Both the position numbers and the translations under genes were made by a program. The notes beneath the pieces are model-generated. The model had not been told where the DNA came from and ran no database searches. It saw nothing but the letters and a program-made list of their open reading frames with translations. 64,000 nt of DNA, taken from Bacteroidota bacterium. GTDB taxonomy: Bacteria > Bacteroidota > Ignavibacteria > UBA10030. Shown piece after piece: positions 1 to 64,000 of this stretch. Numbering within the stretch: the first letter of the stretch is position 1; each line of letters opens with the position of its first letter. The DNA is taken from positions 13,091 through 77,090 of the forward strand of contig JBEKEV010000002.1 in the NCBI GenBank assembly GCA_050013655.1, given 5' to 3'.

Positions 1-77
1 AAGCTATTACGTATCATCAGTTGAAGGTTGAAGACCACGATGATGATTGGGTTGCGCATGTATTTGTGGACATCTAG
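1..77 (+). CDS. archease, C-terminal fragment (gene starts upstream of the window)
   Basis: Frame 3 reads AITYHQLKVEDHDDDWVAHVFVDI with a stop at 75-77. This resembles the conserved archease C-terminus. It ends 3 nt before rtcB, the known archease partner. Confidence 0.55.
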   Translation, partial: AITYHQLKVEDHDDDWVAHVFVDI

Positions 78-80
78 CCT

Positions 81-1508
81 ATGTCAATGACGCAGTTAGA
101 TGAATATCGATATTTAATCCCCAAATCATTCCGAGATGGAATGAATGTGGAGGGATTGATCTATGCAAGCAAGGAACTTATCGGTGCGATTGAGCGGGAT
201 GAAACACTCGAACAGGTAGCGAATGTTGCAACGCTTCCGGGTTGGGTTGGCCGTTCTCTCGCTATGCCGGATGCACATCAGGGCTATGGTTTCGCGATAG
301 GCGGTGTCGCTGCCGCTGATTTGGAAAAAGGAGTTGTCTCTGCCGGCGGTGTTGGATTTGATATCAACTGCGGCGTACGACTGCTCGCTTCCGATTACTC
401 ATTCGAGGAAGTAAAACCAAAAGTCGATTCACTGCTCCATCAGATGTTTTGTGATATTCCGTGCGGTACAGGAAAATCAGGAATATTGAAAATTTCTTTT
501 GAGCAGCTCGATAAAGTTCTACTTGAAGGTGCGCAATGGGCTGTCGAAAACGGCTATGGAACACCAGATGATCTGGAGCATATAGAGGAAAATGGCAGGA
601 TGGTCAATGCCGATCCAAACGAAGTAAGCAAGCGTGCCAAGCAGCGCGGACGCGATCAGCTCGGCACTCTCGGTTCCGGCAATCATTTTGTCGAAATACA
701 ATATATTACGGAAGTGTTTGATGAAGAAGCTGCGAAGGCGTTTGGCCTCCGACTCAATCAAATTGTAGTGATGATCCACAGTGGATCGCGCGGTCTCGGT
801 CATCAGGTATGCACAGATTATCTGGAAGTGATGCAGGAAGCGATGCCGAAGTATAATATCAAGGTAGTAGACCGGCAGCTTGCATGTGTACCCATCAAAT
901 CGAAAGAAGGACAAAGTTATTTGAAAGCAATGGGAGCAGCGGCAAACTTTGCATTTGCTAATCGCCAGATGATGAGCCATTGGACCCGAAAAGTATTTGA
1001 GCGTGTCATTGGTTCCGGCAGTCTCCGTCTTGTGTACGACGTTGCGCACAACATCGCCAAAGAAGAGGAACACCGTATCAACGGAAGGAATGTAAAAGTA
1101 TTAGTGCATCGGAAAGGAGCCACACGTGCTTTCCCAAAACATCATCGGGATGTTCCGCGTGATTATTTTGAAATAGGTCAGCCCGTACTGATTCCCGGAA
1201 GTATGGGTACGTGCTCATATGTCTTAGTGGGAACAGAAAAGGCGATGTCGGAGACTTTTGGTTCTACATGCCATGGTGCGGGACGTGCCATGAGCAGACA
1301 CGCAGCAAAGAAAGATATCAGCGCGGAACAATTGATTCATCAACTCAAGGAAAAAGGGATTCACATACGCGGTGCTTCAAAAAGTGGTTTGACCGAAGAA
1401 AAGCCGGAAGCGTATAAAGATGTGAGTGCTGTCGTTGATGTTGTTCATCATGCAGGCATTTCTCGAAAAGTAGCAAAGATGGTTCCGATAGGTGTTATGA
1501 AAGGGTAG
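81..1508 (+). CDS. rtcB: RNA-splicing ligase RtcB
   Basis: 475-aa ORF with RtcB hallmarks MPDAHQGYGF, GGVGFDINCG, GSGNHF, HSGSRGLG, HRKGAT and CHGAGR. Confidence 0.95.
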   Translation: MSMTQLDEYRYLIPKSFRDGMNVEGLIYASKELIGAIERDETLEQVANVATLPGWVGRSLAMPDAHQGYGFAIGGVAAADLEKGVVSAGGVGFDINCGVRLLASDYSFEEVKPKVDSLLHQMFCDIPCGTGKSGILKISFEQLDKVLLEGAQWAVENGYGTPDDLEHIEENGRMVNADPNEVSKRAKQRGRDQLGTLGSGNHFVEIQYITEVFDEEAAKAFGLRLNQIVVMIHSGSRGLGHQVCTDYLEVMQEAMPKYNIKVVDRQLACVPIKSKEGQSYLKAMGAAANFAFANRQMMSHWTRKVFERVIGSGSLRLVYDVAHNIAKEEEHRINGRNVKVLVHRKGATRAFPKHHRDVPRDYFEIGQPVLIPGSMGTCSYVLVGTEKAMSETFGSTCHGAGRAMSRHAAKKDISAEQLIHQLKEKGIHIRGASKSGLTEEKPEAYKDVSAVVDVVHHAGISRKVAKMVPIGVMKG

Positions 1509-1622
1509 ATGGAACTGAGCAAAAAAAAGAAACGTTATAGGGAGAGGAAGAAATATCATGGAGAAAGAAAATAGGAGTGGATAAAAAACTGAAAACTTGT
1601 AAACGAATAATTTAGGATTTCA

Positions 1623-2720
1623 ATGCTCAAACTTACTGAAGAAAATATTTTGCAATCACTCAAACAAGTCAAAGATCCCGATTTGCATCGCGATATTGTG
1701 ACTCTTGGATTTGTCAAGAACCTTACAATCAAAGGAAGCGATGTCAAATTCGATCTGCAGCTCACAACGCCCGCGTGTCCGGTGCGAGATCAGTTTATCA
1801 TCGATTGCGAGAAAGCTCTACGAATGACAATCGAAGGAGTCGGGAAGATTGATATTACGATGACTTCTCATGTGCTACGTAATACGCATGCGCAAAAAGA
1901 GGACTTCCTTTCTGGAGTAAAGAATACGATCGCTGTCGCGAGCGGAAAAGGAGGGGTTGGCAAATCAACTATTGCTGTGAACTTGGCAGTCGCACTTGCA
2001 ATGGATGGTGCTAAGGTTGGATTATTAGATGCGGATGTGTACGGTCCAAGTGCGCCTTTAATGTTCGGAATTAGCGAGAAACCGAAAGTATCGGGCGGTA
2101 AACTTCAACCGCTTGAAAAGTATGGCGTTAAGGTGATGTCGATCGGATTTCTTGTCAACCCGATGGAAGCAGTCATCTGGCGCGGTCCCATGGCGAGCGG
2201 CGCTGTAAAACAATTCATAGCAGATGTAACCTGGGGCGACCTGGATTATCTGATCTTCGATATGCCTCCCGGTACGGGAGATATTCAGCTGACACTTGTT
2301 CAGACGATTCCGCTGACGGGAGCAGTCATAGTGACAACACCGCAAGACGTTGCTCTTGCCGATGCGAAAAAAGGTCTGGTGATGTTTAATAAAGTTAATG
2401 TACCGGTGCTCGGGATTGTTGAGAATATGAGTTATTTCATTTGCAGTCATTGCGGTCAAAGAGAAAACATTTTTGATCTTGGCGGCGGTAAACGAATGGC
2501 TCATGAATTGAACGTTCCATTCCTCGGTGAAATTCCCATCGACACAAAAGTTCGTGTTGGCGGAGATAAAGGCGATCCGATTGTCCATGGAGAACCGGAA
2601 TCTCAGCAGGGAAAAATTATACAAGCCATCGCACGGCAGCTTGCGGCACAGATTAGTATTCAATATCTTGGAACACCGACTGTACCGAAGATAGAGATAT
2701 TATTGCCGAATCAGAACTGA
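1623..2720 (+). CDS. apbC: Mrp/NBP35-family Fe-S cluster carrier ATPase (ApbC-like)
   Basis: N-terminal DUF59-like segment (VKDPDLHRDIVTLGFV), deviant P-loop SGKGGVGKST, and a C-terminal CxxC (FICSHCG). Confidence 0.9.
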   Translation: MLKLTEENILQSLKQVKDPDLHRDIVTLGFVKNLTIKGSDVKFDLQLTTPACPVRDQFIIDCEKALRMTIEGVGKIDITMTSHVLRNTHAQKEDFLSGVKNTIAVASGKGGVGKSTIAVNLAVALAMDGAKVGLLDADVYGPSAPLMFGISEKPKVSGGKLQPLEKYGVKVMSIGFLVNPMEAVIWRGPMASGAVKQFIADVTWGDLDYLIFDMPPGTGDIQLTLVQTIPLTGAVIVTTPQDVALADAKKGLVMFNKVNVPVLGIVENMSYFICSHCGQRENIFDLGGGKRMAHELNVPFLGEIPIDTKVRVGGDKGDPIVHGEPESQQGKIIQAIARQLAAQISIQYLGTPTVPKIEILLPNQN

Positions 2721-2732
2721 CTTGGAGAAAAC

Positions 2733-2963
2733 GTGTTAACGTTACAAACTATTGAAGAAAGTCTTGAACGTCTGCGAATCTTTCTTGCAATCGACGGGGG
2801 TGATGTTCAGCTCGTGCGATTTACAGAAAACGGCATCGTCGAAGTACGATTACTGGGGTCGTGTGCTGGTTGTCCGATGTCGTCGATGACATTGCGGGCT
2901 GGTATTGAACGGTCGTTAATGATACAGCACCCGGAGGTGCGTCGTGTGGAACAGGTGAAGTAG
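2733..2963 (+). CDS. NifU C-terminal-domain (Nfu-like) Fe-S assembly protein
   Basis: 76 aa with GTG start. LAIDGGDVQLV and GSCAGCPMSSMTL (CxxC) are typical of the Nfu/NifU C-terminal fold. Confidence 0.8.
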   Translation: MLTLQTIEESLERLRIFLAIDGGDVQLVRFTENGIVEVRLLGSCAGCPMSSMTLRAGIERSLMIQHPEVRRVEQVK

Positions 2964-2972
2964 CCTCTGAAT

Positions 2973-3022
2973 AACCTTCGCAAGGATTTCAATACTTTGT
3001 CGCGAGAACCTTGTGAAGGATT
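2973..3022. repeat. pair of 16-nt near-palindromic units (AACCTT-NNN-AAGGATT) separated by 18 nt
   Basis: aaccttcgcaaggatt (2973-2988) and aaccttgtgaaggatt (3007-3022) lie between the convergent nfu-like and ftsE genes. The same unit family and the same 18-nt spacing recur at 29543-29592. Confidence 0.6.
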
Positions 3023-3028
3023 ATCGGA

Positions 3029-3700
3029 CTATTTCCCTTTCTTCATATCTATTTCAGTCAGCTTCCCGTCTTTCAACTGAACCACTCGTGCAGGATATTT
3101 TTTTACTAAATCATAATTATGCGTTGCCATAAGTACAGCGGTACCGCGCATATTGATTTTCTTGAGAAGTTCCATAATCTCCGCGGAAGAAATTGGGTCA
3201 AGATTACCTGTCGGTTCATCTGCAAGGAGGACAACCGGTTCGTTGACCAGTGCCCGCGCTATGACGACACGCTGCTGCTCCCCGCCTGACAACTCATGCG
3301 GCATATGATTGCGCTTATGACTCAAGCCGACATCAGCGAGTACGTGCAAGACTGTTTTCTTGATTTCACTGCGTCGTGCGTTCGTGACGAAAAGTGCGAA
3401 GGCAACATTATCGTAGACATTCCGGTCTTCGAGTAATTTAAAATCTTGAAATACAATTCCCAACCGACGCCGGATGAGGGGTATTTGACGATTCGTAAGA
3501 GTCGCGGAATCATAGCTGGAAATCTTCACCCTTCCGGTGGAGGGATACAAATCAAAGTACAACAACCGCATGAGTGAACTTTTTCCGGTTCCGGTTTGTC
3601 CGACCAGATACACAAACTCACCTTGTTGTACTGAGAAATTGAGGCGGTCGAGGACTTGTTGACCATCGAACGATACCGAAACGTTCTTTAATTCAATCAT
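3029..3700 (-). CDS. ftsE: cell-division ABC ATPase FtsE
   Basis: Walker A GQTGTGKSS, signature LSGGEQQRV, Walker B VLLADEPTGNLD. Start placed at ATG 3700 (MIELKNVSV), which gives an ATGATTGA start/stop overlap with pdxA. Confidence 0.85.
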   Translation of the reverse strand: MIELKNVSVSFDGQQVLDRLNFSVQQGEFVYLVGQTGTGKSSLMRLLYFDLYPSTGRVKISSYDSATLTNRQIPLIRRRLGIVFQDFKLLEDRNVYDNVAFALFVTNARRSEIKKTVLHVLADVGLSHKRNHMPHELSGGEQQRVVIARALVNEPVVLLADEPTGNLDPISSAEIMELLKKINMRGTAVLMATHNYDLVKKYPARVVQLKDGKLTEIDMKKGK

Positions 3701-4688
3701 GATCGCGCCTATTCTGTGATATTTTGACGGCAAGCTTGATCGCTTCGATTATGCTGGACAGGTTTGCTTTGTTCTTTCCAGCAATGTCATAGGCTGTGCC
3801 GTGGTCAGGTGAAGTGCGGATGATCTTCAACCCTGCTGAAAAGTTCACACCTTTTCCGAATGAACTCATCTTGAGTGGAATTAATCCCTGGTCATGGTAC
3901 ATCGCCACGACTGCATCATACTTTTTATACGCATGTGTTCCAAAGAATGCATCGGCAGAAAAGGGACCTTCGGCAAGAATTCCTGCTGCTTTGGAATCTG
4001 CTATTGCCGGTGCGATCATTCCATCGTCTTCCGTACCGAACAATCCTTTCTCACCTGCATGTGGATTAAGTGCAAGGATGGCGAGCCGCGGTTTCTTCAA
4101 GCGAAAATCTTTTTTCATTGATGTATCGATAATGGCGATTTTTTCGATAACTTTTTCTTTGGATATGTTCGCTGCAACATCCTTGAGCGCCGTGTGGATA
4201 GTAACAAGTCCTACGCGCATTTTATCTGATACAAGCATCATCGCTACGTTCTGAGATCGACTCAGGAGTGCAATCATCTCTGTTTGTCCTGGGAAACTAT
4301 AACCGGCAAGATTCAGCGCTTCTTTGGATATTGGAGCGGTGACCATTGCCGCTGCCTTACCCTGCACGCAGAGTTCAACAGCGCGCTCGAGAGCAACACC
4401 TGCAGACCGACCAGCCGTTTTTGTGGTAGTGCCATACTGGATGTCTGCACCGATACCATCCCCAACATCTATAACCGAAAGACCGGATCGATGAAGCTGG
4501 ACTAACGTTGTTTGTGCAAGCGGTACTTTGAGTTTACAGTTTTTTGCTGTCTGTTCGAAAACACTTAATGGCCCCATAAGAATCGGTACGCAGAGTTTTT
4601 TTATAGCTGGATGGATTGCGGCTTTGAGTGCAAGTTCTGGACCGATGCCGTTAAAATCACCGATCGTTATCACAATAATGGGTTTCAA
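3693..4688 (-). CDS. pdxA: 4-hydroxythreonine-4-phosphate dehydrogenase PdxA
   Basis: ITIGDFNGIGPEL, VTIHTALKDV, LNPHAGEKG and SPDHGTAYDIAGK. Confidence 0.9.
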   Translation of the reverse strand: MKPIIVITIGDFNGIGPELALKAAIHPAIKKLCVPILMGPLSVFEQTAKNCKLKVPLAQTTLVQLHRSGLSVIDVGDGIGADIQYGTTTKTAGRSAGVALERAVELCVQGKAAAMVTAPISKEALNLAGYSFPGQTEMIALLSRSQNVAMMLVSDKMRVGLVTIHTALKDVAANISKEKVIEKIAIIDTSMKKDFRLKKPRLAILALNPHAGEKGLFGTEDDGMIAPAIADSKAAGILAEGPFSADAFFGTHAYKKYDAVVAMYHDQGLIPLKMSSFGKGVNFSAGLKIIRTSPDHGTAYDIAGKNKANLSSIIEAIKLAVKISQNRRDHD

Positions 4689-6037
4689 TAATTCTCCGTC
4701 TTCACAAGAATATAATTGCCGTTTTTCTTTGAATCCCTAAAAGTGAACCGCTTTTTAAGGCTTTCGTATGTCCAGATTTCGGTTGGCGCTGTATTGGGTT
4801 TCAGCAAACGATTTGTTATGGATGGTGCGCCGAATAAAATATAGATGCGTCCACGGTCGGTACGATACCCGTCTTTTTCATCTGTAGTAGAAAATCTCTT
4901 GATCGATTCATCTACGCGCCGGTAGTATTCAGCCATGACTGAATTATACGCACGCGTGGTGTCCGGATTGCGTTTGTGCCAGAACGCTCGAAGCGCTTTC
5001 CTCGATTTATCGGAACTGAACGCAGACATCTGGTCGATTTCTTCTTCCGTCGCGATAAGTTTCAATGCGTCAACGGTTACTTTAGGATCGGAAAGAGAAC
5101 GAGGTTTGAGCGGCCAAATAACGTTATATCTAAATTCTTTTACAGACTTCAACGCACCTTGCGTCACTGTCGCGGTGAGCAGATATGTACCCGCATCCAA
5201 TCGTTCTGTCGGAATGGGTGCAAAGACAAATCTACTGTGTGCCGACCCTTTTATTATTGTAAAAGAGACGCGCTTTGCATTTTCAATCGCGGCAAGTGTG
5301 CCGTTTCGCTGAGAACATTGTTCGCCCTGTAATTGTTGCGAAATCTCATCATCGTCTTCGTTCTTGCTTTGTATTCTCCATGCAAGATGAATGTCGGTGC
5401 TTGTATCTGGTGTAACGACCTGAAACAAACATACCCCTGATTGTCCAATGATAACATTTCCGCCATGGTTTTTCGGGAAAATGATAGTATGGTCGGATAA
5501 AGAGGAGTCGGATTGTATCGTATCGATAAACATGATTCGAGAAACATTCAAATCGGAAGCAGAAAAAGTCCGAGCATCCACTTTCGTATCGCGATTGATG
5601 AATGATTTACCTGACTCGCTGTCTTTTGCTTCAACAACAATTTTAAAAAACCCCTTTTTGAGCTTGAAAGTAAAAATTCCTTGTATCTCATCGGATGGAG
5701 GAGCGTCTTCGGCAGGTATCGAGATTCGTTCAATCCGCATCGGGCGGACCTCGCGTCCAACTGTGACATTGCTGCTATCCATAATTTCAACAATTAATTC
5801 TCCTTTTGCTTCGTAACTTTCTTCTTGTGTATTGGCTGTTTTTGCAAAAAAGAGAAACGATGGACTTACACGGTAGAGAACAACGAGCTCGATGGATGTC
5901 GTGTCGCTGCTCCAATACGGAATAGCTTCAAATATCACCGGACTCATAGTGTGCGCATCCAACCGAGTAGTCTCTTTGTCGAATTGAGCAAAGGATATCG
6001 AAGAGAAAAAAACAAAAAAGAAAGTAAGATATCTCAT
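4685..6037 (-). CDS. GWxTD domain-containing secreted protein
   Basis: C-terminal GYRTDRGRIYILFGAPS ... PTEIWTY matches the GWxTD domain. Start moved to internal ATG 6037, which gives the signal peptide MRYLTFFFVFFSSISFAQ. Confidence 0.75.
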   Translation of the reverse strand: MRYLTFFFVFFSSISFAQFDKETTRLDAHTMSPVIFEAIPYWSSDTTSIELVVLYRVSPSFLFFAKTANTQEESYEAKGELIVEIMDSSNVTVGREVRPMRIERISIPAEDAPPSDEIQGIFTFKLKKGFFKIVVEAKDSESGKSFINRDTKVDARTFSASDLNVSRIMFIDTIQSDSSLSDHTIIFPKNHGGNVIIGQSGVCLFQVVTPDTSTDIHLAWRIQSKNEDDDEISQQLQGEQCSQRNGTLAAIENAKRVSFTIIKGSAHSRFVFAPIPTERLDAGTYLLTATVTQGALKSVKEFRYNVIWPLKPRSLSDPKVTVDALKLIATEEEIDQMSAFSSDKSRKALRAFWHKRNPDTTRAYNSVMAEYYRRVDESIKRFSTTDEKDGYRTDRGRIYILFGAPSITNRLLKPNTAPTEIWTYESLKKRFTFRDSKKNGNYILVKTENY

Positions 6038-6639
6038 TATTGTTGCCTTGTAGGTTTTTGTTCGATAGGAGACCATATAATTCACGGCACTGGAAAAATA
6101 CGGAGAAAGTGAGGGAAAGGCAAACGCGTGTAGTCTTTTTTCTTTTCCTGCCTTTCTTCTGACGCTTTTTGAACTTTGCAGTAAATGAGAAATGATTGAG
6201 AAGACAAGAACAGATAAAAAGGTCGGTCGCATGAAAGAGCAAATGATTGTCCCTCGAATATTTCAATGTCCTTCAAGGCGTCATGAGGAGTCTACGACAG
6301 AAGTGGAAAAAATATCAGCATATATCTTCCATATCTAAGAGACGAATTGTTCTCTCAATCATCCAATGTACTGGTAAAAGTCTCGTATAAACTTTTCAAG
6401 ATAAAGAGGTAAAACTGTGGAAAAGCATAAGATTCTCTATTATATTAATACTGCAGTGAATGTTTTATAGTAAATAGGCAGTCACAGCTGGACTATTTGA
6501 GCGATTCGTTATTTACGATAGCAGATCAGCATGTATTCAGCGGTAACTTTTACATGAAGAATGAAAGGGAAACATCATCGGAGAACGAACGATGGTGTTC
6601 CAATGTTCTATAAGTAGATAGCAAAAAGGAAGATATTTT

Positions 6640-7911
6640 ATGTTGCTCTACAGCCGTGGCTCAGAAAGTGACGTCCTTTACGAAGAAGATCTGAAGCAAG
6701 GACTTACTGAGGCGTTTTTAAAATTAGGCGCAAAGAAAAAGGTTTTAGCAATTCCTCCGGATTTTACTCGCTTCCACTCGCATGCCGGTATTCTCACGCG
6801 CCTGACGTGGGAGTATTACAAAGAAAAGCTCACCGATATTCTTCCGGCGCTTGGCACACACACTGCCATGACCGAAAAAGATATCAAAACCATGTTCGGT
6901 ACTACACCGCTGAATCTCTTTCGTGTGCACGATTGGCGGAAAGACGTGGTCACACTGGGGGAAGTTCCATCTGATTTTATTTATCAACAATCAGAAGGAA
7001 AATTGGATTATGCATGGAAGGCGCAGGTCAACAAACTTCTTGTGGAAGGGAATTTTGATTTGATATTGTCGCTTGGCCAAGTGGTGCCGCACGAAGTTAT
7101 CGGCATGGCGAACTACAACAAAAATATTCTTGTGGGAACCGGCGGACCTGAAGGGATTAACAAAAGTCATTTTCTCGGAGCTGTGTACGGGATGGAACGC
7201 ATTATGGGACGCGCAGACAATCCGGTACGACGCGTTTATAATTATGCATCAGATCATTTTGCAAAGCATTTGCCGATCGTCTATGTTCAAACGGTTGTCT
7301 CGCGCGGCGCAGACGGACAACTGAAAGTTCGCGGTTTCTATATTGGCGATGATATGGAATGCTTTAATCTTGCAGCAGCATTATCGCTCAAAGTAAATTT
7401 TCAAATGGTTGAAGAGCCATTGAAGAAAGTTGTCGTGTATCTTGATCCATCGGAATTTAAAAGTACCTGGCTTGGCAACAAGAGTATCTATCGTACTCGC
7501 ATGGCAATTGCCGATGGAGGAGGACTGATCGTTCTGGCTCCGGCTCTCAAAGAATTTGGCGAGGACAAGCAAATAGATGCGCTGATTCGTAAATATGGTT
7601 ATGTCGGTACGCCAAAAGTATTGGAACTTGTGAAAGCCGAAGACGACCTGAAAATAAATTTAGGTGCAGCTGCACATTTGATTCATGGTTCGTCGGAAGG
7701 ACGCTTCTCGATTACGTATTGCCCCGGGTATCTTACGAAACAGGAAATCGAAAGTGTCAACTTCAACTATGCAGAGTTGAACAAGATGACGAGGAAGTAC
7801 GACCCCGAAAAACTCAAAGATGGTTTTAACATCATGCCCGATGGAGAAAAGATATTCTATATTTCAAATCCAGCATTGGGTTTATGGGCTTATCAAGATC
7901 GTTTCAAATAG
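6640..7911 (+). CDS. LarA-like / DUF2088-family protein (function unknown)
   Basis: 423-aa ORF. The overall pattern ([38 protein letters not shown]) recalls lactate-racemase-N-terminal-like proteins. Assignment is from memory only. Confidence 0.5.
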
Positions 7912-7969
7912 CTTAAAAAATCATTATCGTGTTGTACACATCAACTACTCACTTATAGGAAGAACAAAT

Positions 7970-9427
7970 ATGGAACAAAAAGCTGATTTTGGGTTAGTCG
8001 GATTAGCGGTCATGGGCGAGAATCTTGTACTGAATATCGAGAGCCGCGGATTCACCGTCGCCGTATTTAACCGAACGACGGAAAAGGTAGATAAATTTTT
8101 ACAGAGCCGAGGCGCAGGAAAGAAATTTATCGGTACGCATACGATTCAAGAACTCGTTGCTGCTTTGAAACGCCCGCGCAAAGTGATGCTCATGGTCAAA
8201 GCAGGGAAGGCAGTGGATGAATTCATCGAGAAGCTGATTCCTTTCCTCGAACCGGGCGATATTATTATCGATGGTGGTAATTCACATTTTCCTGATTCCA
8301 TCCGAAGAACAAAGTATTTGGAGAGTAAAGGTTTATTGTTTATCGGCACAGGTGTTTCCGGCGGCGAAGAAGGCGCATTGAAAGGACCATCCATTATGCC
8401 CGGCGGTTCAGCAGCGGCATGGCCGGCTGTGAAACCGATCTTTCAGGCAATTGCGGCAAAAGTAGAAGATGGTACACCCTGCTGCGATTGGGTCGGCGAT
8501 AACGGCGCGGGTCACTTCGTAAAGATGGTGCACAATGGCATCGAGTACGGTGATATGCAGCTCATCTGCGAATGTTATCAGATGATGAAAGAAGGTCTGG
8601 GCATGAGCAATAAAGAGATGTATGAAGTCTTCAATCAGTGGAACGAAGGCGAATTGAATTCCTATCTTATCGAAATCACTCGAGATATTCTCAATTATAA
8701 AGATGAAAAGAAAAAGTATGTTGTCGATTCTATTCTCGATACAGCCGGACAAAAAGGAACCGGAAAATGGACAAGTGTTGCCGCGCTCGATCTTGGTATT
8801 CCCATGACGATGGTTTCAGAAGCTGTCTTTGCGCGCTGTCTCTCGGCGATTAAAGATGAACGTGTTATTGCTTCGAAGATTTTGAAAGGGCCCTCAAAGA
8901 AAAAAATCAGCGGCAATAAAAAAAACTTTGTGGAAGATATCCGCAAGGCAATGTATGCTTCTAAGCTGACATCGTATGCACAAGGATATATGTTGATGAA
9001 GGAGGCTGCAAAGGAATATACATGGAATCTTAATTATGGCGGCATCGCACTTCTGTGGCGCGGCGGATGTATTATTCGCAGCACCTTCCTTGGAAAAATC
9101 AAAGTTGCATATGATAAAAATCCAAAACTCACAAATCTTCTTCTCGACCCATACTTCAAGAAGATCATGACGAACTGCCAGGAATCATGGCGGAAGGTTG
9201 TCGCAACGGCAGCACAGGTTGGAATTCCGATGCCATCAATGAGTTCTTCTTTAGCATTCTACGATGGTTATCGCCACAAGAGACTGCCGGCAAATCTCTT
9301 GCAAGCACAGCGTGATTATTTTGGCGCGCACACCTATGAACGCGTCGATAAACGGCGCGGCGAGTTCTTCCATACGAATTGGACAGGTCGCGGCGGCGAC
9401 ACAGCTTCCTCGACGTACATCGCATAA
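7970..9427 (+). CDS. gnd: 6-phosphogluconate dehydrogenase (decarboxylating)
   Basis: Start at ATG 7970 ([19 protein letters not shown], Rossmann motif). [21 protein letters not shown] signature and C-terminal [13 protein letters not shown]. Confidence 0.95.
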
Positions 9428-9456
9428 AATCTTTATCGATGTTGCTGCTTCACTTC

Positions 9457-9496
9457 AAAGCCCCGATGTTTTATATTCGTTGGGGTTTTATTTTTT
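9457..9496 (+). terminator. rho-independent terminator after gnd
   Basis: Stem aaagccccgatg / cgttggggtttt with a GC core, followed by tttta-tttttt. Confidence 0.6.
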
Positions 9497-9531
9497 ATGT
9501 ATCAATTATTGGAACACAATAGGAAATAAAT

Positions 9532-10239
9532 ATGAAAAAGAATGCCTGTATTCTCATAAGAATAATTTTCTGGATATTGTTTGTAGGCTTATCTTTTTGC
9601 TTGGCGACAAGTCCTTTGCAAAGAGACAGTTGTGCTCAATCCGATACTACTAAAATTACAGAATGGGAATTATCGTCGATATTGGAATCTTCTCCCCAAG
9701 GGATAACGGTTGTTGGAAAGCCGGAAATAGTGTATTGTCCCTATGGCAAAGCAGTTCAGTTTGATGGGCAAGATGATGCAATGATACTCGATACCAATTT
9801 GTTGGTGAACATGCATCAATTTACTATTGAAGTCATTATGCACCCGGATACAAACGGACAACGTGAACAACGGTTCCTTCATTTCGGAGAGGTGCAAGGG
9901 GAACGTGTGATGATCGAAACGAGATTAAAAAAGAATGATCAATGGTACCTCGACACGTACATGAAATCCGGACAAACAGCGCAAAGGCTTGCGGATTCCA
10001 CGAAACTTCATCCGCTCAATCAATGGTATCATGTCGCCTTTGTTGCGAATGATGGAAAGATGGAAACGTATGTCAATGGCAGGAAAGAGCTTGAAGGACA
10101 AATTCCTTTTTCACCGTTTACCATAGGTCAAACTTCTATCGGTGTAAGGCTCAATCGTGTAAATTGGTACAAAGGAGTGATTTATAAAATCAAAATTACA
10201 CCAATGAAACTGGGACCGGCACTCTTTATGAAACAATAA
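9532..10239 (+). CDS. secreted LamG/concanavalin-like domain protein
   Basis: Signal or anchor peptide (ILIRIIFWILFVGLSFCLA). FTIEVIMHPD ... WYHVAFVANDGKMETYVNG ... IGVRLN pattern is typical of the LamG jelly-roll. Confidence 0.5.
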   Translation: MKKNACILIRIIFWILFVGLSFCLATSPLQRDSCAQSDTTKITEWELSSILESSPQGITVVGKPEIVYCPYGKAVQFDGQDDAMILDTNLLVNMHQFTIEVIMHPDTNGQREQRFLHFGEVQGERVMIETRLKKNDQWYLDTYMKSGQTAQRLADSTKLHPLNQWYHVAFVANDGKMETYVNGRKELEGQIPFSPFTIGQTSIGVRLNRVNWYKGVIYKIKITPMKLGPALFMKQ

Positions 10240-10268
10240 TAAATCGTATGAGATTGCATCTGTAAAAA

Positions 10269-12101
10269 GTGAAAACTGTCCCCGCCCAATCATACAACAA
10301 GATTTCATCCTTTCCGACCTCTGTCAAAGAAATGCGGGAGCTTGGATGGGAACAAGCCGACGTCATATTATTTACCGGAGATGCATTTGTCGACCACCCG
10401 GCATTCGGTGCAGCGGTTGTTGCACGAGTACTGAAAAAAGCCGGATATACAGTCGCCATTGTTCCCCAACCTAACTGGCGCGACGACCTCAGGGATTTTA
10501 AGAAATTAGGAATACCAAAACTGTTCTTCGGAGTGACATCGGGCAATATGGACTCGATGATCAACCATTATACAGCAAACAAACGCCTCCGTTCCAACGA
10601 TGCATTCACACCTGGAAATAAAGCAGGCCAGAGATCCGATTATGCAGTAATGGTATATTCAAAAATCCTGAAATCACTCTATCCTCAAGTTCCCTTAATC
10701 ATCGGGGGAATTGAAGCTTCGCTCCGCAGGCTTACGCATTACGATTATTGGAGCGACTCTTTGAAACCTTCCATATTGATCGATTCAAACGCAGATCTGC
10801 TTGCCTATGGAATGGCGGAAAAAGCTATTGCTGCAGTGGCAAAGAGATTAAGGAGAGGCGAAAGTATTGGAAGCATAAAACAAATTCCTCAAACAGCTTT
10901 TTGTGCAAAAGAAATTCCTTCCGCACAAAATGATAAAATAATTTTACTTGCATCGTATGAGGAATGCATGAAAAGCAAGAAAGCGTTCGCACGCAATTTT
11001 GTGATCACCGAAGAGGAATCAAATAAACTTGAACAACGGGTTCTTGCTGAGAAAGCAGGGAATAAATGGGTGATTGTGAATTCTGCATATCCGCCGCTTT
11101 CGCAGAAAGAAATTGACAGTATTTATAATTTGCCGTTCACACGTCTGCCACATCCACGCTATGATGGCAAAGAGCCGATTCCAGCGTATGAGATGATCAA
11201 AGATTCTGTGATAATTCATAGGGGATGTTTTGGAGGTTGTTCGTTTTGCACCATTTCGGCTCATCAGGGAAAATTTATTTCAAGCCGTTCTAAAAGTTCT
11301 ATACTGAAAGAACTAAAGACAATCGTTCATGCTCCATCTTTTAAAGGACACATTACCGATTTAGGCGGACCTTCGGCAAATATGTACGAGATGAAAGGCA
11401 TTAATGCCAAGCAATGTGCCGTATGCAAGCGACCGTCGTGCCTGTACCCTGTTCTTTGTAAAAATTTAGATACTAATTACACTCCGCTCATTGAATTATA
11501 CAAAGAAGCGAGAAAAGTGAAAGGAATCAAAAAAGTTACTGTTGGAAGCGGAATCAGGTACGATCTTATCCTCGATAAAAAGAATAAGCCCGTCGATCCT
11601 TCGGCGCTTGAATATTTTAAGGAACTTGTCGTTCATCATGTTTCGGGCAGATTAAAAGTTGCACCGGAGCATACTTCAGAGAAAGTTTTAAAACTCCTGC
11701 GCAAACCCTCCTTCGATTTGTTCGTACATTTGTATAAGCGGTTCACGGAGATTTGTCAGGAATATGGATTACACCAGCAATTGATTCCCTATTTTATTTC
11801 AAGCCTGCCTGCGAGCGGGCTTGACGAAATGGCGGACATTTCTGTGCAAATGCAAAAACTGAATATGAAGCTCGAACAGGTTCAGGATTTTACTCCGACA
11901 CCCATGACGCTCGCCTCGGTTATGTTCTATACCGGATTCGATCCTTATACGTTGGAAAAAATGGATATACCCCGTTCGATAAAGGAAAAGAAAATGCAGC
12001 AGCTCTTTTTCTTCCTTTATGACAAAGAGAAACGCGGCGAACTTAAAGTGGAACTTTCAAAAATGAAGCGATTTGATATCATACAGCTTCTTGGCTTGTA
12101 G
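10269..12101 (+). CDS. ygiQ: YgiQ-family radical SAM protein (UPF0313)
   Basis: GTG start. N-terminal DVILFTGDAFVDHPAFGAAVVARVL, radical-SAM cluster HRGCFGGCSFC, 610 aa. Confidence 0.85.
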   Translation: MKTVPAQSYNKISSFPTSVKEMRELGWEQADVILFTGDAFVDHPAFGAAVVARVLKKAGYTVAIVPQPNWRDDLRDFKKLGIPKLFFGVTSGNMDSMINHYTANKRLRSNDAFTPGNKAGQRSDYAVMVYSKILKSLYPQVPLIIGGIEASLRRLTHYDYWSDSLKPSILIDSNADLLAYGMAEKAIAAVAKRLRRGESIGSIKQIPQTAFCAKEIPSAQNDKIILLASYEECMKSKKAFARNFVITEEESNKLEQRVLAEKAGNKWVIVNSAYPPLSQKEIDSIYNLPFTRLPHPRYDGKEPIPAYEMIKDSVIIHRGCFGGCSFCTISAHQGKFISSRSKSSILKELKTIVHAPSFKGHITDLGGPSANMYEMKGINAKQCAVCKRPSCLYPVLCKNLDTNYTPLIELYKEARKVKGIKKVTVGSGIRYDLILDKKNKPVDPSALEYFKELVVHHVSGRLKVAPEHTSEKVLKLLRKPSFDLFVHLYKRFTEICQEYGLHQQLIPYFISSLPASGLDEMADISVQMQKLNMKLEQVQDFTPTPMTLASVMFYTGFDPYTLEKMDIPRSIKEKKMQQLFFFLYDKEKRGELKVELSKMKRFDIIQLLGL

Positions 12102-12111
12102 CTTCTGCTAC
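12078..12111 (+). repeat. repeat C copy 1, the authentic 3' end of ygiQ (last codons, TAG stop and 10 nt)
   Basis: atcatacagcttcttggcttgtagcttctgctac. Copies at 13789-13822 and 14789-14822 differ from it at 3 and 5 of 34 positions. Confidence 0.85.
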
Positions 12112-12154
12112 TATTTATTGAGCGGCGGGTTTGGCTGCTTGCATTTTAAGAATT

Positions 12155-12982
12155 TCAACAATAGTCAATCAGTTGGAAATTATTTGAATAAATAAGATCT
12201 GATACAGATGGAGGACATGAATTTTTAAAAAGCCCATAATTCCTTTTTAGGAATATTTTGATAACGTCCCTCCATGCAAAACGTATCTTCTTACTAAGAA
12301 AATTAATTTCGATATATAAAGCCATAGAAACCTTTTGTTCTTCAGTGAGTCCACCCTTATATCTGTAAAGTGCAATGTCCATGGATGGATCGAAACATTC
12401 GGCAAGATTGTTGCGATTGTATCCAGAAACTGTCATTCCAACAACCTCCTTATTCAAATGAATCGTATCAGTATGAGACCATGGACTATTGTCGATACGC
12501 CGAATAAGCTTTGAAATTCTACTTCGACGATCGTAAGAAAATAACGAGTCCCCAACTTCTGCGTGAGCCAATAGACGGTCACAAGCTTCTTTGTACCATG
12601 GTAGAGGCTTTCTATAAAATAAAGGAGGAAACTTGGTTAAATCAGAAGCTGCATTAAATGATACACTTCGGTGTGTCATATTCATGACGAACTGAATGGC
12701 ATAAGGATTATCTTCGTTTTCATGGAAATAATGGTCCATATACTCTTTATCGAAACCATTCTTGTATGAATATAAATAAAGAGGGTTAATATGATTAAAA
12801 TTACCCTCTTTAAAGCGGAATGACGAGTAATGAGTAATGTCAAGCAAAAGGAAATCTCTACCAAGATGAAAACCCATAACATTATTCTTCGGAGATGAGA
12901 CGATATGTACGTTTTCAAGGTCGGGATACTTGAGATTATATGTACTATCAACTGGGTCTAATATTTTTAAAATCGATTGCAT
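12155..12982 (-). CDS. hypothetical protein, possible permuted papain-like (YiiX/DUF830-type) hydrolase
   Basis: Start moved to ATG 12982 to avoid overlap with the upstream ORF. GDSLFSYDRRSRISKLIRRIDNSPWSHTDTI followed near the C-terminus by NSCPPSVSDLIYS resembles the His-then-Cys order of permuted NlpC/P60 enzymes. Very A+T-rich. Confidence 0.4.
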   Translation of the reverse strand: MQSILKILDPVDSTYNLKYPDLENVHIVSSPKNNVMGFHLGRDFLLLDITHYSSFRFKEGNFNHINPLYLYSYKNGFDKEYMDHYFHENEDNPYAIQFVMNMTHRSVSFNAASDLTKFPPLFYRKPLPWYKEACDRLLAHAEVGDSLFSYDRRSRISKLIRRIDNSPWSHTDTIHLNKEVVGMTVSGYNRNNLAECFDPSMDIALYRYKGGLTEEQKVSMALYIEINFLSKKIRFAWRDVIKIFLKRNYGLFKNSCPPSVSDLIYSNNFQLIDYC

Positions 12983-13011
12983 GGAGTAGTAATGTTGAAT
13001 TTTTTTAGATT

Positions 13012-13404
13012 CTATTTCATATTCTGTGCAGTAAATATAGTCAGAGAAACTAATCCAAGGATAAAAGTCAGATATTGCATAACACCGAATATGATTGCTG
13101 GTTTGTAATAAAAACGAACGTTTTCCCAAATACTATAAAATCTTAGCATACTGAAAAGAAATACGGTTCCTAATAATATTGAGGATATTTCTAATGCCCA
13201 TCCTGATATCAGAAAGCATTTATTTACCAAGATTTCTTGTAAAATATCCTTTTGCAAAGAGATCGAGATGATGACGATTCCTGTGCTTAATGAGATGAGC
13301 AATTTTCCAATATCATATGCTGTCTCATTGAATTTTTTTGTAACATTATTGATTTCATCGACCTGCTTGTTATCTTTCATTTTTTCTCCATCATTTCTGA
13401 TCAT
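13012..13404 (-). CDS. small hypothetical membrane protein (about 3 TM segments)
   Basis: 130-aa ORF with hydrophobic stretches LLISLSTGIVIISISL, FLISGWALEISSILLGTVFLF and IIFGVMQYLTFILGLVSLTIF. It is co-directional with and 30 nt upstream of the 12982 gene. Confidence 0.45.
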   Translation of the reverse strand: MIRNDGEKMKDNKQVDEINNVTKKFNETAYDIGKLLISLSTGIVIISISLQKDILQEILVNKCFLISGWALEISSILLGTVFLFSMLRFYSIWENVRFYYKPAIIFGVMQYLTFILGLVSLTIFTAQNMK

Positions 13405-13522
13405 TCTCCATTACGAAAATTTGCAAGCAACATAGCGAATAGGCGCCACTCTGTTACATTGATAATACAGGGAACAAAAAGGACAGACACATTGAGTAAC
13501 TATTCCCGAAGTTCCCCAAACC

Positions 13523-13574
13523 CAATACATCTAGTTAAAATCTACTATTTCGGTGTTCAAATAGCAACAAAAAA
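13523..13574 (-). repeat. repeat B copy 1 (52 nt), upstream of the 13404 cassette gene
   Basis: caatacatctagttaaaatctactatttcggtgttcaaatagcaacaaaaaa differs at 3 of 52 nt from 15634-15685. It lies 119 nt upstream of the start codon on the minus strand. Confidence 0.7.
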
Positions 13575-13618
13575 TCGGAAGTCTATCAATCTTGAGATTG
13601 CCTTAAAATAAAGTGATA

Positions 13619-13744
13619 GTCATTGCGGGTAAGCGAAGCCCCGAAGGGGCAAGCGACGAAGCAAACCGCAAAACAAGGTTTACTAAGCAAAACAGGTAGT
13701 TGCAGATTGCTTCTCCCGCTATAAAGCAGCGGGATCGCAATGAC
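13619..13744. other. GC-rich multi-stem palindromic element (candidate structured RNA or MITE-like unit)
   Basis: 9-bp closing stem gtcattgcg (13619-13627) / cgcaatgac (13736-13744). It encloses hairpins gcccc-gaa-ggggc (13638-13650), gaagcaa/ttgcttc (13658-13664 / 13707-13713) and cccgct/agcggg (13715-13720 / 13728-13733). Confidence 0.35.
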
Positions 13745-13788
13745 AGGGTTCTTGTGAAAACTGCCATTAGTAGTATCTCTTTAATGAC

Positions 13789-13822
13789 ATCATCCAGCTT
13801 CTTGGCTTGTAGCTTCCACTAC
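13789..13822 (+). repeat. repeat C copy 2 (ygiQ 3'-end remnant)
   Basis: atcatccagcttcttggcttgtagcttccactac would encode IIQLLGL followed by a stop. An in-frame TAG 6 codons upstream shows it is only a remnant. Confidence 0.8.
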
Positions 13823-13850
13823 TTTAGAAATATGATAAGACGAGCCTCCA

Positions 13851-14765
13851 TTATTGCTCCAAGAAATTTAAGATAGCATTGAGGCTTTCTTCGGGCGATT
13901 CTTCGTGCGGAATATGGCCGCAATTGGGAATGATCACCAATTTTGAGTTCCGAATATCCTGGTGCAATCTCTGTCCTTCCTCTAAAGGAATTGCCGGATC
14001 GTTAGCACCCCAAATGATTAAAGTAGGCACAGTAATAGTTTTGATTAAGGTTGAGATAGAATCTGGATTTGCAGGAATAATTTGTTTAGCACACTCGACG
14101 AATGAATTATAGCTCCCTGGTTGATTAAAATATTCAGCATAATTTATTATCCTCTCTTCAGACAATTTACTTTTATCATAAAAAAGATTGTGCAAAACAA
14201 AGCTTGCCATGAGATGAGTTGGGACAAGATTCATAACTACCCAATTCACGAATGGTTTTCTAAGAATATCGATGAAGTAGGGAAATTCTTGCACATAAGC
14301 AGCGGCATCTATGAGAATTAGCCGACGGATAATACCGTGAGCATGTTCGGATCGGTCTCTGAGATAAGTAAATATTGCGACTGCACCGCCATAGGAATGA
14401 CCCACAAGAGTAATGTCATGGAGCTTATGTGCCTTGAGAAAAGCAAGAACGATTTCGGCTTGATCTTCAAGAGAATATTTGCCGTCGTCAGGTTTTGATG
14501 ATAAACCAAATCCTTTTAAGTCTAAAAAGAAGAGCGTATTTCCTTTTGAAAGCGGTAGTTGAATGTCTCGCCAAGTTTCTACAGAAGCTCCAAAACCATG
14601 GAGAAATACAAGAGTGGAGTTCCCACTGCCGTGAATCTCGTAGTTGATTTGTATTTTATCGGAATAATAGAAGGTTCCTTTCAAAAAATCTGTCTCTTTG
14701 CTGATATTCATTGAACAGCTGCTTAAAAACAATAGCAAAAGAACAGCGATGATTGATTTGCGCAT
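13851..14765 (-). CDS. alpha/beta-fold hydrolase, lipoprotein
   Basis: Lipobox LLFLSSC, HGFGAS, nucleophile elbow GHSYGG, and C-terminal catalytic His context NCGHIPHEE. Confidence 0.85.
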   Translation of the reverse strand: MRKSIIAVLLLLFLSSCSMNISKETDFLKGTFYYSDKIQINYEIHGSGNSTLVFLHGFGASVETWRDIQLPLSKGNTLFFLDLKGFGLSSKPDDGKYSLEDQAEIVLAFLKAHKLHDITLVGHSYGGAVAIFTYLRDRSEHAHGIIRRLILIDAAAYVQEFPYFIDILRKPFVNWVVMNLVPTHLMASFVLHNLFYDKSKLSEERIINYAEYFNQPGSYNSFVECAKQIIPANPDSISTLIKTITVPTLIIWGANDPAIPLEEGQRLHQDIRNSKLVIIPNCGHIPHEESPEESLNAILNFLEQ

Positions 14766-14788
14766 CTCATTTTATATCTAATTTGATA

Positions 14789-14822
14789 TCATTCAACTTC
14801 TTGACTTGTAGCTTCCGCTCCG
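14789..14822 (+). repeat. repeat C copy 3 (ygiQ 3'-end remnant)
   Basis: atcattcaacttcttgacttgtagcttccgctcc, preceded by tttgat, reads FDIIQLLDL followed by a stop, with an in-frame TAA just before it. It lies exactly 1000 nt from copy 2. Confidence 0.8.
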
Positions 14823-15025
14823 TATTACACCTATGCACACCATGAATTTACTTATTTCTAATTTGAATTGCACAACGCGCAATGATCTTGAAGAATATCT
14901 GCGTCTCGACTTTGTCGGGAATGGTGCACACTCTTGTGTGCATCAATTACACGCGGCCTCCGGCTGTGCTGAATTCTTCTGGACACGCCGAGCTTGAGCA
15001 TCGGGGGGTTAATCAGTTCAACTCC

Positions 15026-15517
15026 TTATACTTCTTTAAACTTATGCTTCTTTAATTCCTTCGTCGCTGTGAGCAATTCAGAAAAAGGAACAAGAACTTT
15101 TTGCTCTTCTATCGGATGCTTGCCATAATTACGAACAGCGGTTACTGCAACCTTATCTGCTACTGGATTGAACAGCCTTGAATAAAGAAACGGATGGTAC
15201 CCGGCTTGTTCTAAGCAGGTTGTCACAAATTGAGTTTGCACATTGTCAGTACTGCCAAAGACACGGACCATACCTTCGGTAATTTCCAAATCAGAATGGT
15301 TATCACAAAGGAATATCTTGTTTACATCTGTTCCACATTTCTTACAGAATGGTTTAAAACAGATGACGCAGACGCCTTCAGCTTGAATAGACTTATGGTT
15401 AACACAAAACAGATCATCGGAGAATAAACTGCCACAATTCCTGCAAAAAGTATCTTTTTGCTTAACAGGTTTTTCACATCGTCCACACGTCAAGTTAAGT
15501 TGTTGTGACTTTTTCAT
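15026..15517 (-). CDS. zinc-ribbon / B-box-like Cys-His-rich protein with C-terminal alpha/beta domain
   Basis: CGRC-x13-CRNC zinc ribbon, then CVNH-x8-CVIC-x5-CKKC-x11-CDNH. The C-terminal VRVFGSTDNVQTQFVTTCLEQAGYHPF resembles DUF2007-type domains. Confidence 0.55.
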   Translation of the reverse strand: MKKSQQLNLTCGRCEKPVKQKDTFCRNCGSLFSDDLFCVNHKSIQAEGVCVICFKPFCKKCGTDVNKIFLCDNHSDLEITEGMVRVFGSTDNVQTQFVTTCLEQAGYHPFLYSRLFNPVADKVAVTAVRNYGKHPIEEQKVLVPFSELLTATKELKKHKFKEV

Positions 15518-15633
15518 GTTTATCCCTTTTGTGAAGCGCCTAATGGATGGCGGCTAAGTGGAACAACCGGCAAAAAAGGTAATGGCAAGAATAGGTAGTA
15601 AGTGTTTCATAAAAGAATTCCCCAATCAATTTT

Positions 15634-15685
15634 CAATACATCTAATTAAAATCTACTATTTCGCTGTTCAAATTGCAACAAAAAA
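15634..15685 (-). repeat. repeat B copy 2, upstream of the 15517 gene
   Basis: caatacatctaattaaaatctactatttcgctgttcaaattgcaacaaaaaa lies 117 nt upstream of the start codon on the minus strand. Confidence 0.7.
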
Positions 15686-15837
15686 CCCTCCCTTTGCTAT
15701 CGCGGCGGGAGGCTGTTATTCTCCAGATAAATACAGAATGCCTTTAAGAAAAAAACTTGTATTCACTTTTATCATTTGGTATATTTATTACACACGTAAA
15801 GAAACATGATTCTTAAAGAAATTCTTTAAATAACGAT

Positions 15838-15911
15838 GCACCCGTAGCTCAACTGGATAGAGCATCAGCCTTCGGAGCTGAGGGTTGGGGGTTCGACTCC
15901 CTCCGGGTGTA
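15838..15911 (+). tRNA. tRNA-Arg (anticodon UCG)
   Basis: Cloverleaf folded by hand: acceptor GCACCCG/CGGGTGT, D arm GCTC..GAGC, anticodon stem TCAGC/GCTGA with loop CTTCGGA, T arm GGGGG-TTCGACT-CCCTC. No encoded CCA. Confidence 0.9.
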
Positions 15912-15976
15912 CTAGTTATAAATTCCGCAAAATCCAAACCCAAGATGTCCATGGACATTATTCATGGAGCACAGCT

Positions 15977-16543
15977 ATGAAATCTATTAAAAAAATGTAC
16001 GAACGAATGAAAGTGTTTTGTATCGCATATCCGGCTGTAGTTTCAGGATTCTTCATATACAGTTATCTTTTTTTCTGCATCCTGCAGTATTTTTTCAAAT
16101 TGAAATCATCTTCATTGTTTCACTCTCCTATTTTGACGGACATCGTTGAAAGTTTTGATGCTTTTCCGTTTATGTGGCTTTTATCGGTAGCATTGGTGAA
16201 GGTTATTGAGGTGCGTACGAAATTGCACGAGAGCGAGGAGAAAAGAATTTTTGCCGAGCGCGAAAAACAGCTCCGTCAATCACAACTGAAAACCTTGCAG
16301 GAAGTTACTCGCGGAGTGCAGCATCACGTCAACAATCCTTTAGCAATCATTGCACTTACACTAGCACCTGCTCGTAAAGCCGCAGGGAATAATCAGAACG
16401 TACTGCACCAGCTTGATATCATAGATGAAGCCGTGCAAAGAATGAGTACTGCATTGGAAGATTTCTCGAAAATTCGCGAATATACCGTTGAATCCGGAGG
16501 CCCGATCGTGGGCGATATTGTTACACCGAATGTCAAGTCGTAG
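15977..16543 (+). CDS. membrane protein with an isolated HisKA-like dimerisation/phosphoacceptor domain (no ATPase domain)
   Basis: Two N-terminal TM segments, a coiled region, and the H-box-like GVQHHVNNPLAIIAL. The ORF ends after about 70 more residues with no N/G1/G2 boxes. Confidence 0.5.
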   Translation: MKSIKKMYERMKVFCIAYPAVVSGFFIYSYLFFCILQYFFKLKSSSLFHSPILTDIVESFDAFPFMWLLSVALVKVIEVRTKLHESEEKRIFAEREKQLRQSQLKTLQEVTRGVQHHVNNPLAIIALTLAPARKAAGNNQNVLHQLDIIDEAVQRMSTALEDFSKIREYTVESGGPIVGDIVTPNVKS

Positions 16544-16611
16544 TATTGTCCTTCAAGTTGTTTCATGAACAAAGTTTTATAATGAGAATTGTACGGGCCT
16601 GAAAGGTTCTT

Positions 16612-17085
16612 TTGCCAACCCAGCATGAACAATGGATGAAAGCTGCACTTCGAGAAGCACGACGTGCTTTCGATGCTGACGAAGTGCCGGTGGGGGCTGT
16701 CATTGTGCTTGAGGGAAAAATTATTGGCCGCGGGTATAATCAAATAGAACAGCTGAAGGATCCGACCGCCCATGCTGAAATGATTGCAATTACTGCCGCT
16801 TCAAATCATCTGCAATCAAGACGATTGGAAAAATGCACATTGTATGTAACACTGGAACCCTGTCCGATGTGTGCAGGCGCAATAGTGCTCGCAAGAATTC
16901 CTACACTTGTCTTTGGAGTATTCGATCCGAAAGCGGGCGCTTGTGGCACGCTGTATAATATCACAGAAGATAAACGGCTTAACCACACTGTTCATGTTGT
17001 CGGCGGTATTTGCGACGGGGAAAGTGAAGCTCTGTTGAAAGAATTCTTTTCGAAAGTGCGAAAGTCATCTGCAACAAAAAATTAA
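16612..17085 (+). CDS. tadA: tRNA adenosine(34) deaminase TadA
   Basis: HAEMIAI and PCPMCAGAI zinc motifs, 157 aa. TTG start at 16612, with an alternative in-frame ATG at 16636. Confidence 0.9.
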
Positions 17086-17174
17086 TAAGCTCCGATGTAT
17101 TCAATCTCCGACCTCCGGCTGTCATGCCCGCGGATTTCAAGCGGGCATCCAGGTCTTTGGTTCCTTGGTTCTGG

Positions 17175-17214
17175 ATTCCCGATAACAACATTCGGGAATG
17201 ACAACGTTTTTTTT
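17175..17214 (+). terminator. possible terminator after tadA
   Basis: Hairpin attcccga-taacaaca-ttcgggaat, then 7 nt (gacaacg), then T8. The T-run is not adjacent to the stem, so this is tentative. A second hairpin atgcccgc/gcgggcat lies at 17124-17148. Confidence 0.4.
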
Positions 17215-17247
17215 GAGATGGCTTCTATTTGAGATGTAGAGTTTCGA

Positions 17248-18318
17248 TTAAGCAGTGGCGTTTTGAAGTTTTTCTGCATTGTCGGCAATCCGCAGCTTCT
17301 CGATCAATTCATCTAAATCACCATTAATAACGCGATCTAAACTATAAATCGTAAAACCGATGCGATGGTCCGTTAGCCGGTTCTGTGGAAAGTTATACGT
17401 ACGGATCTTGTCGCTCCGGTCGCCGCTCTTCACTATCAATTTTCGCTGTGCTGCGGTTGACTTCGTTTGTTCTTCAAGTTTCATTTCATAGAGTTTTGCA
17501 CGCAGCATCTTCATCGCCCGTTCACGGTTCTGAAATTGCGAGCGTTCCTGCTGGCACGCGACGATAATGCCGCTGGGCTTATGCGTAATACGCACGGCTG
17601 TTTCCACTTTGTTCACATTCTGACCACCTTTTCCACCCGAACGAAAGGTATCCAACTGAAGGTCAGCAGGATTGATATCCACTTCTACTTCTTCAACTTC
17701 GGGCAGCACGACGACAGATGCAGCTGATGTATGTACGCGTCCTTGCGCTTCCGTTTCAGGAACGCGTTGAACACGATGTACTCCGCTTTCATATTTCATC
17801 ATGCCGAATGCGCCATCTCCCGAAACAGCAAACGAGATTTCCTTGAAACCTCCTTTTCCGGTTTCACTCCAATCCATCAGTTCAACTTTCCAGCCTTTAC
17901 GCTCGGCATACCGGGTGTACATCCGATAGAGGTCTGCTGCAAACAATGCTGCTTCTTCGCCGCCAGTACCAGCGCGAATTTCCATAATAAAATTTTTCGT
18001 GTCATTCGGATCGGGCGGAATCAATAACAACTTCAGTTCGTCTTCCACTTGAACTATTTGGATCTTCAACCGATCGTATTCTTCTTGTGCAAGAACTTTC
18101 ATCTCCGGATCGCTTGTAGAATCCAGCAATTCTTTACTGCCGTTGAAATCATGAAAAATCTTTTTATAGCGTAATCCGGTTTTGACGATTTGCTCCAGCG
18201 AGCGAAATTCTTTCCCCAGCTCACGGCTCTTCTGCTGATCAGCAATAATAACCGGATTGCTCATCAACATGTTCACTTCCTCGTAGCGATGGAAAATTTT
18301 TTCCAGCTTGTCAATCAT
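17248..18318 (-). CDS. prfA: peptide chain release factor 1
   Basis: Start at ATG 18318 (MIDKLEKI). QRVPETE...GRVHTS and GGQ motif [17 protein letters not shown]. Confidence 0.95.
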
Positions 18319-18335
18319 AGACTTTTCACGCTTTG

Positions 18336-19448
18336 TTAGCTCATGGTAATTATATTGACGCTGTCGGAAACCGGTTGCAGAACATATTTTGAAGGATCTT
18401 CCTGACCCAATGCACAACGGAGTGCAATCAATGCGACTTCGATTTGCGCTGTATCCGGTTCCTTTGTTGTAATCTTCTGGAGCAGCAAGCCGGGAGCGAT
18501 TATGATCCTGCCCCACCATGTTGTGCTGTGCTTCGCAGAGAATTTTATGATCTCATACGCCAAGCCGCCGACAATCGGGATGAACGGCAAATGTGTGAGG
18601 AGGCGAACCGGCAGGGTGAGAGTTCCCAGCAGTCTTAAAAGGAGTGCATCAAGTAAACTGAATGACAGAATCGCAACGAATGCCACGATGAGCAGAAAAC
18701 TTGTTCCGCATCGTGGATGGAAACGGCTGTATATTTTTACTGAATCAGGTACAAGCAGAGCTTTTAATTCGAATGCAAACACTGATTTATGTTCTGCACC
18801 ATGATAACGGAACAACTGTTGAACGTCTTTCATGAGCGAAATTCCGGCCAGATAGAGAAGGAGAATCGTGATACGAATAGCACCCGCTATAAGATTGAAT
18901 GTTACAGCTGTCTGTTCGATGGCAAACACTTTTGTCGTGAGATACAATGGGACGATGAAGAATATTCCGATACCAAGCGTGAGCGCAAAGATCAGTGTTC
19001 CAACGAGCGCAATGTTCGATTGGGACTTTGTCTTCTTTTCAGAACCATTTCCTTTGACATTGTTTTTCTCTTTTGCTCTCTCCGCTTCAACATCAAGCAT
19101 AGCAATCTCAGCCGAAAAATTGAGAGTCTTTATGCCAAGGTACATCATATCAATAAGTCCGATCGCGCCCCGCACTACTGGGATATTCAGCCATGTATGT
19201 TTTTCGGTGACAGATTTGTATTGCTGATGCTGTACAATGACTTGACCGTTTGCACGCCGTACTGCTGTTGCTACAGAACCTGGCGCACGCATCATCACGC
19301 CTTCAATGACCGCTTGACCGCCGACCTGCATAGGTTGATTAGGATCATAATCGGGGTTTGTGGGAATCCATTCTTGTTTTTCTTTTTCTTGCACTAATGT
19401 CTCCTCATCTTTCTTATGAAATATACGGAAGTTTTTCTGCGCTAACAA
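18336..19448 (-). CDS. DUF1385-family membrane protein (commonly linked to prfA/prmC)
   Basis: [19 protein letters not shown], and several TM segments. Confidence 0.8.
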
Positions 19449-19484
19449 TTTGAGACGAAAGAGAAGTTTGGCTACATTGAATCA

Positions 19485-21329
19485 ATGAAGCAAACATTAA
19501 ATATACGGCCCATAGAGCTGCTCGCTCCTGCTAAAGATTTAGAAAGCGGAAGAGCCGCTATCAACCATGGTGCCGATGCAGTGTACATCGGTGCCCCCAA
19601 GTTCGGTGCACGTGCTGCCGCGGGAAATTCATTGAATGATATTGCCAAACTCATTCGGTATGCTCATCGTTACTGGGCGAAGGTGTATGTTGCACTCAAT
19701 ACGATTCTTTTCGATGACGAATTAGATGAGGCAAAGGCAATTGTCCGATCCATTTCTGAAGCCGGAGCTGATGCTTTGATCATTCAGGATATGGGATTAC
19801 TGGAACTTGATTTGCCGCCAATTCCCCTCTTTGCTAGCACACAGACGCATAATTACTCACTGGAGAAAATTCAATTTCTTGAAAAAGTCGGATTTCAACG
19901 CGTCATTCTTGCACGTGAACTGTCATTAAAACAATTGAAGGAAATTCGTACAAACACTACAATCGATTTGGAATTCTTTATTCATGGAGCACTCTGCGTC
20001 AGTTTCAGCGGGCAATGTTACTTGAGTCAAGCGACACAGGGGAGAAGTGCCAACCGTGGAATGTGTGCCCAGCCATGCCGCTTGCCCTATACGTTGTCAG
20101 ACGGCAGCGGAAAGATTCTGGCAAAAGATAAATATCTCCTTTCTCTCAAAGACCTCAACCTCTCAGAGTATCTCCGGGATTTGATCGATGCCGGTGTTTC
20201 GTCGTTCAAGATTGAAGGAAGATTGAAGGATATGAATTATGTAAAAAATGTTACAGCATTCTATCGACAACGAATTGATGAGATTTTAGAAACAGATTCA
20301 GCTCTTTCGAGTGCATCATCAGGACGGACGATGCCGGCGTTTCAACCCGATCCATCAAGAACGTTCAATCGTGGATTCACCGACTATTTTATCCGACGCC
20401 GGAACAAAGATATTCTTTCGTCTCACACACCAAAATCGGTTGGAGCTTGTTTAGGAAAAGCCGGAAAGATACGTCGAGATCATTTTCTTCTCGAGACTTC
20501 AGAAACGTTGCATAACGGCGATGGAATATGTTTTTTTGATCAACGCGAAGTACTCTGTGGTACGAATATTAACAAAGTAGAGAGAAATAAAGTCTACCCT
20601 TCTGAACTTGAAGGAATCGAAGAAGGGACGATGATCTACCGGAACTACGATCATCAGTTCGCAAAAAAACTTCAAGAAAATAAAACGAAACGTCTTATCA
20701 ACGTGAACATGCAGCTCGAAGAGACTGGAAGTGGTTTTGTACTCAGTATGGTGGATGACGATGATGTGATGGTTTCCGTTATTCAAAAAGTTGAGAAAAT
20801 TCCTGCAAAGAATCAGGCTGCGGCAGAGGAAACGGTTCGGCGTCAGCTTATGAAATTGGGAGATTCTATCTTCGTTTCAGAAAGGCTTGCTATTATATGG
20901 AGTCAGCCATATTTCATGCCGGTCAGCGTGTGCAACGAATTGCGGCGTGAAGCGGTTGCTCAATTGGAAGAAAAACGAACGAAGAGATTTCCACGGCACC
21001 ATGCAAGCATTATTCCGAATAGTGAACCATATCCGACGATACGCTTAGACTATTGTGCAAATGTTGCGAACAAGAAATCGGAATCGTTTTATCGCAGACA
21101 TGGCGTTGAAATTATCGAACCGGCGTTTGAACTCCAGAAGAAAAAGCAAGCGGCTGTTATGACGATGAAGCATTGTCTACGATTTCAATATGGTCTTTGC
21201 GCCGGTCAAGGTACTGCCGATGCTGATCCGCTTTTTCTTCAAGACGCAAAGAATACGTATCGATTGGAATTTGATTGCGAAGCATGTCAGATGAAAATAT
21301 TGTTTGAAAAAAATGGCAAGGCAAAATAA
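19485..21329 (+). CDS. U32-family peptidase-like protein (long form)
   Basis: U32 signature EFFIHGALCVSFSGQCYLS. N-terminal ELLAPAKDLESGRAAINHGADAVYIG. Confidence 0.85.
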   Translation: MKQTLNIRPIELLAPAKDLESGRAAINHGADAVYIGAPKFGARAAAGNSLNDIAKLIRYAHRYWAKVYVALNTILFDDELDEAKAIVRSISEAGADALIIQDMGLLELDLPPIPLFASTQTHNYSLEKIQFLEKVGFQRVILARELSLKQLKEIRTNTTIDLEFFIHGALCVSFSGQCYLSQATQGRSANRGMCAQPCRLPYTLSDGSGKILAKDKYLLSLKDLNLSEYLRDLIDAGVSSFKIEGRLKDMNYVKNVTAFYRQRIDEILETDSALSSASSGRTMPAFQPDPSRTFNRGFTDYFIRRRNKDILSSHTPKSVGACLGKAGKIRRDHFLLETSETLHNGDGICFFDQREVLCGTNINKVERNKVYPSELEGIEEGTMIYRNYDHQFAKKLQENKTKRLINVNMQLEETGSGFVLSMVDDDDVMVSVIQKVEKIPAKNQAAAEETVRRQLMKLGDSIFVSERLAIIWSQPYFMPVSVCNELRREAVAQLEEKRTKRFPRHHASIIPNSEPYPTIRLDYCANVANKKSESFYRRHGVEIIEPAFELQKKKQAAVMTMKHCLRFQYGLCAGQGTADADPLFLQDAKNTYRLEFDCEACQMKILFEKNGKAK

Positions 21330-21538
21330 TGACGAGTCAGAATCGGCATGTGCGTTTGTTGCCAATCTGCATATTCCATAAACAGGGGAGACAATAGTGG
21401 AAGAGGATTGTGCTGTGATTTAAAGATAATTCGAGCGCATTTTATCTCCGCAGGCGGCGAGGAAATCCCTCAAGAAATTCTGAAAACGCGGGAGAGCCGA
21501 ACCGATAACAACTCAAGTTTTTCTTTGGCGGCAAATTC

Positions 21539-22234
21539 TTAAGTAAAGGTAGAAACAGATTGGCTTCCGATTACTTTTTTCTTAACCTGCCACAAAATAA
21601 GATAACCTATCATGAGACTAATTGCTGACATATATGGGAATAATCCCAATAATCCTAAAAAGATATATTTCTTTTTGAGAGTTATTGCGTATCCAAAATA
21701 ACTTAATGTTACTATGGTACCAACTTTCGCAAACATTTGTAATGTACTGATAAGTACAATATACTGCGGCAAAGGCAGAATGATTTGGAGATAAACAACA
21801 AATAACATTATGAAGAAAATAAAAAAAAACAAATTAAATTTTTTCCATAAAGTATTTACCTTATGAGCTGATACCGTAACACCAATTTCATTTTCTGGAT
21901 TTTTGTTTTTAGCTGGATTATCAAAAAGCCTACCAATAAAATACAATATGATTGCATTAACTAAAGCGGCTGAGAGAAGTGGTAATAATGCAAGAAGCCC
22001 ATAAACGAGTGGATTTCCGGCAAAGTGGTTATACCAACTCATATAACCAAGCGAATCCAACATAGGCGTCACAATGATGCTCCACGGAAGCGTTATAAGA
22101 ATTGAGAATAGACCGGAAAATTCTGAATTCGCTGTGTGAAAAATAAGTAGATACAACATATAAATTCCGGAAAGTAAAAATATTCCGAGGTAGGAGAGAC
22201 TTAAAATCAAACCTGGTTGTGAATCCAATTTCAT
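21539..22234 (-). CDS. hypothetical polytopic membrane protein
   Basis: Start moved to ATG 22234 because the longer ORF runs through the tRNA gene. About 6 hydrophobic segments and extremely A+T-rich. Confidence 0.5.
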   Translation of the reverse strand: MKLDSQPGLILSLSYLGIFLLSGIYMLYLLIFHTANSEFSGLFSILITLPWSIIVTPMLDSLGYMSWYNHFAGNPLVYGLLALLPLLSAALVNAIILYFIGRLFDNPAKNKNPENEIGVTVSAHKVNTLWKKFNLFFFIFFIMLFVVYLQIILPLPQYIVLISTLQMFAKVGTIVTLSYFGYAITLKKKYIFLGLLGLFPYMSAISLMIGYLILWQVKKKVIGSQSVSTFT

Positions 22235-22351
22235 ATGATTAAAAAGATTCTTTCCCCCCAACGAAACCGCAAACTCGTTTTTGCCTCCAAAACTGAATAT
22301 AAATGAGTCGCCGAGCGAGGCGAGAATCAGTACCGCTTGCAATTTCCTACG

Positions 22352-22428
22352 TGGTGCACCCGGAGGGAGTCGAACCCCCAACCTACAGCTCCGTAGGCTG
22401 CCGCTCTATCCAATTGAGCTACGGGTGC
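22352..22428 (-). tRNA. tRNA-Arg (anticodon ACG), CCA encoded
   Basis: The reverse complement reads GCACCCGTAGCTCAATTGGATAGAGCGGCAGCCTACGGAGCTGTAGGTTGGGGGTTCGACTCCCTCCGGGTGCACCA, with anticodon loop CTACGGA. Confidence 0.9.
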
Positions 22429-22730
22429 ATTCTATATTCAATATCGATGAGTCCCGCCAGATAACGGCGGGATTCTGAAAATTGCATCTACTCGTACACA
22501 ACACTCGTAGGCAATTTTCGAACTACGGGTGCAGGGAAATTTATATTAGTATAGCGATAAATCTCTTTTTTTGCAATGTAAAGTTGGAAAACAGTTCCTG
22601 TTCTGAATTCTGACTTCGTACGATATTTTTTAAGATGTAACCGAAAAAAGGTGAGCTTGAAAGTTCATTCTTTTCTGATTTCTTCTTATCATGATAGAGC
22701 AAATATAAAACAATCGGGAACATATCCACA

Positions 22731-25700
22731 ATGAAAAATAATCTTATGCATCGCGCAATTGGCGCAATCGTACTATTCATTTCTGCCGTTCAGCTCATCA
22801 TGACTGCACAGGTTTCTGTCCCATTCTGGGATCCTGGCGAACTCTCCGCAGCCGCCTACTTGATGCAGGTGCCGCATCCGCCTGGCGGACCTCTCTTTTC
22901 GATCATGGGCAGAATATTCTACATGCTTCCTATCCCTGGCGATATTGGTTTCAGGATGAATGTTATGTCTTCTGTTGCGAGCGTCTTTACGGTTTTATTT
23001 TTGTACCTCATCGCCGTCAAAGTCATTGAAAACTACAAAGGAAAACAATCCGGTAATTCGTTAGAAGCATTAGGAACGTACCTCGCTGCTGCCATCGGAG
23101 CTTTAACGTTATCGTTCAGCGATACGTTTTGGTTTAACGCGGGTGAATCTAATTATTTTGCAGCAAGCATGTTGCTCTATTCTTCTATTGTATGGTTGAT
23201 GATGGTGTGGAATGAAAAAGCCGACGAACCGGGAAGCGAACGATATCTTTTGATGATTGCATACATAGCCGGTTTATCAGCGGGACTTCATCTGATGAGT
23301 GTTCTGACGATAATTATAGTAGGGATTGTTGTAGTTCTTCGAAAGTATGTCAATAACGATGAAGAATATTTACAGTCATCATATGTCTTTTTAGGACATA
23401 TGGTTTTGTTATTCATTGTTGCGGCTATTTTTTGGAGCGGACAAACTGCAAAGCAACCGCCTACACAGGAGATGACCAGTGCATTCGACAAGAATTTCAT
23501 TATTGCGATGGTGATAGCGAGTACTGTTGTTATGGCAATCTTTAGAAAAAAAATATTACACGAACAATGGTATTATGGTATTATTCTGATGGTGTGTGCT
23601 CTATTGACAGTTGTTCTCACGGATACTGCAAAAATAATCATGGCGATCATCAGCGGGATATATTTTATTATTTTTATGAAAAAAATATTTAAACAAAATT
23701 CCATCTACAACGGGATAATGACAGGGGCCATAGCATTCGTTGTAATCTTTGCCGGCATTATTAGATATTTTCCTGAAGGGCTTTTTAAAATTGCAGGAGA
23801 TAATCTTGGAACAGGTCTTCTCGTCCTTTTAGCCGTAATGGCAGCAGGAGGATTGGGAGCGTATTATGCAATGAAACAAAAGCGAATGTTCCTTGCTCTT
23901 TCTCTTACAGCTGCACTTATTGCGATATTCGGTTTTACGACATACACGATGATCGTTATTCGTGCAAACGCAAACTTACCAATGAATGAAAATCATCCAA
24001 AGTCGTTTGAACAACTTATTAAGTATTTAAATCGAGAGCAGTACGGTGATTTTCCCATGTTTCAACGACGATGGTCGTCAGAGCCGGAAAAAGCGGGAAT
24101 CTATACAAATTACAGTAGTGATCTCGATTTCTTCCTACGCTATCAAATGGACCATATGTTCCAACGTTATGTTGGATGGAATTTTATCGGGAAAATCTCA
24201 TCTGATCAAGATGCAGGAGTAAATTGGAAAGGATATTATGGCATACCATTCCTCTTGGGTCTATTCGGCCTCTATACGCACTTCCGAAAAAACTGGAAGA
24301 TGGCATCTGTCTTTCTCATCACGTTTATTCTCATGGGATACTTAATTACTTTCTATCAAAACCAGCAGCAGCCGCAGCCGAGAGACCGTGAATATTTTTA
24401 TTGCGGGGCATATTTCGTTTTTGCACTTTGGATCGCGCTTGGTATCAAAGGGTTGCTTGATATTGTTCAGAAAAAAATAACATCGCAGTCGGCTGTGAAA
24501 CCTGCATTTATTGGAGTGCTTGTGTTGAGCATACTCTTTGTTCCTGCGAGAATGCTGCAACTCAATTATTTTACACATGATCGTTCGAAGAACTGGGTTC
24601 CATGGGATTTCGCATACAACATGTTACAGACATGCGAGCAGGATGCGATTCTTTTTACTCAGGGCGACAATGATACATTCCCTTTGTGGTACATGCAGGA
24701 TGTGGAAGGTGTGCGGCGGGATGTGAGAATTGTGAACTTGAGCCTGGTGAATACACCATGGTACATCCTCCAGATGAAGAATACACCGGCATATGCTGAG
24801 GCAAAAGCGGTGCCGATGAATATGCCTGATTCATACATTAAAGATATTCAACCGATCGCATGGGAACCGAGAAACGTCGAGTTGCCAATTTCACAAGAAA
24901 CGATCCGGCACTTTCAGGAAGAGAAGGGAGTTGTCCTTGATACATCTATTGTCAATAACGGAAAAATTACATTCCTCCTTCCCAATACATTACAGTTTGG
25001 CAAAACAAAAGCGCTCCGTGTGCAAGATATTGCTGTGTACGATATCATACTGGCTAATGAATGGAAGCGGCCTATTTATTTTGCCTCTACATGTTCGCCG
25101 GACGCAAAGATTGGATTGGAAGACTATATGTGGTTCAAAGGATTGTCTTGGAAGCTTGAACCGGCGAAGACCTCAGAGATTAATTATGGAGTAGATCCTA
25201 TAAAGATGGAAGCTAACCTTATGAATGAACCATCGGATTTTTCCAAGACTCTGAAATATGGATATAAATTCCGTGAATTGGCAAATCCAAAAGTATTTTT
25301 TGATGAAAATACAATTCGCATTATTTCCAATTATCGGGGAGCATTTCGTGGACTTGCCGCATATTACATAAACGTAGAAAAAAATCCACAAAAGAGTATG
25401 AAGGTGTTGGACAGGATGGAATCGCTTATGCCGCATACAAAAATTCCCTATGGGTGGCAGTACGCATGGCAAATGGCGAGTTTCTATCACACACTTGGAC
25501 GTATGGATCGGGTGAAGGAAATGGAAACAGAGATTGAGCCGGCGTGTCTCAGTCTTATTGAGAAAGGCGAGGTGGAGATGAATTCCTATTATAATCCATA
25601 CCGCGCGCTTCTTGATCTTTACGAGATGACAAAAGAACAGGACAAGTCACTCAACGTTCTCCGGAAATTAGCGGTGCTCTATCCGACTGACACGAATATT

Positions 25701-25772
25701 AAGCAAAGAATTCAAATGTTAGAACAAATGAGCAAACAATCCGCTGCACCCACACCGGAAAAGGGAAAGTAA
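22731..25772 (+). CDS. DUF2723-family polytopic membrane protein (putative glycosyltransferase-like) with C-terminal TPR-like region
   Basis: N-terminal WDPGELSAAAYLMQVPHPPGGPLF, many TM segments, 1013 aa. Confidence 0.75.
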   Translation: MKNNLMHRAIGAIVLFISAVQLIMTAQVSVPFWDPGELSAAAYLMQVPHPPGGPLFSIMGRIFYMLPIPGDIGFRMNVMSSVASVFTVLFLYLIAVKVIENYKGKQSGNSLEALGTYLAAAIGALTLSFSDTFWFNAGESNYFAASMLLYSSIVWLMMVWNEKADEPGSERYLLMIAYIAGLSAGLHLMSVLTIIIVGIVVVLRKYVNNDEEYLQSSYVFLGHMVLLFIVAAIFWSGQTAKQPPTQEMTSAFDKNFIIAMVIASTVVMAIFRKKILHEQWYYGIILMVCALLTVVLTDTAKIIMAIISGIYFIIFMKKIFKQNSIYNGIMTGAIAFVVIFAGIIRYFPEGLFKIAGDNLGTGLLVLLAVMAAGGLGAYYAMKQKRMFLALSLTAALIAIFGFTTYTMIVIRANANLPMNENHPKSFEQLIKYLNREQYGDFPMFQRRWSSEPEKAGIYTNYSSDLDFFLRYQMDHMFQRYVGWNFIGKISSDQDAGVNWKGYYGIPFLLGLFGLYTHFRKNWKMASVFLITFILMGYLITFYQNQQQPQPRDREYFYCGAYFVFALWIALGIKGLLDIVQKKITSQSAVKPAFIGVLVLSILFVPARMLQLNYFTHDRSKNWVPWDFAYNMLQTCEQDAILFTQGDNDTFPLWYMQDVEGVRRDVRIVNLSLVNTPWYILQMKNTPAYAEAKAVPMNMPDSYIKDIQPIAWEPRNVELPISQETIRHFQEEKGVVLDTSIVNNGKITFLLPNTLQFGKTKALRVQDIAVYDIILANEWKRPIYFASTCSPDAKIGLEDYMWFKGLSWKLEPAKTSEINYGVDPIKMEANLMNEPSDFSKTLKYGYKFRELANPKVFFDENTIRIISNYRGAFRGLAAYYINVEKNPQKSMKVLDRMESLMPHTKIPYGWQYAWQMASFYHTLGRMDRVKEMETEIEPACLSLIEKGEVEMNSYYNPYRALLDLYEMTKEQDKSLNVLRKLAVLYPTDTNIKQRIQMLEQMSKQSAAPTPEKGK

Positions 25773-25792
25773 TTTCGTCACAATTGAACTCT

Positions 25793-26965
25793 ATGGCACA
25801 AGATGTCCAGATAGTCGTTAATAAGCATACGCCGTATGCTGTGAAGGCGTTTGAGAGAATCGGAAAAGTAATCGCGTTCGATACGCATGAAATTACGAAG
25901 GATTCGATCAAAGATGCCGACATCCTCATCGTTCGTTCCGAGACGAAAGTCGATCATACTTTGCTAGATGGAAGTCGTGTGAAATTTGTCGGAACGGTGA
26001 CAATCGGAACCGATCATGTTGATGAAGAATTTCTTGGAAAGAATGGAATTACGTTTGTCAGTGCTCCCGGCAGTAATTCAAATTCGGTTGGGGAATATAT
26101 CACTGCGACGTTATTAGAGTCGGCACACAATAAAGGTTTCTCGCTTAACGACAAAACCATCGGTATTGTAGGAGTCGGCAGCGTTGGCAGCAAGGTTTGG
26201 CACAAAGCAAAAGCACTGGGAATGCAGGCACTTCTGAACGATCCACCTCTTCAACGGCTGGGAAGTAAATACACGCTGCATTCTTTGGATGCGTTGATGG
26301 AAGCGGATATCGTTACACTCCATGTTCCGTTGAAACGCTCAGGACCCGATGCAACATATCATCTATTCGATGAGAATCGAATTCGCAAGATGAAACAAGG
26401 TGCCATTCTCATCAATACTTCACGCGGGGGCGTTGTGGAAACAGATGCCTTGAAACGCACATTGCGTGATGGGCATCTCTCAACTGCCGTGCTTGATGTA
26501 TGGGAGAAAGAACCAAATATCGACACATCTCTCCTTGAACTCGTTTCATTAGGAACACAGCACATCGCCGGTTATTCGCTCGATGGCAAGGTCAATGCAC
26601 TTCGGATGAATTACGAAGCAGTCTGTCGTTTTCTCGGGAGACCTGTTGACAAAGACATCAATGCACTTATACCGGATTCAGCGTTACCGGAAATCAGGGC
26701 TGAAAGAATTCACGCATCGGTACAAGAGACACTTCGAGATATCGTGAAGCAGTGCTACGATATCAATGTAGATGACCGGCTTCTGCGTAAAATTATATCG
26801 CTTCCGGAAGAAGAACGTGGAAAGTATTTTTGTAGACTTCGCGCAGAGTACCGTATTCGGAGAGAGTTCTTGAACTACACAGTATGCGTGGACGGCGAAG
26901 CAAAGCGTCTTTTCAATGTGCTTCAACTTCTTGGCTTTAAAGTAACGGAAGCAGAATCGTCATGA
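25793..26965 (+). CDS. pdxB: 4-phosphoerythronate dehydrogenase PdxB
   Basis: D-2-hydroxyacid dehydrogenase NAD site [18 protein letters not shown], and a PdxB-type C-terminal dimerisation region. ATG 25793 preferred over TTG 25784. Confidence 0.8.
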
Positions 26966-27435
26966 CTGAAAGATTTCAGGCACGTATTCTCAGAATCAAT
27001 CCGGAACAACAGGATATTCCCTTACCTGCGTATGCAACGGAAGGGTCTGCGGGAATGGATATTTGTGCTGCAGTAGAGAAGGACGTGGAAATTCCACCGG
27101 GCGATACAATTTTAATTCCAACAGGATTTATCATCGAGCTGCCGCAAGGACACGAAGCGCAAGTGCGGCCAAGGAGTGGTCTTGCTATCAAACACAATAT
27201 TGGAATTCTCAACTCACCGGGAACAATTGATTCCGATTATCGCGGTGAGGTAAAAATTATTCTCACAAACTTTGGAAGGAAGCCGTATATCATCCACCGT
27301 GGAGATCGCATAGCGCAAATGATTGTGGCAAAGTACGAACGCGTGCAATGGAAAGAAGTATCGTCCCTTGCTGAATCTATGCGCGGAGATGGCGGCTTCG
27401 GTCATACAGGAATCACATCAAAGGGGAATCGCTAA
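26962..27435 (+). CDS. dut: dUTP diphosphatase
   Basis: [30 protein letters not shown] and [10 protein letters not shown]. Confidence 0.95.
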
Positions 27436-27436
27436 G

Positions 27437-28753
27437 ATGGCTCAACAAAGGACGAGGAAGAACACATCGCGAACGAAATCCGCCCATCGTGATGGATCGC
27501 AGGATATGCCCTGGGACTCTGTTTTCGCATCTCTTGGCAGGATTGAAATCGTGCTGCTCATCGGCGGCGTGCTCCTGTTACTTGTGCTCATCTACACTAT
27601 TCATACGATCCTTTCTCCATTTCTTGTACTTGGCTCTATTCTTTTCATTCTCTTTCCGTTGCGTCGCTATGTGCTTGCACGGAATCTCATGTGGCTGGCA
27701 ATCATTCTCTTTACATTATGGTTTTTGGATTCCGTTTCGACGATCCTTGCGCCCTTTATTGTATCCATAATCTTTGCGTATATGCTCAACCCGGTTGTAG
27801 ATCTCTTCCAAAGCTGGAAAATTCCGCGCTGGGTGAGTTCGCTCATACTTATCCTGCTCTTCATTTCAGGTATTACACTCATTCTCTTTTTTGTTCTCCC
27901 CATAGCGCTCTCACAGTTTGAAGGTGTACTTGATTTGCTGTCGAAACTCACGAATGAATACCAAAGTACGTTTTGGAATAGCCATCTGGTCAAAATATTA
28001 GAGAGCTATGGTATCTCTGTAGATGAACTTCGTAGTGCATTCGCCAGCCAACTGACGCCTCGGTTTGAAGATATTCTCAAAACGCTTATCAACGCGCTTG
28101 CTTCGTTAATGAGCAGCATCTCAGGTTTCATTACACAAATATTTTATATTGTTTTAGTGCCGTTTCTAACATTTTATTTCCTGGCAGATTTTCCCAAAAT
28201 CAGCCATCGCTTTTTGATGCTCTTTCCTCGCAGGAATCGCGATCGCGTAGAAAACTTCATGACTCGTGCTGATGATCTTATTGGACATTATTTACGTGGA
28301 GCACTTTTAGTAGCGCTTCTAGAAGGATTTATTATTTCAGTGGTCTTTTCTATTGTCGGAATAAAATATGCTTTTCTCTTGGGACTCCTTGCGTGTCTCT
28401 TCGATTTTGTTCCCTATTTTGGTCTTATTGCTATTATGGCGCTTTCTGCACTGGTTGCACTCTTCAGCGAACCGCCTGTCCTGACAAAATTGGCCGTTGC
28501 TCTCGTTTCCATTTCCATTCTTCATATGGCGGAGGTAACATTTCTCTCGCCGAAAATAGTCGGCAGTAAAGTGGGAATGCATCCGCTGCTCATCATTCTC
28601 TCTTTGCTCGTCTTCATGTATTTTCTGGGCTTTATTGGGTTGCTCATTGCAGTTCCGACGACAGCGCTGGTGATATTGTTTGTCAGAGACTGGGAAGCGC
28701 GAAGACGCGGAGAAATTCCCCTGCCCAAAGATTCTTCCAAAGCGGGTCTTTAA
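27437..28753 (+). CDS. AI-2E family transporter (UPF0118/PerM-like)
   Basis: Start at ATG 27437, 1 nt after the dut stop. Eight or more TM segments with the typical AI-2E length and layout. Confidence 0.8.
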   Translation: MAQQRTRKNTSRTKSAHRDGSQDMPWDSVFASLGRIEIVLLIGGVLLLLVLIYTIHTILSPFLVLGSILFILFPLRRYVLARNLMWLAIILFTLWFLDSVSTILAPFIVSIIFAYMLNPVVDLFQSWKIPRWVSSLILILLFISGITLILFFVLPIALSQFEGVLDLLSKLTNEYQSTFWNSHLVKILESYGISVDELRSAFASQLTPRFEDILKTLINALASLMSSISGFITQIFYIVLVPFLTFYFLADFPKISHRFLMLFPRRNRDRVENFMTRADDLIGHYLRGALLVALLEGFIISVVFSIVGIKYAFLLGLLACLFDFVPYFGLIAIMALSALVALFSEPPVLTKLAVALVSISILHMAEVTFLSPKIVGSKVGMHPLLIILSLLVFMYFLGFIGLLIAVPTTALVILFVRDWEARRRGEIPLPKDSSKAGL

Positions 28754-29433
28754 TGTCAGGTGTTCTTTATCTTGTTGCCACTCCTATCGGCAATTATGAT
28801 GACATGACATTTCGGGCAATAAAAGTGCTCAAAGAAGTAGATGTCGTTGTGTGTGAAGAACGAGGTGAAGGACAGCATCTCCTTCGTCATTATGAAATAG
28901 AAAATCAAGTCGAGACACTCAACGAGCATAATGAGGCGGCTGCAGCGAGTGTCATCATCGATTTTCTGAAAGAAGGAAAGTCCATTGCATTAATTTCCGA
29001 TGCGGGGACACCTGTGTTTTCTGACCCCGGAAGAATATTAGTTGAAAAAGCTATCCACCAGCACATAAAGATTGTTCCTATCCCCGGCGCTTCCTCACTC
29101 CTTCCTGCACTCATTGTTTCTGGATTTCACATTAAGGAATTTGTATTTGCCGGATTTCTTTCGCCCAAACGAGAACGGCGTCTTACCGAATTGCGCGAGT
29201 TTCGGAAGGAACGCCGCACGATTATCTTGATGGACACACCATACCGGCTCGTTCAGCTTTTACGGGATATGGCAGATGTCTTTGGAGAAACGAGACGCGT
29301 GTGCGTTGCCTTCGATCTGACGTTATCGACGGAAGAAATCTTCCACGGAACTGCGCCAAAACTGTACCAGAAGTTCCTGAAAGAAGAGAAGAAGGGGGAA
29401 TTTGTTGTTGTGCTGGAAGGAACGAAGAAATAA
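28753..29433 (+). CDS. rsmI: 16S rRNA (cytidine1402-2'-O)-methyltransferase RsmI
   Basis: LYLVATPIGNYDDMTFRA, VVCEE and SDAGTPVFSDPG, on the tetrapyrrole-methylase fold. Confidence 0.8.
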   Translation: MSGVLYLVATPIGNYDDMTFRAIKVLKEVDVVVCEERGEGQHLLRHYEIENQVETLNEHNEAAAASVIIDFLKEGKSIALISDAGTPVFSDPGRILVEKAIHQHIKIVPIPGASSLLPALIVSGFHIKEFVFAGFLSPKRERRLTELREFRKERRTIILMDTPYRLVQLLRDMADVFGETRRVCVAFDLTLSTEEIFHGTAPKLYQKFLKEEKKGEFVVVLEGTKK

Positions 29434-29542
29434 GCATTCCATTCTGGTGCAGCGAAACAACAATGCTTTCCTTATGTTTTGATCAATAGTTTAAACCAGC
29501 TTGATGCCAAGGAATGTTTTGGCTACATTTGTGCAAGCCGAG

Positions 29543-29592
29543 AATCCTTCGGAAGGTTCTATCGTTTAAGCAGAGCAACCTTCCGAAGGTTA
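29543..29592. promoter_or_regulatory. inverted pair of the AACCTT-NNN-AAGGATT units, 20 nt upstream of the RM gene
   Basis: aatccttcggaaggtt (29543-29558, reverse orientation), an 18-nt spacer, then aaccttccgaaggtta (29577-29592). The pair can form a 13-bp stem or act as a paired operator. Confidence 0.3.
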
Positions 29593-29611
29593 CTTTGAAT
29601 AAGGAATCCTG

Positions 29612-32600
29612 ATGGAACACGCATTCGCATTGATCAAGCAGCTTGTAGCAGACTTCAAAGCTCAGGAAGCGGCATACCTCTCATCATCATATCAGGAACA
29701 ACATGTTCGTGAAGACTTCATCAATAAATTCTTTATTGCGCTTGGCTGGGACGTTACGCATGAAAGGCAGAAGAATCCGTATGAGCAGGAAGTTAAAATA
29801 GAAAATAAAGTATCAACGCAAGGCTCACAGCGACGTGCGGACTATGCATTCTTCATTGCTCCCAATTTCCGCGATGTAAAGTTTTATGCTGAAGCAAAGA
29901 AGCCTGCCAAGAATCTGAAAGACGCCGCATTCTATCACCAGACAATCCGTTACGGATGGAACTCCGGTACTCCTATAGCAATACTCACCGATTTTGAAGA
30001 ATTTCATATCCTCGATTGTCGGTACAAACCCGATATTGAGGATGCACTGAATCGCAAGCTGGAATATTTTCATTATTCCGAATATGCAGACGAAGAGAAG
30101 TTTAAGAAAATTTTCTTTCTCTTTGGCCGTGAAACTGTTGCCAATGGTTCTTTAGAGAAATATGCCGCAATGCTTCCGAAGCCGCGCGGAAAAGCGAAAC
30201 AACGCGGATTGTTCAAAGGCGGATACCAACCGGTTGACGAAGCATTTCTTGAAGAATTAGATTCGTACCGCGAAACGCTCGCCAAAGCGTTCAAGAAAGA
30301 GAATCCCGACCTTGGAAGTGAAGAACTGACAGAAGCTGTGCAGAGAACAATTGACCGGCTTGTGTTTATACGTTTTCTGGAAGACAAGCAGATTGAAGAC
30401 CCTCAAATGATCAATTACAGCGAGGCGAGTTCTGCATGGAAAAAGTTTTCAACACATTGCCGCGCATTGGAGCCGAAGTATAACGGACTCGTATTCAAGA
30501 AGCATCGCATTCTGGATGACAGCGGATTTGTTCCACCGGATGATAAGACATTTGCAGGTATTTGCGAAGAACTTGCCGACCCGTCATCACCGTACGACTT
30601 CGATAAAATACCGATCTCGATTCTTGGAAGTATTTATGAACGCTTTCTTGGCAAAGTAGTTCACGCAACCGCAAAACAAGTAAGGGTTGAACCAAAACCA
30701 GAAGTACGGAAAGCGGGGGGTGTCTATTACACGCCGCAGTATATTGTGCGCTACATTGTAAAAGAAACCGTTGGCAAGTTGTTGTATGCGACCCCTACCG
30801 TCTCGACAAAAAACGTCGAGCCGACTCCCCCTTATCAAGGGGGAGAAACTCAAGACAAAATTTCCTCACCTCAGCGAGGGGAGGTGTCCCGCAGGGACAG
30901 AGGGGTTGATAATTTCGACTCACTGCAAGGGAAAACGCCGGAAGAAGTTGCGAAGATGTCATTTGCAGATATTGCATGCGGCAGCGGTTCGTTTTTGATT
31001 GAAGTGTACAGCGTATTGTTGGAATACCACGAACGATATTACGCTTCGCACCCGGAAATGGCAAAGAAGGGTGACCTTTCTACGCGGGATGGAAAACAAG
31101 TACTCTCGCTGAGAAAGCGGCAAGAGATTTTAGTGAACAATATTTACGGTGTGGATATTGATTTTCAAGCGACGGAGGTAACACAGCTTTCGTTATATTT
31201 GAAACTGTTGGAAGAAGCAACACTGAACGACGCAGTGCAATTTTCATTGCTGAAAGAGAAACTGCTCCCCGACTTGAGAAACAATATTATATGCGGGAAC
31301 TCGCTGATTGGAATAGACATAAACACAGGAGAGTTGTTCGAGAACGAGGAATTGAAAAAACTAAAACCGATGAACTTTGAAGATGCATTCCCTGCGGTGA
31401 TGAAAAAAGGGGGATTCGATGCGGTAGTGGGAAATCCACCGTATAGAATAATTGGCAAAGCCGACATTACAAAGCAAACAGCGTCTTATCTAGTAAAGAA
31501 ATTCACAAGCTTTCAATACAAAGCCGATCTTTATCATTTATTTATTGAGAAGGCTCTTGGTTTGTGTCGAACAAACGGATTAATAGGATATATCACACCA
31601 AACACATGGTACACATTACCTTTTACACAAAAGCTTCGACAATACGTCTTAGAGAATTCTCATTTAGTGCTCTTTGTTATTTTCAATCATCAAGTATTTA
31701 AGGAAGCCAACGTAGATACCGTAATAACAATTGCTAAAAAAATCAGTAAACAAAGAACAAGATATGAAAATGAAGTGCTTGTGTTTAATATGCCTAAAGA
31801 ATTTGAAGCAAAACAATTAGAAACAGTAATACCTCAAAGGAAAAAACAAGGTGATTGGATTACAAACGAGACGAATCAGTTCGGAATAAGAACCACAACA
31901 GAAGAACAGAACATCCTAGACAGGATTGAAAAAGTATCTAAACCTCTAACAGATATAGCGAAAGCATCGCTTGGCACACAAGCATACAACAGCAGCAAAC
32001 ATACAAAAGATCAAATCAAGGATAGAGTGTTCCATTCAAAGAAAAAAGTGAGCAAAGATTATTTAAAAGAATTATCAGGCTCTGATATCGGAAGATACAC
32101 ATTGCAATGGGCAAAAAAGGAATGGATCAAATATGGTCCTTGGCTTCATGATTATCGAACGATGGATTGGCTTGAAGGACCTAGGATTCTTATCCGAGAA
32201 ATTACAGGCAAGGGTACCTACAAGATATGCGGGATGTATGTTGAAGAGATTTACTGCAATTATAAAACTATTCTAAATGTGATTTATGGAAATGAACATA
32301 AATATTCAATGAAATATTTCTTGGGATTATTGAATTCGCAATTTCTCTCATGGGTTTATCCAAGAGTCTCAAATAAAACTGTAAAAGATTCGTTCCCGAG
32401 ACTTTCGGTTTCCGATCTCAAAAAACTTCCCATACGCACGATTGATTTTGCAAACGAAGCAGAGAAAGCGAAGCACGACCACATTGTAAGTCTGGTAGAG
32501 CAAATGTTGAAAGCAAAGGAAGAACTTGCGGCGGCAAAGTTAGACTCGGATGTCCAACGGCTTGAGCATCGCTGCGCCACGCTTGACCGCCAAATTGACG

Positions 32601-32665
32601 AAGCGGTATATGAGTTGTACGGGTTGACGGAAGAAGAGATAAAGATTGTGGAGGGGAAATTGTAG
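29612..32665 (+). CDS. Type IIG restriction-modification enzyme (PD-(D/E)xK nuclease, gamma-class N6-adenine methyltransferase and specificity region in one polypeptide)
   Basis: N-terminal HSDR_N-like nuclease motif RRADYAFF...FYAEAKKP. SAM motif I FADIACGSGSFLIE and motif IV VVGNPPYRIIG. C-terminal ...YELYGLTEEEIKIVEG is typical of Eco57I/TaqI-C-type enzymes. Confidence 0.8.
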   Translation: MEHAFALIKQLVADFKAQEAAYLSSSYQEQHVREDFINKFFIALGWDVTHERQKNPYEQEVKIENKVSTQGSQRRADYAFFIAPNFRDVKFYAEAKKPAKNLKDAAFYHQTIRYGWNSGTPIAILTDFEEFHILDCRYKPDIEDALNRKLEYFHYSEYADEEKFKKIFFLFGRETVANGSLEKYAAMLPKPRGKAKQRGLFKGGYQPVDEAFLEELDSYRETLAKAFKKENPDLGSEELTEAVQRTIDRLVFIRFLEDKQIEDPQMINYSEASSAWKKFSTHCRALEPKYNGLVFKKHRILDDSGFVPPDDKTFAGICEELADPSSPYDFDKIPISILGSIYERFLGKVVHATAKQVRVEPKPEVRKAGGVYYTPQYIVRYIVKETVGKLLYATPTVSTKNVEPTPPYQGGETQDKISSPQRGEVSRRDRGVDNFDSLQGKTPEEVAKMSFADIACGSGSFLIEVYSVLLEYHERYYASHPEMAKKGDLSTRDGKQVLSLRKRQEILVNNIYGVDIDFQATEVTQLSLYLKLLEEATLNDAVQFSLLKEKLLPDLRNNIICGNSLIGIDINTGELFENEELKKLKPMNFEDAFPAVMKKGGFDAVVGNPPYRIIGKADITKQTASYLVKKFTSFQYKADLYHLFIEKALGLCRTNGLIGYITPNTWYTLPFTQKLRQYVLENSHLVLFVIFNHQVFKEANVDTVITIAKKISKQRTRYENEVLVFNMPKEFEAKQLETVIPQRKKQGDWITNETNQFGIRTTTEEQNILDRIEKVSKPLTDIAKASLGTQAYNSSKHTKDQIKDRVFHSKKKVSKDYLKELSGSDIGRYTLQWAKKEWIKYGPWLHDYRTMDWLEGPRILIREITGKGTYKICGMYVEEIYCNYKTILNVIYGNEHKYSMKYFLGLLNSQFLSWVYPRVSNKTVKDSFPRLSVSDLKKLPIRTIDFANEAEKAKHDHIVSLVEQMLKAKEELAAAKLDSDVQRLEHRCATLDRQIDEAVYELYGLTEEEIKIVEGKL
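30785..30928 (+). repeat. 144-nt in-frame palindrome-rich insertion inside the methyltransferase domain
   Basis: Stem-loops ctcgac-aaaaaa-gtcgag and tccccct-tatca-agggggag, plus the G/C-rich cctcacctcagcgaggggagg and cccgcagggacagagggg. It translates to the low-complexity YATPTVSTKNVEPTPPYQGGETQDKISSPQRGEVSRRDRGVDNFDSLQ, between KETVGKLL and GKTPEEVAKMSFADIACGSGSF. Confidence 0.55.
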
Positions 32666-32777
32666 CCGCGACCGCTGGTCGCGGTGAAGGAAATACCGAG
32701 GTCAACGACCTCGGCTATAGATGTATACAGGCAAAGAACCGACGTCATCCGCCCAACACGCTGGCGGACAGGGCGAC
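32666..32777. repeat. cluster of three GC-rich REP-like palindromic units
   Basis: ccgcgacc-gct-ggtcgcgg (32666-32684), ccgaggtc-aac-gacctcgg+ctatagatgta (32696-32725), and ccgacgtca+tccgcc-caacacgc-tggcgga+cagggcgac (32739-32777). Confidence 0.7.
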
Positions 32778-32803
32778 TCACTCGTAACAAAGGGATATAA
32801 TCA

Positions 32804-33646
32804 ATGGGAAAAAACAAGTTTCGTTTTTCTCTCTTCATTATCCGCATAGTGCTCATTACTAATCTCGTAATTTTAAGCACAGTTGATTTTTTGTATTCCC
32901 AAGAAAAAGAGGGCGATGATGAGCAAGAACAATTATGGAGTGTATCATCGGGGGCACATTATTATAGCCGATACACACGTTATGGTGCCGACCTAAGTGA
33001 AGATCGACCCGCTTTTTCAATTGAAAGTGAAATCAGCCATGAATGTGGATTGAGCGCCGGTTTTGAAGCCTTTGCCCTGACTGGAACAAATGGTGGATAT
33101 GAACATTCCGCGTTTCATGCAGGTTATGAATATCCTCTTAACACATTCATAAGATTTACAGGTACCTATACATATTATTCTTATAAAACAGACACGATGA
33201 GTGTCCTTGGTGGAATATCAAACGCATTTTTGCTTGGTGGAACGTTTAAGACGGGTGGATTTCTTTTTTCCGCTTCGTACACTGCATTTTTCGGAGGTGG
33301 AACCGCTAATTATGTTACAACGGGTGCTTCAACAAATTATGAAATTGGACAACTAACATTAGAACCCTCGGTTCAACTTTGCTTTGCTTCACAAACGGTA
33401 AATGAAAGTCTTCTTCCAAAGAACCGAGGCAAGGGAAAAGGCAATAAAAATGGGGTCGCTTCTACTCTTACGACAACAATTACCGGAATGAGCAACCTCA
33501 GCATTTGCTTGGCATTCCGCTACCCTCTTGGAAAAGGTTTTGTTATATCAGCCAAGCCGTCATATGTGTACTCGCCGACAGATCTAGCGGTTAGTACGAA
33601 TCAATTTATTTTGACTATCGGATTGGAACATTCGATCGATTTCTAA
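32804..33646 (+). CDS. hypothetical outer-membrane beta-barrel-like protein
   Basis: N-terminal hydrophobic signal, alternating aromatic/Gly-rich beta-strand pattern (YTGTYTYYSY, GGFLFSASYTAFFGG), and C-terminal ...GLEHSIDF ending in Phe. Confidence 0.5.
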   Translation: MGKNKFRFSLFIIRIVLITNLVILSTVDFLYSQEKEGDDEQEQLWSVSSGAHYYSRYTRYGADLSEDRPAFSIESEISHECGLSAGFEAFALTGTNGGYEHSAFHAGYEYPLNTFIRFTGTYTYYSYKTDTMSVLGGISNAFLLGGTFKTGGFLFSASYTAFFGGGTANYVTTGASTNYEIGQLTLEPSVQLCFASQTVNESLLPKNRGKGKGNKNGVASTLTTTITGMSNLSICLAFRYPLGKGFVISAKPSYVYSPTDLAVSTNQFILTIGLEHSIDF

Positions 33647-33714
33647 ATCTTCACAACCTAAGCGAAGGAAAGAATTAGAAAAACTTAGGAATTTGAATAG
33701 AGCAAAGCAGAAAA

Positions 33715-33769
33715 CCGAGGTCATCCGCCATGAAGATTGGCGGACAGGACGACCTTAGCTACAGATGTA
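33715..33769. repeat. composite REP-like unit related to 32696-32777
   Basis: ccgaggtca+tccgcc-atgaagat-tggcgga+caggacgaccttagctacagatgta. This equals the 32696 unit with the 32739-type hairpin nested inside it. Confidence 0.7.
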
Positions 33770-33792
33770 CGTTTCGATCAGAATAAAAAACG

Positions 33793-34338
33793 TTACGGCA
33801 GCAGCACCGCTACCGCAACCACCGACGTCCATAAACCATTCTTATCACCCTCCGCGGATTGCGTAACGTTAAATGTGCGAACGATCTTACCCGACATTTT
33901 AAAGATTTTTTCCCGTTCGTCCCAGTTCGTATTCGGATCGAATTGCACACCGAGTGTCGTTGCAAGCATAGAAGCTGCAAGGTCTTCAGCATACTCACCG
34001 GCACGTTCATCGGTTTCACCGAAAGGATGGTGTTCGGAAAGATACCCATAGACTGAATCGTCGGCTGGCTGCGCAACGCCGATCGACGATGCAATGAGGC
34101 GATTGGGCTCATTGGTTGCGTTTCTAGCCATTACACAAAATGTAATTTGCCCTGCGCTCAATTGTTTAATGCCTTCATCCTTCGGAATGCGCTTGCAGCC
34201 CGGTGGATAAATGCTCGAGACGGTTACAATGTTACATTTTTCGATGCCTGCATCTCTCAAAGCAAGCTCGAATGATTGAAGGTAGTCTTTATGGCGTCCG
34301 ACGCCTTTAGAAAAAAACATTTTTGTGGGAGTAAACAA
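33793..34338 (-). CDS. pdaD: pyruvoyl-dependent arginine decarboxylase
   Basis: [32 protein letters not shown]..., the self-processing site context [11 protein letters not shown], about 180 aa. Confidence 0.85.
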
Positions 34339-34367
34339 TTTATCGTCTCCGACTTAATGATAATGGA

Positions 34368-35573
34368 TTATCGCTTAACTTTTAAAAATCTTCGTTTACC
34401 AACCTTAAGAATAAATTCACTTTTATCCGGCAGAAGAACATTGGGATCGGAGACACGTTCGCCATCAATGCTCACGCCGCCTTGATCGACTAACCGCCGC
34501 GCTTCACCCTTTGATGCTGCGAGTTTTGCTTCTACTATTAATGCTGTAATTCCAATCCGAGCGCTTACTGTATATATTTCAATATTATCCGGAATACTTT
34601 TCTCTACAAATATTCTATCGAATTCTTCTTCCGCGGCAGTCGCAGCTTCCTGTGAATGATACATCTGTACAAATGTTCGTGCAAGAGTACGCTTAATATC
34701 TCGTGGATTGGTTTTCGGATTGTCCAATGACTTTTTAATTTCCAAAAGTTCTTTCTTTGGAACATCGGTTGCTAATTCGAAATATTGGTAAATTAATTTA
34801 TCGGGAATACTGAGCGTTTTGCCATAGATATCTTTTGGCGTGTCGTTTACGCCGATGTAGTTATCGAGCGATTTACTCATCTTCTCAATCCCGTCGGTAC
34901 CTGCAAGGATAGGCATCATTAATATCACTTGCGGCTCCTGACCGAATTCCCGCTGGATATCCCTTCCTACGAGAAGATTAAACTTCTGGTCTGTCCCGCC
35001 AAGCTCGACATCTGCATGAATAGCAACGGAGTCCATCGCTTGTGCAAGAGGGTAGAGAAATTCATGCACGCTGATCGGTTCGCCGGCTTTGTATCGAATT
35101 GTAAAATCATCCCGCTCCAACATTCGTGCAACCGTATATTTACTTGCAAGCCGGATAACATTGGCAAAGCTCATCTTGTCTAACCACTCGGAATTATACT
35201 GCATTGTTACTCGTTGGGACGAAAGGATCTTCGTTGCTTGTTCGAAGTAGGACTGACCGTTCTGGCGTGTTTCTGCAAGAGTCAGAGAAGGGCGTGTTTT
35301 GCTTTTTCCCGATGGGTCTCCAATCATTCCGGTAAAATCGCCGATGATAAGGATTGCTTGGTGTCCAAGGTCTTGGAATTGCCGAAGTTTGCGAAGGACA
35401 ACAGAATGTCCTAAATGTAAATCAGGACGGCTTGGGTCGCAGCCAAGTTTGATATTGAGCGGCTTCTTTGTTTTAATAGAATGTTCAAGCTTCTTGACGA
35501 GATCTTCTTCCGGGATAATTTCAAAGACCCCGCGCTTGATCAGATCCATTTGTTCATTGATGGGGGGGAACAA
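34368..35573 (-). CDS. tyrS: tyrosine--tRNA ligase
   Basis: HIGH-type motif DLHLGHSV, KMSKS, and a C-terminal S4 domain (ARRLVDQGGVSIDGERV). Confidence 0.95.
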   Translation of the reverse strand: MFPPINEQMDLIKRGVFEIIPEEDLVKKLEHSIKTKKPLNIKLGCDPSRPDLHLGHSVVLRKLRQFQDLGHQAILIIGDFTGMIGDPSGKSKTRPSLTLAETRQNGQSYFEQATKILSSQRVTMQYNSEWLDKMSFANVIRLASKYTVARMLERDDFTIRYKAGEPISVHEFLYPLAQAMDSVAIHADVELGGTDQKFNLLVGRDIQREFGQEPQVILMMPILAGTDGIEKMSKSLDNYIGVNDTPKDIYGKTLSIPDKLIYQYFELATDVPKKELLEIKKSLDNPKTNPRDIKRTLARTFVQMYHSQEAATAAEEEFDRIFVEKSIPDNIEIYTVSARIGITALIVEAKLAASKGEARRLVDQGGVSIDGERVSDPNVLLPDKSEFILKVGKRRFLKVKR

Positions 35574-35576
35574 TTC

Positions 35577-36044
35577 TTACGTTCTACTCCTTTTCAGTCG
35601 TGCAATGTTTCGGTCTGATTCGCGCTTTGCAATGGCTTCACGCTTATCATAACTCTTTTTGCCGCGCGCGAGCGCGAGTTCAACTTTTGCGTACGGTCCC
35701 TTGAAATACACAGACAAGGGAACGAGCGTTAATCCTTTTTCCTTCAATCCTCCCAACAGCTTTCGGATTTGCTTTTTTTGCAGCAGCAGTTTCCGTCTTC
35801 GCCGGGGTTCGTGGTTGTAAATACTGCCATGCTCGTACGGGTTGATGTGCATTCCTTCCAACCATACTTCACCGCTTCTCAATTCAGCATAACTGTCCTG
35901 GAGATTTGCATTGCCCTGTCGCAATGACTTCACCTCAGTGCCGGTGAGAACAATGCCGGCTTCAAACGATTCGATGATGAAATAATCGTGCCGTGCCTTG
36001 CGGTTGCTTATTGAGATACGCTGCGGTGCTTCTGCCATCTGCAC
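35577..36044 (-). CDS. smpB: SsrA-binding protein SmpB
   Basis: NRKARHDYFI, LTGTEVKSLR, and a basic C-terminal tail. 155 aa. Confidence 0.95.
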   Translation of the reverse strand: MQMAEAPQRISISNRKARHDYFIIESFEAGIVLTGTEVKSLRQGNANLQDSYAELRSGEVWLEGMHINPYEHGSIYNHEPRRRRKLLLQKKQIRKLLGGLKEKGLTLVPLSVYFKGPYAKVELALARGKKSYDKREAIAKRESDRNIARLKRSRT

Positions 36045-36323
36045 ATTTTTGTTTTTAACATACCTGAAAAGTAAAAAAGAATCAATGAGAATTCTTAATT
36101 TATTCTATGAGAAAAAATTCATCAGAAAAAGCGCTGTAACACCTTTGCAGGACTTTTAGCGTGAAAGGGAAGAGCAATTTATTCATCGAACGGGAACTCG
36201 GATGAGATGTTTCATCGTTTCATAGAGAGTGGGTAGAGCGAAGCATGAATGCTTTGCCTTTCGGAACACTTCTGACTATATTAAGCGCAGAAAAGCGATA
36301 TTTTCTCCAAAAGAAAGAATACT

Positions 36324-37718
36324 ATGGCAGAGCGGCAATACGATGTGACAGTGATCGGCGGTGGTCCGGGCGGGTATGTAGCGGCAATTCGAGCTGCACA
36401 GCTTGGGATGAAAATTGGTTTGGTCGAACGTGATAAACTTGGCGGTGTATGCCTCAATTGGGGATGTGTTCCTTCAAAAGCACTCCTCAAGAGTGCTGAA
36501 TTGTATAATGCTTTTAAGAAATCGCAGGAATTTGGAATTTCTCATACCGGGCTTACGTATGACTTTTCCAAGATAATTATAAGAAGCCGCGGAGTTGCTG
36601 ATCGCATCTCCAAAGGTGTCGAGTATTTAATGAAGAAGAATAAAATTGAGATTATTTCCGGAACGGCAAAACTTATAGATAGAAATTCTATTGAAGTGAC
36701 AAAAGACGGCAAAGTCACAGATACAATCAAATCGAAAAGCATCATTCTCGCCACTGGCGGAAGACCGCGCTCTGTTCCTGGTGTTACTATTGATCAGAAG
36801 AAAATCATCACAAGTACTGAGGCAATGTCGCTGCCGGAACAGCCGAAATCACTGATTGTCATTGGCGGCGGAGCTATTGGAGTTGAGTTTGCGTATTTCT
36901 ACAATTCATTCGGAACCAAAGTAACTATTGTGGAAATGCTGCCATCGATTCTTCCGATCGAGGATAAGGAGATTACAAAAATTCTTGACTCCAGTCTAAA
37001 GAAATCTGGAATTGATATTTTCACGAACACTAAAGTCGAAAGTGTAAAAATCGATCAAGAAGTCACGGTGACGGTTTCTGATAAAGATGGAAAGAAAGAT
37101 ATAAAGGCAGACCTTGCTTTGATGGCAGTTGGTGTTCAGGCGAATATTGAAAATCTCGGACTTGAAGCGGTTGGAGTGAAGACTGAACACGGTTTCATCA
37201 GTGTCAATGAATTTGGGAAAACCAACATCGATGGGATATATGCTATTGGCGATGTATCGGGCCCGCCCTTGTTAGCGCACGTTGCTTCGCACGAAGGAAT
37301 TGTTGCTATCGATCACATAGCAGGAAAAGCGAAACACGGTATCGATAAATTAAATATTCCCAGTTGCACATATTGTCAGCCGCAGGTCGCAAGCGTAGGT
37401 TTAACAGAAGAAGCGGCGGTTGCCAAAGGATACAAAGTCAAGATCGGTCGTTTCCCATTTCGCCCGTTGGGCAAAGCGATGGCAATTGGTGAAACTGAAG
37501 GAACAGTGAAATTAGTCTTTGATGAAAAATACGGCGAATTGCTTGGCGCCCACATCATTGGCTCGGAAGCAACAGAAATGATTGCCGAGCTTGGCATGGC
37601 GAAAGCACTGGAAACGACATGGGAAGAATTGCACAATACTATGCATGCACATCCGACGTTGTCGGAGGCAGTGATGGAAGCCGCTGGTCAGGCGTTCGAT
37701 GTCGCAATTAACATTTAA
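36324..37718 (+). CDS. lpdA: dihydrolipoyl dehydrogenase (E3)
   Basis: GGGPGGY, redox-active GGVCLNWGCVPSK, and HAHPTLSE. Confidence 0.95.
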   Translation: MAERQYDVTVIGGGPGGYVAAIRAAQLGMKIGLVERDKLGGVCLNWGCVPSKALLKSAELYNAFKKSQEFGISHTGLTYDFSKIIIRSRGVADRISKGVEYLMKKNKIEIISGTAKLIDRNSIEVTKDGKVTDTIKSKSIILATGGRPRSVPGVTIDQKKIITSTEAMSLPEQPKSLIVIGGGAIGVEFAYFYNSFGTKVTIVEMLPSILPIEDKEITKILDSSLKKSGIDIFTNTKVESVKIDQEVTVTVSDKDGKKDIKADLALMAVGVQANIENLGLEAVGVKTEHGFISVNEFGKTNIDGIYAIGDVSGPPLLAHVASHEGIVAIDHIAGKAKHGIDKLNIPSCTYCQPQVASVGLTEEAAVAKGYKVKIGRFPFRPLGKAMAIGETEGTVKLVFDEKYGELLGAHIIGSEATEMIAELGMAKALETTWEELHNTMHAHPTLSEAVMEAAGQAFDVAINI

Positions 37719-37740
37719 GGTTTTTGAAAAGAGAAACTGA

Positions 37741-38475
37741 TTGATTCCTCTTCTCGTTTCAGACATTAAACGCACCAAATACGCAGACGCATGGATGCTT
37801 CAGCAAAGGATACTGGCACTCCGCCAATCCGCCGCTCTGGAAGATATTCTCCTTCTCACAGAACACGAACATGTGTATACGCTCGGCAAAGGAAGCGACG
37901 ATAATCATCTCCTCGCTTCAGAGGAAGAACTGAAGGCTGAAGGGACGGATGTTTTTCACATCGATCGCGGCGGGGATGTGACCTATCATGGTCCCGGTCA
38001 GATCGTCGGTTATCCCATTCTCGATCTCAATAATTACTTTTTGGATGTTCATCGGTACCTGAGGAGTATCGAAGAAGTGATTATTCAGACGTTGGTGAAA
38101 TTCGGAATTTCAGCGAGTCGTGAAAAAGAAATGACAGGCGTTTGGGTACAGGGCGAAAAGATTGCAGCCATTGGTGTGAAAGTCAGCCGCTGGGTAACGA
38201 TGCATGGATTTGCACTCAATGTGAATTCCGATTTAGTAAAGTTTAATCGGATCATTCCTTGCGGCATCTTTCACAAGGGAGTAACATCGATGCAACGGAT
38301 AGTGGGGCAGGAAGTTCCATTTCTATCTGTTCAAAAATCATTAGCTGATTCCTTCGCGGATGTATTTGGATGTCAGCATCACTGGATAGATAAAGAAGAT
38401 TTGAACACAATGATACTGAATTTGAGTACACAAGAAAAAGAGAAAGACCTATCGCAGAAACTTGCAACGAAATGA
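37741..38475 (+). CDS. lipB: lipoyl(octanoyl) transferase LipB
   Basis: TTG start. RGGDVTYHGPGQIVGYPI, KIAAIGVKVSRWVTMHGFALNV and PCGI. Confidence 0.9.
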   Translation: MIPLLVSDIKRTKYADAWMLQQRILALRQSAALEDILLLTEHEHVYTLGKGSDDNHLLASEEELKAEGTDVFHIDRGGDVTYHGPGQIVGYPILDLNNYFLDVHRYLRSIEEVIIQTLVKFGISASREKEMTGVWVQGEKIAAIGVKVSRWVTMHGFALNVNSDLVKFNRIIPCGIFHKGVTSMQRIVGQEVPFLSVQKSLADSFADVFGCQHHWIDKEDLNTMILNLSTQEKEKDLSQKLATK

Positions 38476-38524
38476 AATATCGGCGATAGAGATCTTTTAT
38501 ATTTTATAAGGAGTCTCACAAGAC

Positions 38525-40573
38525 GTGAGAGATGTAACAGAAGCAGTACAAACAAGTAATGTGCGTTTCGTTGGATGTCCGAAAGAAGAATTGGTCCAAG
38601 CTTATCGGATCATGCTTCTTTCCCGCCGGATGGATGAGAAACAAGAAACGCTTTTTAAGCAAGGGAAGATCTTTTTTCATGTAGGTGGTTCAGGACATGA
38701 AGCAGCCCAAATTGCTGCCGCGACAGCGCTCAAGCCCGGTTATGACTGGGCTTTTCCGTACTATAGAGATCAGGCGTTTGTTCTTAAATATGGAATAACA
38801 CCTGAAGAACTCTTTCTTGCAGCATTACATCGGGCGGGAGATCCGGCGAGCGGCTCGAGGCAAATGCCTGGACATTTCGGGAAAAAAGATCTTCGCATCG
38901 TATCGCAATCAAGTCCGACAGGAACACAATATCTTCAGGCAGTGGGAGTTGCGCTTGCAATTAAGAAGGAAATGGGAGATGAAGTTGTCTATGTTTCTTC
39001 TGGAGAAGGGGCAACCAGTGAAGGTGAATTTTTTGAAGCTGTGAATTGGGCAGCTCGTGAAGCGTTGCCGGTCATTTTTTTTATTCAAGATAACAAGCTT
39101 GCAATTTCTGTCCACGTGACAACCCAAACAGCCGGCGGGTCGATCTATGAAGCGACAAAGGGTTTCAAAGGACTGGAACGTTATGAATGCGATGGTACTG
39201 ATGTGGCAGAAACGTTGATGATCATGCAGAAAGCTGTGCAACATGCGCGGAGTAATAAATGTCCATCATTAATTCAGGCACATGTTGTTCGACTCTCGCC
39301 GCATTCATCATCGGATGATCCAAAAAAGTATAGAAAAGCGGAAGATATCGAGCAAGACCTCAAGCGAGATCCTGTTCTAAGGTTGACGCGGTTTCTTATT
39401 GAACAAGAATATTTAGGCGAAAATGAAGTAACAGAAATGAAAGAAGGAGTGAAGCGTGCCGTTGAATCTGCTGCTGAATGGGCAGAGAATCAACCGCTCC
39501 CGGATCCTTCAACAGTTCTGCAGCATGTTTATGGAAATGCGCATGCAGGTTCGCCAGAGAAATTTATCGAACCGGAACATTCCGGAAACAAAATTGTGAT
39601 GGTGGATGCTATTAACCACGCTTTGAATGAGGAGATGAGCAGCAATCCGAAGATGATTGTGTTTGGCCAGGATGTTGCCGATGGAAAAGGCGGGGTCTTT
39701 ACGGCGACGAAAGGCCTTCTAACAAAATATGGAATTGAACGAACATTTAATGCGCCATTGGCAGAGGCAAGCATTATCGGCGTCGCAATCGGTATGTCAT
39801 TAAAGGGATGGACTCCGGTTCCGGAAATTCAATTTGGCGATTATATCTGGCCGGCATTTACGCAGATTCGCGAAGAACTGGCAATGATGAGGTATCGATC
39901 CAATGGCACATGGTCGTGTCCGATGGTTATTCGGGTTCCCGTTGGCGGTTATATTCATGGCGGACTTTATCACAGCCAATGCATCGAAGGATTTATGGCA
40001 CACATTCCGGGAATCCGATTAGCGTTCCCATCCACGGCAGCAGATGCGAAAGGATTGCTGAAGTCGGCTATTCGCGACGACGACCCTGTGATCTTTATGG
40101 AGCATAAAGGATTGTATCGACAGGGATATGCATCCACTCCTGAACCGGATGCTGATTATGTTTTGCCGTTTGGAGTCGCGGCAATACGACGCCGAGGAAA
40201 TGATATTACAGTTGTTACCTACGGAGCATTGGTGCATCAATCTTTGGAAGTTGCACGAATAATGGAGTCGAATGGCGTAAGTATTGAGGTAATCGATTTG
40301 CGCACGTTAAATCCATTAGACGAGGAAACGATCTACCGATCCGTTAAGAAGACCAATAGAGTTGCGGTGATTCATGAAGATACTCTGACGGCTGGTTTTG
40401 GCGCTGAGCTTGTAGCGCTCATTGTGAAAAATTGTTTTGAACATCTCGATGCACCGGTTGTGCGTATAGCCGCATTAGACTCACCGATTCCTTACAGTCC
40501 GCCGTTGGAAGATGCCATGCTGCCGAACAAACAGAAAATACTCACCGCCCTTGAACAACTTGCAGGATATTGA
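38525..40573 (+). CDS. 2-oxoacid dehydrogenase E1 component, fused alpha-beta subunits
   Basis: GTG start. The alpha part has the TPP motif SSGEGATSEGEFFEAVNWA. The beta part has MVDAINHALNEEM...FGQDV...ERTFNAPLAE. 682 aa. Confidence 0.85.
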   Translation: MRDVTEAVQTSNVRFVGCPKEELVQAYRIMLLSRRMDEKQETLFKQGKIFFHVGGSGHEAAQIAAATALKPGYDWAFPYYRDQAFVLKYGITPEELFLAALHRAGDPASGSRQMPGHFGKKDLRIVSQSSPTGTQYLQAVGVALAIKKEMGDEVVYVSSGEGATSEGEFFEAVNWAAREALPVIFFIQDNKLAISVHVTTQTAGGSIYEATKGFKGLERYECDGTDVAETLMIMQKAVQHARSNKCPSLIQAHVVRLSPHSSSDDPKKYRKAEDIEQDLKRDPVLRLTRFLIEQEYLGENEVTEMKEGVKRAVESAAEWAENQPLPDPSTVLQHVYGNAHAGSPEKFIEPEHSGNKIVMVDAINHALNEEMSSNPKMIVFGQDVADGKGGVFTATKGLLTKYGIERTFNAPLAEASIIGVAIGMSLKGWTPVPEIQFGDYIWPAFTQIREELAMMRYRSNGTWSCPMVIRVPVGGYIHGGLYHSQCIEGFMAHIPGIRLAFPSTAADAKGLLKSAIRDDDPVIFMEHKGLYRQGYASTPEPDADYVLPFGVAAIRRRGNDITVVTYGALVHQSLEVARIMESNGVSIEVIDLRTLNPLDEETIYRSVKKTNRVAVIHEDTLTAGFGAELVALIVKNCFEHLDAPVVRIAALDSPIPYSPPLEDAMLPNKQKILTALEQLAGY

Positions 40574-40584
40574 GAAAGACATTT

Positions 40585-41892
40585 ATGCAAGTTGAAATCA
40601 TTATGCCGAAAATGGGAGAAAGCATTCAGGAAGGGACTATTATCCGATGGCTAAAAAGTCCGGGGGAGAAGATTGAGAAAGACGAAACACTCCTCGAAAT
40701 CAGCACCGATAAAGTCGACTCGGAAATTCCATCTCCGGTCAGTGGGATAGTAGCGAAGATATTTGCGAAAGAACAAGATACTGTGTTGGTCGGAACAATA
40801 ATAGCTTATATCGAAACAGATTCATCTGTCAAAATAGAAACATACCAGGATGTAACAACTGAAACGACTGCGAAGAAATCTCAAGAAGGCACCGGTGTTC
40901 CGCAGAATTATCAGTTGTCAACTGTTCAAGACCGGGAGCAAAAACGTAACGCACAACGATTCTATTCTCCGCTTGTAAAGATGATTGCAAAACGAGAGGG
41001 ACTCGCGCAGCGTGATCTCGAAAAAATAAAAGGGTCAGGTTCTAACGGCCGAGTGACAAAGGATGATGTGTTCACCTATCTTGAACAACGGGAGCGTACT
41101 ACCAGCACATTGTATTCGAATGAAAGTGCTTTTAGAATTCGTAGTGTCGATATCTTGGAATTATCAAAGAAATATCCCTCACCGAAGTATCGCATCGTAA
41201 AAATGGATAATATCCAGAAGAAGATGGCAGAACATATGGTACGGAGCGTGAATACCTCTCCCCATGTCACTGTCGTTGATGAAGTAGATATGACCGAGAT
41301 TGTGAACTTTCGTTTGAGTATATTAGAACAGTTCGAGAAGCAGCAAGGGTTCAAGCTGACGTACACACCCTTCTTTGCCTATGCGGTTGTGAGCACGTTG
41401 AAAGAATTTCCTCTTGTCAACAGCTCGGTAGAAGGCGATACGATCATCTATAAGAACTTCATCAATCTCGGTATGGCGGTTGCATCACCCAATGGATTGA
41501 TTGTACCGGTGGTGCGCAACACTGAAGAGAAGAATTTTGTAGATATGGCGCGAGCATTAACAGATATTACTCTTCGTGCACGGACGAAGAAACTAACACC
41601 TGACGATATCGTTGATGGAACATTTTCGATCACAAATTATGGTATTTTCGGCAGTATCATTGGAACACCGATCATTAATCAGCCGCAGTCGGCGATAATC
41701 GGCATTGGCTCGATCAAGAAACGAGCGCAAGTTGTAACGGATGATTCTGGAAAAGATTCGATAGGCATTCGGTCGATGGTGTACTTAACACAGACATTTG
41801 ACCATCGTATTATTGACGGAGCAACAGGCGGACAATTCCTGTCTCGTGTGAAATGGCAGCTTGAACATTTTGACTTTCAATCGGTGAAATAA
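40585..41892 (+). CDS. 2-oxoacid dehydrogenase E2 dihydrolipoamide acyltransferase
   Basis: Lipoyl domain ([13 protein letters not shown]...[13 protein letters not shown]), E3-binding domain ([13 protein letters not shown]), and catalytic DHRIIDGA. Confidence 0.9.
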
Positions 41893-41897
41893 CGGCT

Positions 41898-42779
41898 TTG
41901 GAAATTCAAGAAACACAAAAAGAAAAAACGGTATCGCCTCGGCTTCAACGCCCGGAATGGTTAAAAGCAAAAATTCCCAGCGGCAAAGAATATGTCCGTC
42001 TCGACGGCATTATGCGCTCCCATAAACTGCATACGGTGTGCGAGGAAGCCCGATGTCCCAATATGGGAGAATGTTGGAATTTAGGTACTGCAACTTTCAT
42101 GATTCTTGGCGATATTTGTACTAGGTCTTGTGGGTTCTGTGCAGTGAAAACAGGCCGACCGAATTATGGTTTAGATTGGGATGAACCGCGCCGCGTTGTA
42201 GAAGCGGTTGAGTTGATGAAGATTCGACATGCGGTCATAACTTCTGTGAATCGCGATGAGCGGAAGGATGGAGGAGCGCCGATATTTGCAGAAACGATAC
42301 GTCTGATTCATGAACGTGTATCGGGATGTAAGGTAGAGGTGCTTATTCCTGATTTCAAAGGAAGCGAAGAAGCGCTTGATATCGTGCTTGTGGCAAAACC
42401 GGACATTCTCAATCATAATTTAGAAACAGTCCCGCGTCTGTATCGGACTGTGCGCCCGCAGGCAAATTACCGGCAATCATTAGAAGTGCTTGAACGGGCA
42501 AAGAAAAAAGAATTTGTGACGAAGACTGGATTGATGCTTGGTGTGGGAGAACGGACGGAAGAAATTTTAGAAGTGATGAGTGATGCTCGTGCTGTGCAGT
42601 GCGATATCCTCACGCTTGGGCAATATCTCCAGCCGACAAAAGAACATCTTCCGATTGATCGGTACGCACATCCGGATGAATTTAAGATGTTGAAAGAAGA
42701 AGGATTGAAGATGGGATTTCGGCATGTTGAATCTGGACCATTAGTACGCAGTTCTTATCATGCAGCAGGACAGGTTTGA
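41898..42779 (+). CDS. lipA: lipoyl synthase LipA
   Basis: TTG start. [12 protein letters not shown] auxiliary cluster and radical-SAM CTRSCGFC. Confidence 0.95.
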
Positions 42780-42786
42780 GAATCCT

Positions 42787-43464
42787 ATGATCACAAAATA
42801 TGGTTACGATGTTTATTTCACTATTGCAGCGGTATGTGTTGTCATTATTGTACTGGCTATTCTGTTCGTTGAACCGAAATCATTGCGCTACTCGCTCGTA
42901 GTGGTCTCGCTTGCATTTCTTGGTTTTACAACAAGTTTTTTTCGCGATCCCGAGCGTACAACACCGAAAGACGAAAATCTTATTATCGCTCCTGCGGACG
43001 GCAAAGTCATTGTTCTGAAAAGAATTCACGATGATGAGTTCTTCCATGCAGATGTACAGCAAATCAGTATTTTTATGTCGCCGCTCAATGTCCATGTCAA
43101 TCGCAATCCTATCACCGGAACAGTACGGCATACACGATATGTCAAAGGGGAGTACTTTGCTGCATACGGAGACAAGGCATCGGAAAAGAATGAGCAAATG
43201 ATTGTAGGACTTGAAGGTGTGAACGGAAAAGTAATGTTCAAACAAATTGCCGGATTTGTTGCCCGGCGTATTGTTTGCCAATTAAAGACGGGTGATACGG
43301 TGAATATGGGTGAACGGTTTGGCATGATTAAATTTGGTTCTCGTGTGGATGTGTTCTTCCCGCTGTCGGTGAATGTTCGTGTGCAGATCGGGGATATCAC
43401 GAGAGCCGGCGAAACAATACTGGGAGAGTATTCCCAGAACGAATCGGAGAAAAAATTGAGATGA
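42787..43464 (+). CDS. psd: phosphatidylserine decarboxylase (short form)
   Basis: Start at ATG 42787. IISPADGKV-like APADGKV and the FGSRVD self-cleavage motif near the C-terminus. Confidence 0.85.
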   Translation: MITKYGYDVYFTIAAVCVVIIVLAILFVEPKSLRYSLVVVSLAFLGFTTSFFRDPERTTPKDENLIIAPADGKVIVLKRIHDDEFFHADVQQISIFMSPLNVHVNRNPITGTVRHTRYVKGEYFAAYGDKASEKNEQMIVGLEGVNGKVMFKQIAGFVARRIVCQLKTGDTVNMGERFGMIKFGSRVDVFFPLSVNVRVQIGDITRAGETILGEYSQNESEKKLR

Positions 43465-44225
43465 AAATTACTCGATCAGTTGTTCCAAGTCTTTTTACAA
43501 CGTTGAACATCTTTTGCGGATTTCTTTCTATCCTCAGTGTCACTCAGGGGCGCTTTCAGACGGCAGCTTGGTTCATCATTCTTGCCGCTATTTTTGATTC
43601 GCTGGATGGAGTGATGGCGCGTATTACGCGTTCATCAAGCCAGTTTGGTGTTGAACTTGATTCGCTCGCAGATGTGGTCTCATTTGGCGCGGCACCGTCG
43701 TTTATGGTATATCAGGCATATCTGTACACATTGGGGAATTGGGGAATCATTATAGCGGCTTTGCCCGTTGTGTTTGGAGCTATACGTTTAGCGCGGTTTA
43801 ATGTTCAATTGGTGGGATTCGATAAAGATTACTTTAATGGATTACCGATTCCAATGCAGGCGATTACAGTTTGTGCATTCATTCTTCAATACTATGGAGA
43901 AGGGTTTGGTTTGAGCGGTTGGACTGGAGACGGATTAACGGGGCTTGTTCTTGTGCTCTCTTTCTTGATGGTAAGCCGCGTGAAGTATGACACAATTCCA
44001 AAACTTTCCAAACGTCAGATAAAAGCTCATCCTTGGAAAGTTGTCGGACTGTTCGTTGGAATACTTGTTATCGTATTTTCAAAGGGGACACTTCTCTTCC
44101 TTATGCTCGCACTCTACATCCTCTTCGGATTGATCAGGTTTGCTGTGCAAGGATTGACGAAGTCATTTAAAAAAACCGAGAACGAACTGAAAGGGGCGGA
44201 GAAATTCTCACGCATTGATATATAG
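43461..44225 (+). CDS. pssA: CDP-diacylglycerol--serine O-phosphatidyltransferase
   Basis: CDP-alcohol phosphatidyltransferase motif DSLDGVMARITRSSSQFGVELDSLAD. Confidence 0.9.
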   Translation: MKITRSVVPSLFTTLNIFCGFLSILSVTQGRFQTAAWFIILAAIFDSLDGVMARITRSSSQFGVELDSLADVVSFGAAPSFMVYQAYLYTLGNWGIIIAALPVVFGAIRLARFNVQLVGFDKDYFNGLPIPMQAITVCAFILQYYGEGFGLSGWTGDGLTGLVLVLSFLMVSRVKYDTIPKLSKRQIKAHPWKVVGLFVGILVIVFSKGTLLFLMLALYILFGLIRFAVQGLTKSFKKTENELKGAEKFSRIDI

Positions 44226-44234
44226 GAGATAAAC

Positions 44235-44489
44235 GTGTTTCATTCAAAAGTATTTGTGACCTTAAAAAAATCTATCCTTGATCCGCAGGGGAAAGCTGTG
44301 GAACAAGGTATTCATTCACTTGGCTTTGATGCTGTTGGTGATGTACGGATCGGCAAGTATATCGAGATGGACATAGATACGAATTCACATGAAGACGCAG
44401 AAGGAATGACCAAAGAGATTTCGGATAAACTCCTTGCGAATCTCATCATGGAAAGTTATTCGTTCACCACTGAACCTGTCAAAGAGTAG
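44235..44489 (+). CDS. purS: FGAM synthase subunit PurS
   Basis: 84 aa with GTG start. VTLKKSILDPQGKAV pattern, immediately upstream of purQ. Confidence 0.9.
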   Translation: MFHSKVFVTLKKSILDPQGKAVEQGIHSLGFDAVGDVRIGKYIEMDIDTNSHEDAEGMTKEISDKLLANLIMESYSFTTEPVKE

Positions 44490-44500
44490 CGGGATAGAGC

Positions 44501-45244
44501 ATGGCAAAAGCAAAAATTGGTGTGATTGTTTTCCCCGGCTCAAACTGCGACCATGACGCCCATTATGTAGCTGAGACCATGATGGGACAGGATGCCAGGC
44601 TGATTTGGCATAAAGAGGGTTCTATCGGTGACGTGGATGTTGTTATTCTTCCGGGTGGATTTTCGTACGGCGACTATCTTCGGTGCGGAGCAATAGCACG
44701 CTTTTCACCGGTGATGAAGGATGTTGTTCGTTTTGCCAATAACGGCGGTTTGGTTATTGGAATATGCAATGGGTTTCAAGTACTCACAGAAGCCGGATTG
44801 CTGCCGGGTGTATTGCTTCGAAATAAATCTCTGCTGTTCATCTGTAAATATTTGCACCTCCGCGTTGAGAATGTGAATACGAAATTTACACACCAATGCG
44901 AATCAGGTGAGATCATCGAAATTCCGATTGCCCATGGGGATGGGAATTACTTTACCGATCCCGATACGCTCAAGCGATTAGAAGACAATCAGCAGGTAGT
45001 ATTTCGTTATTGCGATCGATTGGGTAAAGTTACAGACGATGCAAATCCCAATGGCTCGTTGAATAATATTGCAGGTATTATCAATGAGACAGGAAACGTA
45101 CTGGGAATGATGCCACATCCTGAACGTGCATCGGACCCTGTGTTAAAACATACAGATGGAAGAAAAATATTTGAATCCATGATCCAAAGTGTCGGTTCAC
45201 AATTGCAGATAACAGAAAGTTTGGTTACAGAAAGGAGTTTGTAA
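44501..45244 (+). CDS. purQ: FGAM synthase glutaminase subunit PurQ
   Basis: [21 protein letters not shown] and MMPHPER. Confidence 0.95.
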
Positions 45245-45245
45245 T

Positions 45246-45449
45246 ATGGGATCCATAGGTGGTCAAGAACTATTTCTTATTCTCCTTCTCGTTCTCGTTT
45301 TCTTCGGCGCAAAAAAATTGCCTGAATTAGCGCGAGGACTAGGACAGGGAATTCGTGAATTCCGCAAAGCAGCAAAAGATGTACAGGATGAAGTCGAGAA
45401 GGAAACAAAAAAACTCGACGAGAAGAACGATACAAAGCCGCAAGGCTGA
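45246..45449 (+). CDS. tatA: twin-arginine translocase TatA/E
   Basis: 67 aa. ELFLILLLVLVFFGAKKLPELARGLGQGIREFRKA. Confidence 0.9.
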   Translation: MGSIGGQELFLILLLVLVFFGAKKLPELARGLGQGIREFRKAAKDVQDEVEKETKKLDEKNDTKPQG

Positions 45450-45500
45450 TTGCTGAATCCTGAAATCCACATCTCCACAGCTATACATTCAGCGAGTTCC

Positions 45501-46958
45501 ATGAAATCATTTGACGTACTGCGAGCGGAGCTTACAGCGGGAACAACGACCTGTGAGCGCATTACTTTGGGATATCTCCGTACGATTGAAGAAAAAAAGC
45601 ATCTGAACGCACTCCTTTCAGTATTTCCGGAAAAAGCGCTTGAGCAGGGGAGGATTGTTGATAAGAAACTGCAGAATGGAACAGCCGGTCCGCTCGCAGG
45701 AATGGTGATGGCTATAAAAGATGTCATTTGCATGAAAGACGAGCGAGTGACATGCGGATCAAAAATATTAGAAAATTTCGTCTCTCTCTATGATGCAACC
45801 GTCATTCAGCGTTTGCGCGGCGCTGATGCTGTTATCATCGGCAAAGCTAATATGGACGAATTCGCAATGGGTTCATCCACAGAGAACTCAGCATATGGAC
45901 GAGTAAAGCTTCCGCAGGATGAGACACGCATTCCCGGAGGATCAAGCGGCGGTTCCGCGGTTGCTGTGCGGGCAGGAATGTCCACGACTTCCTTAGGATC
46001 GGATACAGGCGGTTCCATTCGCCAGCCGGCGGCATTTTGCGGAGTGACAGGATTAAAGCCAACCTATGGGCGAGTTTCCCGTTACGGGCTTGTTGCCTAC
46101 GCATCATCGTTTGATTCCATTGGTCCTTTCGCATTGACGACAAAAGATACGGCGAGTGTTTTTCAGGTTATAGCAGGATATGATCCCAACGATTCAACAT
46201 CAGCAGAAGTACCGGTACCAGATTATCTTTCGCAATTAACCAAAGATGTGAAAGGTTTGCGTGTTGGAATTCCAAAGGAGTATTTTGGCGAAGCTCTCGA
46301 TTCCGAAATTCGTCAATCGATAGAGAAGAAAATTGATATTTTGCGAAGCAATGGAGCGACTATCGTGGAAGTGAACCTTCCCCATACAGAATATACGATC
46401 GCCGCATATTATATTCTTGCTACTGCGGAGGCATCATCGAATCTTGCACGATATGATGGAGCGCGGTACGGCTACAGGAAGGAAGATGTACATGATCTTT
46501 CCGAAATGTATATTAAATCGCGGAGTGAGGGATTTGGCACAGAGGTCAAGCGGCGTATTATGCTGGGCACGTATGTCCTTTCCGCTGGCTACTACGATGC
46601 ATATTATCGGAAAGGTCAAAAAGTCCGGCGATTGATTCAGGAAGATTTTACAAAAGCGTTCGAGAAAGTTGACTGCCTCATCACACCGACATCGCCAAGC
46701 ACTGCGTTCAAGGCAGGCGAAAAGATGAATGACCCTCTGCAAATGTATCTTTCGGATATTTATACGACGTCGGCGAATCTTGCAGGCATTCCCGGTATCA
46801 GCATACCATGCGGAGAGGATCATCAAGGATTACCGATCGGTTTACAGATTCTTGGACCGCATTTTGGTGAATCGACATTATTGCGCGTAGCCGATTTTTT
46901 GGAAATAGTGAATCAAAAGTATTTATCCTTTAGTTTGGAGGGACCAAGGAATGAATAA
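45501..46958 (+). CDS. gatA: Glu-tRNA(Gln)/Asp-tRNA(Asn) amidotransferase subunit A
   Basis: Start at ATG 45501. Amidase signature GGSSGGSAVAV...GSDTGGSIRQPA. Confidence 0.95.
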   Translation: MKSFDVLRAELTAGTTTCERITLGYLRTIEEKKHLNALLSVFPEKALEQGRIVDKKLQNGTAGPLAGMVMAIKDVICMKDERVTCGSKILENFVSLYDATVIQRLRGADAVIIGKANMDEFAMGSSTENSAYGRVKLPQDETRIPGGSSGGSAVAVRAGMSTTSLGSDTGGSIRQPAAFCGVTGLKPTYGRVSRYGLVAYASSFDSIGPFALTTKDTASVFQVIAGYDPNDSTSAEVPVPDYLSQLTKDVKGLRVGIPKEYFGEALDSEIRQSIEKKIDILRSNGATIVEVNLPHTEYTIAAYYILATAEASSNLARYDGARYGYRKEDVHDLSEMYIKSRSEGFGTEVKRRIMLGTYVLSAGYYDAYYRKGQKVRRLIQEDFTKAFEKVDCLITPTSPSTAFKAGEKMNDPLQMYLSDIYTTSANLAGIPGISIPCGEDHQGLPIGLQILGPHFGESTLLRVADFLEIVNQKYLSFSLEGPRNE

Positions 46959-48903
46959 TCAACAGAAATATAAAATATTACGTGATATCACGGAAGAAAG
47001 AAAATTTCATGAATTGCTGAGAGATCTCTTTGTTAATATGGGATACAAAGGGGTCATTATTAGCCATGGAGCTGATGAAGATGGTAAAGATCTAGTAATG
47101 TATGAGATCTCAAAAATTAAGGAGAAAGAATTCAAAGCCATTGTTGCAAAGATTGGTGATATATCAGGAGCGTCAACAGTAAAAGATTCTGCTTCACTTG
47201 CAAATATTGAACAACAGATTAGACTTTGTTTTACTATTCCGTTTTATGATACAGAAACGAAGCAAAAAGAGAATATTCGATCTGTGTTTGTAGCGACAAA
47301 CGGAAATATTTCTAACAATGCTAGAAGGAAAATAGTTAGTACTTTTGGTGAGAAGGCTGTAGGTGATCGAGCAAATGTTGATTTCATTACTTCTCATAAA
47401 CTTAAAGATCTAATAGATGAACACTATCCTGATTACTTCCTTTATGGTGATTCCTTTATTTCGTGTTACTTTTCCAAATTGAGAATGCGGCTAGATCGGC
47501 TTACCGATATGCAGATCTTTGAATACAAAGGAGAAACCAAAAAAATAAATGATATCTATATCGAGCCGCAGCTTCGTGTTTCAAAAGATCCTGGTAGCCG
47601 ACTTTCACCAAAACAAGTAATCAGTCCTGGTTTTAATGTGCTTATAGTAGGACAAATGGGGGCTGGTAAAAGCACATTAATGAAGAATCTTGTTCTTGAA
47701 GCTATCGAAAGATGTACTCTTTCAATGGGTAAAAAACATGGTCAGATACCTCTCGAAAATATCAAAATACCTATTTTTACTAAATTTAAGGATTTAGATT
47801 CCGATAGAACATTCATTGAGATTTTAGAACAAGAACTTGAAATCGGAGATTTAGAGGGTCACAAATTTGATGTTAAAGATCATCTAAGGAATGGTCTTTT
47901 TGTTTTTTTTCTAGATGGTTTGGATGAAGTAACAGATCAGTCTGAAAAAGATAAAATAATAGAAAAAATATATTCGTTTTCCTCGGAATATCCTAAAGTA
48001 CAAATAATTATTGCCTCAAGGGAGATTGAATATTTAGAATTAAATCAAAACTTGGGAGTATTTAAACGTTACGAGATTCTTCCTCTTGATGCTTCACAAA
48101 TAGATGCATTTATTCGGAGATGGTTCAAAGCTAAACGTCTTGATATGCAACGGATGTTAAAAGCGTTACAAGACACCTTGATGTTACATAAACTACCTAA
48201 AACTCCGATGGTTATGACTCTATTGTCAATAATCATGGAACAAGGGAATAGAAAAGAACTTCCTTCTACAATGACGGAATTGTATTCATTGGCAACTGAA
48301 GTATTTCTCCGTCGATGGGATGTAGAAAAAAATATAACTGCTTTGTACGAATATCCCATCAAAGAAAACTTCTTAATGGAACTTGCATTTATGCTTCATA
48401 TGAGCAAGCGAGAAGAAATACCAATTGCCGAGATGGTAGAGTTTACAGAAAAATTTATTAAAGAATTAAATATAAGCAGGAGTAAAGAAGAATTCTTAAA
48501 TGAAGTAGTCGAAAGAAGTCAGCTTGTATGGCGGAATGAAAATGGTGCATTTCAATTTAAGCATGTTTCATTTCAAGATTATTTTGCAGCTAAAGCAATT
48601 AAAGAACTCTACCCAAATAAAATTGATATTGAAAAAGGTTTCTCTGATCTTCTTTGGGAGGGGATTTTATTCTTCTATTGCGGGTTAAAGAAAAAATGTC
48701 CAGATGAAGTGACTCAAATAATCAGTACCTGGCGTGATTCTGGTAAGCTAGAAGAAATCCGAAAGTTTATTCTATTTGGACATATACTTCAAGCATCATT
48801 CTTAAATCCTTTTATGACGAAAAGAAAGGCTTTAGAATTTGCTCTAGATAAGTGGGCCAGTCTTTCAGTTGAGTTAAGAAAGAATCCTCCAAAAGAACTA
48901 TAA
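46951..48903 (+). CDS. STAND NTPase with N-terminal Mrr-like PD-(D/E)xK nuclease domain and central NACHT module
   Basis: N-terminal FHELLRDLFVNMGYKGVIISHGADEDGKDLVMYE...AIVAKIGD. Walker A GQMGAGKST and Walker B FVFFLDGLDEV. NACHT-like IIIASREIEY, ILPLDASQIDAFIRRWF and PKTPMVMTLLSII. A+T-rich. The start overlaps the gatA stop (ATGAATAA). Confidence 0.8.
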   Translation: MNNQQKYKILRDITEERKFHELLRDLFVNMGYKGVIISHGADEDGKDLVMYEISKIKEKEFKAIVAKIGDISGASTVKDSASLANIEQQIRLCFTIPFYDTETKQKENIRSVFVATNGNISNNARRKIVSTFGEKAVGDRANVDFITSHKLKDLIDEHYPDYFLYGDSFISCYFSKLRMRLDRLTDMQIFEYKGETKKINDIYIEPQLRVSKDPGSRLSPKQVISPGFNVLIVGQMGAGKSTLMKNLVLEAIERCTLSMGKKHGQIPLENIKIPIFTKFKDLDSDRTFIEILEQELEIGDLEGHKFDVKDHLRNGLFVFFLDGLDEVTDQSEKDKIIEKIYSFSSEYPKVQIIIASREIEYLELNQNLGVFKRYEILPLDASQIDAFIRRWFKAKRLDMQRMLKALQDTLMLHKLPKTPMVMTLLSIIMEQGNRKELPSTMTELYSLATEVFLRRWDVEKNITALYEYPIKENFLMELAFMLHMSKREEIPIAEMVEFTEKFIKELNISRSKEEFLNEVVERSQLVWRNENGAFQFKHVSFQDYFAAKAIKELYPNKIDIEKGFSDLLWEGILFFYCGLKKKCPDEVTQIISTWRDSGKLEEIRKFILFGHILQASFLNPFMTKRKALEFALDKWASLSVELRKNPPKEL

Positions 48904-48918
48904 ATAAGTATAAAGAGA

Positions 48919-49341
48919 ATGACTGAAGAAAATTGGATTCTTTCATTTAAAAATATGTTTTCGATGTACTATGGTTCTGTTGTTCTTTCTGACGCTTTGA
49001 TAGAAATATATGATTCCCTAAAAATAAATTCAGGATCCGTTGATGAAAAGGATCTTGAAGAATTTCATTTAATTGGGTTAAAAAAATATTTTATTGCATC
49101 TACACTTGCTGAATTAAATGAACCAGAATATTTACTAAAATTCCTAGAAGAAGGTCCCCGAGGCAATATAAATCTCTTCAACTTAATTAAGAACGATATG
49201 GGTCGATTAGTTCAACAAGGATCATTTATTCAAGTTGATAAAGAGTTAAAAGGTAAAATAAAGAAGATTATTCATAAAAGACTTGCCAGAATAAATAGTG
49301 GTAAAAAGAAAAACTGGGATAATTCTCGAAAAAATAATTGA
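48919..49341 (+). CDS. hypothetical 140-aa protein, in the same frame as the upstream NACHT ORF
   Basis: The ORF starts 15 nt after the single TAA of the NACHT ORF, in the same reading frame. Predicted helical with a Lys-rich tail. It may be a separate partner or the severed C-terminus. Confidence 0.4.
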   Translation: MTEENWILSFKNMFSMYYGSVVLSDALIEIYDSLKINSGSVDEKDLEEFHLIGLKKYFIASTLAELNEPEYLLKFLEEGPRGNINLFNLIKNDMGRLVQQGSFIQVDKELKGKIKKIIHKRLARINSGKKKNWDNSRKNN

Positions 49342-49361
49342 TTTAGAAAAGAGGAATAGCC

Positions 49362-50378
49362 ATGAGCATCCTCGTTGATAAAAATACACGTCTCATTGTG
49401 CAGGGAATTACAGGCAGCGAAGGAACCTTCCATACGAAGCAAATGATGGAGTACGGAACCAAAGTGGTTGCCGGTGTTACGCCGGGAAAAGGCGGCACAC
49501 TCTATCAAGGCAACGAGAAGGATCAGCTGCCGCGTCCAGTTCGGGTGTTCAATACTGTAAAAGAAGCGGTGGAGAGTGAGCGGGCAAACGCTTCTATCAT
49601 TTTCGTTCCTGCTGCTTTTGCTGCCGATGCAATTATGGAATCTGCAGATGCCGGAGTCAAACTCATCGTGGCGATTACCGAGGGGATTCCGACAAGTGAT
49701 ATGGTGAAGGTGCACGAATATGTATCAAGAAAAGGGGTTCGGCTTGTCGGACCAAATTGTCCGGGTGTGATTACTCCGGGCGAAGCGAAGATCGGCATTA
49801 TGCCCGGCTTCATTCATAAGCCGGGGCGAATTGGAGTAGTATCGCGAAGCGGAACTTTGACCTATGAAGCAGTCTCACAGCTTACAGAGCGAAGTATCGG
49901 ACAATCTACTTGTGTCGGCATTGGAGGCGATCCGATCATTGGAACACAGTTCATCGATGTGATAAAACTTTTTCATGCAGACAAGAAAACAGATGCCATC
50001 GTTATGATTGGTGAGATTGGTGGAACGGCAGAAGAGGAAGCAGCAGAGTACATCAAAAAGTATGTTAAGAAGCCGGTTGTCGGGTTTATCGCTGGACGCA
50101 CTGCACCTCCGGGACGCCGGATGGGACATGCAGGTGCTATTATCTCCGGTGGAAAAGGAACAGCGGACGAAAAGATGAAAGCAATGCGTAATGCCGGAAT
50201 CACCGTCGTCGATAGTCCGGCGCTCATCGGTGAGACGATGGAAAAATCACTCAAAAGATTTGATAAGGGAGATGTTAGAAGGAAGGCGGCAGATGTGAAA
50301 AAAGTATCTCACAAAAAACACCGAATGTTGAGCAGCGCGAAAGGAAAAAGTATAAAGCATAAAAGGAAGAAAAAATAA
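49362..50378 (+). CDS. sucD: succinate--CoA ligase subunit alpha, with a basic C-terminal extension
   Basis: [25 protein letters not shown] and the phosphohistidine loop [11 protein letters not shown]. About 42 extra Lys/Arg-rich residues at the C-terminus. Confidence 0.95.
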
Positions 50379-50555
50379 AGGGCGCCTCTAATAACTCAAG
50401 TTCCTCCAAAGGAGTCCCTTTGGGACAAGCATCAGATTTCAAACAATGACCAAATCATTAGAATTTGTTTGCTATTTGTAATTTGTGATTTGAAGTTTTT
50501 TGAGATTCCCTAAAAGTAAAATGCGAAATGAAATATCAAAAAAACGATAAACCAC

Positions 50556-50597
50556 TAATCCCTAATCCCTAATTCCTAATCCCTGATCTCCAATCTC
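50556..50597. repeat. six-unit tandem heptamer repeat (TAATCCC-like)
   Basis: taatccc taatccc taattcc taatccc tgatctc caatctc, ending 10 nt before the NUDIX start codon. Confidence 0.8.
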
Positions 50598-50607
50598 TTA
50601 TCTCAAC

Positions 50608-51147
50608 ATGCCTCTTAAAAGGTGGAAAAAAATTTCTGAATCTGTTCTCTTTCGTAATTCTTGGTGGATTTATAAAAAAGATGAAACCGAACTGCCAAGC
50701 GGGAAACGAGGAGAATATCACTATGTCCATACCAATGGGGCGAGTATGGTTGTACCGGTATTAAACGACGGCAGGATTGTTTTCGTAAATCAATACAGAT
50801 ACTTGAATGACCGGGAAAGCCTGGAACTTCCTTGCGGCGGAGTAAAGGATGGGCACACCTATGAAGAAACCGCGAAGCATGAACTTGAAGAAGAAGCAGG
50901 ATTCATTGCACGCGCTTGGTACAAGGTCGGCGAATTCAATCCTTATAACGGCATAACGGATGAACTCTGCCGGGTTTTCATTGCGAAAAATCTTTCAGAG
51001 GTTCCACCGGCACCTGATGAGACGGAGGAGTTCGAAATAATATCTCTGATGCCGGATGAAGTGGATACCCGTATTACGACCGGAACGATTTGGGATGGGA
51101 TGACAATAGCGGCATGGAACATAGCAAAATCGCGCATTTCTGGATAA
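50608..51147 (+). CDS. NUDIX hydrolase (ADP-ribose pyrophosphatase-like)
   Basis: Nudix box GGVKDGHTYEETAKHELEEEAGF. Confidence 0.85.
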   Translation: MPLKRWKKISESVLFRNSWWIYKKDETELPSGKRGEYHYVHTNGASMVVPVLNDGRIVFVNQYRYLNDRESLELPCGGVKDGHTYEETAKHELEEEAGFIARAWYKVGEFNPYNGITDELCRVFIAKNLSEVPPAPDETEEFEIISLMPDEVDTRITTGTIWDGMTIAAWNIAKSRISG

Positions 51148-51514
51148 GTGGTCATTTTACTTTCCCAACTTCCTAAATTACCTATTTTTTATGGAAGTTT
51201 GTAGAAAATATTTTTATATCAAAAATATGGAAGAAGAAAATGCTGATAATTGGATACTTTCGCCTCTCTTTTTTTGGTACAAAATATGATATTAATAACC
51301 AAGACGAGAAGACCGGACTCGAAAGTCGGTATAGTGATATGAGTCACAGAATTTGATAACGTTCGCTCTATATTGATGTAGTTAATGAACACATAGAGCG
51401 AGGCAATGAAGTAAGGATATAAATTAGTAATGCGCTAACTTAACACTTGAATATGAAATTGTGATAGTTTATACTATAACAAGATTTTAAGTCTAAATAA
51501 TAAAAAGGCTTAGT

Positions 51515-52078
51515 ATGAATACCGGACAGATGATGCTTACAATAGGAGCTTTGATTCTACTTGGAACAACTGTGTTTACAGTAAACAGTAATAGTCTCAA
51601 CCAGGGCACTATTTTGCGGCAAACCGAAATAGGTATTTATGCTGTTTCCTTAGCGACTTCTTATATTCAAAAGGCAATGAGTTTGGCATTTGACGAGAAA
51701 ACAAATACCAGGCCGACCTTACCTGTGAATGCAGTACCATCGGCATACTTGACAGCACCCCCTCTGGGAATCGATGCAGCTTATGGTGAAATTGCCAACC
51801 GAGATTCAACGTTTGACGATTTTGATGATTATAATAATTATAGCAAAGATACTTTAATTACAAATGTCGATGATTTTAAAGTCGGTGCAATTGTGTATTA
51901 TATTCAGAATATTGGTGATGCTCAACCGTATGCTCAAACTAACACACCGACTTGGCTTAAACGGATGGATGTTTGTGTGTGGTCCTCAATAAGTCGCAAA
52001 GTCTTTGAAGATCCAAATGCAGCCATTGACAAGGGCACAGATACAATTAAAATCTCGTACATTAAAAGTTATTATTAA
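51515..52078 (+). CDS. hypothetical N-terminally anchored protein, minor-pilin (PilV/FimT)-like
   Basis: Short polar N-terminus followed by a hydrophobic helix (MNTGQMMLTIGALILLGTTVFTV). First of three co-directional, tightly spaced genes. Confidence 0.4.
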   Translation: MNTGQMMLTIGALILLGTTVFTVNSNSLNQGTILRQTEIGIYAVSLATSYIQKAMSLAFDEKTNTRPTLPVNAVPSAYLTAPPLGIDAAYGEIANRDSTFDDFDDYNNYSKDTLITNVDDFKVGAIVYYIQNIGDAQPYAQTNTPTWLKRMDVCVWSSISRKVFEDPNAAIDKGTDTIKISYIKSYY

Positions 52079-52089
52079 GAAGAAATATT

Positions 52090-52704
52090 ATGGGAACTTC
52101 AACACTTCTTGATATCCTGGGTTCGTTAACGACTTTTGGATTTCTTTTACTTATAGCTCTTGGGTTAAATGCAAACGCAAGCGAAAAGAATACTGAATAT
52201 TTTGCAAGTTATTTGCTTCAATCTAATATGATTACGCTCACTGTGATGCTCGAAGACGATCTTAAACACATTGGACAAAACTATACTCCGACAGTGGCTA
52301 ACCCGACTGCTATAATGACAGCTGATTCACTCGAATTTAGTTTTTATAGAAATGGAGATTTAATTGATTATGTAGTTGGAGCTCCTTTAGGGATAGGCCA
52401 GTATCCCAATTCTCGCTATGTATACAGAAATGTCAACGGTACACAAAATCTTATGAATCTCGGGGTGATTCATATGACATTCACCTATTGGGATATTGCG
52501 GATCCTACTATTAAACGGTACCCTCCTGTCCCTCAAGCAAATTTTGGAAATATTGGACCGATAGACATCTCGATTCAGATGGAGAGTCCTTATAAAAGGA
52601 AACCAGATTATTCGAATGCGGCAGACACTTCAGAATACGAAATGTATTGGCGTCAAATACGTTCTATAGCTAGGACAACACTCGTTCAGATTCCAGGTCC
52701 ATAA
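52090..52704 (+). CDS. hypothetical N-terminally anchored protein, PilW-like
   Basis: MGTSTLLDILGSLTTFGFLLLIALGL, then ...LTVMLEDDLKHIGQ, which resembles the PilW N-terminal pattern (L..DIR.AG). Confidence 0.4.
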   Translation: MGTSTLLDILGSLTTFGFLLLIALGLNANASEKNTEYFASYLLQSNMITLTVMLEDDLKHIGQNYTPTVANPTAIMTADSLEFSFYRNGDLIDYVVGAPLGIGQYPNSRYVYRNVNGTQNLMNLGVIHMTFTYWDIADPTIKRYPPVPQANFGNIGPIDISIQMESPYKRKPDYSNAADTSEYEMYWRQIRSIARTTLVQIPGP

Positions 52705-52723
52705 TATAATAAGGAGAAAAATT

Positions 52724-54085
52724 ATGGGACGCACTTCAATAATGATGGTCATAGGGTTTAATTTAATTTTTATGATGCTTGGTTACAGAATGTCAACAGT
52801 TACATCATCGGCATATAATAAATATATTAGATATAATTGCCTTGAACAAACGGGTCTTGCTGCGGAAAGTGGAGCTAATATAGCTATTTCGAATGCATTT
52901 TTTTCGAAGGCGACTCCTATTCCAGCTGCCTCATTTTCGTCCGGGACTGGTGTAGCTGGGACAATCCAGATTACAAAAACATCATTCCCAACAAATGTAG
53001 GAGGAACTGATACTGCTGGATTTATTTTAACTGTAATCGCGGCAGATGTCGACGATTCGGTAATAACCACGGTAAAAGTTCAAGGTACTAGTTTTTCTAC
53101 ATTTGTTATGTTTACTACAAATGAAGGGGGAATCCTATGGCAAACGGGAGATATATGCTATGGTAATTATCACACGCAGGATTGGATAAATGTTACAGGA
53201 AACCCGGACTTTAAAGGCTTGACGACTACATTCCTAGGCCTTAAAAAGCAGCATAGCAGTGATGATCCAGATTTTGAGGGAGGTTACACTGCGGGTGTCA
53301 ATCTACCATTGTCAGGAGATTTTAATAATTTAAAGGCCCTTGGGGCTATAGGTGGAGCATCTGCATCTTATACTAATTTAGATACGTATGTTGAATTCCG
53401 AAGTAATGGACAAGTAGTTGTACGAGCTGAGCCTGTGGGTACAACAGGTTCATCAACTTGTTGGAATGAATCAAGAACTACAAACATACCAAGCACAACG
53501 ACACCATATTGTATGGTATATAATACCATTTCTGATTTGACTTCAAGCGGCGTTCTTCTTTTGAATGGTAGTAGTCCTACTAGTAATGGTGATCTTCATG
53601 TAAAGGGAGTATTAGATGGACAAATCACTCTAGGTAATATTGGTAAAGGAGACGTATATATTGATTCATCGCTTACTTATCACACTCCTGCACCTACTGC
53701 GCTAAACCCTACGCTTGTAACACCACAAGATCTGTTAGGCATTGTTGCGAACAATAATATTTGGATTACGGACAATGCCAATAATAACAATGCATCGAAT
53801 GGTGTGGAAGTTGATGCCTCTATGTATTGCCTGAATGGAGGATTTGGTGCACAAAATTATAACGGCCGAGGATATGATGGAGTGCTTAAAGTTGTTGGTG
53901 GAATTCAAGAAAAAGCACGAAACGCAGTTGGTCAACCGGGTCCCCCTATTTTAGGATTTTTGAAGGATTATGAATACAATTTAAATCTGCAATATGTAAC
54001 ACCAAAAGGTTACCCCACAACAAACTTTGCAATAAAAAATTGGGTTGATAGTACACTAATTTCAAATTCCTTTTGGCAGCAGTAA
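52724..54085 (+). CDS. hypothetical N-terminally anchored protein, PilX-N-terminal-like with a beta-helix-like body
   Basis: MGRTSIMMVIGFNLIFMMLG, then LEQTGLAAESGANIAISN (PilX-like AEAG motif). Repetitive Gly/Asn/Thr-rich body (ANNNIWITDNANNNNASNGVEVDAS). Confidence 0.4.
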   Translation: MGRTSIMMVIGFNLIFMMLGYRMSTVTSSAYNKYIRYNCLEQTGLAAESGANIAISNAFFSKATPIPAASFSSGTGVAGTIQITKTSFPTNVGGTDTAGFILTVIAADVDDSVITTVKVQGTSFSTFVMFTTNEGGILWQTGDICYGNYHTQDWINVTGNPDFKGLTTTFLGLKKQHSSDDPDFEGGYTAGVNLPLSGDFNNLKALGAIGGASASYTNLDTYVEFRSNGQVVVRAEPVGTTGSSTCWNESRTTNIPSTTTPYCMVYNTISDLTSSGVLLLNGSSPTSNGDLHVKGVLDGQITLGNIGKGDVYIDSSLTYHTPAPTALNPTLVTPQDLLGIVANNNIWITDNANNNNASNGVEVDASMYCLNGGFGAQNYNGRGYDGVLKVVGGIQEKARNAVGQPGPPILGFLKDYEYNLNLQYVTPKGYPTTNFAIKNWVDSTLISNSFWQQ

Positions 54086-54153
54086 TTGATCCCGCAATTC
54101 AAAGAAGGATATATGGGGAAAGAAGTTTGGAAGATAGTACAGATTTGAGAAAA

Positions 54154-54185
54154 GGTGCTTACAGGATTTGTAAGCGCCTTTTTTA
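54154..54185 (+). terminator. rho-independent terminator (possibly bidirectional) between the pilin-like operon and nrnA
   Basis: Stem ggtgcttaca-ggattt-tgtaagcgcc followed by ttttttatt. An A-rich run precedes it, which would serve the opposite strand. Confidence 0.7.
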
Positions 54186-54217
54186 TTGGCTTGTTGTCTT
54201 ACTTAAATTTCGTCTCC

Positions 54218-55201
54218 TTACATCACATATTTACCTGCATGCTTTAGCACCTGCGAAACAACTTCATCCAATTGTGCTTTTGGTATACGTGCGCCTGCTG
54301 CATTTTTATGTCCGTTGCCGCCAAATTCTTTTGCTAATTCATTCACCGCGATATCACCTTTAGAACGAAAATTTACTTTTATTATTCCATCTAACTCGGA
54401 AAACATTAATCCAATCTGAACTCCATCGATCGTCAACGTGTAAGGCACAAAGGCATCGGTGTCCTCTTCAGTAGTGTCGGTAGTCTCAAACATTTCGCGT
54501 GTGAGAGTAATGTAGGCGAGCTTTCCATCGTACAATGTTTGCAAGTTGGCAAGCGCCATTCCCAGCAATCGTATGCGTTTTGCTGAGGTACGTTCGTACA
54601 CCTGTTCATAAATGGCGACAGGATCGGCTCCCGCTTGAAGAAGATGAGCAACGATTGTGTGAACTTGCGAATCGGTCTTCTCATACCGAAATGAACCGGT
54701 ATCGGTCATAATCGCTGTGTAGAGAGCCGTCGCTGTTATGCGGTCGATCGTTCCGCCTGCCATAGAGATAAAGTTATAAATGATTTCCCCGGTTGCAGGT
54801 GATTGTTCATCCAAAAGATAAAGATCCGCAAACTCGCCCGGCTCCGGATGGTGGTCGATGCAGACCTTCACGGCATGGCTTTTCATAATGAGCGGTGTCA
54901 TTGCAGCTAATCTGTCCGGATGATTCGCATCGAGTAAAATAATAACTTCAGCATTCTCGACAATATCTTCATGGTGTGACGGATCGAATTGAACGATAGG
55001 ATGGAGTTCATGAAGAAAGAGATAGTTCTCTGGCGTTGCACTGCAATTCAAAATAGAAACTTGTTTGTCTCTCAATTCGAGATAATGGGCGAGAGCAACT
55101 TCAGAGCCGAGACCGTCGCCGTCAGGATTCACATGGGAAGTCAGGATAAACCGTTTATGAGAATCGATAATCGTTTTGAATGTTTCAAACTGGAGCTGCA
55201 A
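54218..55201 (-). CDS. nrnA: DHH-family phosphoesterase (NrnA-like oligoribonuclease / pAp phosphatase)
   Basis: HVNPDGDGLGS, LLDANH, CIDHHPE and the DHHA1 motif FGGNGHKNAAG. Confidence 0.85.
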   Translation of the reverse strand: MQLQFETFKTIIDSHKRFILTSHVNPDGDGLGSEVALAHYLELRDKQVSILNCSATPENYLFLHELHPIVQFDPSHHEDIVENAEVIILLDANHPDRLAAMTPLIMKSHAVKVCIDHHPEPGEFADLYLLDEQSPATGEIIYNFISMAGGTIDRITATALYTAIMTDTGSFRYEKTDSQVHTIVAHLLQAGADPVAIYEQVYERTSAKRIRLLGMALANLQTLYDGKLAYITLTREMFETTDTTEEDTDAFVPYTLTIDGVQIGLMFSELDGIIKVNFRSKGDIAVNELAKEFGGNGHKNAAGARIPKAQLDEVVSQVLKHAGKYVM

Positions 55202-55292
55202 TGGGATTCCTCAATGTAAAAGATACAGTGGCAGAAAAAAAGGTGTGATCTCCTTCTGGAAACCACACCCCTCATGTCAAGATATTAAAAAA

Positions 55293-56345
55293 TTATTGAA
55301 TTGTCCAAGTCTCGCCTGAATTCAGAAGCTTCGCCATATTCCCTTCGCCGCGTTTCTCTTTTGCAAATTCGATCTGGCGCTGCATTTCGTTTTCGTACGT
55401 CGGGCGTTCTATGGAAAGAAACACTCCCAGCGGACGCGGCATATGAGAGTGGTAGGTCATATCTGCCAGAATGAAGGAAAGTGTTGTGTCCGTTTCGTTA
55501 TGCACAAGCAGGTCGTTGATGGAAGCCTTGCCTTCCTTCAGTGATACGACTTCGGGTGAAAATCCATTCAGACGAATGCCTTTGTCTTTTTCTTTGCCGA
55601 AGACGAGCGGCTTGCCATGTTCGAGATATATCACGCTATCGTCTTTTGTCTCTTTCTCTGTGAACTGCAAGAATGCGCCGTCGTTGAACACATTGCAGTT
55701 TTGGTAGATTTCGACGAACGAAGTTCCTTTGTGATCATGGGCGCGTTTCAGGATCGATTGGAGATGCTTCGGATCACGGTCGAGTGTACGTGCAACGAAT
55801 GTTGCGCTGGCGCCGAGTGCAAGCGAGGCAGGATTGAATGGATAATCAAGAGAACCGTACGGCGTCGATTTTGTGATCTTTCCTTTTTCCGATGTCGGTG
55901 AATATTGTCCCTTGGTCAATCCATAGATCTGATTATTGAATAAAAGAACATTGACATCAATATTGCGGCGCAGGAGGTGTATGAGATGGTTGCCGCCTAT
56001 ACTCATACCGTCACCATCGCCGGTAACTACCCAAACGGAAAGATCGGGTTGCGCAAGTTTGACACCTGAGGCAATTGCCGTGGCACGTCCGTGAATTCCA
56101 TGAAATCCGTACGTATCCAAATAATAGGGGAACCGACTGGAACAACCAATACCGGAGACGAAAACGATTTGATGCTTTGGGATGCCGATGTCAGGCATGA
56201 TGCGCTGGGCTTGTGCGAGGATGGAATAGTCGCCGCATCCCGGACACCACCGGACTTCTTGATCACTCTGGAAATCTTTTGCAGTGTATTTCAATTTGCT
56301 GCCCAATTGAGATTGTAGGGAGATATTTTCGATAAGATTATTCAT
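55293..56345 (-). CDS. korB: 2-oxoglutarate/2-oxoacid:ferredoxin oxidoreductase subunit beta
   Basis: WCPGCGDYSIL and the TPP motif GDGDGMSIGGNHLIH. Confidence 0.9.
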   Translation of the reverse strand: MNNLIENISLQSQLGSKLKYTAKDFQSDQEVRWCPGCGDYSILAQAQRIMPDIGIPKHQIVFVSGIGCSSRFPYYLDTYGFHGIHGRATAIASGVKLAQPDLSVWVVTGDGDGMSIGGNHLIHLLRRNIDVNVLLFNNQIYGLTKGQYSPTSEKGKITKSTPYGSLDYPFNPASLALGASATFVARTLDRDPKHLQSILKRAHDHKGTSFVEIYQNCNVFNDGAFLQFTEKETKDDSVIYLEHGKPLVFGKEKDKGIRLNGFSPEVVSLKEGKASINDLLVHNETDTTLSFILADMTYHSHMPRPLGVFLSIERPTYENEMQRQIEFAKEKRGEGNMAKLLNSGETWTIQ

Positions 56346-58186
56346 GGTCGATGTCCTTTAATAAGCTCATCAATCTTTGACTCGATCTCTTCGGCGAGAA
56401 ATGGTGCTCCTTGTACTTTATTGAGTCCAACAGCAGGCACGAGGTAATTGGCACGTATGATCTTGATGAGTTGACCTAAATTAAGTTCAGGCACAAGAAT
56501 CGTTTTGAACCGGGAGATGATTTCTCCAATATTCTTTTGCATTGGATTGAGATACCGCAAATGCAAAAGTGAAACACGGTGTCCCTTTGCACGATGGCGC
56601 TGCACCGCGGTTTTTATTGCTCCGTAAGTACTTCCCCAGCCTACAACCAAAACATCCCCCTGTTGGTCACCTTCAACTTCTGCCGGTGGGATGTCATTGG
56701 CAATTCGCGCCACTTTTTCAGATCGCAAACGAACCATAAGTTCATGATTCTCAGGTTCATAGTTGATATTTCCTGAAATGTTTTGTTTTTCCAGACCTCC
56801 GATGCGATGTTCAAGTCCTGGAGTGCCGGGAATTGCCCACGGTCGTGCAAGAGTTACCGCATCTCGTTCATACGGGAAAAATCCTTCAGGGTTTGTTCTG
56901 AAGTGAGGAGAAATGTCTGGAAGTTTTTCGTAATCAGGAATCAACCACGGCTCAGAACCATTGCCGAGATAGCCATCCGTTAGGCAGATAACCGGAGTCA
57001 TATACTTGATTGCGATGCGTGCAGATTCATAGACGACATTGAAACAATCAGAAGGTGTTGCAGCAGCAATGACCGGAATTGGCGCTTCGCCATTGCGCCC
57101 ATAGAGGGCTTGAAGTAAATCGGCTTGTTCTGTTTTCGTTGGTAAACCGGTACTTGGACCGCCGCGCTGAACATTGACAACGACAAGAGGTAATTCAACC
57201 ATCACCGCAAGTCCTAACGCTTCAGTTTTCAAAGAGAATCCAGGTCCGCTTGTTGTTGTTGCACCAAGTGCTCCTGCAAAAGACGCACCGATGGCAGATG
57301 TGATTCCTGCAATCTCGTCTTCTGCCTGAAACGTTTTTACATCAAAATTCTTGTAAATAGAAAGTTCATGTAAAATATCACTCGCTGGCGTAATAGGGTA
57401 ACTGCCAAGGAAGAGATCGATTTTTGCCTTTTGAGCTGCCGCCATCAAACCCCACGCAGTTGCTTGGTTGCCGGTAATATTTCTGTATTTTCCCGGTGCA
57501 AGTCGTGCCGGTGCGACCGCATAACGCACTTTGAAAAGTTCGGTTGTCTCGCCGTAATTCCATCCTGCCTTCAATACTCGTATGTTTGCTTCACGAATAT
57601 CAGGTTTGTTGGCAAACTTTTCGGTAAGCCATTTCAGTGTAGGTTCCAGAGGGCGATCATACAACCAGTACATCATTCCGAGAGCAAAAAAATTTTTGGA
57701 GCGATCAACGAGCTTGCTGGAGAGATTTAACTCTTGAAGTGACGTTATGGTCAACTTTGTAATGTCCACCTCAAATACTTGATAGGTTGAGAGGGATTCA
57801 TCTTTCAGAGGATTGGAAGAATATCCTGCAAGCTTAAGATTCTTGTCGTTAAAACCATCGGTGTTAGCGATAATGGAACCACCCTTGATGAGCGAGTGGA
57901 GATTGACCTTCAGTGCGGCGGCGTTCATTGCTACAAGCATATCACATGAATCACCGGGGGTGTTGATCTCCGTGCTGCCGAAGTGGATTTGGAATCCGCT
58001 GACGCCGGATGTCGTTCCTTGCGGTGCACGAATTTCAGCAGGATAATCAGGCAGGGTGCTCAAATCGTTTCCAAGAATGGCGGTTGTGTTGGTGAATTGT
58101 GTGCCAGCAAGCTGCATTCCGTCGCCGGAATCTCCGGCGAAGCGAATGGTGGCTTCATCAAGATTTCGTAGTTTTTTCTCTCTCAT
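56342..58186 (-). CDS. korA: 2-oxoglutarate/2-oxoacid:ferredoxin oxidoreductase subunit alpha
   Basis: 614 aa with fused gamma-like N-terminal and alpha domains (FAGDSGDGMQLAG..., GSYPITPASDILHEL). 4-nt overlap with korB. Confidence 0.9.
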   Translation of the reverse strand: MREKKLRNLDEATIRFAGDSGDGMQLAGTQFTNTTAILGNDLSTLPDYPAEIRAPQGTTSGVSGFQIHFGSTEINTPGDSCDMLVAMNAAALKVNLHSLIKGGSIIANTDGFNDKNLKLAGYSSNPLKDESLSTYQVFEVDITKLTITSLQELNLSSKLVDRSKNFFALGMMYWLYDRPLEPTLKWLTEKFANKPDIREANIRVLKAGWNYGETTELFKVRYAVAPARLAPGKYRNITGNQATAWGLMAAAQKAKIDLFLGSYPITPASDILHELSIYKNFDVKTFQAEDEIAGITSAIGASFAGALGATTTSGPGFSLKTEALGLAVMVELPLVVVNVQRGGPSTGLPTKTEQADLLQALYGRNGEAPIPVIAAATPSDCFNVVYESARIAIKYMTPVICLTDGYLGNGSEPWLIPDYEKLPDISPHFRTNPEGFFPYERDAVTLARPWAIPGTPGLEHRIGGLEKQNISGNINYEPENHELMVRLRSEKVARIANDIPPAEVEGDQQGDVLVVGWGSTYGAIKTAVQRHRAKGHRVSLLHLRYLNPMQKNIGEIISRFKTILVPELNLGQLIKIIRANYLVPAVGLNKVQGAPFLAEEIESKIDELIKGHRP

Positions 58187-58310
58187 AGCATTTCTTTTGC
58201 CTTATGCTTTATGTTGCCCTATAAAATAGCTGAAAGAAACTCAATCAATTGTTCATTCAGAGCGGCTGTCTATTCTACAGAACATTACTTTTAACAAAAA
58301 GAATCCCAAA

Positions 58311-58346
58311 ACAGAAAAGAAAAAAGGCAGCGTGCGAGGCTGCCTT
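58311..58346 (-). terminator. rho-independent terminator after rplI
   Basis: On the minus strand, ggcagc-ctcgcac-gctgcc is followed by ttttttcttttctgtttt. Confidence 0.75.
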
Positions 58347-58383
58347 TTCGGTGTTCTATAGGTATTCTTGTGAAACCATAAGA

Positions 58384-58827
58384 CTATTCTCTCACAATCC
58401 ATACCTTAATCTTGCCCATCACGCCACCAGCAAGTTTGACAGGTACATCGTAAATACCAAGAGCTTTGAGAGGTTCTTCCAATTCAATATGCCGTTTATC
58501 TAAAGTGATCTCTTTTTCCACAAGTGCGTCGGTGATCATCTGAGAAGTGACGGAACCAAAAAGCTTATCTTCCTCGCCAACTTTCATCTTGATGGTGATA
58601 GAAATCTTCTCAAGTTGTGCGGCAAGGGTCTCAGCCTGTTTATGTTCTTTATCAACGAAGTGAGATTGTTGTTTGCGTTCTTCTTCAAGTTGGCGCAAAC
58701 TGCCTTCTGTGGCTTCGTATGCAATGCCGCGAGGAATAAGATAATTGCGTGCATATCCGTCTTTCACAGAAACGACCTCGCTCATGCTGCCCAACTTATC
58801 TGAATTTTTTCTTAATATCACTTTCAT
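58384..58827 (-). CDS. rplI: 50S ribosomal protein L9
   Basis: MKVILRKNSDKLGSMSEVVSVKDGYARNYLIPRGIA. Confidence 0.95.
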   Translation of the reverse strand: MKVILRKNSDKLGSMSEVVSVKDGYARNYLIPRGIAYEATEGSLRQLEEERKQQSHFVDKEHKQAETLAAQLEKISITIKMKVGEEDKLFGSVTSQMITDALVEKEITLDKRHIELEEPLKALGIYDVPVKLAGGVMGKIKVWIVRE

Positions 58828-58868
58828 AATACATACTCCTTTTACACAAAAATCATGATGAGAATTGC

Positions 58869-59234
58869 TTAACTCACAGCGTCATTGACAAACGATAACA
58901 ATGCAAGATGCCGGGCACGTTTGATGGCGTTTACAAGTTGACGTTGATGGCGAGTGCAAGTGCCCGTGATTCGGCGAGGAATGATCTTTCCTTGCTCGGA
59001 CACGAAGCGTTGAAGACGTTTCTCGTTTTTATAGTCAATATAGACGTCCTTTGCGTCGCAGAATCTGCACGTTCGTTTCTTTCGCTGTAGTTGTTGTCGA
59101 TTTGTGGAACGCTGACCGTTCGGAGAAGCATCGCGTCGATATCCGCCGCGTTGTGGTCCTCCTCGTTGCGAACCTCCTTGCGATCCTCCCCGTTGAGGTC
59201 CACGTGAATTAGATGAACGCTGTGTCATAGCCAT
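58869..59234 (-). CDS. rpsR: 30S ribosomal protein S18 with an RGG-rich N-terminal extension
   Basis: Core [45 protein letters not shown]..., preceded by about 45 Arg/Gly/Gln-rich residues. Confidence 0.9.
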
Positions 59235-59268
59235 AATGTATATCCTTCCTTATCTATCGTCGTGAGAA

Positions 59269-59712
59269 TCATACGTTGCTTTGGGTTGGGGCTTCTGGAA
59301 CCTGCGCGATGTCCTCGGTGAGAGCCACCAGAGGGGAAGCGCTTGTAGATGGAACAGCGGCAGGAGCCAATTGTTTCATGAGATCGCTTGCTGAGATGCG
59401 AGCCTGCAATGCCTTCTTATCCAACGCAATAATGAGAAATCGAATGATGTTCTCATCGAGTTGGAAATGGCGTTCAAGTCTTGCCACGATGTCACCGCTC
59501 GATGTGAACTCGCACAACACATAGAACCCATTGTTTTTCTTCTTAATAGGATACGCAAATCGCTTGCGCCCCCATTTTGCCAACTCCATAATTTCGCCGC
59601 CATGCTTGATGATGAGTTCCTTCACCTTGTCGATAACGGCGTCGATCTGTGGGTCATCGAGTCCGGCGTTCACAATGAACGTGGTCTCGTAGATCTTTTG
59701 CTTCTGTGACAT
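59269..59712 (-). CDS. rpsF: 30S ribosomal protein S6 (with C-terminal extension)
   Basis: YETTFIVNAGLDD...WGRKRFAYPIKK...GFYVL. Confidence 0.9.
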   Translation of the reverse strand: MSQKQKIYETTFIVNAGLDDPQIDAVIDKVKELIIKHGGEIMELAKWGRKRFAYPIKKKNNGFYVLCEFTSSGDIVARLERHFQLDENIIRFLIIALDKKALQARISASDLMKQLAPAAVPSTSASPLVALTEDIAQVPEAPTQSNV

Positions 59713-59813
59713 AGATATGTTCCCTTTGGACTTGTGATAATGATGACCCGCTCAGTCGGGAGATATGTTCCGACAAGAGGGCAGGGTTGTTTAATTACTT
59801 TCTTCACTTGATA

Positions 59814-60374
59814 TCAGTTCGTTGCCCGATCTCTATCATCTTTGATATACGATAGACAAGCGTCGCGTGCTCGTTCGACCATCAACTTCACGTTCGGAAG
59901 CTCGGATTCGGAAAACTGTTCGAGCACAAAATCCTTCATCTTGCTTTTTTCTGCAGGCATCATTGCAGATGCAATGCCGCAGCGAAGTCTGGCAAACTGA
60001 TCCGTCTGTAAATGATAAATGACAGACGATAATCCATTGTGTCCGCCATCGGTTCCATTCTGCCGCAGTCGAATTGTACCCAAGGGCAATTGGAAATCAT
60101 CGCACACCACGAGTAAACTATCCAACGGAATTTTCTGTTGTTCCAGAAATTCCTGAACAGCTATTCCACTGTTGTTCATGAAGGTTGCTGGTTTCAATAC
60201 TGCAACTTCTACGTTATTTAAAGAACAGTGCGCAAACCAGTAATCCCCTTTGCCAGGGCGAAACGAGACACCTGTTACGGCAGCAAACTCATCGACGACC
60301 AGGAAACCCACATTGTGGCGAGTCTGTGCATACTCACTTCCGTGATTTCCCAAACCAACGATGCAATACATCAA
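59814..60374 (-). CDS. pth: peptidyl-tRNA hydrolase
   Basis: IVGLGNHGSEYAQTRHNVGF and GGHNGLSS. Confidence 0.95.
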   Translation of the reverse strand: MMYCIVGLGNHGSEYAQTRHNVGFLVVDEFAAVTGVSFRPGKGDYWFAHCSLNNVEVAVLKPATFMNNSGIAVQEFLEQQKIPLDSLLVVCDDFQLPLGTIRLRQNGTDGGHNGLSSVIYHLQTDQFARLRCGIASAMMPAEKSKMKDFVLEQFSESELPNVKLMVERARDACLSYIKDDRDRATN

Positions 60375-60395
60375 ATCTCAAAGACGAATAGGAGA

Positions 60396-61124
60396 TTATT
60401 TCTTTTTCTCTTCAGGTTTCTTTTTCTCTTCAGGTTTCTTTTTCTCTTCGGGTTTCTTCTTCTCGTCCGCTACTTCAGCACCTTCTTCAGGCTTTTTACC
60501 CTTTGCTATAACTTCTGGCTCAGCGAGTGCTTCAGTCGTAGGTGCAGCAACAGCAGCCACTTCGGCTTCTTTCACCACTACAGGCGGAACAACAGCGACA
60601 ACCGTACTGGTCTCATTTTCCAGAATTTTCACATCTGGAATTTTCAGATCCTTCACGTGAACAGAACGATTAATCTCCAATTCTCCTACATTAATCTCTA
60701 TATGGTCCGGAATATTCTTTGGCAAGCACGAGACTTTCAGTTTATGTAAAACATGCTGCAGGATTCCGCCTTCACGGACGCCTTTCGGAATGCCGCCTGT
60801 CAACTTGACCGGCACTTCGACGGTCAGTGATTCGTTCTGATTCAAACCAAACAAATCAAAATGTACGGGCGACTCGGTCACCGGATCGAGTTGCACATCT
60901 CTCAAGACGCACATATGGGATGAACCATCATCCAACTTCAGATTGATGATATGCATTGCCGAAGTTGTGTATAACGGCTTGAGCGATATTTCCGACAATG
61001 ACACCGGAATATTTTGTTGTCCGTGTCCATAGTAGATTCCAGGCACTTTGCCGGTTCCACGAAGTGCACGTGAGCGTTTGCCGACATCCTTTCGGATTTC
61101 CGCGGTTATAGTTATTTCAGACAT
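60396..61124 (-). CDS. rplY: 50S ribosomal protein L25 / general stress protein Ctc with a KKKPEE-repeat tail
   Basis: N-terminal RKDVGKRSRALRGTGKVPGIYYG and a two-domain Ctc form. The C-terminus is ADEKKKPEEKKKPEEKKKPEEKKK. Confidence 0.9.
   Translation of the reverse strand: MSEITITAEIRKDVGKRSRALRGTGKVPGIYYGHGQQNIPVSLSEISLKPLYTTSAMHIINLKLDDGSSHMCVLRDVQLDPVTESPVHFDLFGLNQNESLTVEVPVKLTGGIPKGVREGGILQHVLHKLKVSCLPKNIPDHIEINVGELEINRSVHVKDLKIPDVKILENETSTVVAVVPPVVVKEAEVAAVAAPTTEALAEPEVIAKGKKPEEGAEVADEKKKPEEKKKPEEKKKPEEKKK
60399..60470. repeat. 18-nt tandem repeat (3 near-perfect units and 1 degenerate) encoding the KKKPEE tail
   Basis: tttctttttctcttcagg at 60399-60416 and 60417-60434, tttctttttctcttcggg at 60435-60452, and a degenerate fourth unit. 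Confidence 0.9.
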
Positions 61125-61138
61125 CGTGTATCTCCTCG

Positions 61139-62083
61139 TTAAGACTTATCTTTATCAACATCAAATAGTGAACTGATGGATTCATTCCGATGTGTTCGGA
61201 GAATCGCTTGAGCAAAGATGTTCGCCGTTGAGCGAACTTTGATCTTGGCACACTTTTGTTTCAATGGAAGTGTATCAGTAACAATGAGTTCCTTGACGAC
61301 TGATTCTTCGATCCGTTTATACGCTGTTCCGGACAATATAGGATGTGTACATGCACCGAAAATCTCTTTTGCTCCATTTTTTCTCAATGCTTGCGCAGCG
61401 TTGACGAACGTACCGCCTGTATCGATCAAATCGTCAACAATTAGAATATTTTTATTAGCAATATTACCTATGATATTCAATACCTCGGCTTCGTTTGCTT
61501 TCGGCCGCCGTTTATCGATCAGAATCAACTCGCAGCCAAGTCGTTTGGCGTAAGAACGCGCCATCTTAATGCTTCCAACATCAGGTGAAGCGACAGCAAG
61601 ATTGGAAGTATCCATCTTTGTAAAACACTCGATCAACACTGCAGACGAATATAAATGGTCCATTGGTATATCAAAGAATCCTTGAATCTGTGCTGTATGC
61701 AAATCCATTGTGATCACGCGATCAGCACCTGCCTTTGTGATCAAATTAGCAACAAGCTTTGCGCTGATCGAGACGCGCGGCTGGTCTTTTCGATCCTGAC
61801 GAGCATATCCAAAATACGGAATGACCGCCGTGACACGTTTTGCCGATGCTCGTTTTGCCGCATCCAGCATGATCAACAACTCCATCAAATTCTCCGCCGG
61901 CGGCTGAGTTGGTTGAATGATAAAGACATCATCACCGCGAATGTTTTCGATAAACTTGACCCAGAGTTCGCCATCGCTGAATGTCTGGAAGGCGACTTCT
62001 CCAAGCGGGATCTTTGCTTTAGAGCAAATTTGTTCCGCCAATGGGCGGTTTGATCGTCCCGAAAAAATCTTCAACTCGCTCAT
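61139..62083 (-). CDS. prs: ribose-phosphate pyrophosphokinase
   Basis: Start at ATG 62083 (MSELKIFSG). PYFGYARQDRK and the PRPP-binding ILIVDDLIDTGGT. Confidence 0.95.
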   Translation of the reverse strand: MSELKIFSGRSNRPLAEQICSKAKIPLGEVAFQTFSDGELWVKFIENIRGDDVFIIQPTQPPAENLMELLIMLDAAKRASAKRVTAVIPYFGYARQDRKDQPRVSISAKLVANLITKAGADRVITMDLHTAQIQGFFDIPMDHLYSSAVLIECFTKMDTSNLAVASPDVGSIKMARSYAKRLGCELILIDKRRPKANEAEVLNIIGNIANKNILIVDDLIDTGGTFVNAAQALRKNGAKEIFGACTHPILSGTAYKRIEESVVKELIVTDTLPLKQKCAKIKVRSTANIFAQAILRTHRNESISSLFDVDKDKS

Positions 62084-62167
62084 CAACTTCCTTTCGCTAG
62101 TACCCATCATTCCTTTCAATTAATAGAGTGCAACGATCCAGCACCATCTTGATGATGATGCTCATTG

Positions 62168-62239
<72 letters not shown>

Positions 62240-62499
62240 ATCATTCGGTTCTTCTGTCAATGACGCAGTGTCTGAGAATGTCCCAGCAAGCGTAGTACTC
62301 TATCTTAAAAAACAGAGACGAACTTCTATTCCATCGATGAGACTATCATAAAAAAACCAACTCCCATTGAGTTGGAATTAAAATATATTGAAAAAACGCT
62401 TGTAAGTCAAACAAGAAAAGAACACTGCAAAAGTTTGATTTTCTTGCCACATTTATCTAATTTGCCTTATAAATATTTTAAAAAACTGCAGAGACCCAT

Positions 62500-63072
62500 A
62501 TGCGCATAAAACGGAACAATACTACCATAAAAGAACTCAGCTTGCCGGACGAACGAACGAGTGTGCAAACCTTTTGGGTGATTACATTTTCTATCCTCAC
62601 AGCAATCGGTGCACAAATTGAGATACCGAATCAGCCAATTCCTTATACGTTACAGACATTTTTTGTTCTCTTGGCTGGTGCGCTTCTCGGAAAACGCAAC
62701 GGAGCGGCGAGCATGGGACTTTATTTGATCCTTGGTTCCATCGGTATGCCGGTCTTTTCTGGCGGTGCATTTGGGCTTTCAAGAATCCTGGGTCCAACAG
62801 GAGGATATCTGGTCTCATTTCCGATTGCAGCTTTTGTCGTCGGTTATCTTGCGAAGCTTCGCCGGGAATTCTGGTGGATGATAGTCTCTTTAGTTATTGG
62901 CTCTTTTATCATCTTTACCATCGGTACGATTCAATTGAATATCATCTATGTACATAACTGGATTCATTCTGTTCAGATGGGATTTCTCATCTTCTCATGG
63001 TGGGATGCCGTGAAAATTATTGGCGCGGCGACAATTGCGCACCATTATTTTCGAAAAGTGGATCAGCCATAG
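62500..63072 (+). CDS. bioY: biotin transporter BioY
   Basis: IPYTLQTFFVLLAGALLGKRNGAASMGLYLILGSIGMPVFSGG and GPTGGYLVSFP. Confidence 0.9.
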   Translation: MRIKRNNTTIKELSLPDERTSVQTFWVITFSILTAIGAQIEIPNQPIPYTLQTFFVLLAGALLGKRNGAASMGLYLILGSIGMPVFSGGAFGLSRILGPTGGYLVSFPIAAFVVGYLAKLRREFWWMIVSLVIGSFIIFTIGTIQLNIIYVHNWIHSVQMGFLIFSWWDAVKIIGAATIAHHYFRKVDQP

Positions 63073-63127
63073 AAAGCAAGAGAGATTAAGTCGGAAGCAA
63101 GACAGTTCTTAGAATAAGAGGTAGAGT

Positions 63128-64000
63128 ATGGATCGTAGAACTTTTTTTAAAAAAGGTTTAGGTGCATCTGTCGTTGTTGGTGCAGCACTTGCCGGTAAAT
63201 ACGAAAATCTTTTCGCTTCTCCGTATACGGCTAATGATCTTCCGTTTGACTTGGTTGCAGTTAAAGGTGGCGAACCGGATGTCATGCTGAAAAAGGGGAT
63301 GGAAGCTTTTGGCGGAATTGGAAAGTTTGTGAAAAAAGGGCAGAAAGTTGTCGTCAAGCCGAATATTGGCTGGGATGTCACTCCGGAGCGTGGCGGAAAT
63401 ACCAATCCAAAATTGGTGGCAGAAATTATTCGTCAATGCCGCACTGCAGGTGCAAGTGAAGTCTATGTGTTTGACCACACGTGCGATAATTGGCAGCGGT
63501 GCTATAAGAACAGCGGTATTGAATCGGCAGTCAAAGAGGCGGGTGGGAAAATTGCACCCGCGCATATGGAAGGATATTACCACGATATATCGATCCCCAA
63601 GGGCAAGAGTATTACAAGTGCCAAAGAGCACGAACTTCTCCTTAGTTCAGATGTTTTTATCAATGTCCCGATATTGAAAAATCATGGGGGAGCACGATTG
63701 ACCATCACGATGAAAAATATGATGGGAAATGTGTGGGATAGAGGAACATGGCATCGGAATGATCTGCATCAATGCATCGCAGATTATGCCACCTATCGGA
63801 AGCCGACATTGAATATTGTTGATGCCTATTATGTCATGAAGCAAAACGGTCCTCGCGGTGTTTCTGTGGAAGATGTTGTGACGATGAAATCGCTTCTCAT
63901 TTCTACGGATATGGTCGCGATCGACACTGCCTCTGCGAAACTTTTTGGCATAGATCCGGCTGATGTGCGATATATCCAGATAGCTGCAGATCAAAAAGTC
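63128..64000 (+). CDS. Tat-signal DUF362-domain protein (partial, runs off the window end)
   Basis: Not in the supplied ORF track because it has no stop. My own translation gives MDRRTFFKKGLGASVVVGAALAG (twin-arginine signal), then VVVKPNIGW...NTNPKLV...PILKNHGGARLT...MKNMMG, which is typical of DUF362. The frame is open to nt 64000. Confidence 0.7.
   Translation, partial: MDRRTFFKKGLGASVVVGAALAGKYENLFASPYTANDLPFDLVAVKGGEPDVMLKKGMEAFGGIGKFVKKGQKVVVKPNIGWDVTPERGGNTNPKLVAEIIRQCRTAGASEVYVFDHTCDNWQRCYKNSGIESAVKEAGGKIAPAHMEGYYHDISIPKGKSITSAKEHELLLSSDVFINVPILKNHGGARLTITMKNMMGNVWDRGTWHRNDLHQCIADYATYRKPTLNIVDAYYVMKQNGPRGVSVEDVVTMKSLLISTDMVAIDTASAKLFGIDPADVRYIQIAADQKV

Follow-up and report, generated by a model that had tools for sequence, protein, structure and literature searches.

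The 64-kb stretch of DNA analysed here (the window) carries at 10269..12101, on the plus strand, an intact ygiQ gene, which encodes a radical SAM protein with the Pfam domains Radical_SAM_N, Radical_SAM and DUF3362, and at 15838..15912, on the same strand, a tRNA-Arg(TCG). These two genes are the conserved left anchor and right border of an islet. Between them, on the minus strand, lie genes encoding a 275-aa protein (12155..12982), a 130-aa membrane protein (13012..13404), a 304-aa alpha/beta hydrolase with a lipoprotein-type N-terminus (13851..14765; Pfam Abhydrolase_1 and Abhydrolase_6), and a 163-aa zinc-ribbon protein (15026..15517), whose Pfam zinc-ribbon matches are weak and under the gathering score.

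The 3' end of ygiQ is present three times in the window, always on the plus strand; these diverged copies, described in the initial annotation, are real, and a repeat search finds all three. The working gene end, E1 (12072-12111; core 12078-12111, with similarity reaching 12072), is composed of the final nine sense codons of ygiQ, the stop codon and 10 nt that form a small hairpin (GTAGC..GCTAC), flagged as terminator-like. E2 (13785-13822) and E3 (14782-14821, in the zinc-ribbon version of the islet) are displaced ygiQ 3' stubs, differing from E1 at 3 of 34 positions (core 13789-13822, similarity from 13785) and 5 of 34 positions (core 14788-14821, similarity from 14781/14782), respectively. 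The positions first given for E1 and E2 are right, but E3 starts at 14788 and not at 14789, and because of this one-base shift the E2-E3 spacing is 999 nt, not the exact 1000 nt that had been stated. E2 reads ..YLFNDIIQLLGL before its stop codon and is preceded by an in-frame TAG at 13771-13773, while E3 reads FDIIQLLDL and a stop, preceded by an in-frame TAA at 14779-14781; these are the in-frame stops that had been placed just upstream of each extra copy, and the reported synonymous Ile and Gln codon changes between the copies are also seen on reading the sequence. YgiQ homologues of 610 aa share the conserved C-terminus RFDIIQLLGL, and the LLDL C-terminus of E3 is found in genuine YgiQ proteins as well.

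A 28-mer allowed up to 3 mismatches matched only the E1, E2 and E3 sites in the 64 kb searched and had no match in 100 of 100 shuffles of the window; chance predicts no copy at all. The array is not an assembly artefact, because positions 10000-17000 of the window are 100% identical in three further assemblies; a fourth contig agrees with the window until it ends at 13661. The search of the repeat across genomes that had been proposed as a check gave three matches in 185,579 species genomes, all of them at ygiQ ends and one of them the sole match in a complete 3.6-Mb chromosome; the repeat is absent from IMG/VR.

The first segment, between E1 and E2 (cassette 1), contains a conserved two-gene module, of which the 130-aa membrane protein (TM) is the first gene and the 275-aa protein the second. 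The latter had been called papain-like, a label that finds no backing in Pfam, NCBIfam or PADLOC, where it matched no family; just two homologues were found, and its AlphaFold model (pLDDT 40) is too poor for use. The DNA of the module (12154-13416) is 78% identical to that of two other loci (L093 and L094), where the context is unrelated. In the spacer past the 275-aa ORF (12112..12154, minus strand) the fragment GCCAAAC CCGCCGCTCAA tentatively resembles, by eye, the R''-L'' start of the attC sites of relatives, tentatively because it falls under the nhmmer threshold. On the other side of the module lies a second repeat family, missed by the initial annotation: a block D2 with its leader X, found at 13456..13574 (X-D2a, minus strand), which repeats the promoter-like block and the 5' leader of the islet, and at 15634..15685 (D2b, minus strand), the resident promoter-like block beside tRNA-Arg, within a homologous stretch at 15614-15850. 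The D2 repeat is 52 nt long and 94% identical between the two copies. X-D2a is 82-89% identical to single copies in five relatives (L002, L088, L091, L092 and L101), where the block sits upstream of the first cargo gene, that is, in the tRNA-Arg-side flank of the islet. It is followed by z (13575..13784), a flank sequence brought in with cassette 1, which contains a strong folding element (13619-13745, with edges GTCATTGCG and CGCAATGAC; fold z-score -4.87); in L101, sequence homologous to z, ..AGTATCTCTTTTTAATATCCC included, lies to the right of X-D2. Cassette 1 is not present in relatives, and its edges fall at E1 and E2. Since it carries the promoter-side flank of the islet, it is no discrete element but part of a related chromosome; since it contains X-D2a-z, the window has both islet borders twice, as the stacking of whole islets would predict and a discrete cassette would not.

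The other two segments have counterparts in relatives. The hydrolase gene directly neighbours ygiQ in several of them; in L002 and L092 it lies 38 nt past the single ygiQ stop codon, at the same distance that separates it from E2 in the window. The stretch 13785/13786-14790 is homologous at 90-93% to L002, L087, L091 and L092, the homology stopping at both stubs, and 13785-13826, with E2 inside, is 97.6% identical to the gene end of L088. E2 is contiguous with the hydrolase, just like a genuine ygiQ end in relatives. The stretch 14781-15181 is 74% identical to positions 11803-12179 of L001, a real ygiQ end and its downstream sequence, where a truncated zinc-ribbon remnant adjoins ygiQ. Both blocks thus follow genuine ygiQ ends in relatives, which bears out the earlier proposal of successive additions at the 3' end of this gene. 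The three segments of the window differ in where they came from, each having an origin of its own. The low G+C content ascribed to the cargo is clear for cassette 1 only (0.354, as compared with 0.429 for the window and 0.423 for ygiQ), whereas the contrast is modest for the hydrolase (0.384) and zinc-ribbon (0.387) segments.

Comparison with relatives, which are Ignavibacteriota metagenome-assembled genomes from peat and fen, shows that what lies between ygiQ and tRNA-Arg is hypervariable. This islet occurs in no fewer than eight versions and also as an empty site, the latter in L008 and L009, where tRNA-Arg is about 180-270 nt from ygiQ. Relatives differ exactly between the two genes, where the contents are: (i) the hydrolase only; (ii) RelB-YafQ followed by a 204-nt stub and the hydrolase; (iii) SEC-C and GmrSD; (iv) one small membrane protein; (v) a zinc-ribbon remnant and a Big_1 protein; (vi) an ECF sigma factor, a hydrolase and an IS fragment; (vii) four small genes, including one for a DUF4760 protein; (viii) the set found in the window. 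The plan common to the clade is a promoter-like block by the tRNA that faces ygiQ, with one to a few cargo genes following in that direction. The islet of relatives holds integron-type cassettes separated by attC sites, an arrangement similar to CALINs. The sites have the R'' (RYYYAAC) and R' (GTTRRRY) boxes, an extrahelical base in the L''/L' pairing, and a centre that varies; the units are long (150-195 nt), and no integrase lies within 10 kb of these arrays. The window retains attC relics only: downstream of the zinc-ribbon gene, a truncated site of attC type (14822..15025, minus strand; nhmmer 5'-half model, E=1e-11), with the R''-L'' half at 14958-15015 present and the L'-R' half missing, and, within the leader of that gene, a half-site of the L'-R' type, CCACTTAGCCGCCATCCATTAGGC (15536..15566, minus strand; nhmmer E=6e-5). 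The locus had been described as not a classical integron, and this holds for the repeats, which are not attC sites, but not for the islet of relatives, which is an attC cassette array.

ygiQ itself is a mosaic among sister lineages. The closest relative switches along the gene, and some windows of 120-150 nt have 2-3 mismatches to one relative while neighbouring ones typically have 10-25; these lineages therefore frequently exchange homologous sequence. L091 and L099, which are two of them, were found together in one sample (JGI 3300052918).

Counted from where the stop codon ends, the stub junctions have the positions -27, -30 to -21, and -204. Junction A, between the end of z and the start of E2, reads ..AGTATCTCTTTAA/TGACATC, with an overlap of about 1 nt when compared with L101. 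Its donor side is deduced from L101 only, because no genome with a single islet composed of ygiQ, the TM/275-aa pair and X-D2-z was found. Junction B (14781..14790, plus strand) is a 10-nt microhomology, ATTTGATATC, that the ygiQ end has in common with the 5' UTR of the hydrolase gene in relatives, and the alignment with L002 ends there. In the RelB-YafQ event, which took place in a sister lineage, the junction is the one at -204, and the stub left behind is 204 nt long. Judged by their sequences, the junctions look illegitimate in type. In this comparison of three events, the two junctions of the window are about 9 nt apart at most within ygiQ, and the L101 sequence that corresponds to the donor side of junction A reads TTTTTAATATC, similar to TTTGATATC; together these hint at a preferred site, but the closeness may equally arise because short stubs evade deletion by RecA and so persist.

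We consider it probable (roughly 0.58) that E2 and E3 are displaced 3'-end stubs produced by homology-anchored illegitimate stacking of alternative islets. The window would then hold three alternative versions, head to tail: version 1, made of ygiQ-E1, the TM and 275-aa proteins and their own promoter-side flank X-D2a-z; version 2, made of E2 and the hydrolase; and version 3, made of E3, the zinc-ribbon gene, the resident promoter block and tRNA-Arg. E2 and E3 would be the pushed-back, now non-coding ygiQ 3' ends of older versions. DNA of a sister lineage, or a sister chromosome, would pair homologously inside ygiQ, and its far end would be joined illegitimately within the 3' end of the resident ygiQ, at 10 nt of microhomology in junction B and about 1 nt in junction A. 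The incoming block would give the gene a new end, and the old end with its cargo would be shifted downstream. This pathway would be homology-facilitated illegitimate recombination. The layout of the locus, the source of each block, the lack of a recombinase and the sequences at the junctions are observed, and the recombination pathway, the succession of events and the way in which the DNA entered are inferred. We know of no demonstration of natural transformation or of homology-facilitated illegitimate recombination in Ignavibacteriota. The stubs most likely mark the addition, and not the swap, of islet versions in this peat bacterium, which would make them a scar of ordinary recombination instead of the sign of a new mobile-element system.

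The initial annotation had read the repeats as att-like scars of small elements that are mobilised in trans or decayed. In such a model, elements without an integrase enter the 3' end of ygiQ site-specifically at a core of about TTTGAYATC, each bringing a replacement gene end, and are mobilised by a recombinase encoded elsewhere, as for pseudo-SCC elements at rlmH. Several observations fit: two of the three junctions agree within about 9 nt, at TGAYATC; the hydrolase block of relatives is edged by ATTTGACATC in ygiQ and by ATTTGATATC in the 5' UTR; the homologue of the end of cassette 1 in L101 reads TTTAATATC; the boundary between presence and absence of cassette 1 is exactly at the repeats; and the new gene end, E1, differs from the native-type E2. 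However, no recombinase was found in the 64-kb window by Pfam scans and synteny, and the gene tables of the 20-kb loci of relatives contain no recombinase or transposase, except for an IS1595 fragment in L096. The repeat is confined to ygiQ ends and does not travel with the cargo, the TM/275-aa module having no E copy beside it elsewhere (L093-L095). Moreover, cassette 1 encloses a chromosomal promoter-side flank, junctions are not at one fixed point, the RelB-YafQ join at -204 being without such a core, the overlap at junction A would be at most 3 nt, allele boundaries past the stop codon range from +0 to about +37, and in the other assemblies of this population that cover the array it is unchanged in every case, with no excision variant. 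Site-specific entry is thus unlikely. A role of an integron integrase is very improbable; IntI acting in trans would use secondary sites of the attG-like, GWT type within the end of ygiQ to insert cassettes, and the E copies would be hybrid integron recombination sites. There are true attC arrays in the same islet of relatives, attC halves are kept around the zinc-ribbon gene of the window, the native ygiQ end has on its complementary strand GTTGGAT, a perfect GTTRRRY core, and IntI is able to insert cassettes at GWT outside att sites (10.1101/2022.09.11.507474). Against this, the stub edges are 7-13 nt from the G/TT of the core and each stub covers both sides of it, the crossover at junction A is without GWT, what is joined at the junctions is a 5' UTR in one case and a flank element in the other, and not attC ends, the E copies give no score with attC half or full models, and no intI was found in the window by Pfam scans and synteny.

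A third explanation, which we regard as doubtful, is that unequal or illegitimate exchange between sister chromosomes doubled the islet within the genome over its full length, ygiQ end and promoter flank included, and that the cargo of each copy subsequently turned over through integron-type cassette exchange or homologous recombination. Intragenomic tandem duplication with cargo turnover would be expected to give the same picture as stacking, which counts against the preferred reading: both islet borders, E and X-D2, are in duplicate, the junctions have little or no homology, and cassette turnover is plausible in an attC array. The copies, on the other hand, are as diverged as separate lineages, both for E1/E2/E3 and for the X-D2a/D2b flanks, and best matches differ by copy, namely L088 and L092 for E2, L088 and L101 for X-D2a-z, and L001 for E3 and its downstream sequence. 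Duplication needs additional steps to account for these different relatives, and import from diverged lineages is therefore favoured.

The proposed stacking of islets has parallels in known systems. In Rhs loci and in the T6SS effector-immunity arrays of Vibrio cholerae, orphaned 3' regions lie behind a conserved 5' anchor and are attributed to homology-facilitated illegitimate recombination (PMC5361080, citing Jackson 2009). As in Rhs/CdiA orphan modules and these arrays, the upstream anchor is intact, each incoming block brings a new 3' end, old 3' ends and genes are pushed back with their orientation kept, no recombinase is present, and unstacked versions exist in relatives; here, however, the anchor is a housekeeping radical SAM gene and not a polymorphic toxin, the stubs are tiny (38-40 nt, and 204 nt in the sister lineage), the cargo genes are not immunity genes and there is no sign of selection on the stubs. 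CALINs are clusters of attC sites without an integron integrase (Cury et al. 2016, PMC4889954). The islet of relatives and its neighbourhood are like them in having same-strand cassettes, mostly of unknown function, between sites with attC features and no intI within 10 kb, but differ in the length of their units; the window differs further in that its attC relics are all truncated and its ygiQ-end repeats are not attC.

In staphylococci, the 3' end of rlmH (orfX) hosts composite islands of SCC and pseudo-SCC elements, whose repeats are the integration site of Ccr serine recombinases, at one fixed position, and are carried by the circular elements as well. Both cases share a tandem arrangement of units that follow the 3' end of a conserved gene, repeats containing its last codons between them, and some units without a recombinase, whereas the window has no recombinase, no fixed crossover and no repeat copy away from ygiQ. 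Horizontal gene transfer hotspots without integrases sit between core genes, often beside tRNA genes, and the islet is similar to them in its many contents between two conserved flanks, its mosaic flanks and its lack of mobility genes. Ordinary double-crossover replacement leaves the flanks unduplicated; in contrast, the additive events at this locus repeated one flank as stubs and the other as copies.

The 3' end of ygiQ occurs three times on the plus strand of the window: once as the real gene end (E1, 12072-12111) and twice as extra non-coding copies (E2, 13785-13822, and E3, 14782-14821), which differ from E1 at 3 and 5, respectively, of the 34 positions compared in the initial annotation. 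These orphan same-strand copies lie behind an intact anchor gene; their frames are intact (..DIIQLLGL* or FDIIQLLDL*), with an in-frame stop upstream in both, and perfect identity between E1 and E2 extends over 22 nt only. The three copies claimed in the initial annotation are confirmed by a 28-mer search allowing up to 3 mismatches, which matched only E1, E2 and E3 in 64 kb (no match in 100 shuffles), and by independent consensus assemblies: the stretch 10000-17000 is 100% identical in three others, and a fourth contig matches until its end at 13661, so that the array is real and fixed in this population. The 34-nt stretch of the third copy, placed at 14789 with a spacing of 1000 nt, in fact starts at 14788, 999 nt from that of E2. 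The C-terminus RFDIIQLLGL is conserved among YgiQ proteins of close relatives, in which the variants LLDL, LLEL and LLNL also exist, and this fits the proposal that each copy was once a working gene end. The conserved 10-14 nt after the ygiQ stop form a small hairpin, terminator-like by a simple scan, which gives a functional reason for their conservation. The G+C content of the cargo (0.354 in cassette 1, at 12112-13784; 0.384 in the hydrolase segment; 0.387 in the zinc-ribbon segment) is indeed lower than that of ygiQ (0.423), but the contrast is modest and not the strong one previously claimed.

Across 185,579 species genomes the E pattern is restricted to ygiQ ends, and the complete 3.6-Mb chromosome of a relative has a single match; as the three copies in 64 kb are all at this locus, E as a common genome-wide repeat is ruled out. 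E as a phage attP is ruled out as well, because the pattern has no match in IMG/VR. IMG/VR also lacks relatives of the cargo proteins, and PLSDB plasmids have none of the 275-aa protein of cassette 1. A search of the protein database with the C-terminal 69 aa of YgiQ returned 18 short fragments, a list unsuitable for counting stub events: three fragments map to the fetched loci, where one is a true stub and two are pieces of real genes. A metagenome scan with YgiQ gave mostly distant relatives among the matches listed. Decayed older copies of E between the cassettes of two relatives' loci, L088 and L101, looked plausible by eye and were unsupported by nhmmer.

Homologues of YgiQ with 81-94% identity are found in Ignavibacteriota MAGs (some recorded as "Bacteroidota") from peat and fen metagenomes, and about 20 loci around the corresponding genes were compared. 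Both flanks are syntenic: 6PGD, a LamG-like gene and ygiQ on the left; tRNA-Arg, a 188-aa HisKA-like gene, a deaminase, RF-1 and others on the right. The islet, i.e. the interval from ygiQ to tRNA-Arg, has a different content in almost every lineage, so the relatives do not share one identical interval. It holds only the hydrolase in L002 and L092, a SEC-C protein and GmrSD in L088, a small membrane protein in L090, a zinc-ribbon remnant and a Big_1 protein in L001, anti-sigma/ECF sigma, a hydrolase and an IS1595 fragment in L096, and four small genes, one encoding a DUF4760 protein, in L101; in L008 and L009 it is empty, with tRNA-Arg about 180-270 nt from ygiQ. In L005, L087 and L091 a RelB-YafQ toxin-antitoxin pair on the plus strand (7290-7816 in L005, 11977-12503 in L091) lies between ygiQ and a decaying 204-nt second copy of the ygiQ end, which is followed by the hydrolase; this stub reads ..QHPGL in L091 and has lost its stop codon in L087. 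Because the junction is identical in all three loci, RelB-YafQ was probably added only once, long ago. Which copy is foreign could not be told from pairwise distances across the 204-nt segments, and no attC-like motif was noticed around the pair.

The origin of the blocks in the window can be traced to such islets. The hydrolase block (13785-14790) is 90-93% identical to the stretch that joins ygiQ end and hydrolase in L002, L087, L091 and L092; this similarity begins, within one base, at the left edge of E2 and breaks off within ATTTGATATC, at the left limit of E3. The hydrolase of the window has lost the leader of its own. Moreover, the distance from the "stop" of E2 to the hydrolase stop is 38 nt, as is that from the real ygiQ stop to the hydrolase in relatives. 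Because of these alignment limits and equal gaps, E2 is the gene end native to an islet of the hydrolase type. The zinc-ribbon block (14781-15181), composed of E3 and what lies downstream, is 74% identical to the genuine end of ygiQ in L001 with what follows it, so that E3 is the gene end of a zinc-ribbon-type islet. These origins support the earlier suggestion of successive additions at the ygiQ end.

Cassette 1 is present between ygiQ and tRNA-Arg in none of the relatives. Its two-gene core (12154-13416), encoding a TM protein and the 275-aa protein, has 78% DNA identity in L093 and L094, where its neighbours are a DinB_2 gene and a metallo-beta-lactamase-fold gene and ygiQ-end sequence is lacking; E was also absent next to this module throughout L093-L095. 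The right part (13456-13784) contains X-D2a, a second copy of a promoter-like block with its leader, which in L002, L088, L091, L092 and L101 is single and located between the first cargo gene and tRNA-Arg. Together with the segment z on its right, X-D2a is the tRNA-side islet flank in L088, L092 and L101; z, including its last bases ..AGTATCTCTTT(TT)AA, recurs to the right of X-D2 in L101, and in the window it ends with ..TCTCTTTAA immediately left of junction A, where cassette 1 meets E2. Since X-D2a-z is an islet flank, the window holds two copies of both islet borders. Judged from these alignments, cassette 1 is no discrete element: it is an entire islet of a related chromosome, complete with its two flanks. 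The 3' part of ygiQ, where its donor was sought, displays no shift toward L101, and structure prediction of the 275-aa protein gave an unusable model (pLDDT 40). A G+C-rich element with a MITE-like look lies at 13619-13745, with inverted repeats of 9 nt, GTCATTGCG and CGCAATGAC, as its limits. Its fold is a multi-branched hairpin (z = -4.87 against shuffles), and a related copy, inverted, is at the equivalent place in L101 (about 7085-7200).

Unrelated cargo genes have a 3' motif and a 5' leader motif in common. In L001 at least 8 units of 150-195 nt are located on one strand, each between two ORFs; they open with an RYYYAAC box (GCCTAAC), close with GTTRRRY (GTTAGGC) and include an inner inverted pair (GGCGCT[C]AAGCTG and CAGCTTAGCGCC) that leaves a single base extrahelical, as well as a variable centre. 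The inner pair has compensatory variants (GCACT/AGTGC, GCAACT/AGTTGC and GCGGCT/AGCCGC), and in an alignment of 11 units 87.5% of the cells are paired, versus 21-48% with slid partners, and 3 pairs are changed on both sides. Further units were found by profile search in L101 (2), L088 (1) and L007 (1). The units, recognised by hand, show the features that define attC sites. When two regions between cassettes were folded as single DNA sequences, z was -0.96 and 0.03, not a significant stability, so that the assignment rests on the conserved boxes and on covariation across the 11 units. An interpretation of the 3' and leader motifs as terminal inverted repeats bracketing the ORFs was discarded: local alignment was only marginal, and they are really the R''-L'' and L'-R' halves of attC. 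Neither the window nor the surrounding 10 kb in the relatives yielded an intI gene, and the relatives' arrays therefore fit the CALIN category of attC arrays without integrase (PMC4889954).

In the window, the zinc-ribbon gene is followed by an R''-L'' half (14958-15015), its leader holds an L'-R' half (15536-15566), and degenerate attC traces surround the TM/275-aa pair; as the window has half-sites only, its own array is no attC array. The E copies match neither half nor full attC profiles in nhmmer, and the stub boundaries are 7-13 nt away from a GTTGGAT core on the complementary strand; the ygiQ-end repeats are not attC sites. In L001 (OY969585.1) the plus-strand array of at least 8 cassettes spans 15424-21833, right of tRNA-Arg, with internal duplicates at 15488-15766, 20448-20771 and 20879-21228; ahead of it, a pair of palindromic direct repeats of 23 nt (TTAGGCTGCRATATGCAGTCTAA) together with a GTTAGGT core has an attI-like look. 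Two attC subfamilies can be distinguished by what follows the R'' box: GCTCAAGCTGACGGAATGAGC in this array, and GCTCAAGCTCGGCTTGTCCAGAAGAAT in the minus-strand arrays adjoining ygiQ (window 14958-15015; L088 11851-11912 and 12987-13049; L101 4486-4548; L096 13965-14011).

Measured from where the stop codon ends, the three junctions examined, one for each of three events, are at -27, -30 to -21, and -204. Junction B, between the hydrolase 5' UTR and E3, falls within a 10-nt identity between that UTR and ygiQ, and the overlap at junction A is about 1 nt; beyond the stop codon, allele boundaries range from +0 to about +37. The ygiQ gene itself (10269-12101), compared with L001, L002, L005, L087, L088, L090-L092, L096 and L101, is a recombination mosaic in which the nearest relative shifts along the gene: some windows of 120-150 nt have 2-3 mismatches to one relative, and adjacent windows in the same comparison typically 10-25. 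Sister lineages were found together in one sample. The sequence after each stub is what follows an intact ygiQ in relatives (L002, L091 and L092 for E2, L001 for E3). From these sequences we infer homology-anchored illegitimate recombination as the pathway: homology anchored in ygiQ, combined with illegitimate joining, would add a whole alternative islet instead of exchanging it, and E2 and E3 would have been left as displaced 3' stubs when islets were added. The same logic has been proposed for orphaned 3' strings at Rhs loci and for T6SS immunity arrays of V. cholerae (PMC5361080).

The initial annotation explained the repeats as att scars of small elements mobilised by a recombinase in trans, which we consider quite unlikely. 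Two observations speak for it: both junctions of the window fall at almost one position, and in L101 the homologue of the donor side of junction A reads TTTTTAATATC, similar to TTTGATATC. This near-coincidence may reflect a preferred recombination site, or it may be due to chance together with selection favouring stubs short enough to escape deletion by RecA. Against it, the RelB-YafQ junction, the third of only three events, lies far from the other two, post-stop allele boundaries vary, and the cargo occurs elsewhere without E. The att-scar interpretation is not supported, given that E is confined to ygiQ ends, that cassette 1 includes the chromosomal flank X-D2a-z, and that no tyrosine or serine recombinase or transposase, apart from the IS1595 fragment of L096, was found among the window ORFs or in the relatives' loci. 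In the first 21 kb of the window this absence was judged by synteny with annotated relatives rather than by direct scan, and the Pfam scans covered ORFs other than those at 22731-25772, 29612-32665 and 38525-40573, which are too long for an integron integrase.

It is very doubtful that the ygiQ 3' end, with a core of about TTTGAYATC, is a dedicated landing site at which an unlinked and unrecognised recombinase adds promoter-plus-cassette blocks with replacement gene ends; if true, this would be an integron-like, integrase-free stacking system anchored in a housekeeping gene. An integron integrase acting at secondary sites is highly improbable, with the stub boundaries displaced from the GTTGGAT core and the E copies unlike attC. 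It is also unlikely that the islet was duplicated in tandem and the cargo turned over later.

Direct repeats containing the last codons of a gene are usually read as att sites; the evidence at this locus points to illegitimate recombination instead, which calls for caution in annotation. Rather than a new kind of system, the locus adds an example to two phenomena already known: scars of 3'-end displacement, and a cassette islet of CALIN type that has decayed. It offers a clean worked example of an integrase-free transfer hotspot growing by addition and not by replacement, in which the order of the steps is preserved in the short gene-end stubs and in the doubled promoter flanks. It also provides a new setting for attC arrays, the ygiQ to tRNA-Arg interval of a peat Ignavibacteriota clade, which keeps an integron-type cassette array with unusually long attC sites; among its cargo are GmrSD and a protein with a SEC-C domain, besides many unknowns, and RelB-YafQ occurs in the islet of a sister lineage.

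Elsewhere in the window, a 47-nt direct repeat (32731-32777 and 33707-33753, 77% identical), with a TCCGCC..GGCGGA hairpin in each copy, flanks a lone 280-aa ORF (32804-33646) without family match, whose neighbours are a 1017-aa gene and a pyruvoyl arginine decarboxylase gene; here too a single gene may have been added, with duplication of a terminator or 3' flank. A 650-aa NACHT-domain protein, encoded at 46951-48903 as the sole gene separating an amidase from a succinyl-CoA ligase subunit, may represent a solitary defence-type insertion. At 60399-60467, at the stop-codon end of a minus-strand L25/TL5 ribosomal protein gene, three tandem 18-nt units (TTTCTTTTTCTCTTCAGG) with an overlapping 33-nt register presumably form a coding Lys/Glu-rich repeat.

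Follow-up and report, generated by a model that had tools for sequence, protein, structure and literature searches.

The gatA-sucD interval of the 64-kb stretch of DNA analysed here (the window), which originates from a bacterium related to Ignavibacteriales, likely carries a single antiphage gene of the bNACHT25/bNACHT32 type that resides on a recently exchanged cassette and has most likely been freshly inactivated at codon 651. The preliminary description of this region as an accessory NACHT/nuclease insertion with homology to antiphage systems holds in outline, but not in its proposals on the type of sensor, a new subtype and a two-component arrangement.

Low-GC cassette between gatA and sucD

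The interval holds a block of 2,391 nt on the forward strand (46951-49341) whose GC content amounts to 32.3% at the gene level compared with 46.5% in gatA, 48.0% in sucD and 42.9% in the window. No other stretch of this length in the 64 kb has a lower GC content: the minimum (z = -3.7) falls exactly at 46951. The GC3 of the block is 0.24 versus 0.42-0.45. The GC values of the three 60-nt lines sampled in the preliminary description (0.30, 0.583 and 0.55) were reproduced, as were the ORF layout, the motif sites, the overlap of the block's ATG with the gatA stop within ATGAATAA and the spacing of 20 nt between the last stop of the block and the ATG of sucD. The sampled lines in gatA and sucD turned out to be local GC peaks, but the GC dip is real at the gene level as well.

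The left flank, gatA (45450..46958, forward strand), was assigned by the Pfam Amidase domain of its homolog in the related genome L001 and the right flank, sucD (49362..50378, forward strand), by the CoA_binding and Ligase_CoA domains of the homologs in L001 and L002. According to a comparison of the C-termini the gatA product is ~14 residues longer than that of L001, reaching into the cassette junction. The gene string purQ-tatA-gatA-sucD is otherwise conserved, and the cassette has the same orientation as the genes on either side. A simple consensus scan revealed no convincing promoter or terminator belonging to the cassette, and neither mobility genes nor flanking repeats were found at it.

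The junction is occupied in three genomes (window, L001 and L002, the latter holding a 57%-identical homolog), and the gene order is kept without the cassette in four relatives (L003, L005, L006 and L010), which matches the presence/absence polymorphism expected earlier. The slot is variable, and the low-GC block that fills it in the window is an accessory cassette.

A single gene with a premature stop codon

Two forward-strand ORFs in the identical frame, 46951-48903 (650 aa) and 48919-49341 (140 aa), were detected in the block, and between them lie a TAA codon (48901-48903) and five sense codons. Their codons (650 + 1 + 5 + 140) add up to 796, the length of the homologous protein P0001, which is encoded at the corresponding junction of L001 (2558-4948) by one uninterrupted ORF of 796 aa. 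The intact L001 gene has the same length without any indels and a nucleotide identity of 92.8%, and the proteins are 94% identical. At the matching codon L001 carries GAA (Glu), from which TAA differs by one G-to-T change. Since both ORFs lie in one frame, are split by a single TAA and have GAA in its place in the 94%-identical homolog, they constitute one bNACHT25-like gene of 796 codons plus the terminal TGA with an in-frame stop at codon 651 (46951..49341, forward strand, single-frame translation). The shared frame of the two ORFs had been overlooked before.

In the structural model the premature stop falls within the C-terminal NCH1 domain, in the loop after helix 621-644, and truncation at this point loses seven of about nine NCH1 helices. 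TAA is a normal stop codon in the window genome, where it ends both gatA and sucD. Unless the TAA base is an assembly error, the allele in the window was most likely inactivated only recently, and the gene is probably an inactivated member of a known family.

An intact and functional gene, with the TAA at 48901 arising from a miscalled base, a mistake in assembly or a minority variant and the rest of our interpretation unchanged, is conceivable, albeit rather unlikely. It would agree with the finding of exactly one disabling change (no frameshift, no second stop), with the preservation of every catalytic and nucleotide-binding residue and with the segment behind the stop, which shows a dN/dS of 0.08 versus L001 and no excess of window-lineage changes (two versus five in L001). 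However, consensus assemblies seldom contain substitution errors, and a very recent real mutation, as we prefer to assume, would give an identical pattern.

Probable recent exchange of the cassette

Sliding-window identity and boundary alignments revealed a tract of high identity to L001 (46944..49460, not assigned to a strand; identity 0.85-0.98) within a backbone of 0.62-0.80, with a sharp identity step at 46944. The dS versus L001 amounts to 0.29 in the cassette and to about 1.8 in gatA and sucD (each about 74% identical at the nucleotide level), a contrast based on one pairwise comparison with L001, a short MEGAHIT metagenome contig of 6.2 kb. Judging from these sequences the cassette appears to have been exchanged between the lineages much more recently than the lineages diverged, and its dN/dS of 0.097 versus L001 suggests that it is under purifying selection.

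It seems unlikely that a single ancient insertion was passed on by vertical descent alone and that the low divergence between window and L001 stems from a chimeric metagenome assembly or an unusual synonymous constraint. A long residence would fit the 57%-identical homolog in the slot of L002 as well as the agreement between sucD and the NACHT gene, both of which place the window nearest to L001 and L002 further away; the shortness of the L001 contig and the failure to find mobility genes and repeats are also compatible with it. On the other hand, the six-fold dS contrast arises within 6 kb with its step exactly at the cassette edge, and the synonymous sites of the NACHT gene can saturate, since its pS versus L002 reaches 0.75. 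Furthermore, L003 is nearer to the window than L002 by sucD identity, yet its junction is empty, so that a purely vertical history would likewise have to include a loss. A chimera would require two independent assemblies to have been joined at identical gene boundaries.

Domain architecture

The N-terminal residues 1-165 (46951..47445, forward strand) are predicted to form a PD-(D/E)xK (Mrr-like) nuclease effector domain, in line with the earlier proposal, on the basis of an AlphaFold model, Foldseek and Mrr_cat. The model of residues 1-170 (pLDDT 87) displays an alpha-beta-beta-beta-alpha-beta core, and a Foldseek search with the nuclease-domain model ranked the MspJI endonuclease first followed mostly by other PD-(D/E)xK nucleases, all of these matches being weaker than E = 1e-3. 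The Pfam family Mrr_cat, to which the domain had been likened, passes its cutoff of 21 bits in the homolog P0004 (26.3 bits) but not in the window protein (16.6 bits), and it reaches only 17 bits in bNACHT25. The nuclease motifs were placed at residues 40-52 (GADEDGKDLVMYE) and 63-70 (AIVAKIGD). The predicted catalytic Asp, D47 (GAT, 47089..47091, forward strand), which opens strand beta-2 of the model, is invariant in an alignment of 35 homologs and pairs with D48 of bNACHT25 in the BLASTP alignment; a D48A mutant of bNACHT25 lost both defence and DNA degradation (PMC12169576). K67 (AAG, 47149..47151, forward strand) at the end of strand beta-3 (residues 59-67 in the model) is invariant in the alignments A5 and A6 and presumably represents the catalytic Lys of the (D/E)xK motif. 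The acidic position of the canonical triad is occupied by Val65 in the window protein, so that the exact geometry of the active site can only be inferred.

The assignment as a NACHT STAND NTPase was confirmed by Pfam PF05729 (38.2 bits versus a cutoff of 26.7), with the nucleotide-binding domain at residues 230-394 (47638..48132, forward strand). This domain comprises the Walker A motif GQMGAGKST (residues 234-242; 47650..47676, forward strand) with G237, G239 and K240 (47668-47670) invariant among the homologs, the Walker B motif FVFFLDGLDEV (residues 317-327; 47899..47931, forward strand) with the invariant residues of a NACHT-type D-G-L-D-E (D322, D325, E326), and the likewise invariant R357. 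The helical and winged-helix part of the module (residues 395-598; 48133..48744, forward strand), assigned by invariant residues and fold match, includes LPKTP (415-419) and FKHVSFQDYF, in which P419 and H538 (48562-48564) are invariant, the latter being the putative equivalent of NLRC4 H443. In Foldseek the whole-chain model (pLDDT 84.5) matched NOD2, NLRC4 and NLRP3 in fold (E about 1e-11). In a PDB search with the family profile, NLRC4 and NLRP3 reached about 1e-9 compared with about 1e-3 for Avs2.

The C-terminal region (48745..49338, forward strand), previously regarded as a ligand-sensing region of unknown type, is a diverged NCH1 domain according to a domain-only hhalign comparison with the NCH1 region of the bNACHT25 clade (probability 96.8%, E = 2.5e-10) and the full-length profile match. 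NCH1 has already been named and is present in bNACHT25 and bNACHT32 (PMC12169576); the trigger specificity is expected to reside in it. As noted before, no sensor repeats are recognisable: no repeat-family match was obtained from Pfam in the 650-aa or the 140-aa ORF, and the predicted structure of the region consists of nine helices without repeats. The Pfam NCH1 HMM does not directly match the window protein or P0001-P0005, and it scores 132-135 bits in bNACHT25 and P0007 (135 in P0007).

The 140-aa ORF (48919..49341, forward strand), which shares the frame of the 650-aa ORF, corresponds to the C-terminal two-thirds of NCH1, to which it aligns even alone (hhalign probability 83%, E = 8.9e-6), and is the tail behind one nonsense codon instead of the separate component that had been suspected. 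A new NLR subtype or two-component variant, in which a truncated nuclease-NACHT protein would act together with a distinct partner of 140 aa and the sensor would be of an unknown type, is very improbable: two ORFs can be called, an ATG occurs 15 nt past the stop, the Pfam NCH1 HMM finds no match and the post-stop segment is conserved, but the ORFs are divided by one codon of one frame, the full-length homologs recovered (751-825 aa) are all single chains, and the split lies inside a compact helical domain, NCH1 by profile-profile comparison, and not between domains. No other split homolog was found, since P0006, the one further short homolog located on a long contig, is cut by the contig edge, and neither recurrent independent splits with conserved small-ORF start signals nor co-assembly were found.

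Relationship to known systems and proposed function

The intact protein has the architecture published for bNACHT clade 6 (PD-(D/E)xK DNase, NACHT, NCH1), which argues against the new subtype considered earlier. The E. coli members bNACHT25 and bNACHT32 (WP_001702659.1 and WP_057688292; Kibby et al., bioRxiv 10.1101/2022.07.19.500537; Conte et al. 2025, PMC12169576) have the same domains in the same order, share the catalytic Asp (D48 / D47), Walker A and B and the winged-helix His, and are accessory single-gene systems like the window gene. The proposed antiphage link is supported by the homology of the intact protein to the experimentally validated bNACHT25: BLASTP aligned bNACHT25 (752 aa) with P0001 (796 aa) in one segment (19-731 versus 19-792, E = 1e-49), colinear from end to end, and with the 650 aa of the window at E = 4e-25, and the profiles of the window subfamily and the bNACHT25 clade gave a 100% match over 726 columns. 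PADLOC returned P-loop-level matches only. Unlike bNACHT25, which originates from an enterobacterium and a Rac-like prophage, the window gene belongs to an Ignavibacteriales-related bacterium and a housekeeping gatA-sucD slot, carries a premature stop and has an NCH1 too diverged for the Pfam HMM; the two proteins are only about 25% identical.

Outside the window subfamily, the closest relatives are Pseudomonas and other NACHT-NCH1 proteins (P0007-P0036, 750-790 aa), whose alignments cover 90-100% of the query at 25-29% identity and whose profile match is 100%. The N-terminus of P0007 is 56% identical to bNACHT25. These proteins carry the canonical Pfam NCH1. The window subfamily (P0001-P0006) is a small group of its own with a higher AT content.

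A non-defence STAND NTPase, e.g. a regulatory or housekeeping protein whose gene is transcribed together with gatA and sucD, is hardly credible: the same-strand housekeeping string, the stop/start overlap and the lack of a convincing promoter or terminator in the consensus scan would suit it, but the slot is without the gene in four relatives, the GC content is atypically low, the nuclease keeps the Asp required for defence by bNACHT25, the nonsense mutation is tolerated in the window copy, and other members adjoin genes for AbiGi and Lon_C, HSDR_N_2 (restriction) or a tyrosine integrase or sit in a Rac-like prophage.

As an antiphage gene it would encode an NLR-related protein uniting an Mrr-like DNase effector, a NACHT NTPase switch and an all-helical NCH1 sensor in one chain. 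By analogy with bNACHT25 the intact protein would be autoinhibited until infection disturbs something monitored by NCH1; the NACHT module would then oligomerise in a nucleotide-dependent manner and turn on the nuclease, whose degradation of cellular and phage DNA would abort the infection. The TAA at codon 651 would strip most of NCH1 from the window copy. The signal of bNACHT25 depends on the host chaperone DnaJ (PMC12169576), a dependence that may not be transferable across 75% sequence divergence.

The animal NLRs NOD2, NLRC4 and NLRP3 have the NACHT fold and the three-part logic of effector, switch and sensor in common with the window protein at 12-17% sequence identity, but their sensor consists of LRR repeats instead of a compact helical domain and their effector is a CARD or PYD adaptor instead of a nuclease. 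Avs/AVAST proteins with Mrr or Cap4-type nucleases are likewise single-gene antiphage sensors of the STAND type with an N-terminal PD-(D/E)xK-type nuclease, whereas the NTPase of the window protein belongs to the NACHT clade and not to the Avs clades, and the protein lacks a TPR-like sensor. Recognition by Avs proteins occurs through direct binding of phage proteins, whereas bNACHT25 senses indirectly via DnaJ (PMC12169576; PMC13581612).

Gene content and composition of the gatA-sucD block

The block between gatA (45450-46958, + strand) and sucD (49362-50378, + strand) was called as two ORFs on the same strand, one of 650 aa (46951-48903, +) and one of 140 aa (48919-49341, +). The gatA stop overlaps the ATG of the block within ATGAATAA, and 20 nt separate the last stop codon of the block from the sucD ATG. 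These features had been given correctly in the preliminary description, whose quoted motifs were likewise all found in place. With a GC content of 32.3%, compared to 46.5% in gatA, 48.0% in sucD and 42.9% in the window overall, the block represents the lowest-GC stretch of 2,391 nt in the 64-kb window, the minimum lying exactly at 46951 (z = -3.7). Its GC3 is 0.24 versus 0.42-0.45 in the neighbouring genes. The compositional dip previously noted is genuine, and the three 60-nt lines on which it had been based do have GC fractions of 0.30, 0.583 and 0.55, but the lines taken from the flanks are local peaks.

Translation of 46951-49341 revealed a continuous frame of 796 codons in which the only internal stop is the TAA at codon 651 (48901-48903). 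Five sense codons separate this TAA from the ATG of the 140-aa ORF, both ORFs being in the same frame. The closest homolog, P0001 (94% identical), which is encoded on a metagenome contig (L001), is a single protein of 796 aa and reads ...KNPPKELELSIKRM... at the site where the window has ...KNPPKEL*ISIKRM.... The two genes are of equal length without a single indel, and codon 651 is TAA in the window versus GAA in L001. The window genome uses TAA as an ordinary stop, since it also terminates gatA and sucD. Furthermore, the full-length homologs recovered are single chains throughout (751-825 aa). Due to the shared frame, the GAA codon in the homolog and the single-chain homologs, the previously considered two-component variant is not supported. 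The window copy lacks an uninterrupted three-domain reading frame, the TAA falling inside the C-terminal NCH1 domain. Apart from the window copy, just one short homolog lies on a long contig, P0006 (540 aa); it is cut by the end of this contig and was therefore rejected as a second split gene.

Nuclease domain and NACHT module

The N-terminal domain had been described as an Mrr-like nuclease. Residues 1-165 are predicted to form an alpha-beta-beta-beta-alpha-beta core with restriction-endonuclease-like topology. When the window domain was modelled alone (pLDDT 87), the first fold match was MspJI, followed mostly by PD-(D/E)xK proteins (EndoMS, Mus81, EcoO109I, MunI, Cap4, SPARDA nuclease, SwaI, Can2), with E-values weaker than 1e-3 for all nuclease-domain fold matches. 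Seven N-terminal residues (E16, G40, E43, G45, D47, K67 and Q89) are invariant in an alignment of 35 sequences; in the model, D47 starts beta-2 and K67 ends beta-3. Among the proteins scored against Mrr_cat (PF04471, gathering cutoff 21 bits), only the subfamily member P0004 passed the cutoff (26.3 bits), while P0001 (18.4 bits), P0002 (19.9 bits) and the E. coli antiphage protein bNACHT25 (17.0 bits) are sub-threshold like the window protein (16.6 bits). The domain is best described as a PD-(D/E)xK domain that is distant kin of Mrr rather than as a member of the Pfam Mrr_cat family; the earlier assignment as a nuclease holds.

The assignment of the central part as a NACHT STAND NTPase was confirmed. 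The proposed search with the Pfam NACHT model (PF05729, gathering cutoff 26.7 bits) gave 38.2 bits for residues 230-394 of the window protein and 35-41 bits for P0001, P0002 and P0004. Walker A (GQMGAGKST, 234-242) and Walker B (FVFFLDGLDEV, 317-327) fit the NACHT patterns GxxGxGK[ST] and hhhhD-G-h-D-E, the latter with a small residue and two acidic positions. G237, G239 and K240 of Walker A and D322, D325 and E326 of Walker B (DGLDE) are invariant in the 35-sequence alignment, as are R357, P419 and H538. R357 may represent the sensor-1 Arg and H538 the winged-helix His by which nucleotide would be contacted, H538 possibly being equivalent to H443 of NLRC4. In a Foldseek search with the AlphaFold model of the intact ortholog (pLDDT 84.5, pTM 0.77), the top 50 PDB matches of the whole protein were all animal NLR structures (NOD2, NLRC4, NLRP or NAIP), with E-values down to 1e-11. 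A single-sequence search of the PDB with P0001 returned no match, NLR matches by sequence requiring the family profile. With this profile the NTPase was closest to NACHT proteins (NLRC4 and NLRP3 at about 1e-9, Avs2 at about 1e-3), in contrast to the Avs/AVAST proteins, which possess their own type of STAND NTPase.

A diverged NCH1 domain at the C-terminus

The preliminary description had left the C-terminal region as a sensor of unknown type. The Pfam NCH1 model (PF22728) gave no match to the window ORFs at E <= 1 or to P0001, P0002 and P0004 at E <= 0.1. In contrast, bNACHT25 and P0007, which lies outside the window's own subfamily, are recognised by it with 132-135 bits. However, hhalign of the C-terminal domain only against NCH1 resulted in a probability of 96.8% (E = 2.5e-10, 132 columns), and the 145 residues following the stop aligned by themselves with a probability of 83% (E = 8.9e-6). 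Based on these profile-profile matches the supposed sensor of unknown type is a diverged NCH1 domain missed by the Pfam model. Sequences of the subfamily would improve both the Pfam NCH1 model and the PADLOC-DB v2.0.0 models, which missed this diverged form.

The reported lack of repeat periodicity was borne out, neither window ORF having a TPR, WD40 or LRR match in Pfam. NCH1 is predicted to form a compact domain of nine helices (residues 599-795), which differs from the TPR-like C-terminal sensor of Avs/AVAST proteins. In this model codon 651 is placed in the loop following helix 621-644, so that the stop would delete seven of the nine NCH1 helices.

Relation to bNACHT25 and bNACHT32

The E. 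coli proteins bNACHT25 and bNACHT32 of bNACHT clade 6 consist of an N-terminal PD-(D/E)xK DNase, a NACHT module and NCH1, and counter both DNA and RNA phages (PMC12169576). Infection sets off DNA degradation, a D48A exchange abolishes defence, and the MS2 coat protein activates indirectly with the host DnaJ being required (PMC12169576). Antiphage activity that depends on the nuclease and on host DnaJ is established for these two proteins only. The Mrr-like effector has also been noted elsewhere (10.1101/2022.07.19.500537).

We identified bNACHT25 as WP_001702659.1 from 399 nt of DNA in the published supplement; these first 399 nt of the insert were matched in only 17 of 5,426 complete E. coli genomes. 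Its gene lies in an E. coli Rac-like prophage (positions 6114-8372 of locus L085, NZ_CP091756.1 2678638-2691036) together with racC, kilR, sieB and ydaT. A truncated DUF977 gene immediately precedes it, and an IS3 transposase follows about 1 kb downstream.

Full-length bNACHT25 (19-731) and P0001 (19-792) are homologous over one BLASTP segment (E = 1e-49, 25% identity), and residues 1-399 of bNACHT25 matched the 650-aa window protein with E = 4e-25; its first 95 aa alone gave no significant BLASTP match to the window protein. The profiles of the window subfamily and of the bNACHT25 clade aligned with a probability of 100% over 726 columns, the domains occurring in the same order. In BLASTP, SEKGADFV of bNACHT25 pairs with DEDGKDLV of the window, and D48 of bNACHT25 thus corresponds to D47 of the window protein. 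Outside P0001-P0006, the next approximately 30 matches comprise 750-790 aa and share about 25-29% identity over 90-100% of the query; PF22728 is present in most of them. The best matches outside the subfamily all carry NCH1, which gives indirect evidence for a placement within clade 6.

Judged from its sequence, the window gene is bNACHT clade 6-like and probably inactivated. The suggestion of a new subtype does not hold, given the nuclease-NACHT-NCH1 arrangement of bNACHT25 and bNACHT32, and the main correction to the first reading is from a candidate new NLR subtype to a distant, probably inactivated relative of these two proteins. The architecture is thereby extended to a lineage related to Ignavibacteriales. 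A PADLOC-DB v2.0.0 scan of both ORFs detected no system and no Avs, only P-loop-level matches (mad8 with 18.6 bits, HerA, PtuA), and the matches to the NCBIfam models DS8_antiphage (58 bits versus a cutoff of 790) and EruA (27.5 versus 1000) are partial ones to the shared NACHT core which do not indicate membership.

By analogy to bNACHT25 and bNACHT32, the intact protein would be an autoinhibited monomer that senses an infection signal through NCH1, possibly via a host chaperone. NACHT-driven oligomerisation would then presumably switch on the PD-(D/E)xK DNase, and the resulting DNA degradation would abort the infection. As NCH1 has diverged more than any other part, it may respond to another trigger than bNACHT25.

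The gatA-sucD junction in relatives

The NACHT gene is accessory at this site. It occupies the gatA-sucD junction in the window, in L001 (a 6.2-kb contig encoding P0001) and in L002, a MAG labelled Ignavibacteriae (P0002, 57% identical). Among 80 screened gatA loci of reference genomes, four relatives keep the order purQ-tatA-gatA-sucD without it, three of them labelled Ignavibacteriales, Ignavibacteria or Ignavibacteriaceae (L003, L006, L010) and one Ignavibacterium (L005). The empty L003 is closer to the window in sucD identity (75.5%) than the occupied L002 (72.5%). In view of the four NACHT-free relatives and the nearer position of L003, the predicted presence/absence polymorphism is real, which together with the low GC content agrees with the earlier view of a defence-like insertion. 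The intergenic DNA of the empty junctions (L003, L005, L010) is too diverged from the occupied flanks for a base-level insertion point.

This junction seems to be a variable slot of a general kind. In L006 it is occupied instead by a gene for a GNAT acetyltransferase (9376-9885, 169 aa, Acetyltransf_1 63 bits). In L002 it additionally holds a 352-aa ORF (2958-4016) adjoining the NACHT gene; since this ORF is missing from the window and L001 and has only weak, cytochrome-c-like matches, it was ruled out as a partner in the system. Elsewhere, distant subfamily members adjoin AbiGi and Lon_C, a type I restriction HSDR_N_2 protein or a tyrosine integrase. A metagenome scan with the subfamily alignment detected 15 loci, which did not exceed 34% identity, all lay outside gatA-sucD junctions and added nothing on codon 651. 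Upstream of gatA, L001 carries two tandem tatA-like genes (TatA_B_E; 584-790 and 853-1056) and the window one (45246-45449).

Probable exchange of the cassette between lineages

The window and L001 share 92.8% nucleotide identity in the NACHT cassette (dS 0.29), compared to about 74% in both gatA and sucD (dS 1.8 each); dS of tatA is 1.1. Synonymous sites of the NACHT gene are able to saturate, as indicated by a pS of 0.75 versus L002. In 90-nt sliding windows, identity to L001 is 0.62-0.80 in the backbone, rises to at least 0.90 from about 46944, just ahead of the ATG, and is down again to about 0.74 by about 49460. For this one sequence pair, with L001 being a short metagenome contig, the simplest reading is a transfer of the cassette allele into the same slot well after the two lineages had diverged, either from one to the other or to both of them from a shared pool. 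Such a transfer most likely took place as homologous replacement in an already occupied slot.

The flanks of the block were found to lack meaningful repeats, whether direct or inverted, and neither an integrase nor a transposase ORF lies next to it. A simple consensus scan gave no convincing promoter or terminator for the block. An Rfam scan of the window detected three tRNAs only, all far from the block. The locus provides a clean case of interspecies transfer of a defence gene to one and the same housekeeping slot without recognisable mobility machinery, and this exchange is its sole mildly unusual feature. A broader reading, which we consider rather doubtful, regards gatA-sucD as a defence slot without a mobility gene, in which a promoterless antiphage ORF in an essential gene string is swapped between species by recombination, its diverged NCH1 perhaps responding to a non-DnaJ trigger. 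A recombining defence slot would explain the dS of 0.29 versus 1.8, the other cargo in L006 and L002 and nonsense-silenced alleles.

Within the flank, divergence between the window and L001 is highest in the last 90 nt ahead of the cassette (0.62 identity). The gatA product of the window ends in …FLEIVNQKYLSFSLEGPRNE, that of L001 in …FLEHVN; the window gene is about 14 codons longer (window 46900-46958, L001 2480-2557) and terminates only within the start-codon region of the cassette. The cassette junction seems to have remodelled the gatA C-terminus.

State of the window copy

The gene is under purifying selection, dN/dS between the window and L001 being 0.097 for the whole gene and 0.08 for the segment after the stop. 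When the differences were polarised with P0002-P0005 as outgroups, two derived changes after the stop were assigned to the window lineage and five to the L001 lineage. The translation of 46951-49341 contains no second stop or frameshift, and the catalytic residues are all intact. Due to the low dN/dS, the few changes and the lack of any other lesion, the nonsense change is either a very recent mutation or a base-call error. The window copy is probably inactivated; its 650-aa product may be either inert or autoactive. The intact (L001) and NCH1-truncated (window) alleles form a natural pair that could serve to probe the role of NCH1.

Along the cassette, dS versus L001 is uneven (codons 1-200, 0.17; codons 201-650, about 0.28; codons 652-796, 0.52), which may indicate more than one recombination tract or be due to chance.

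Other features of the window

Besides the NACHT block, the other clear low-GC island is a 324-aa ORF (12155-13129, -; 34.4% GC) without a Pfam match. Another low-GC ORF (21539-22381, -; 35.5% GC, 280 aa, DUF7942 34.5 bits) overlaps, as called, the tRNA-Arg(ACG) gene (22352-22428, -) with its 5' end by about 30 nt and may represent another tRNA-side accessory insertion or a mis-called start. Three successive ORFs of 187, 204 and 453 aa at 51515-54085 (+; GC 38-39%) have no Pfam match; the first has a hydrophobic N-terminus resembling prepilins (MNTGQMMLTIGALILLGTTVF), and the three could form a pilus or pseudopilin-like cluster.
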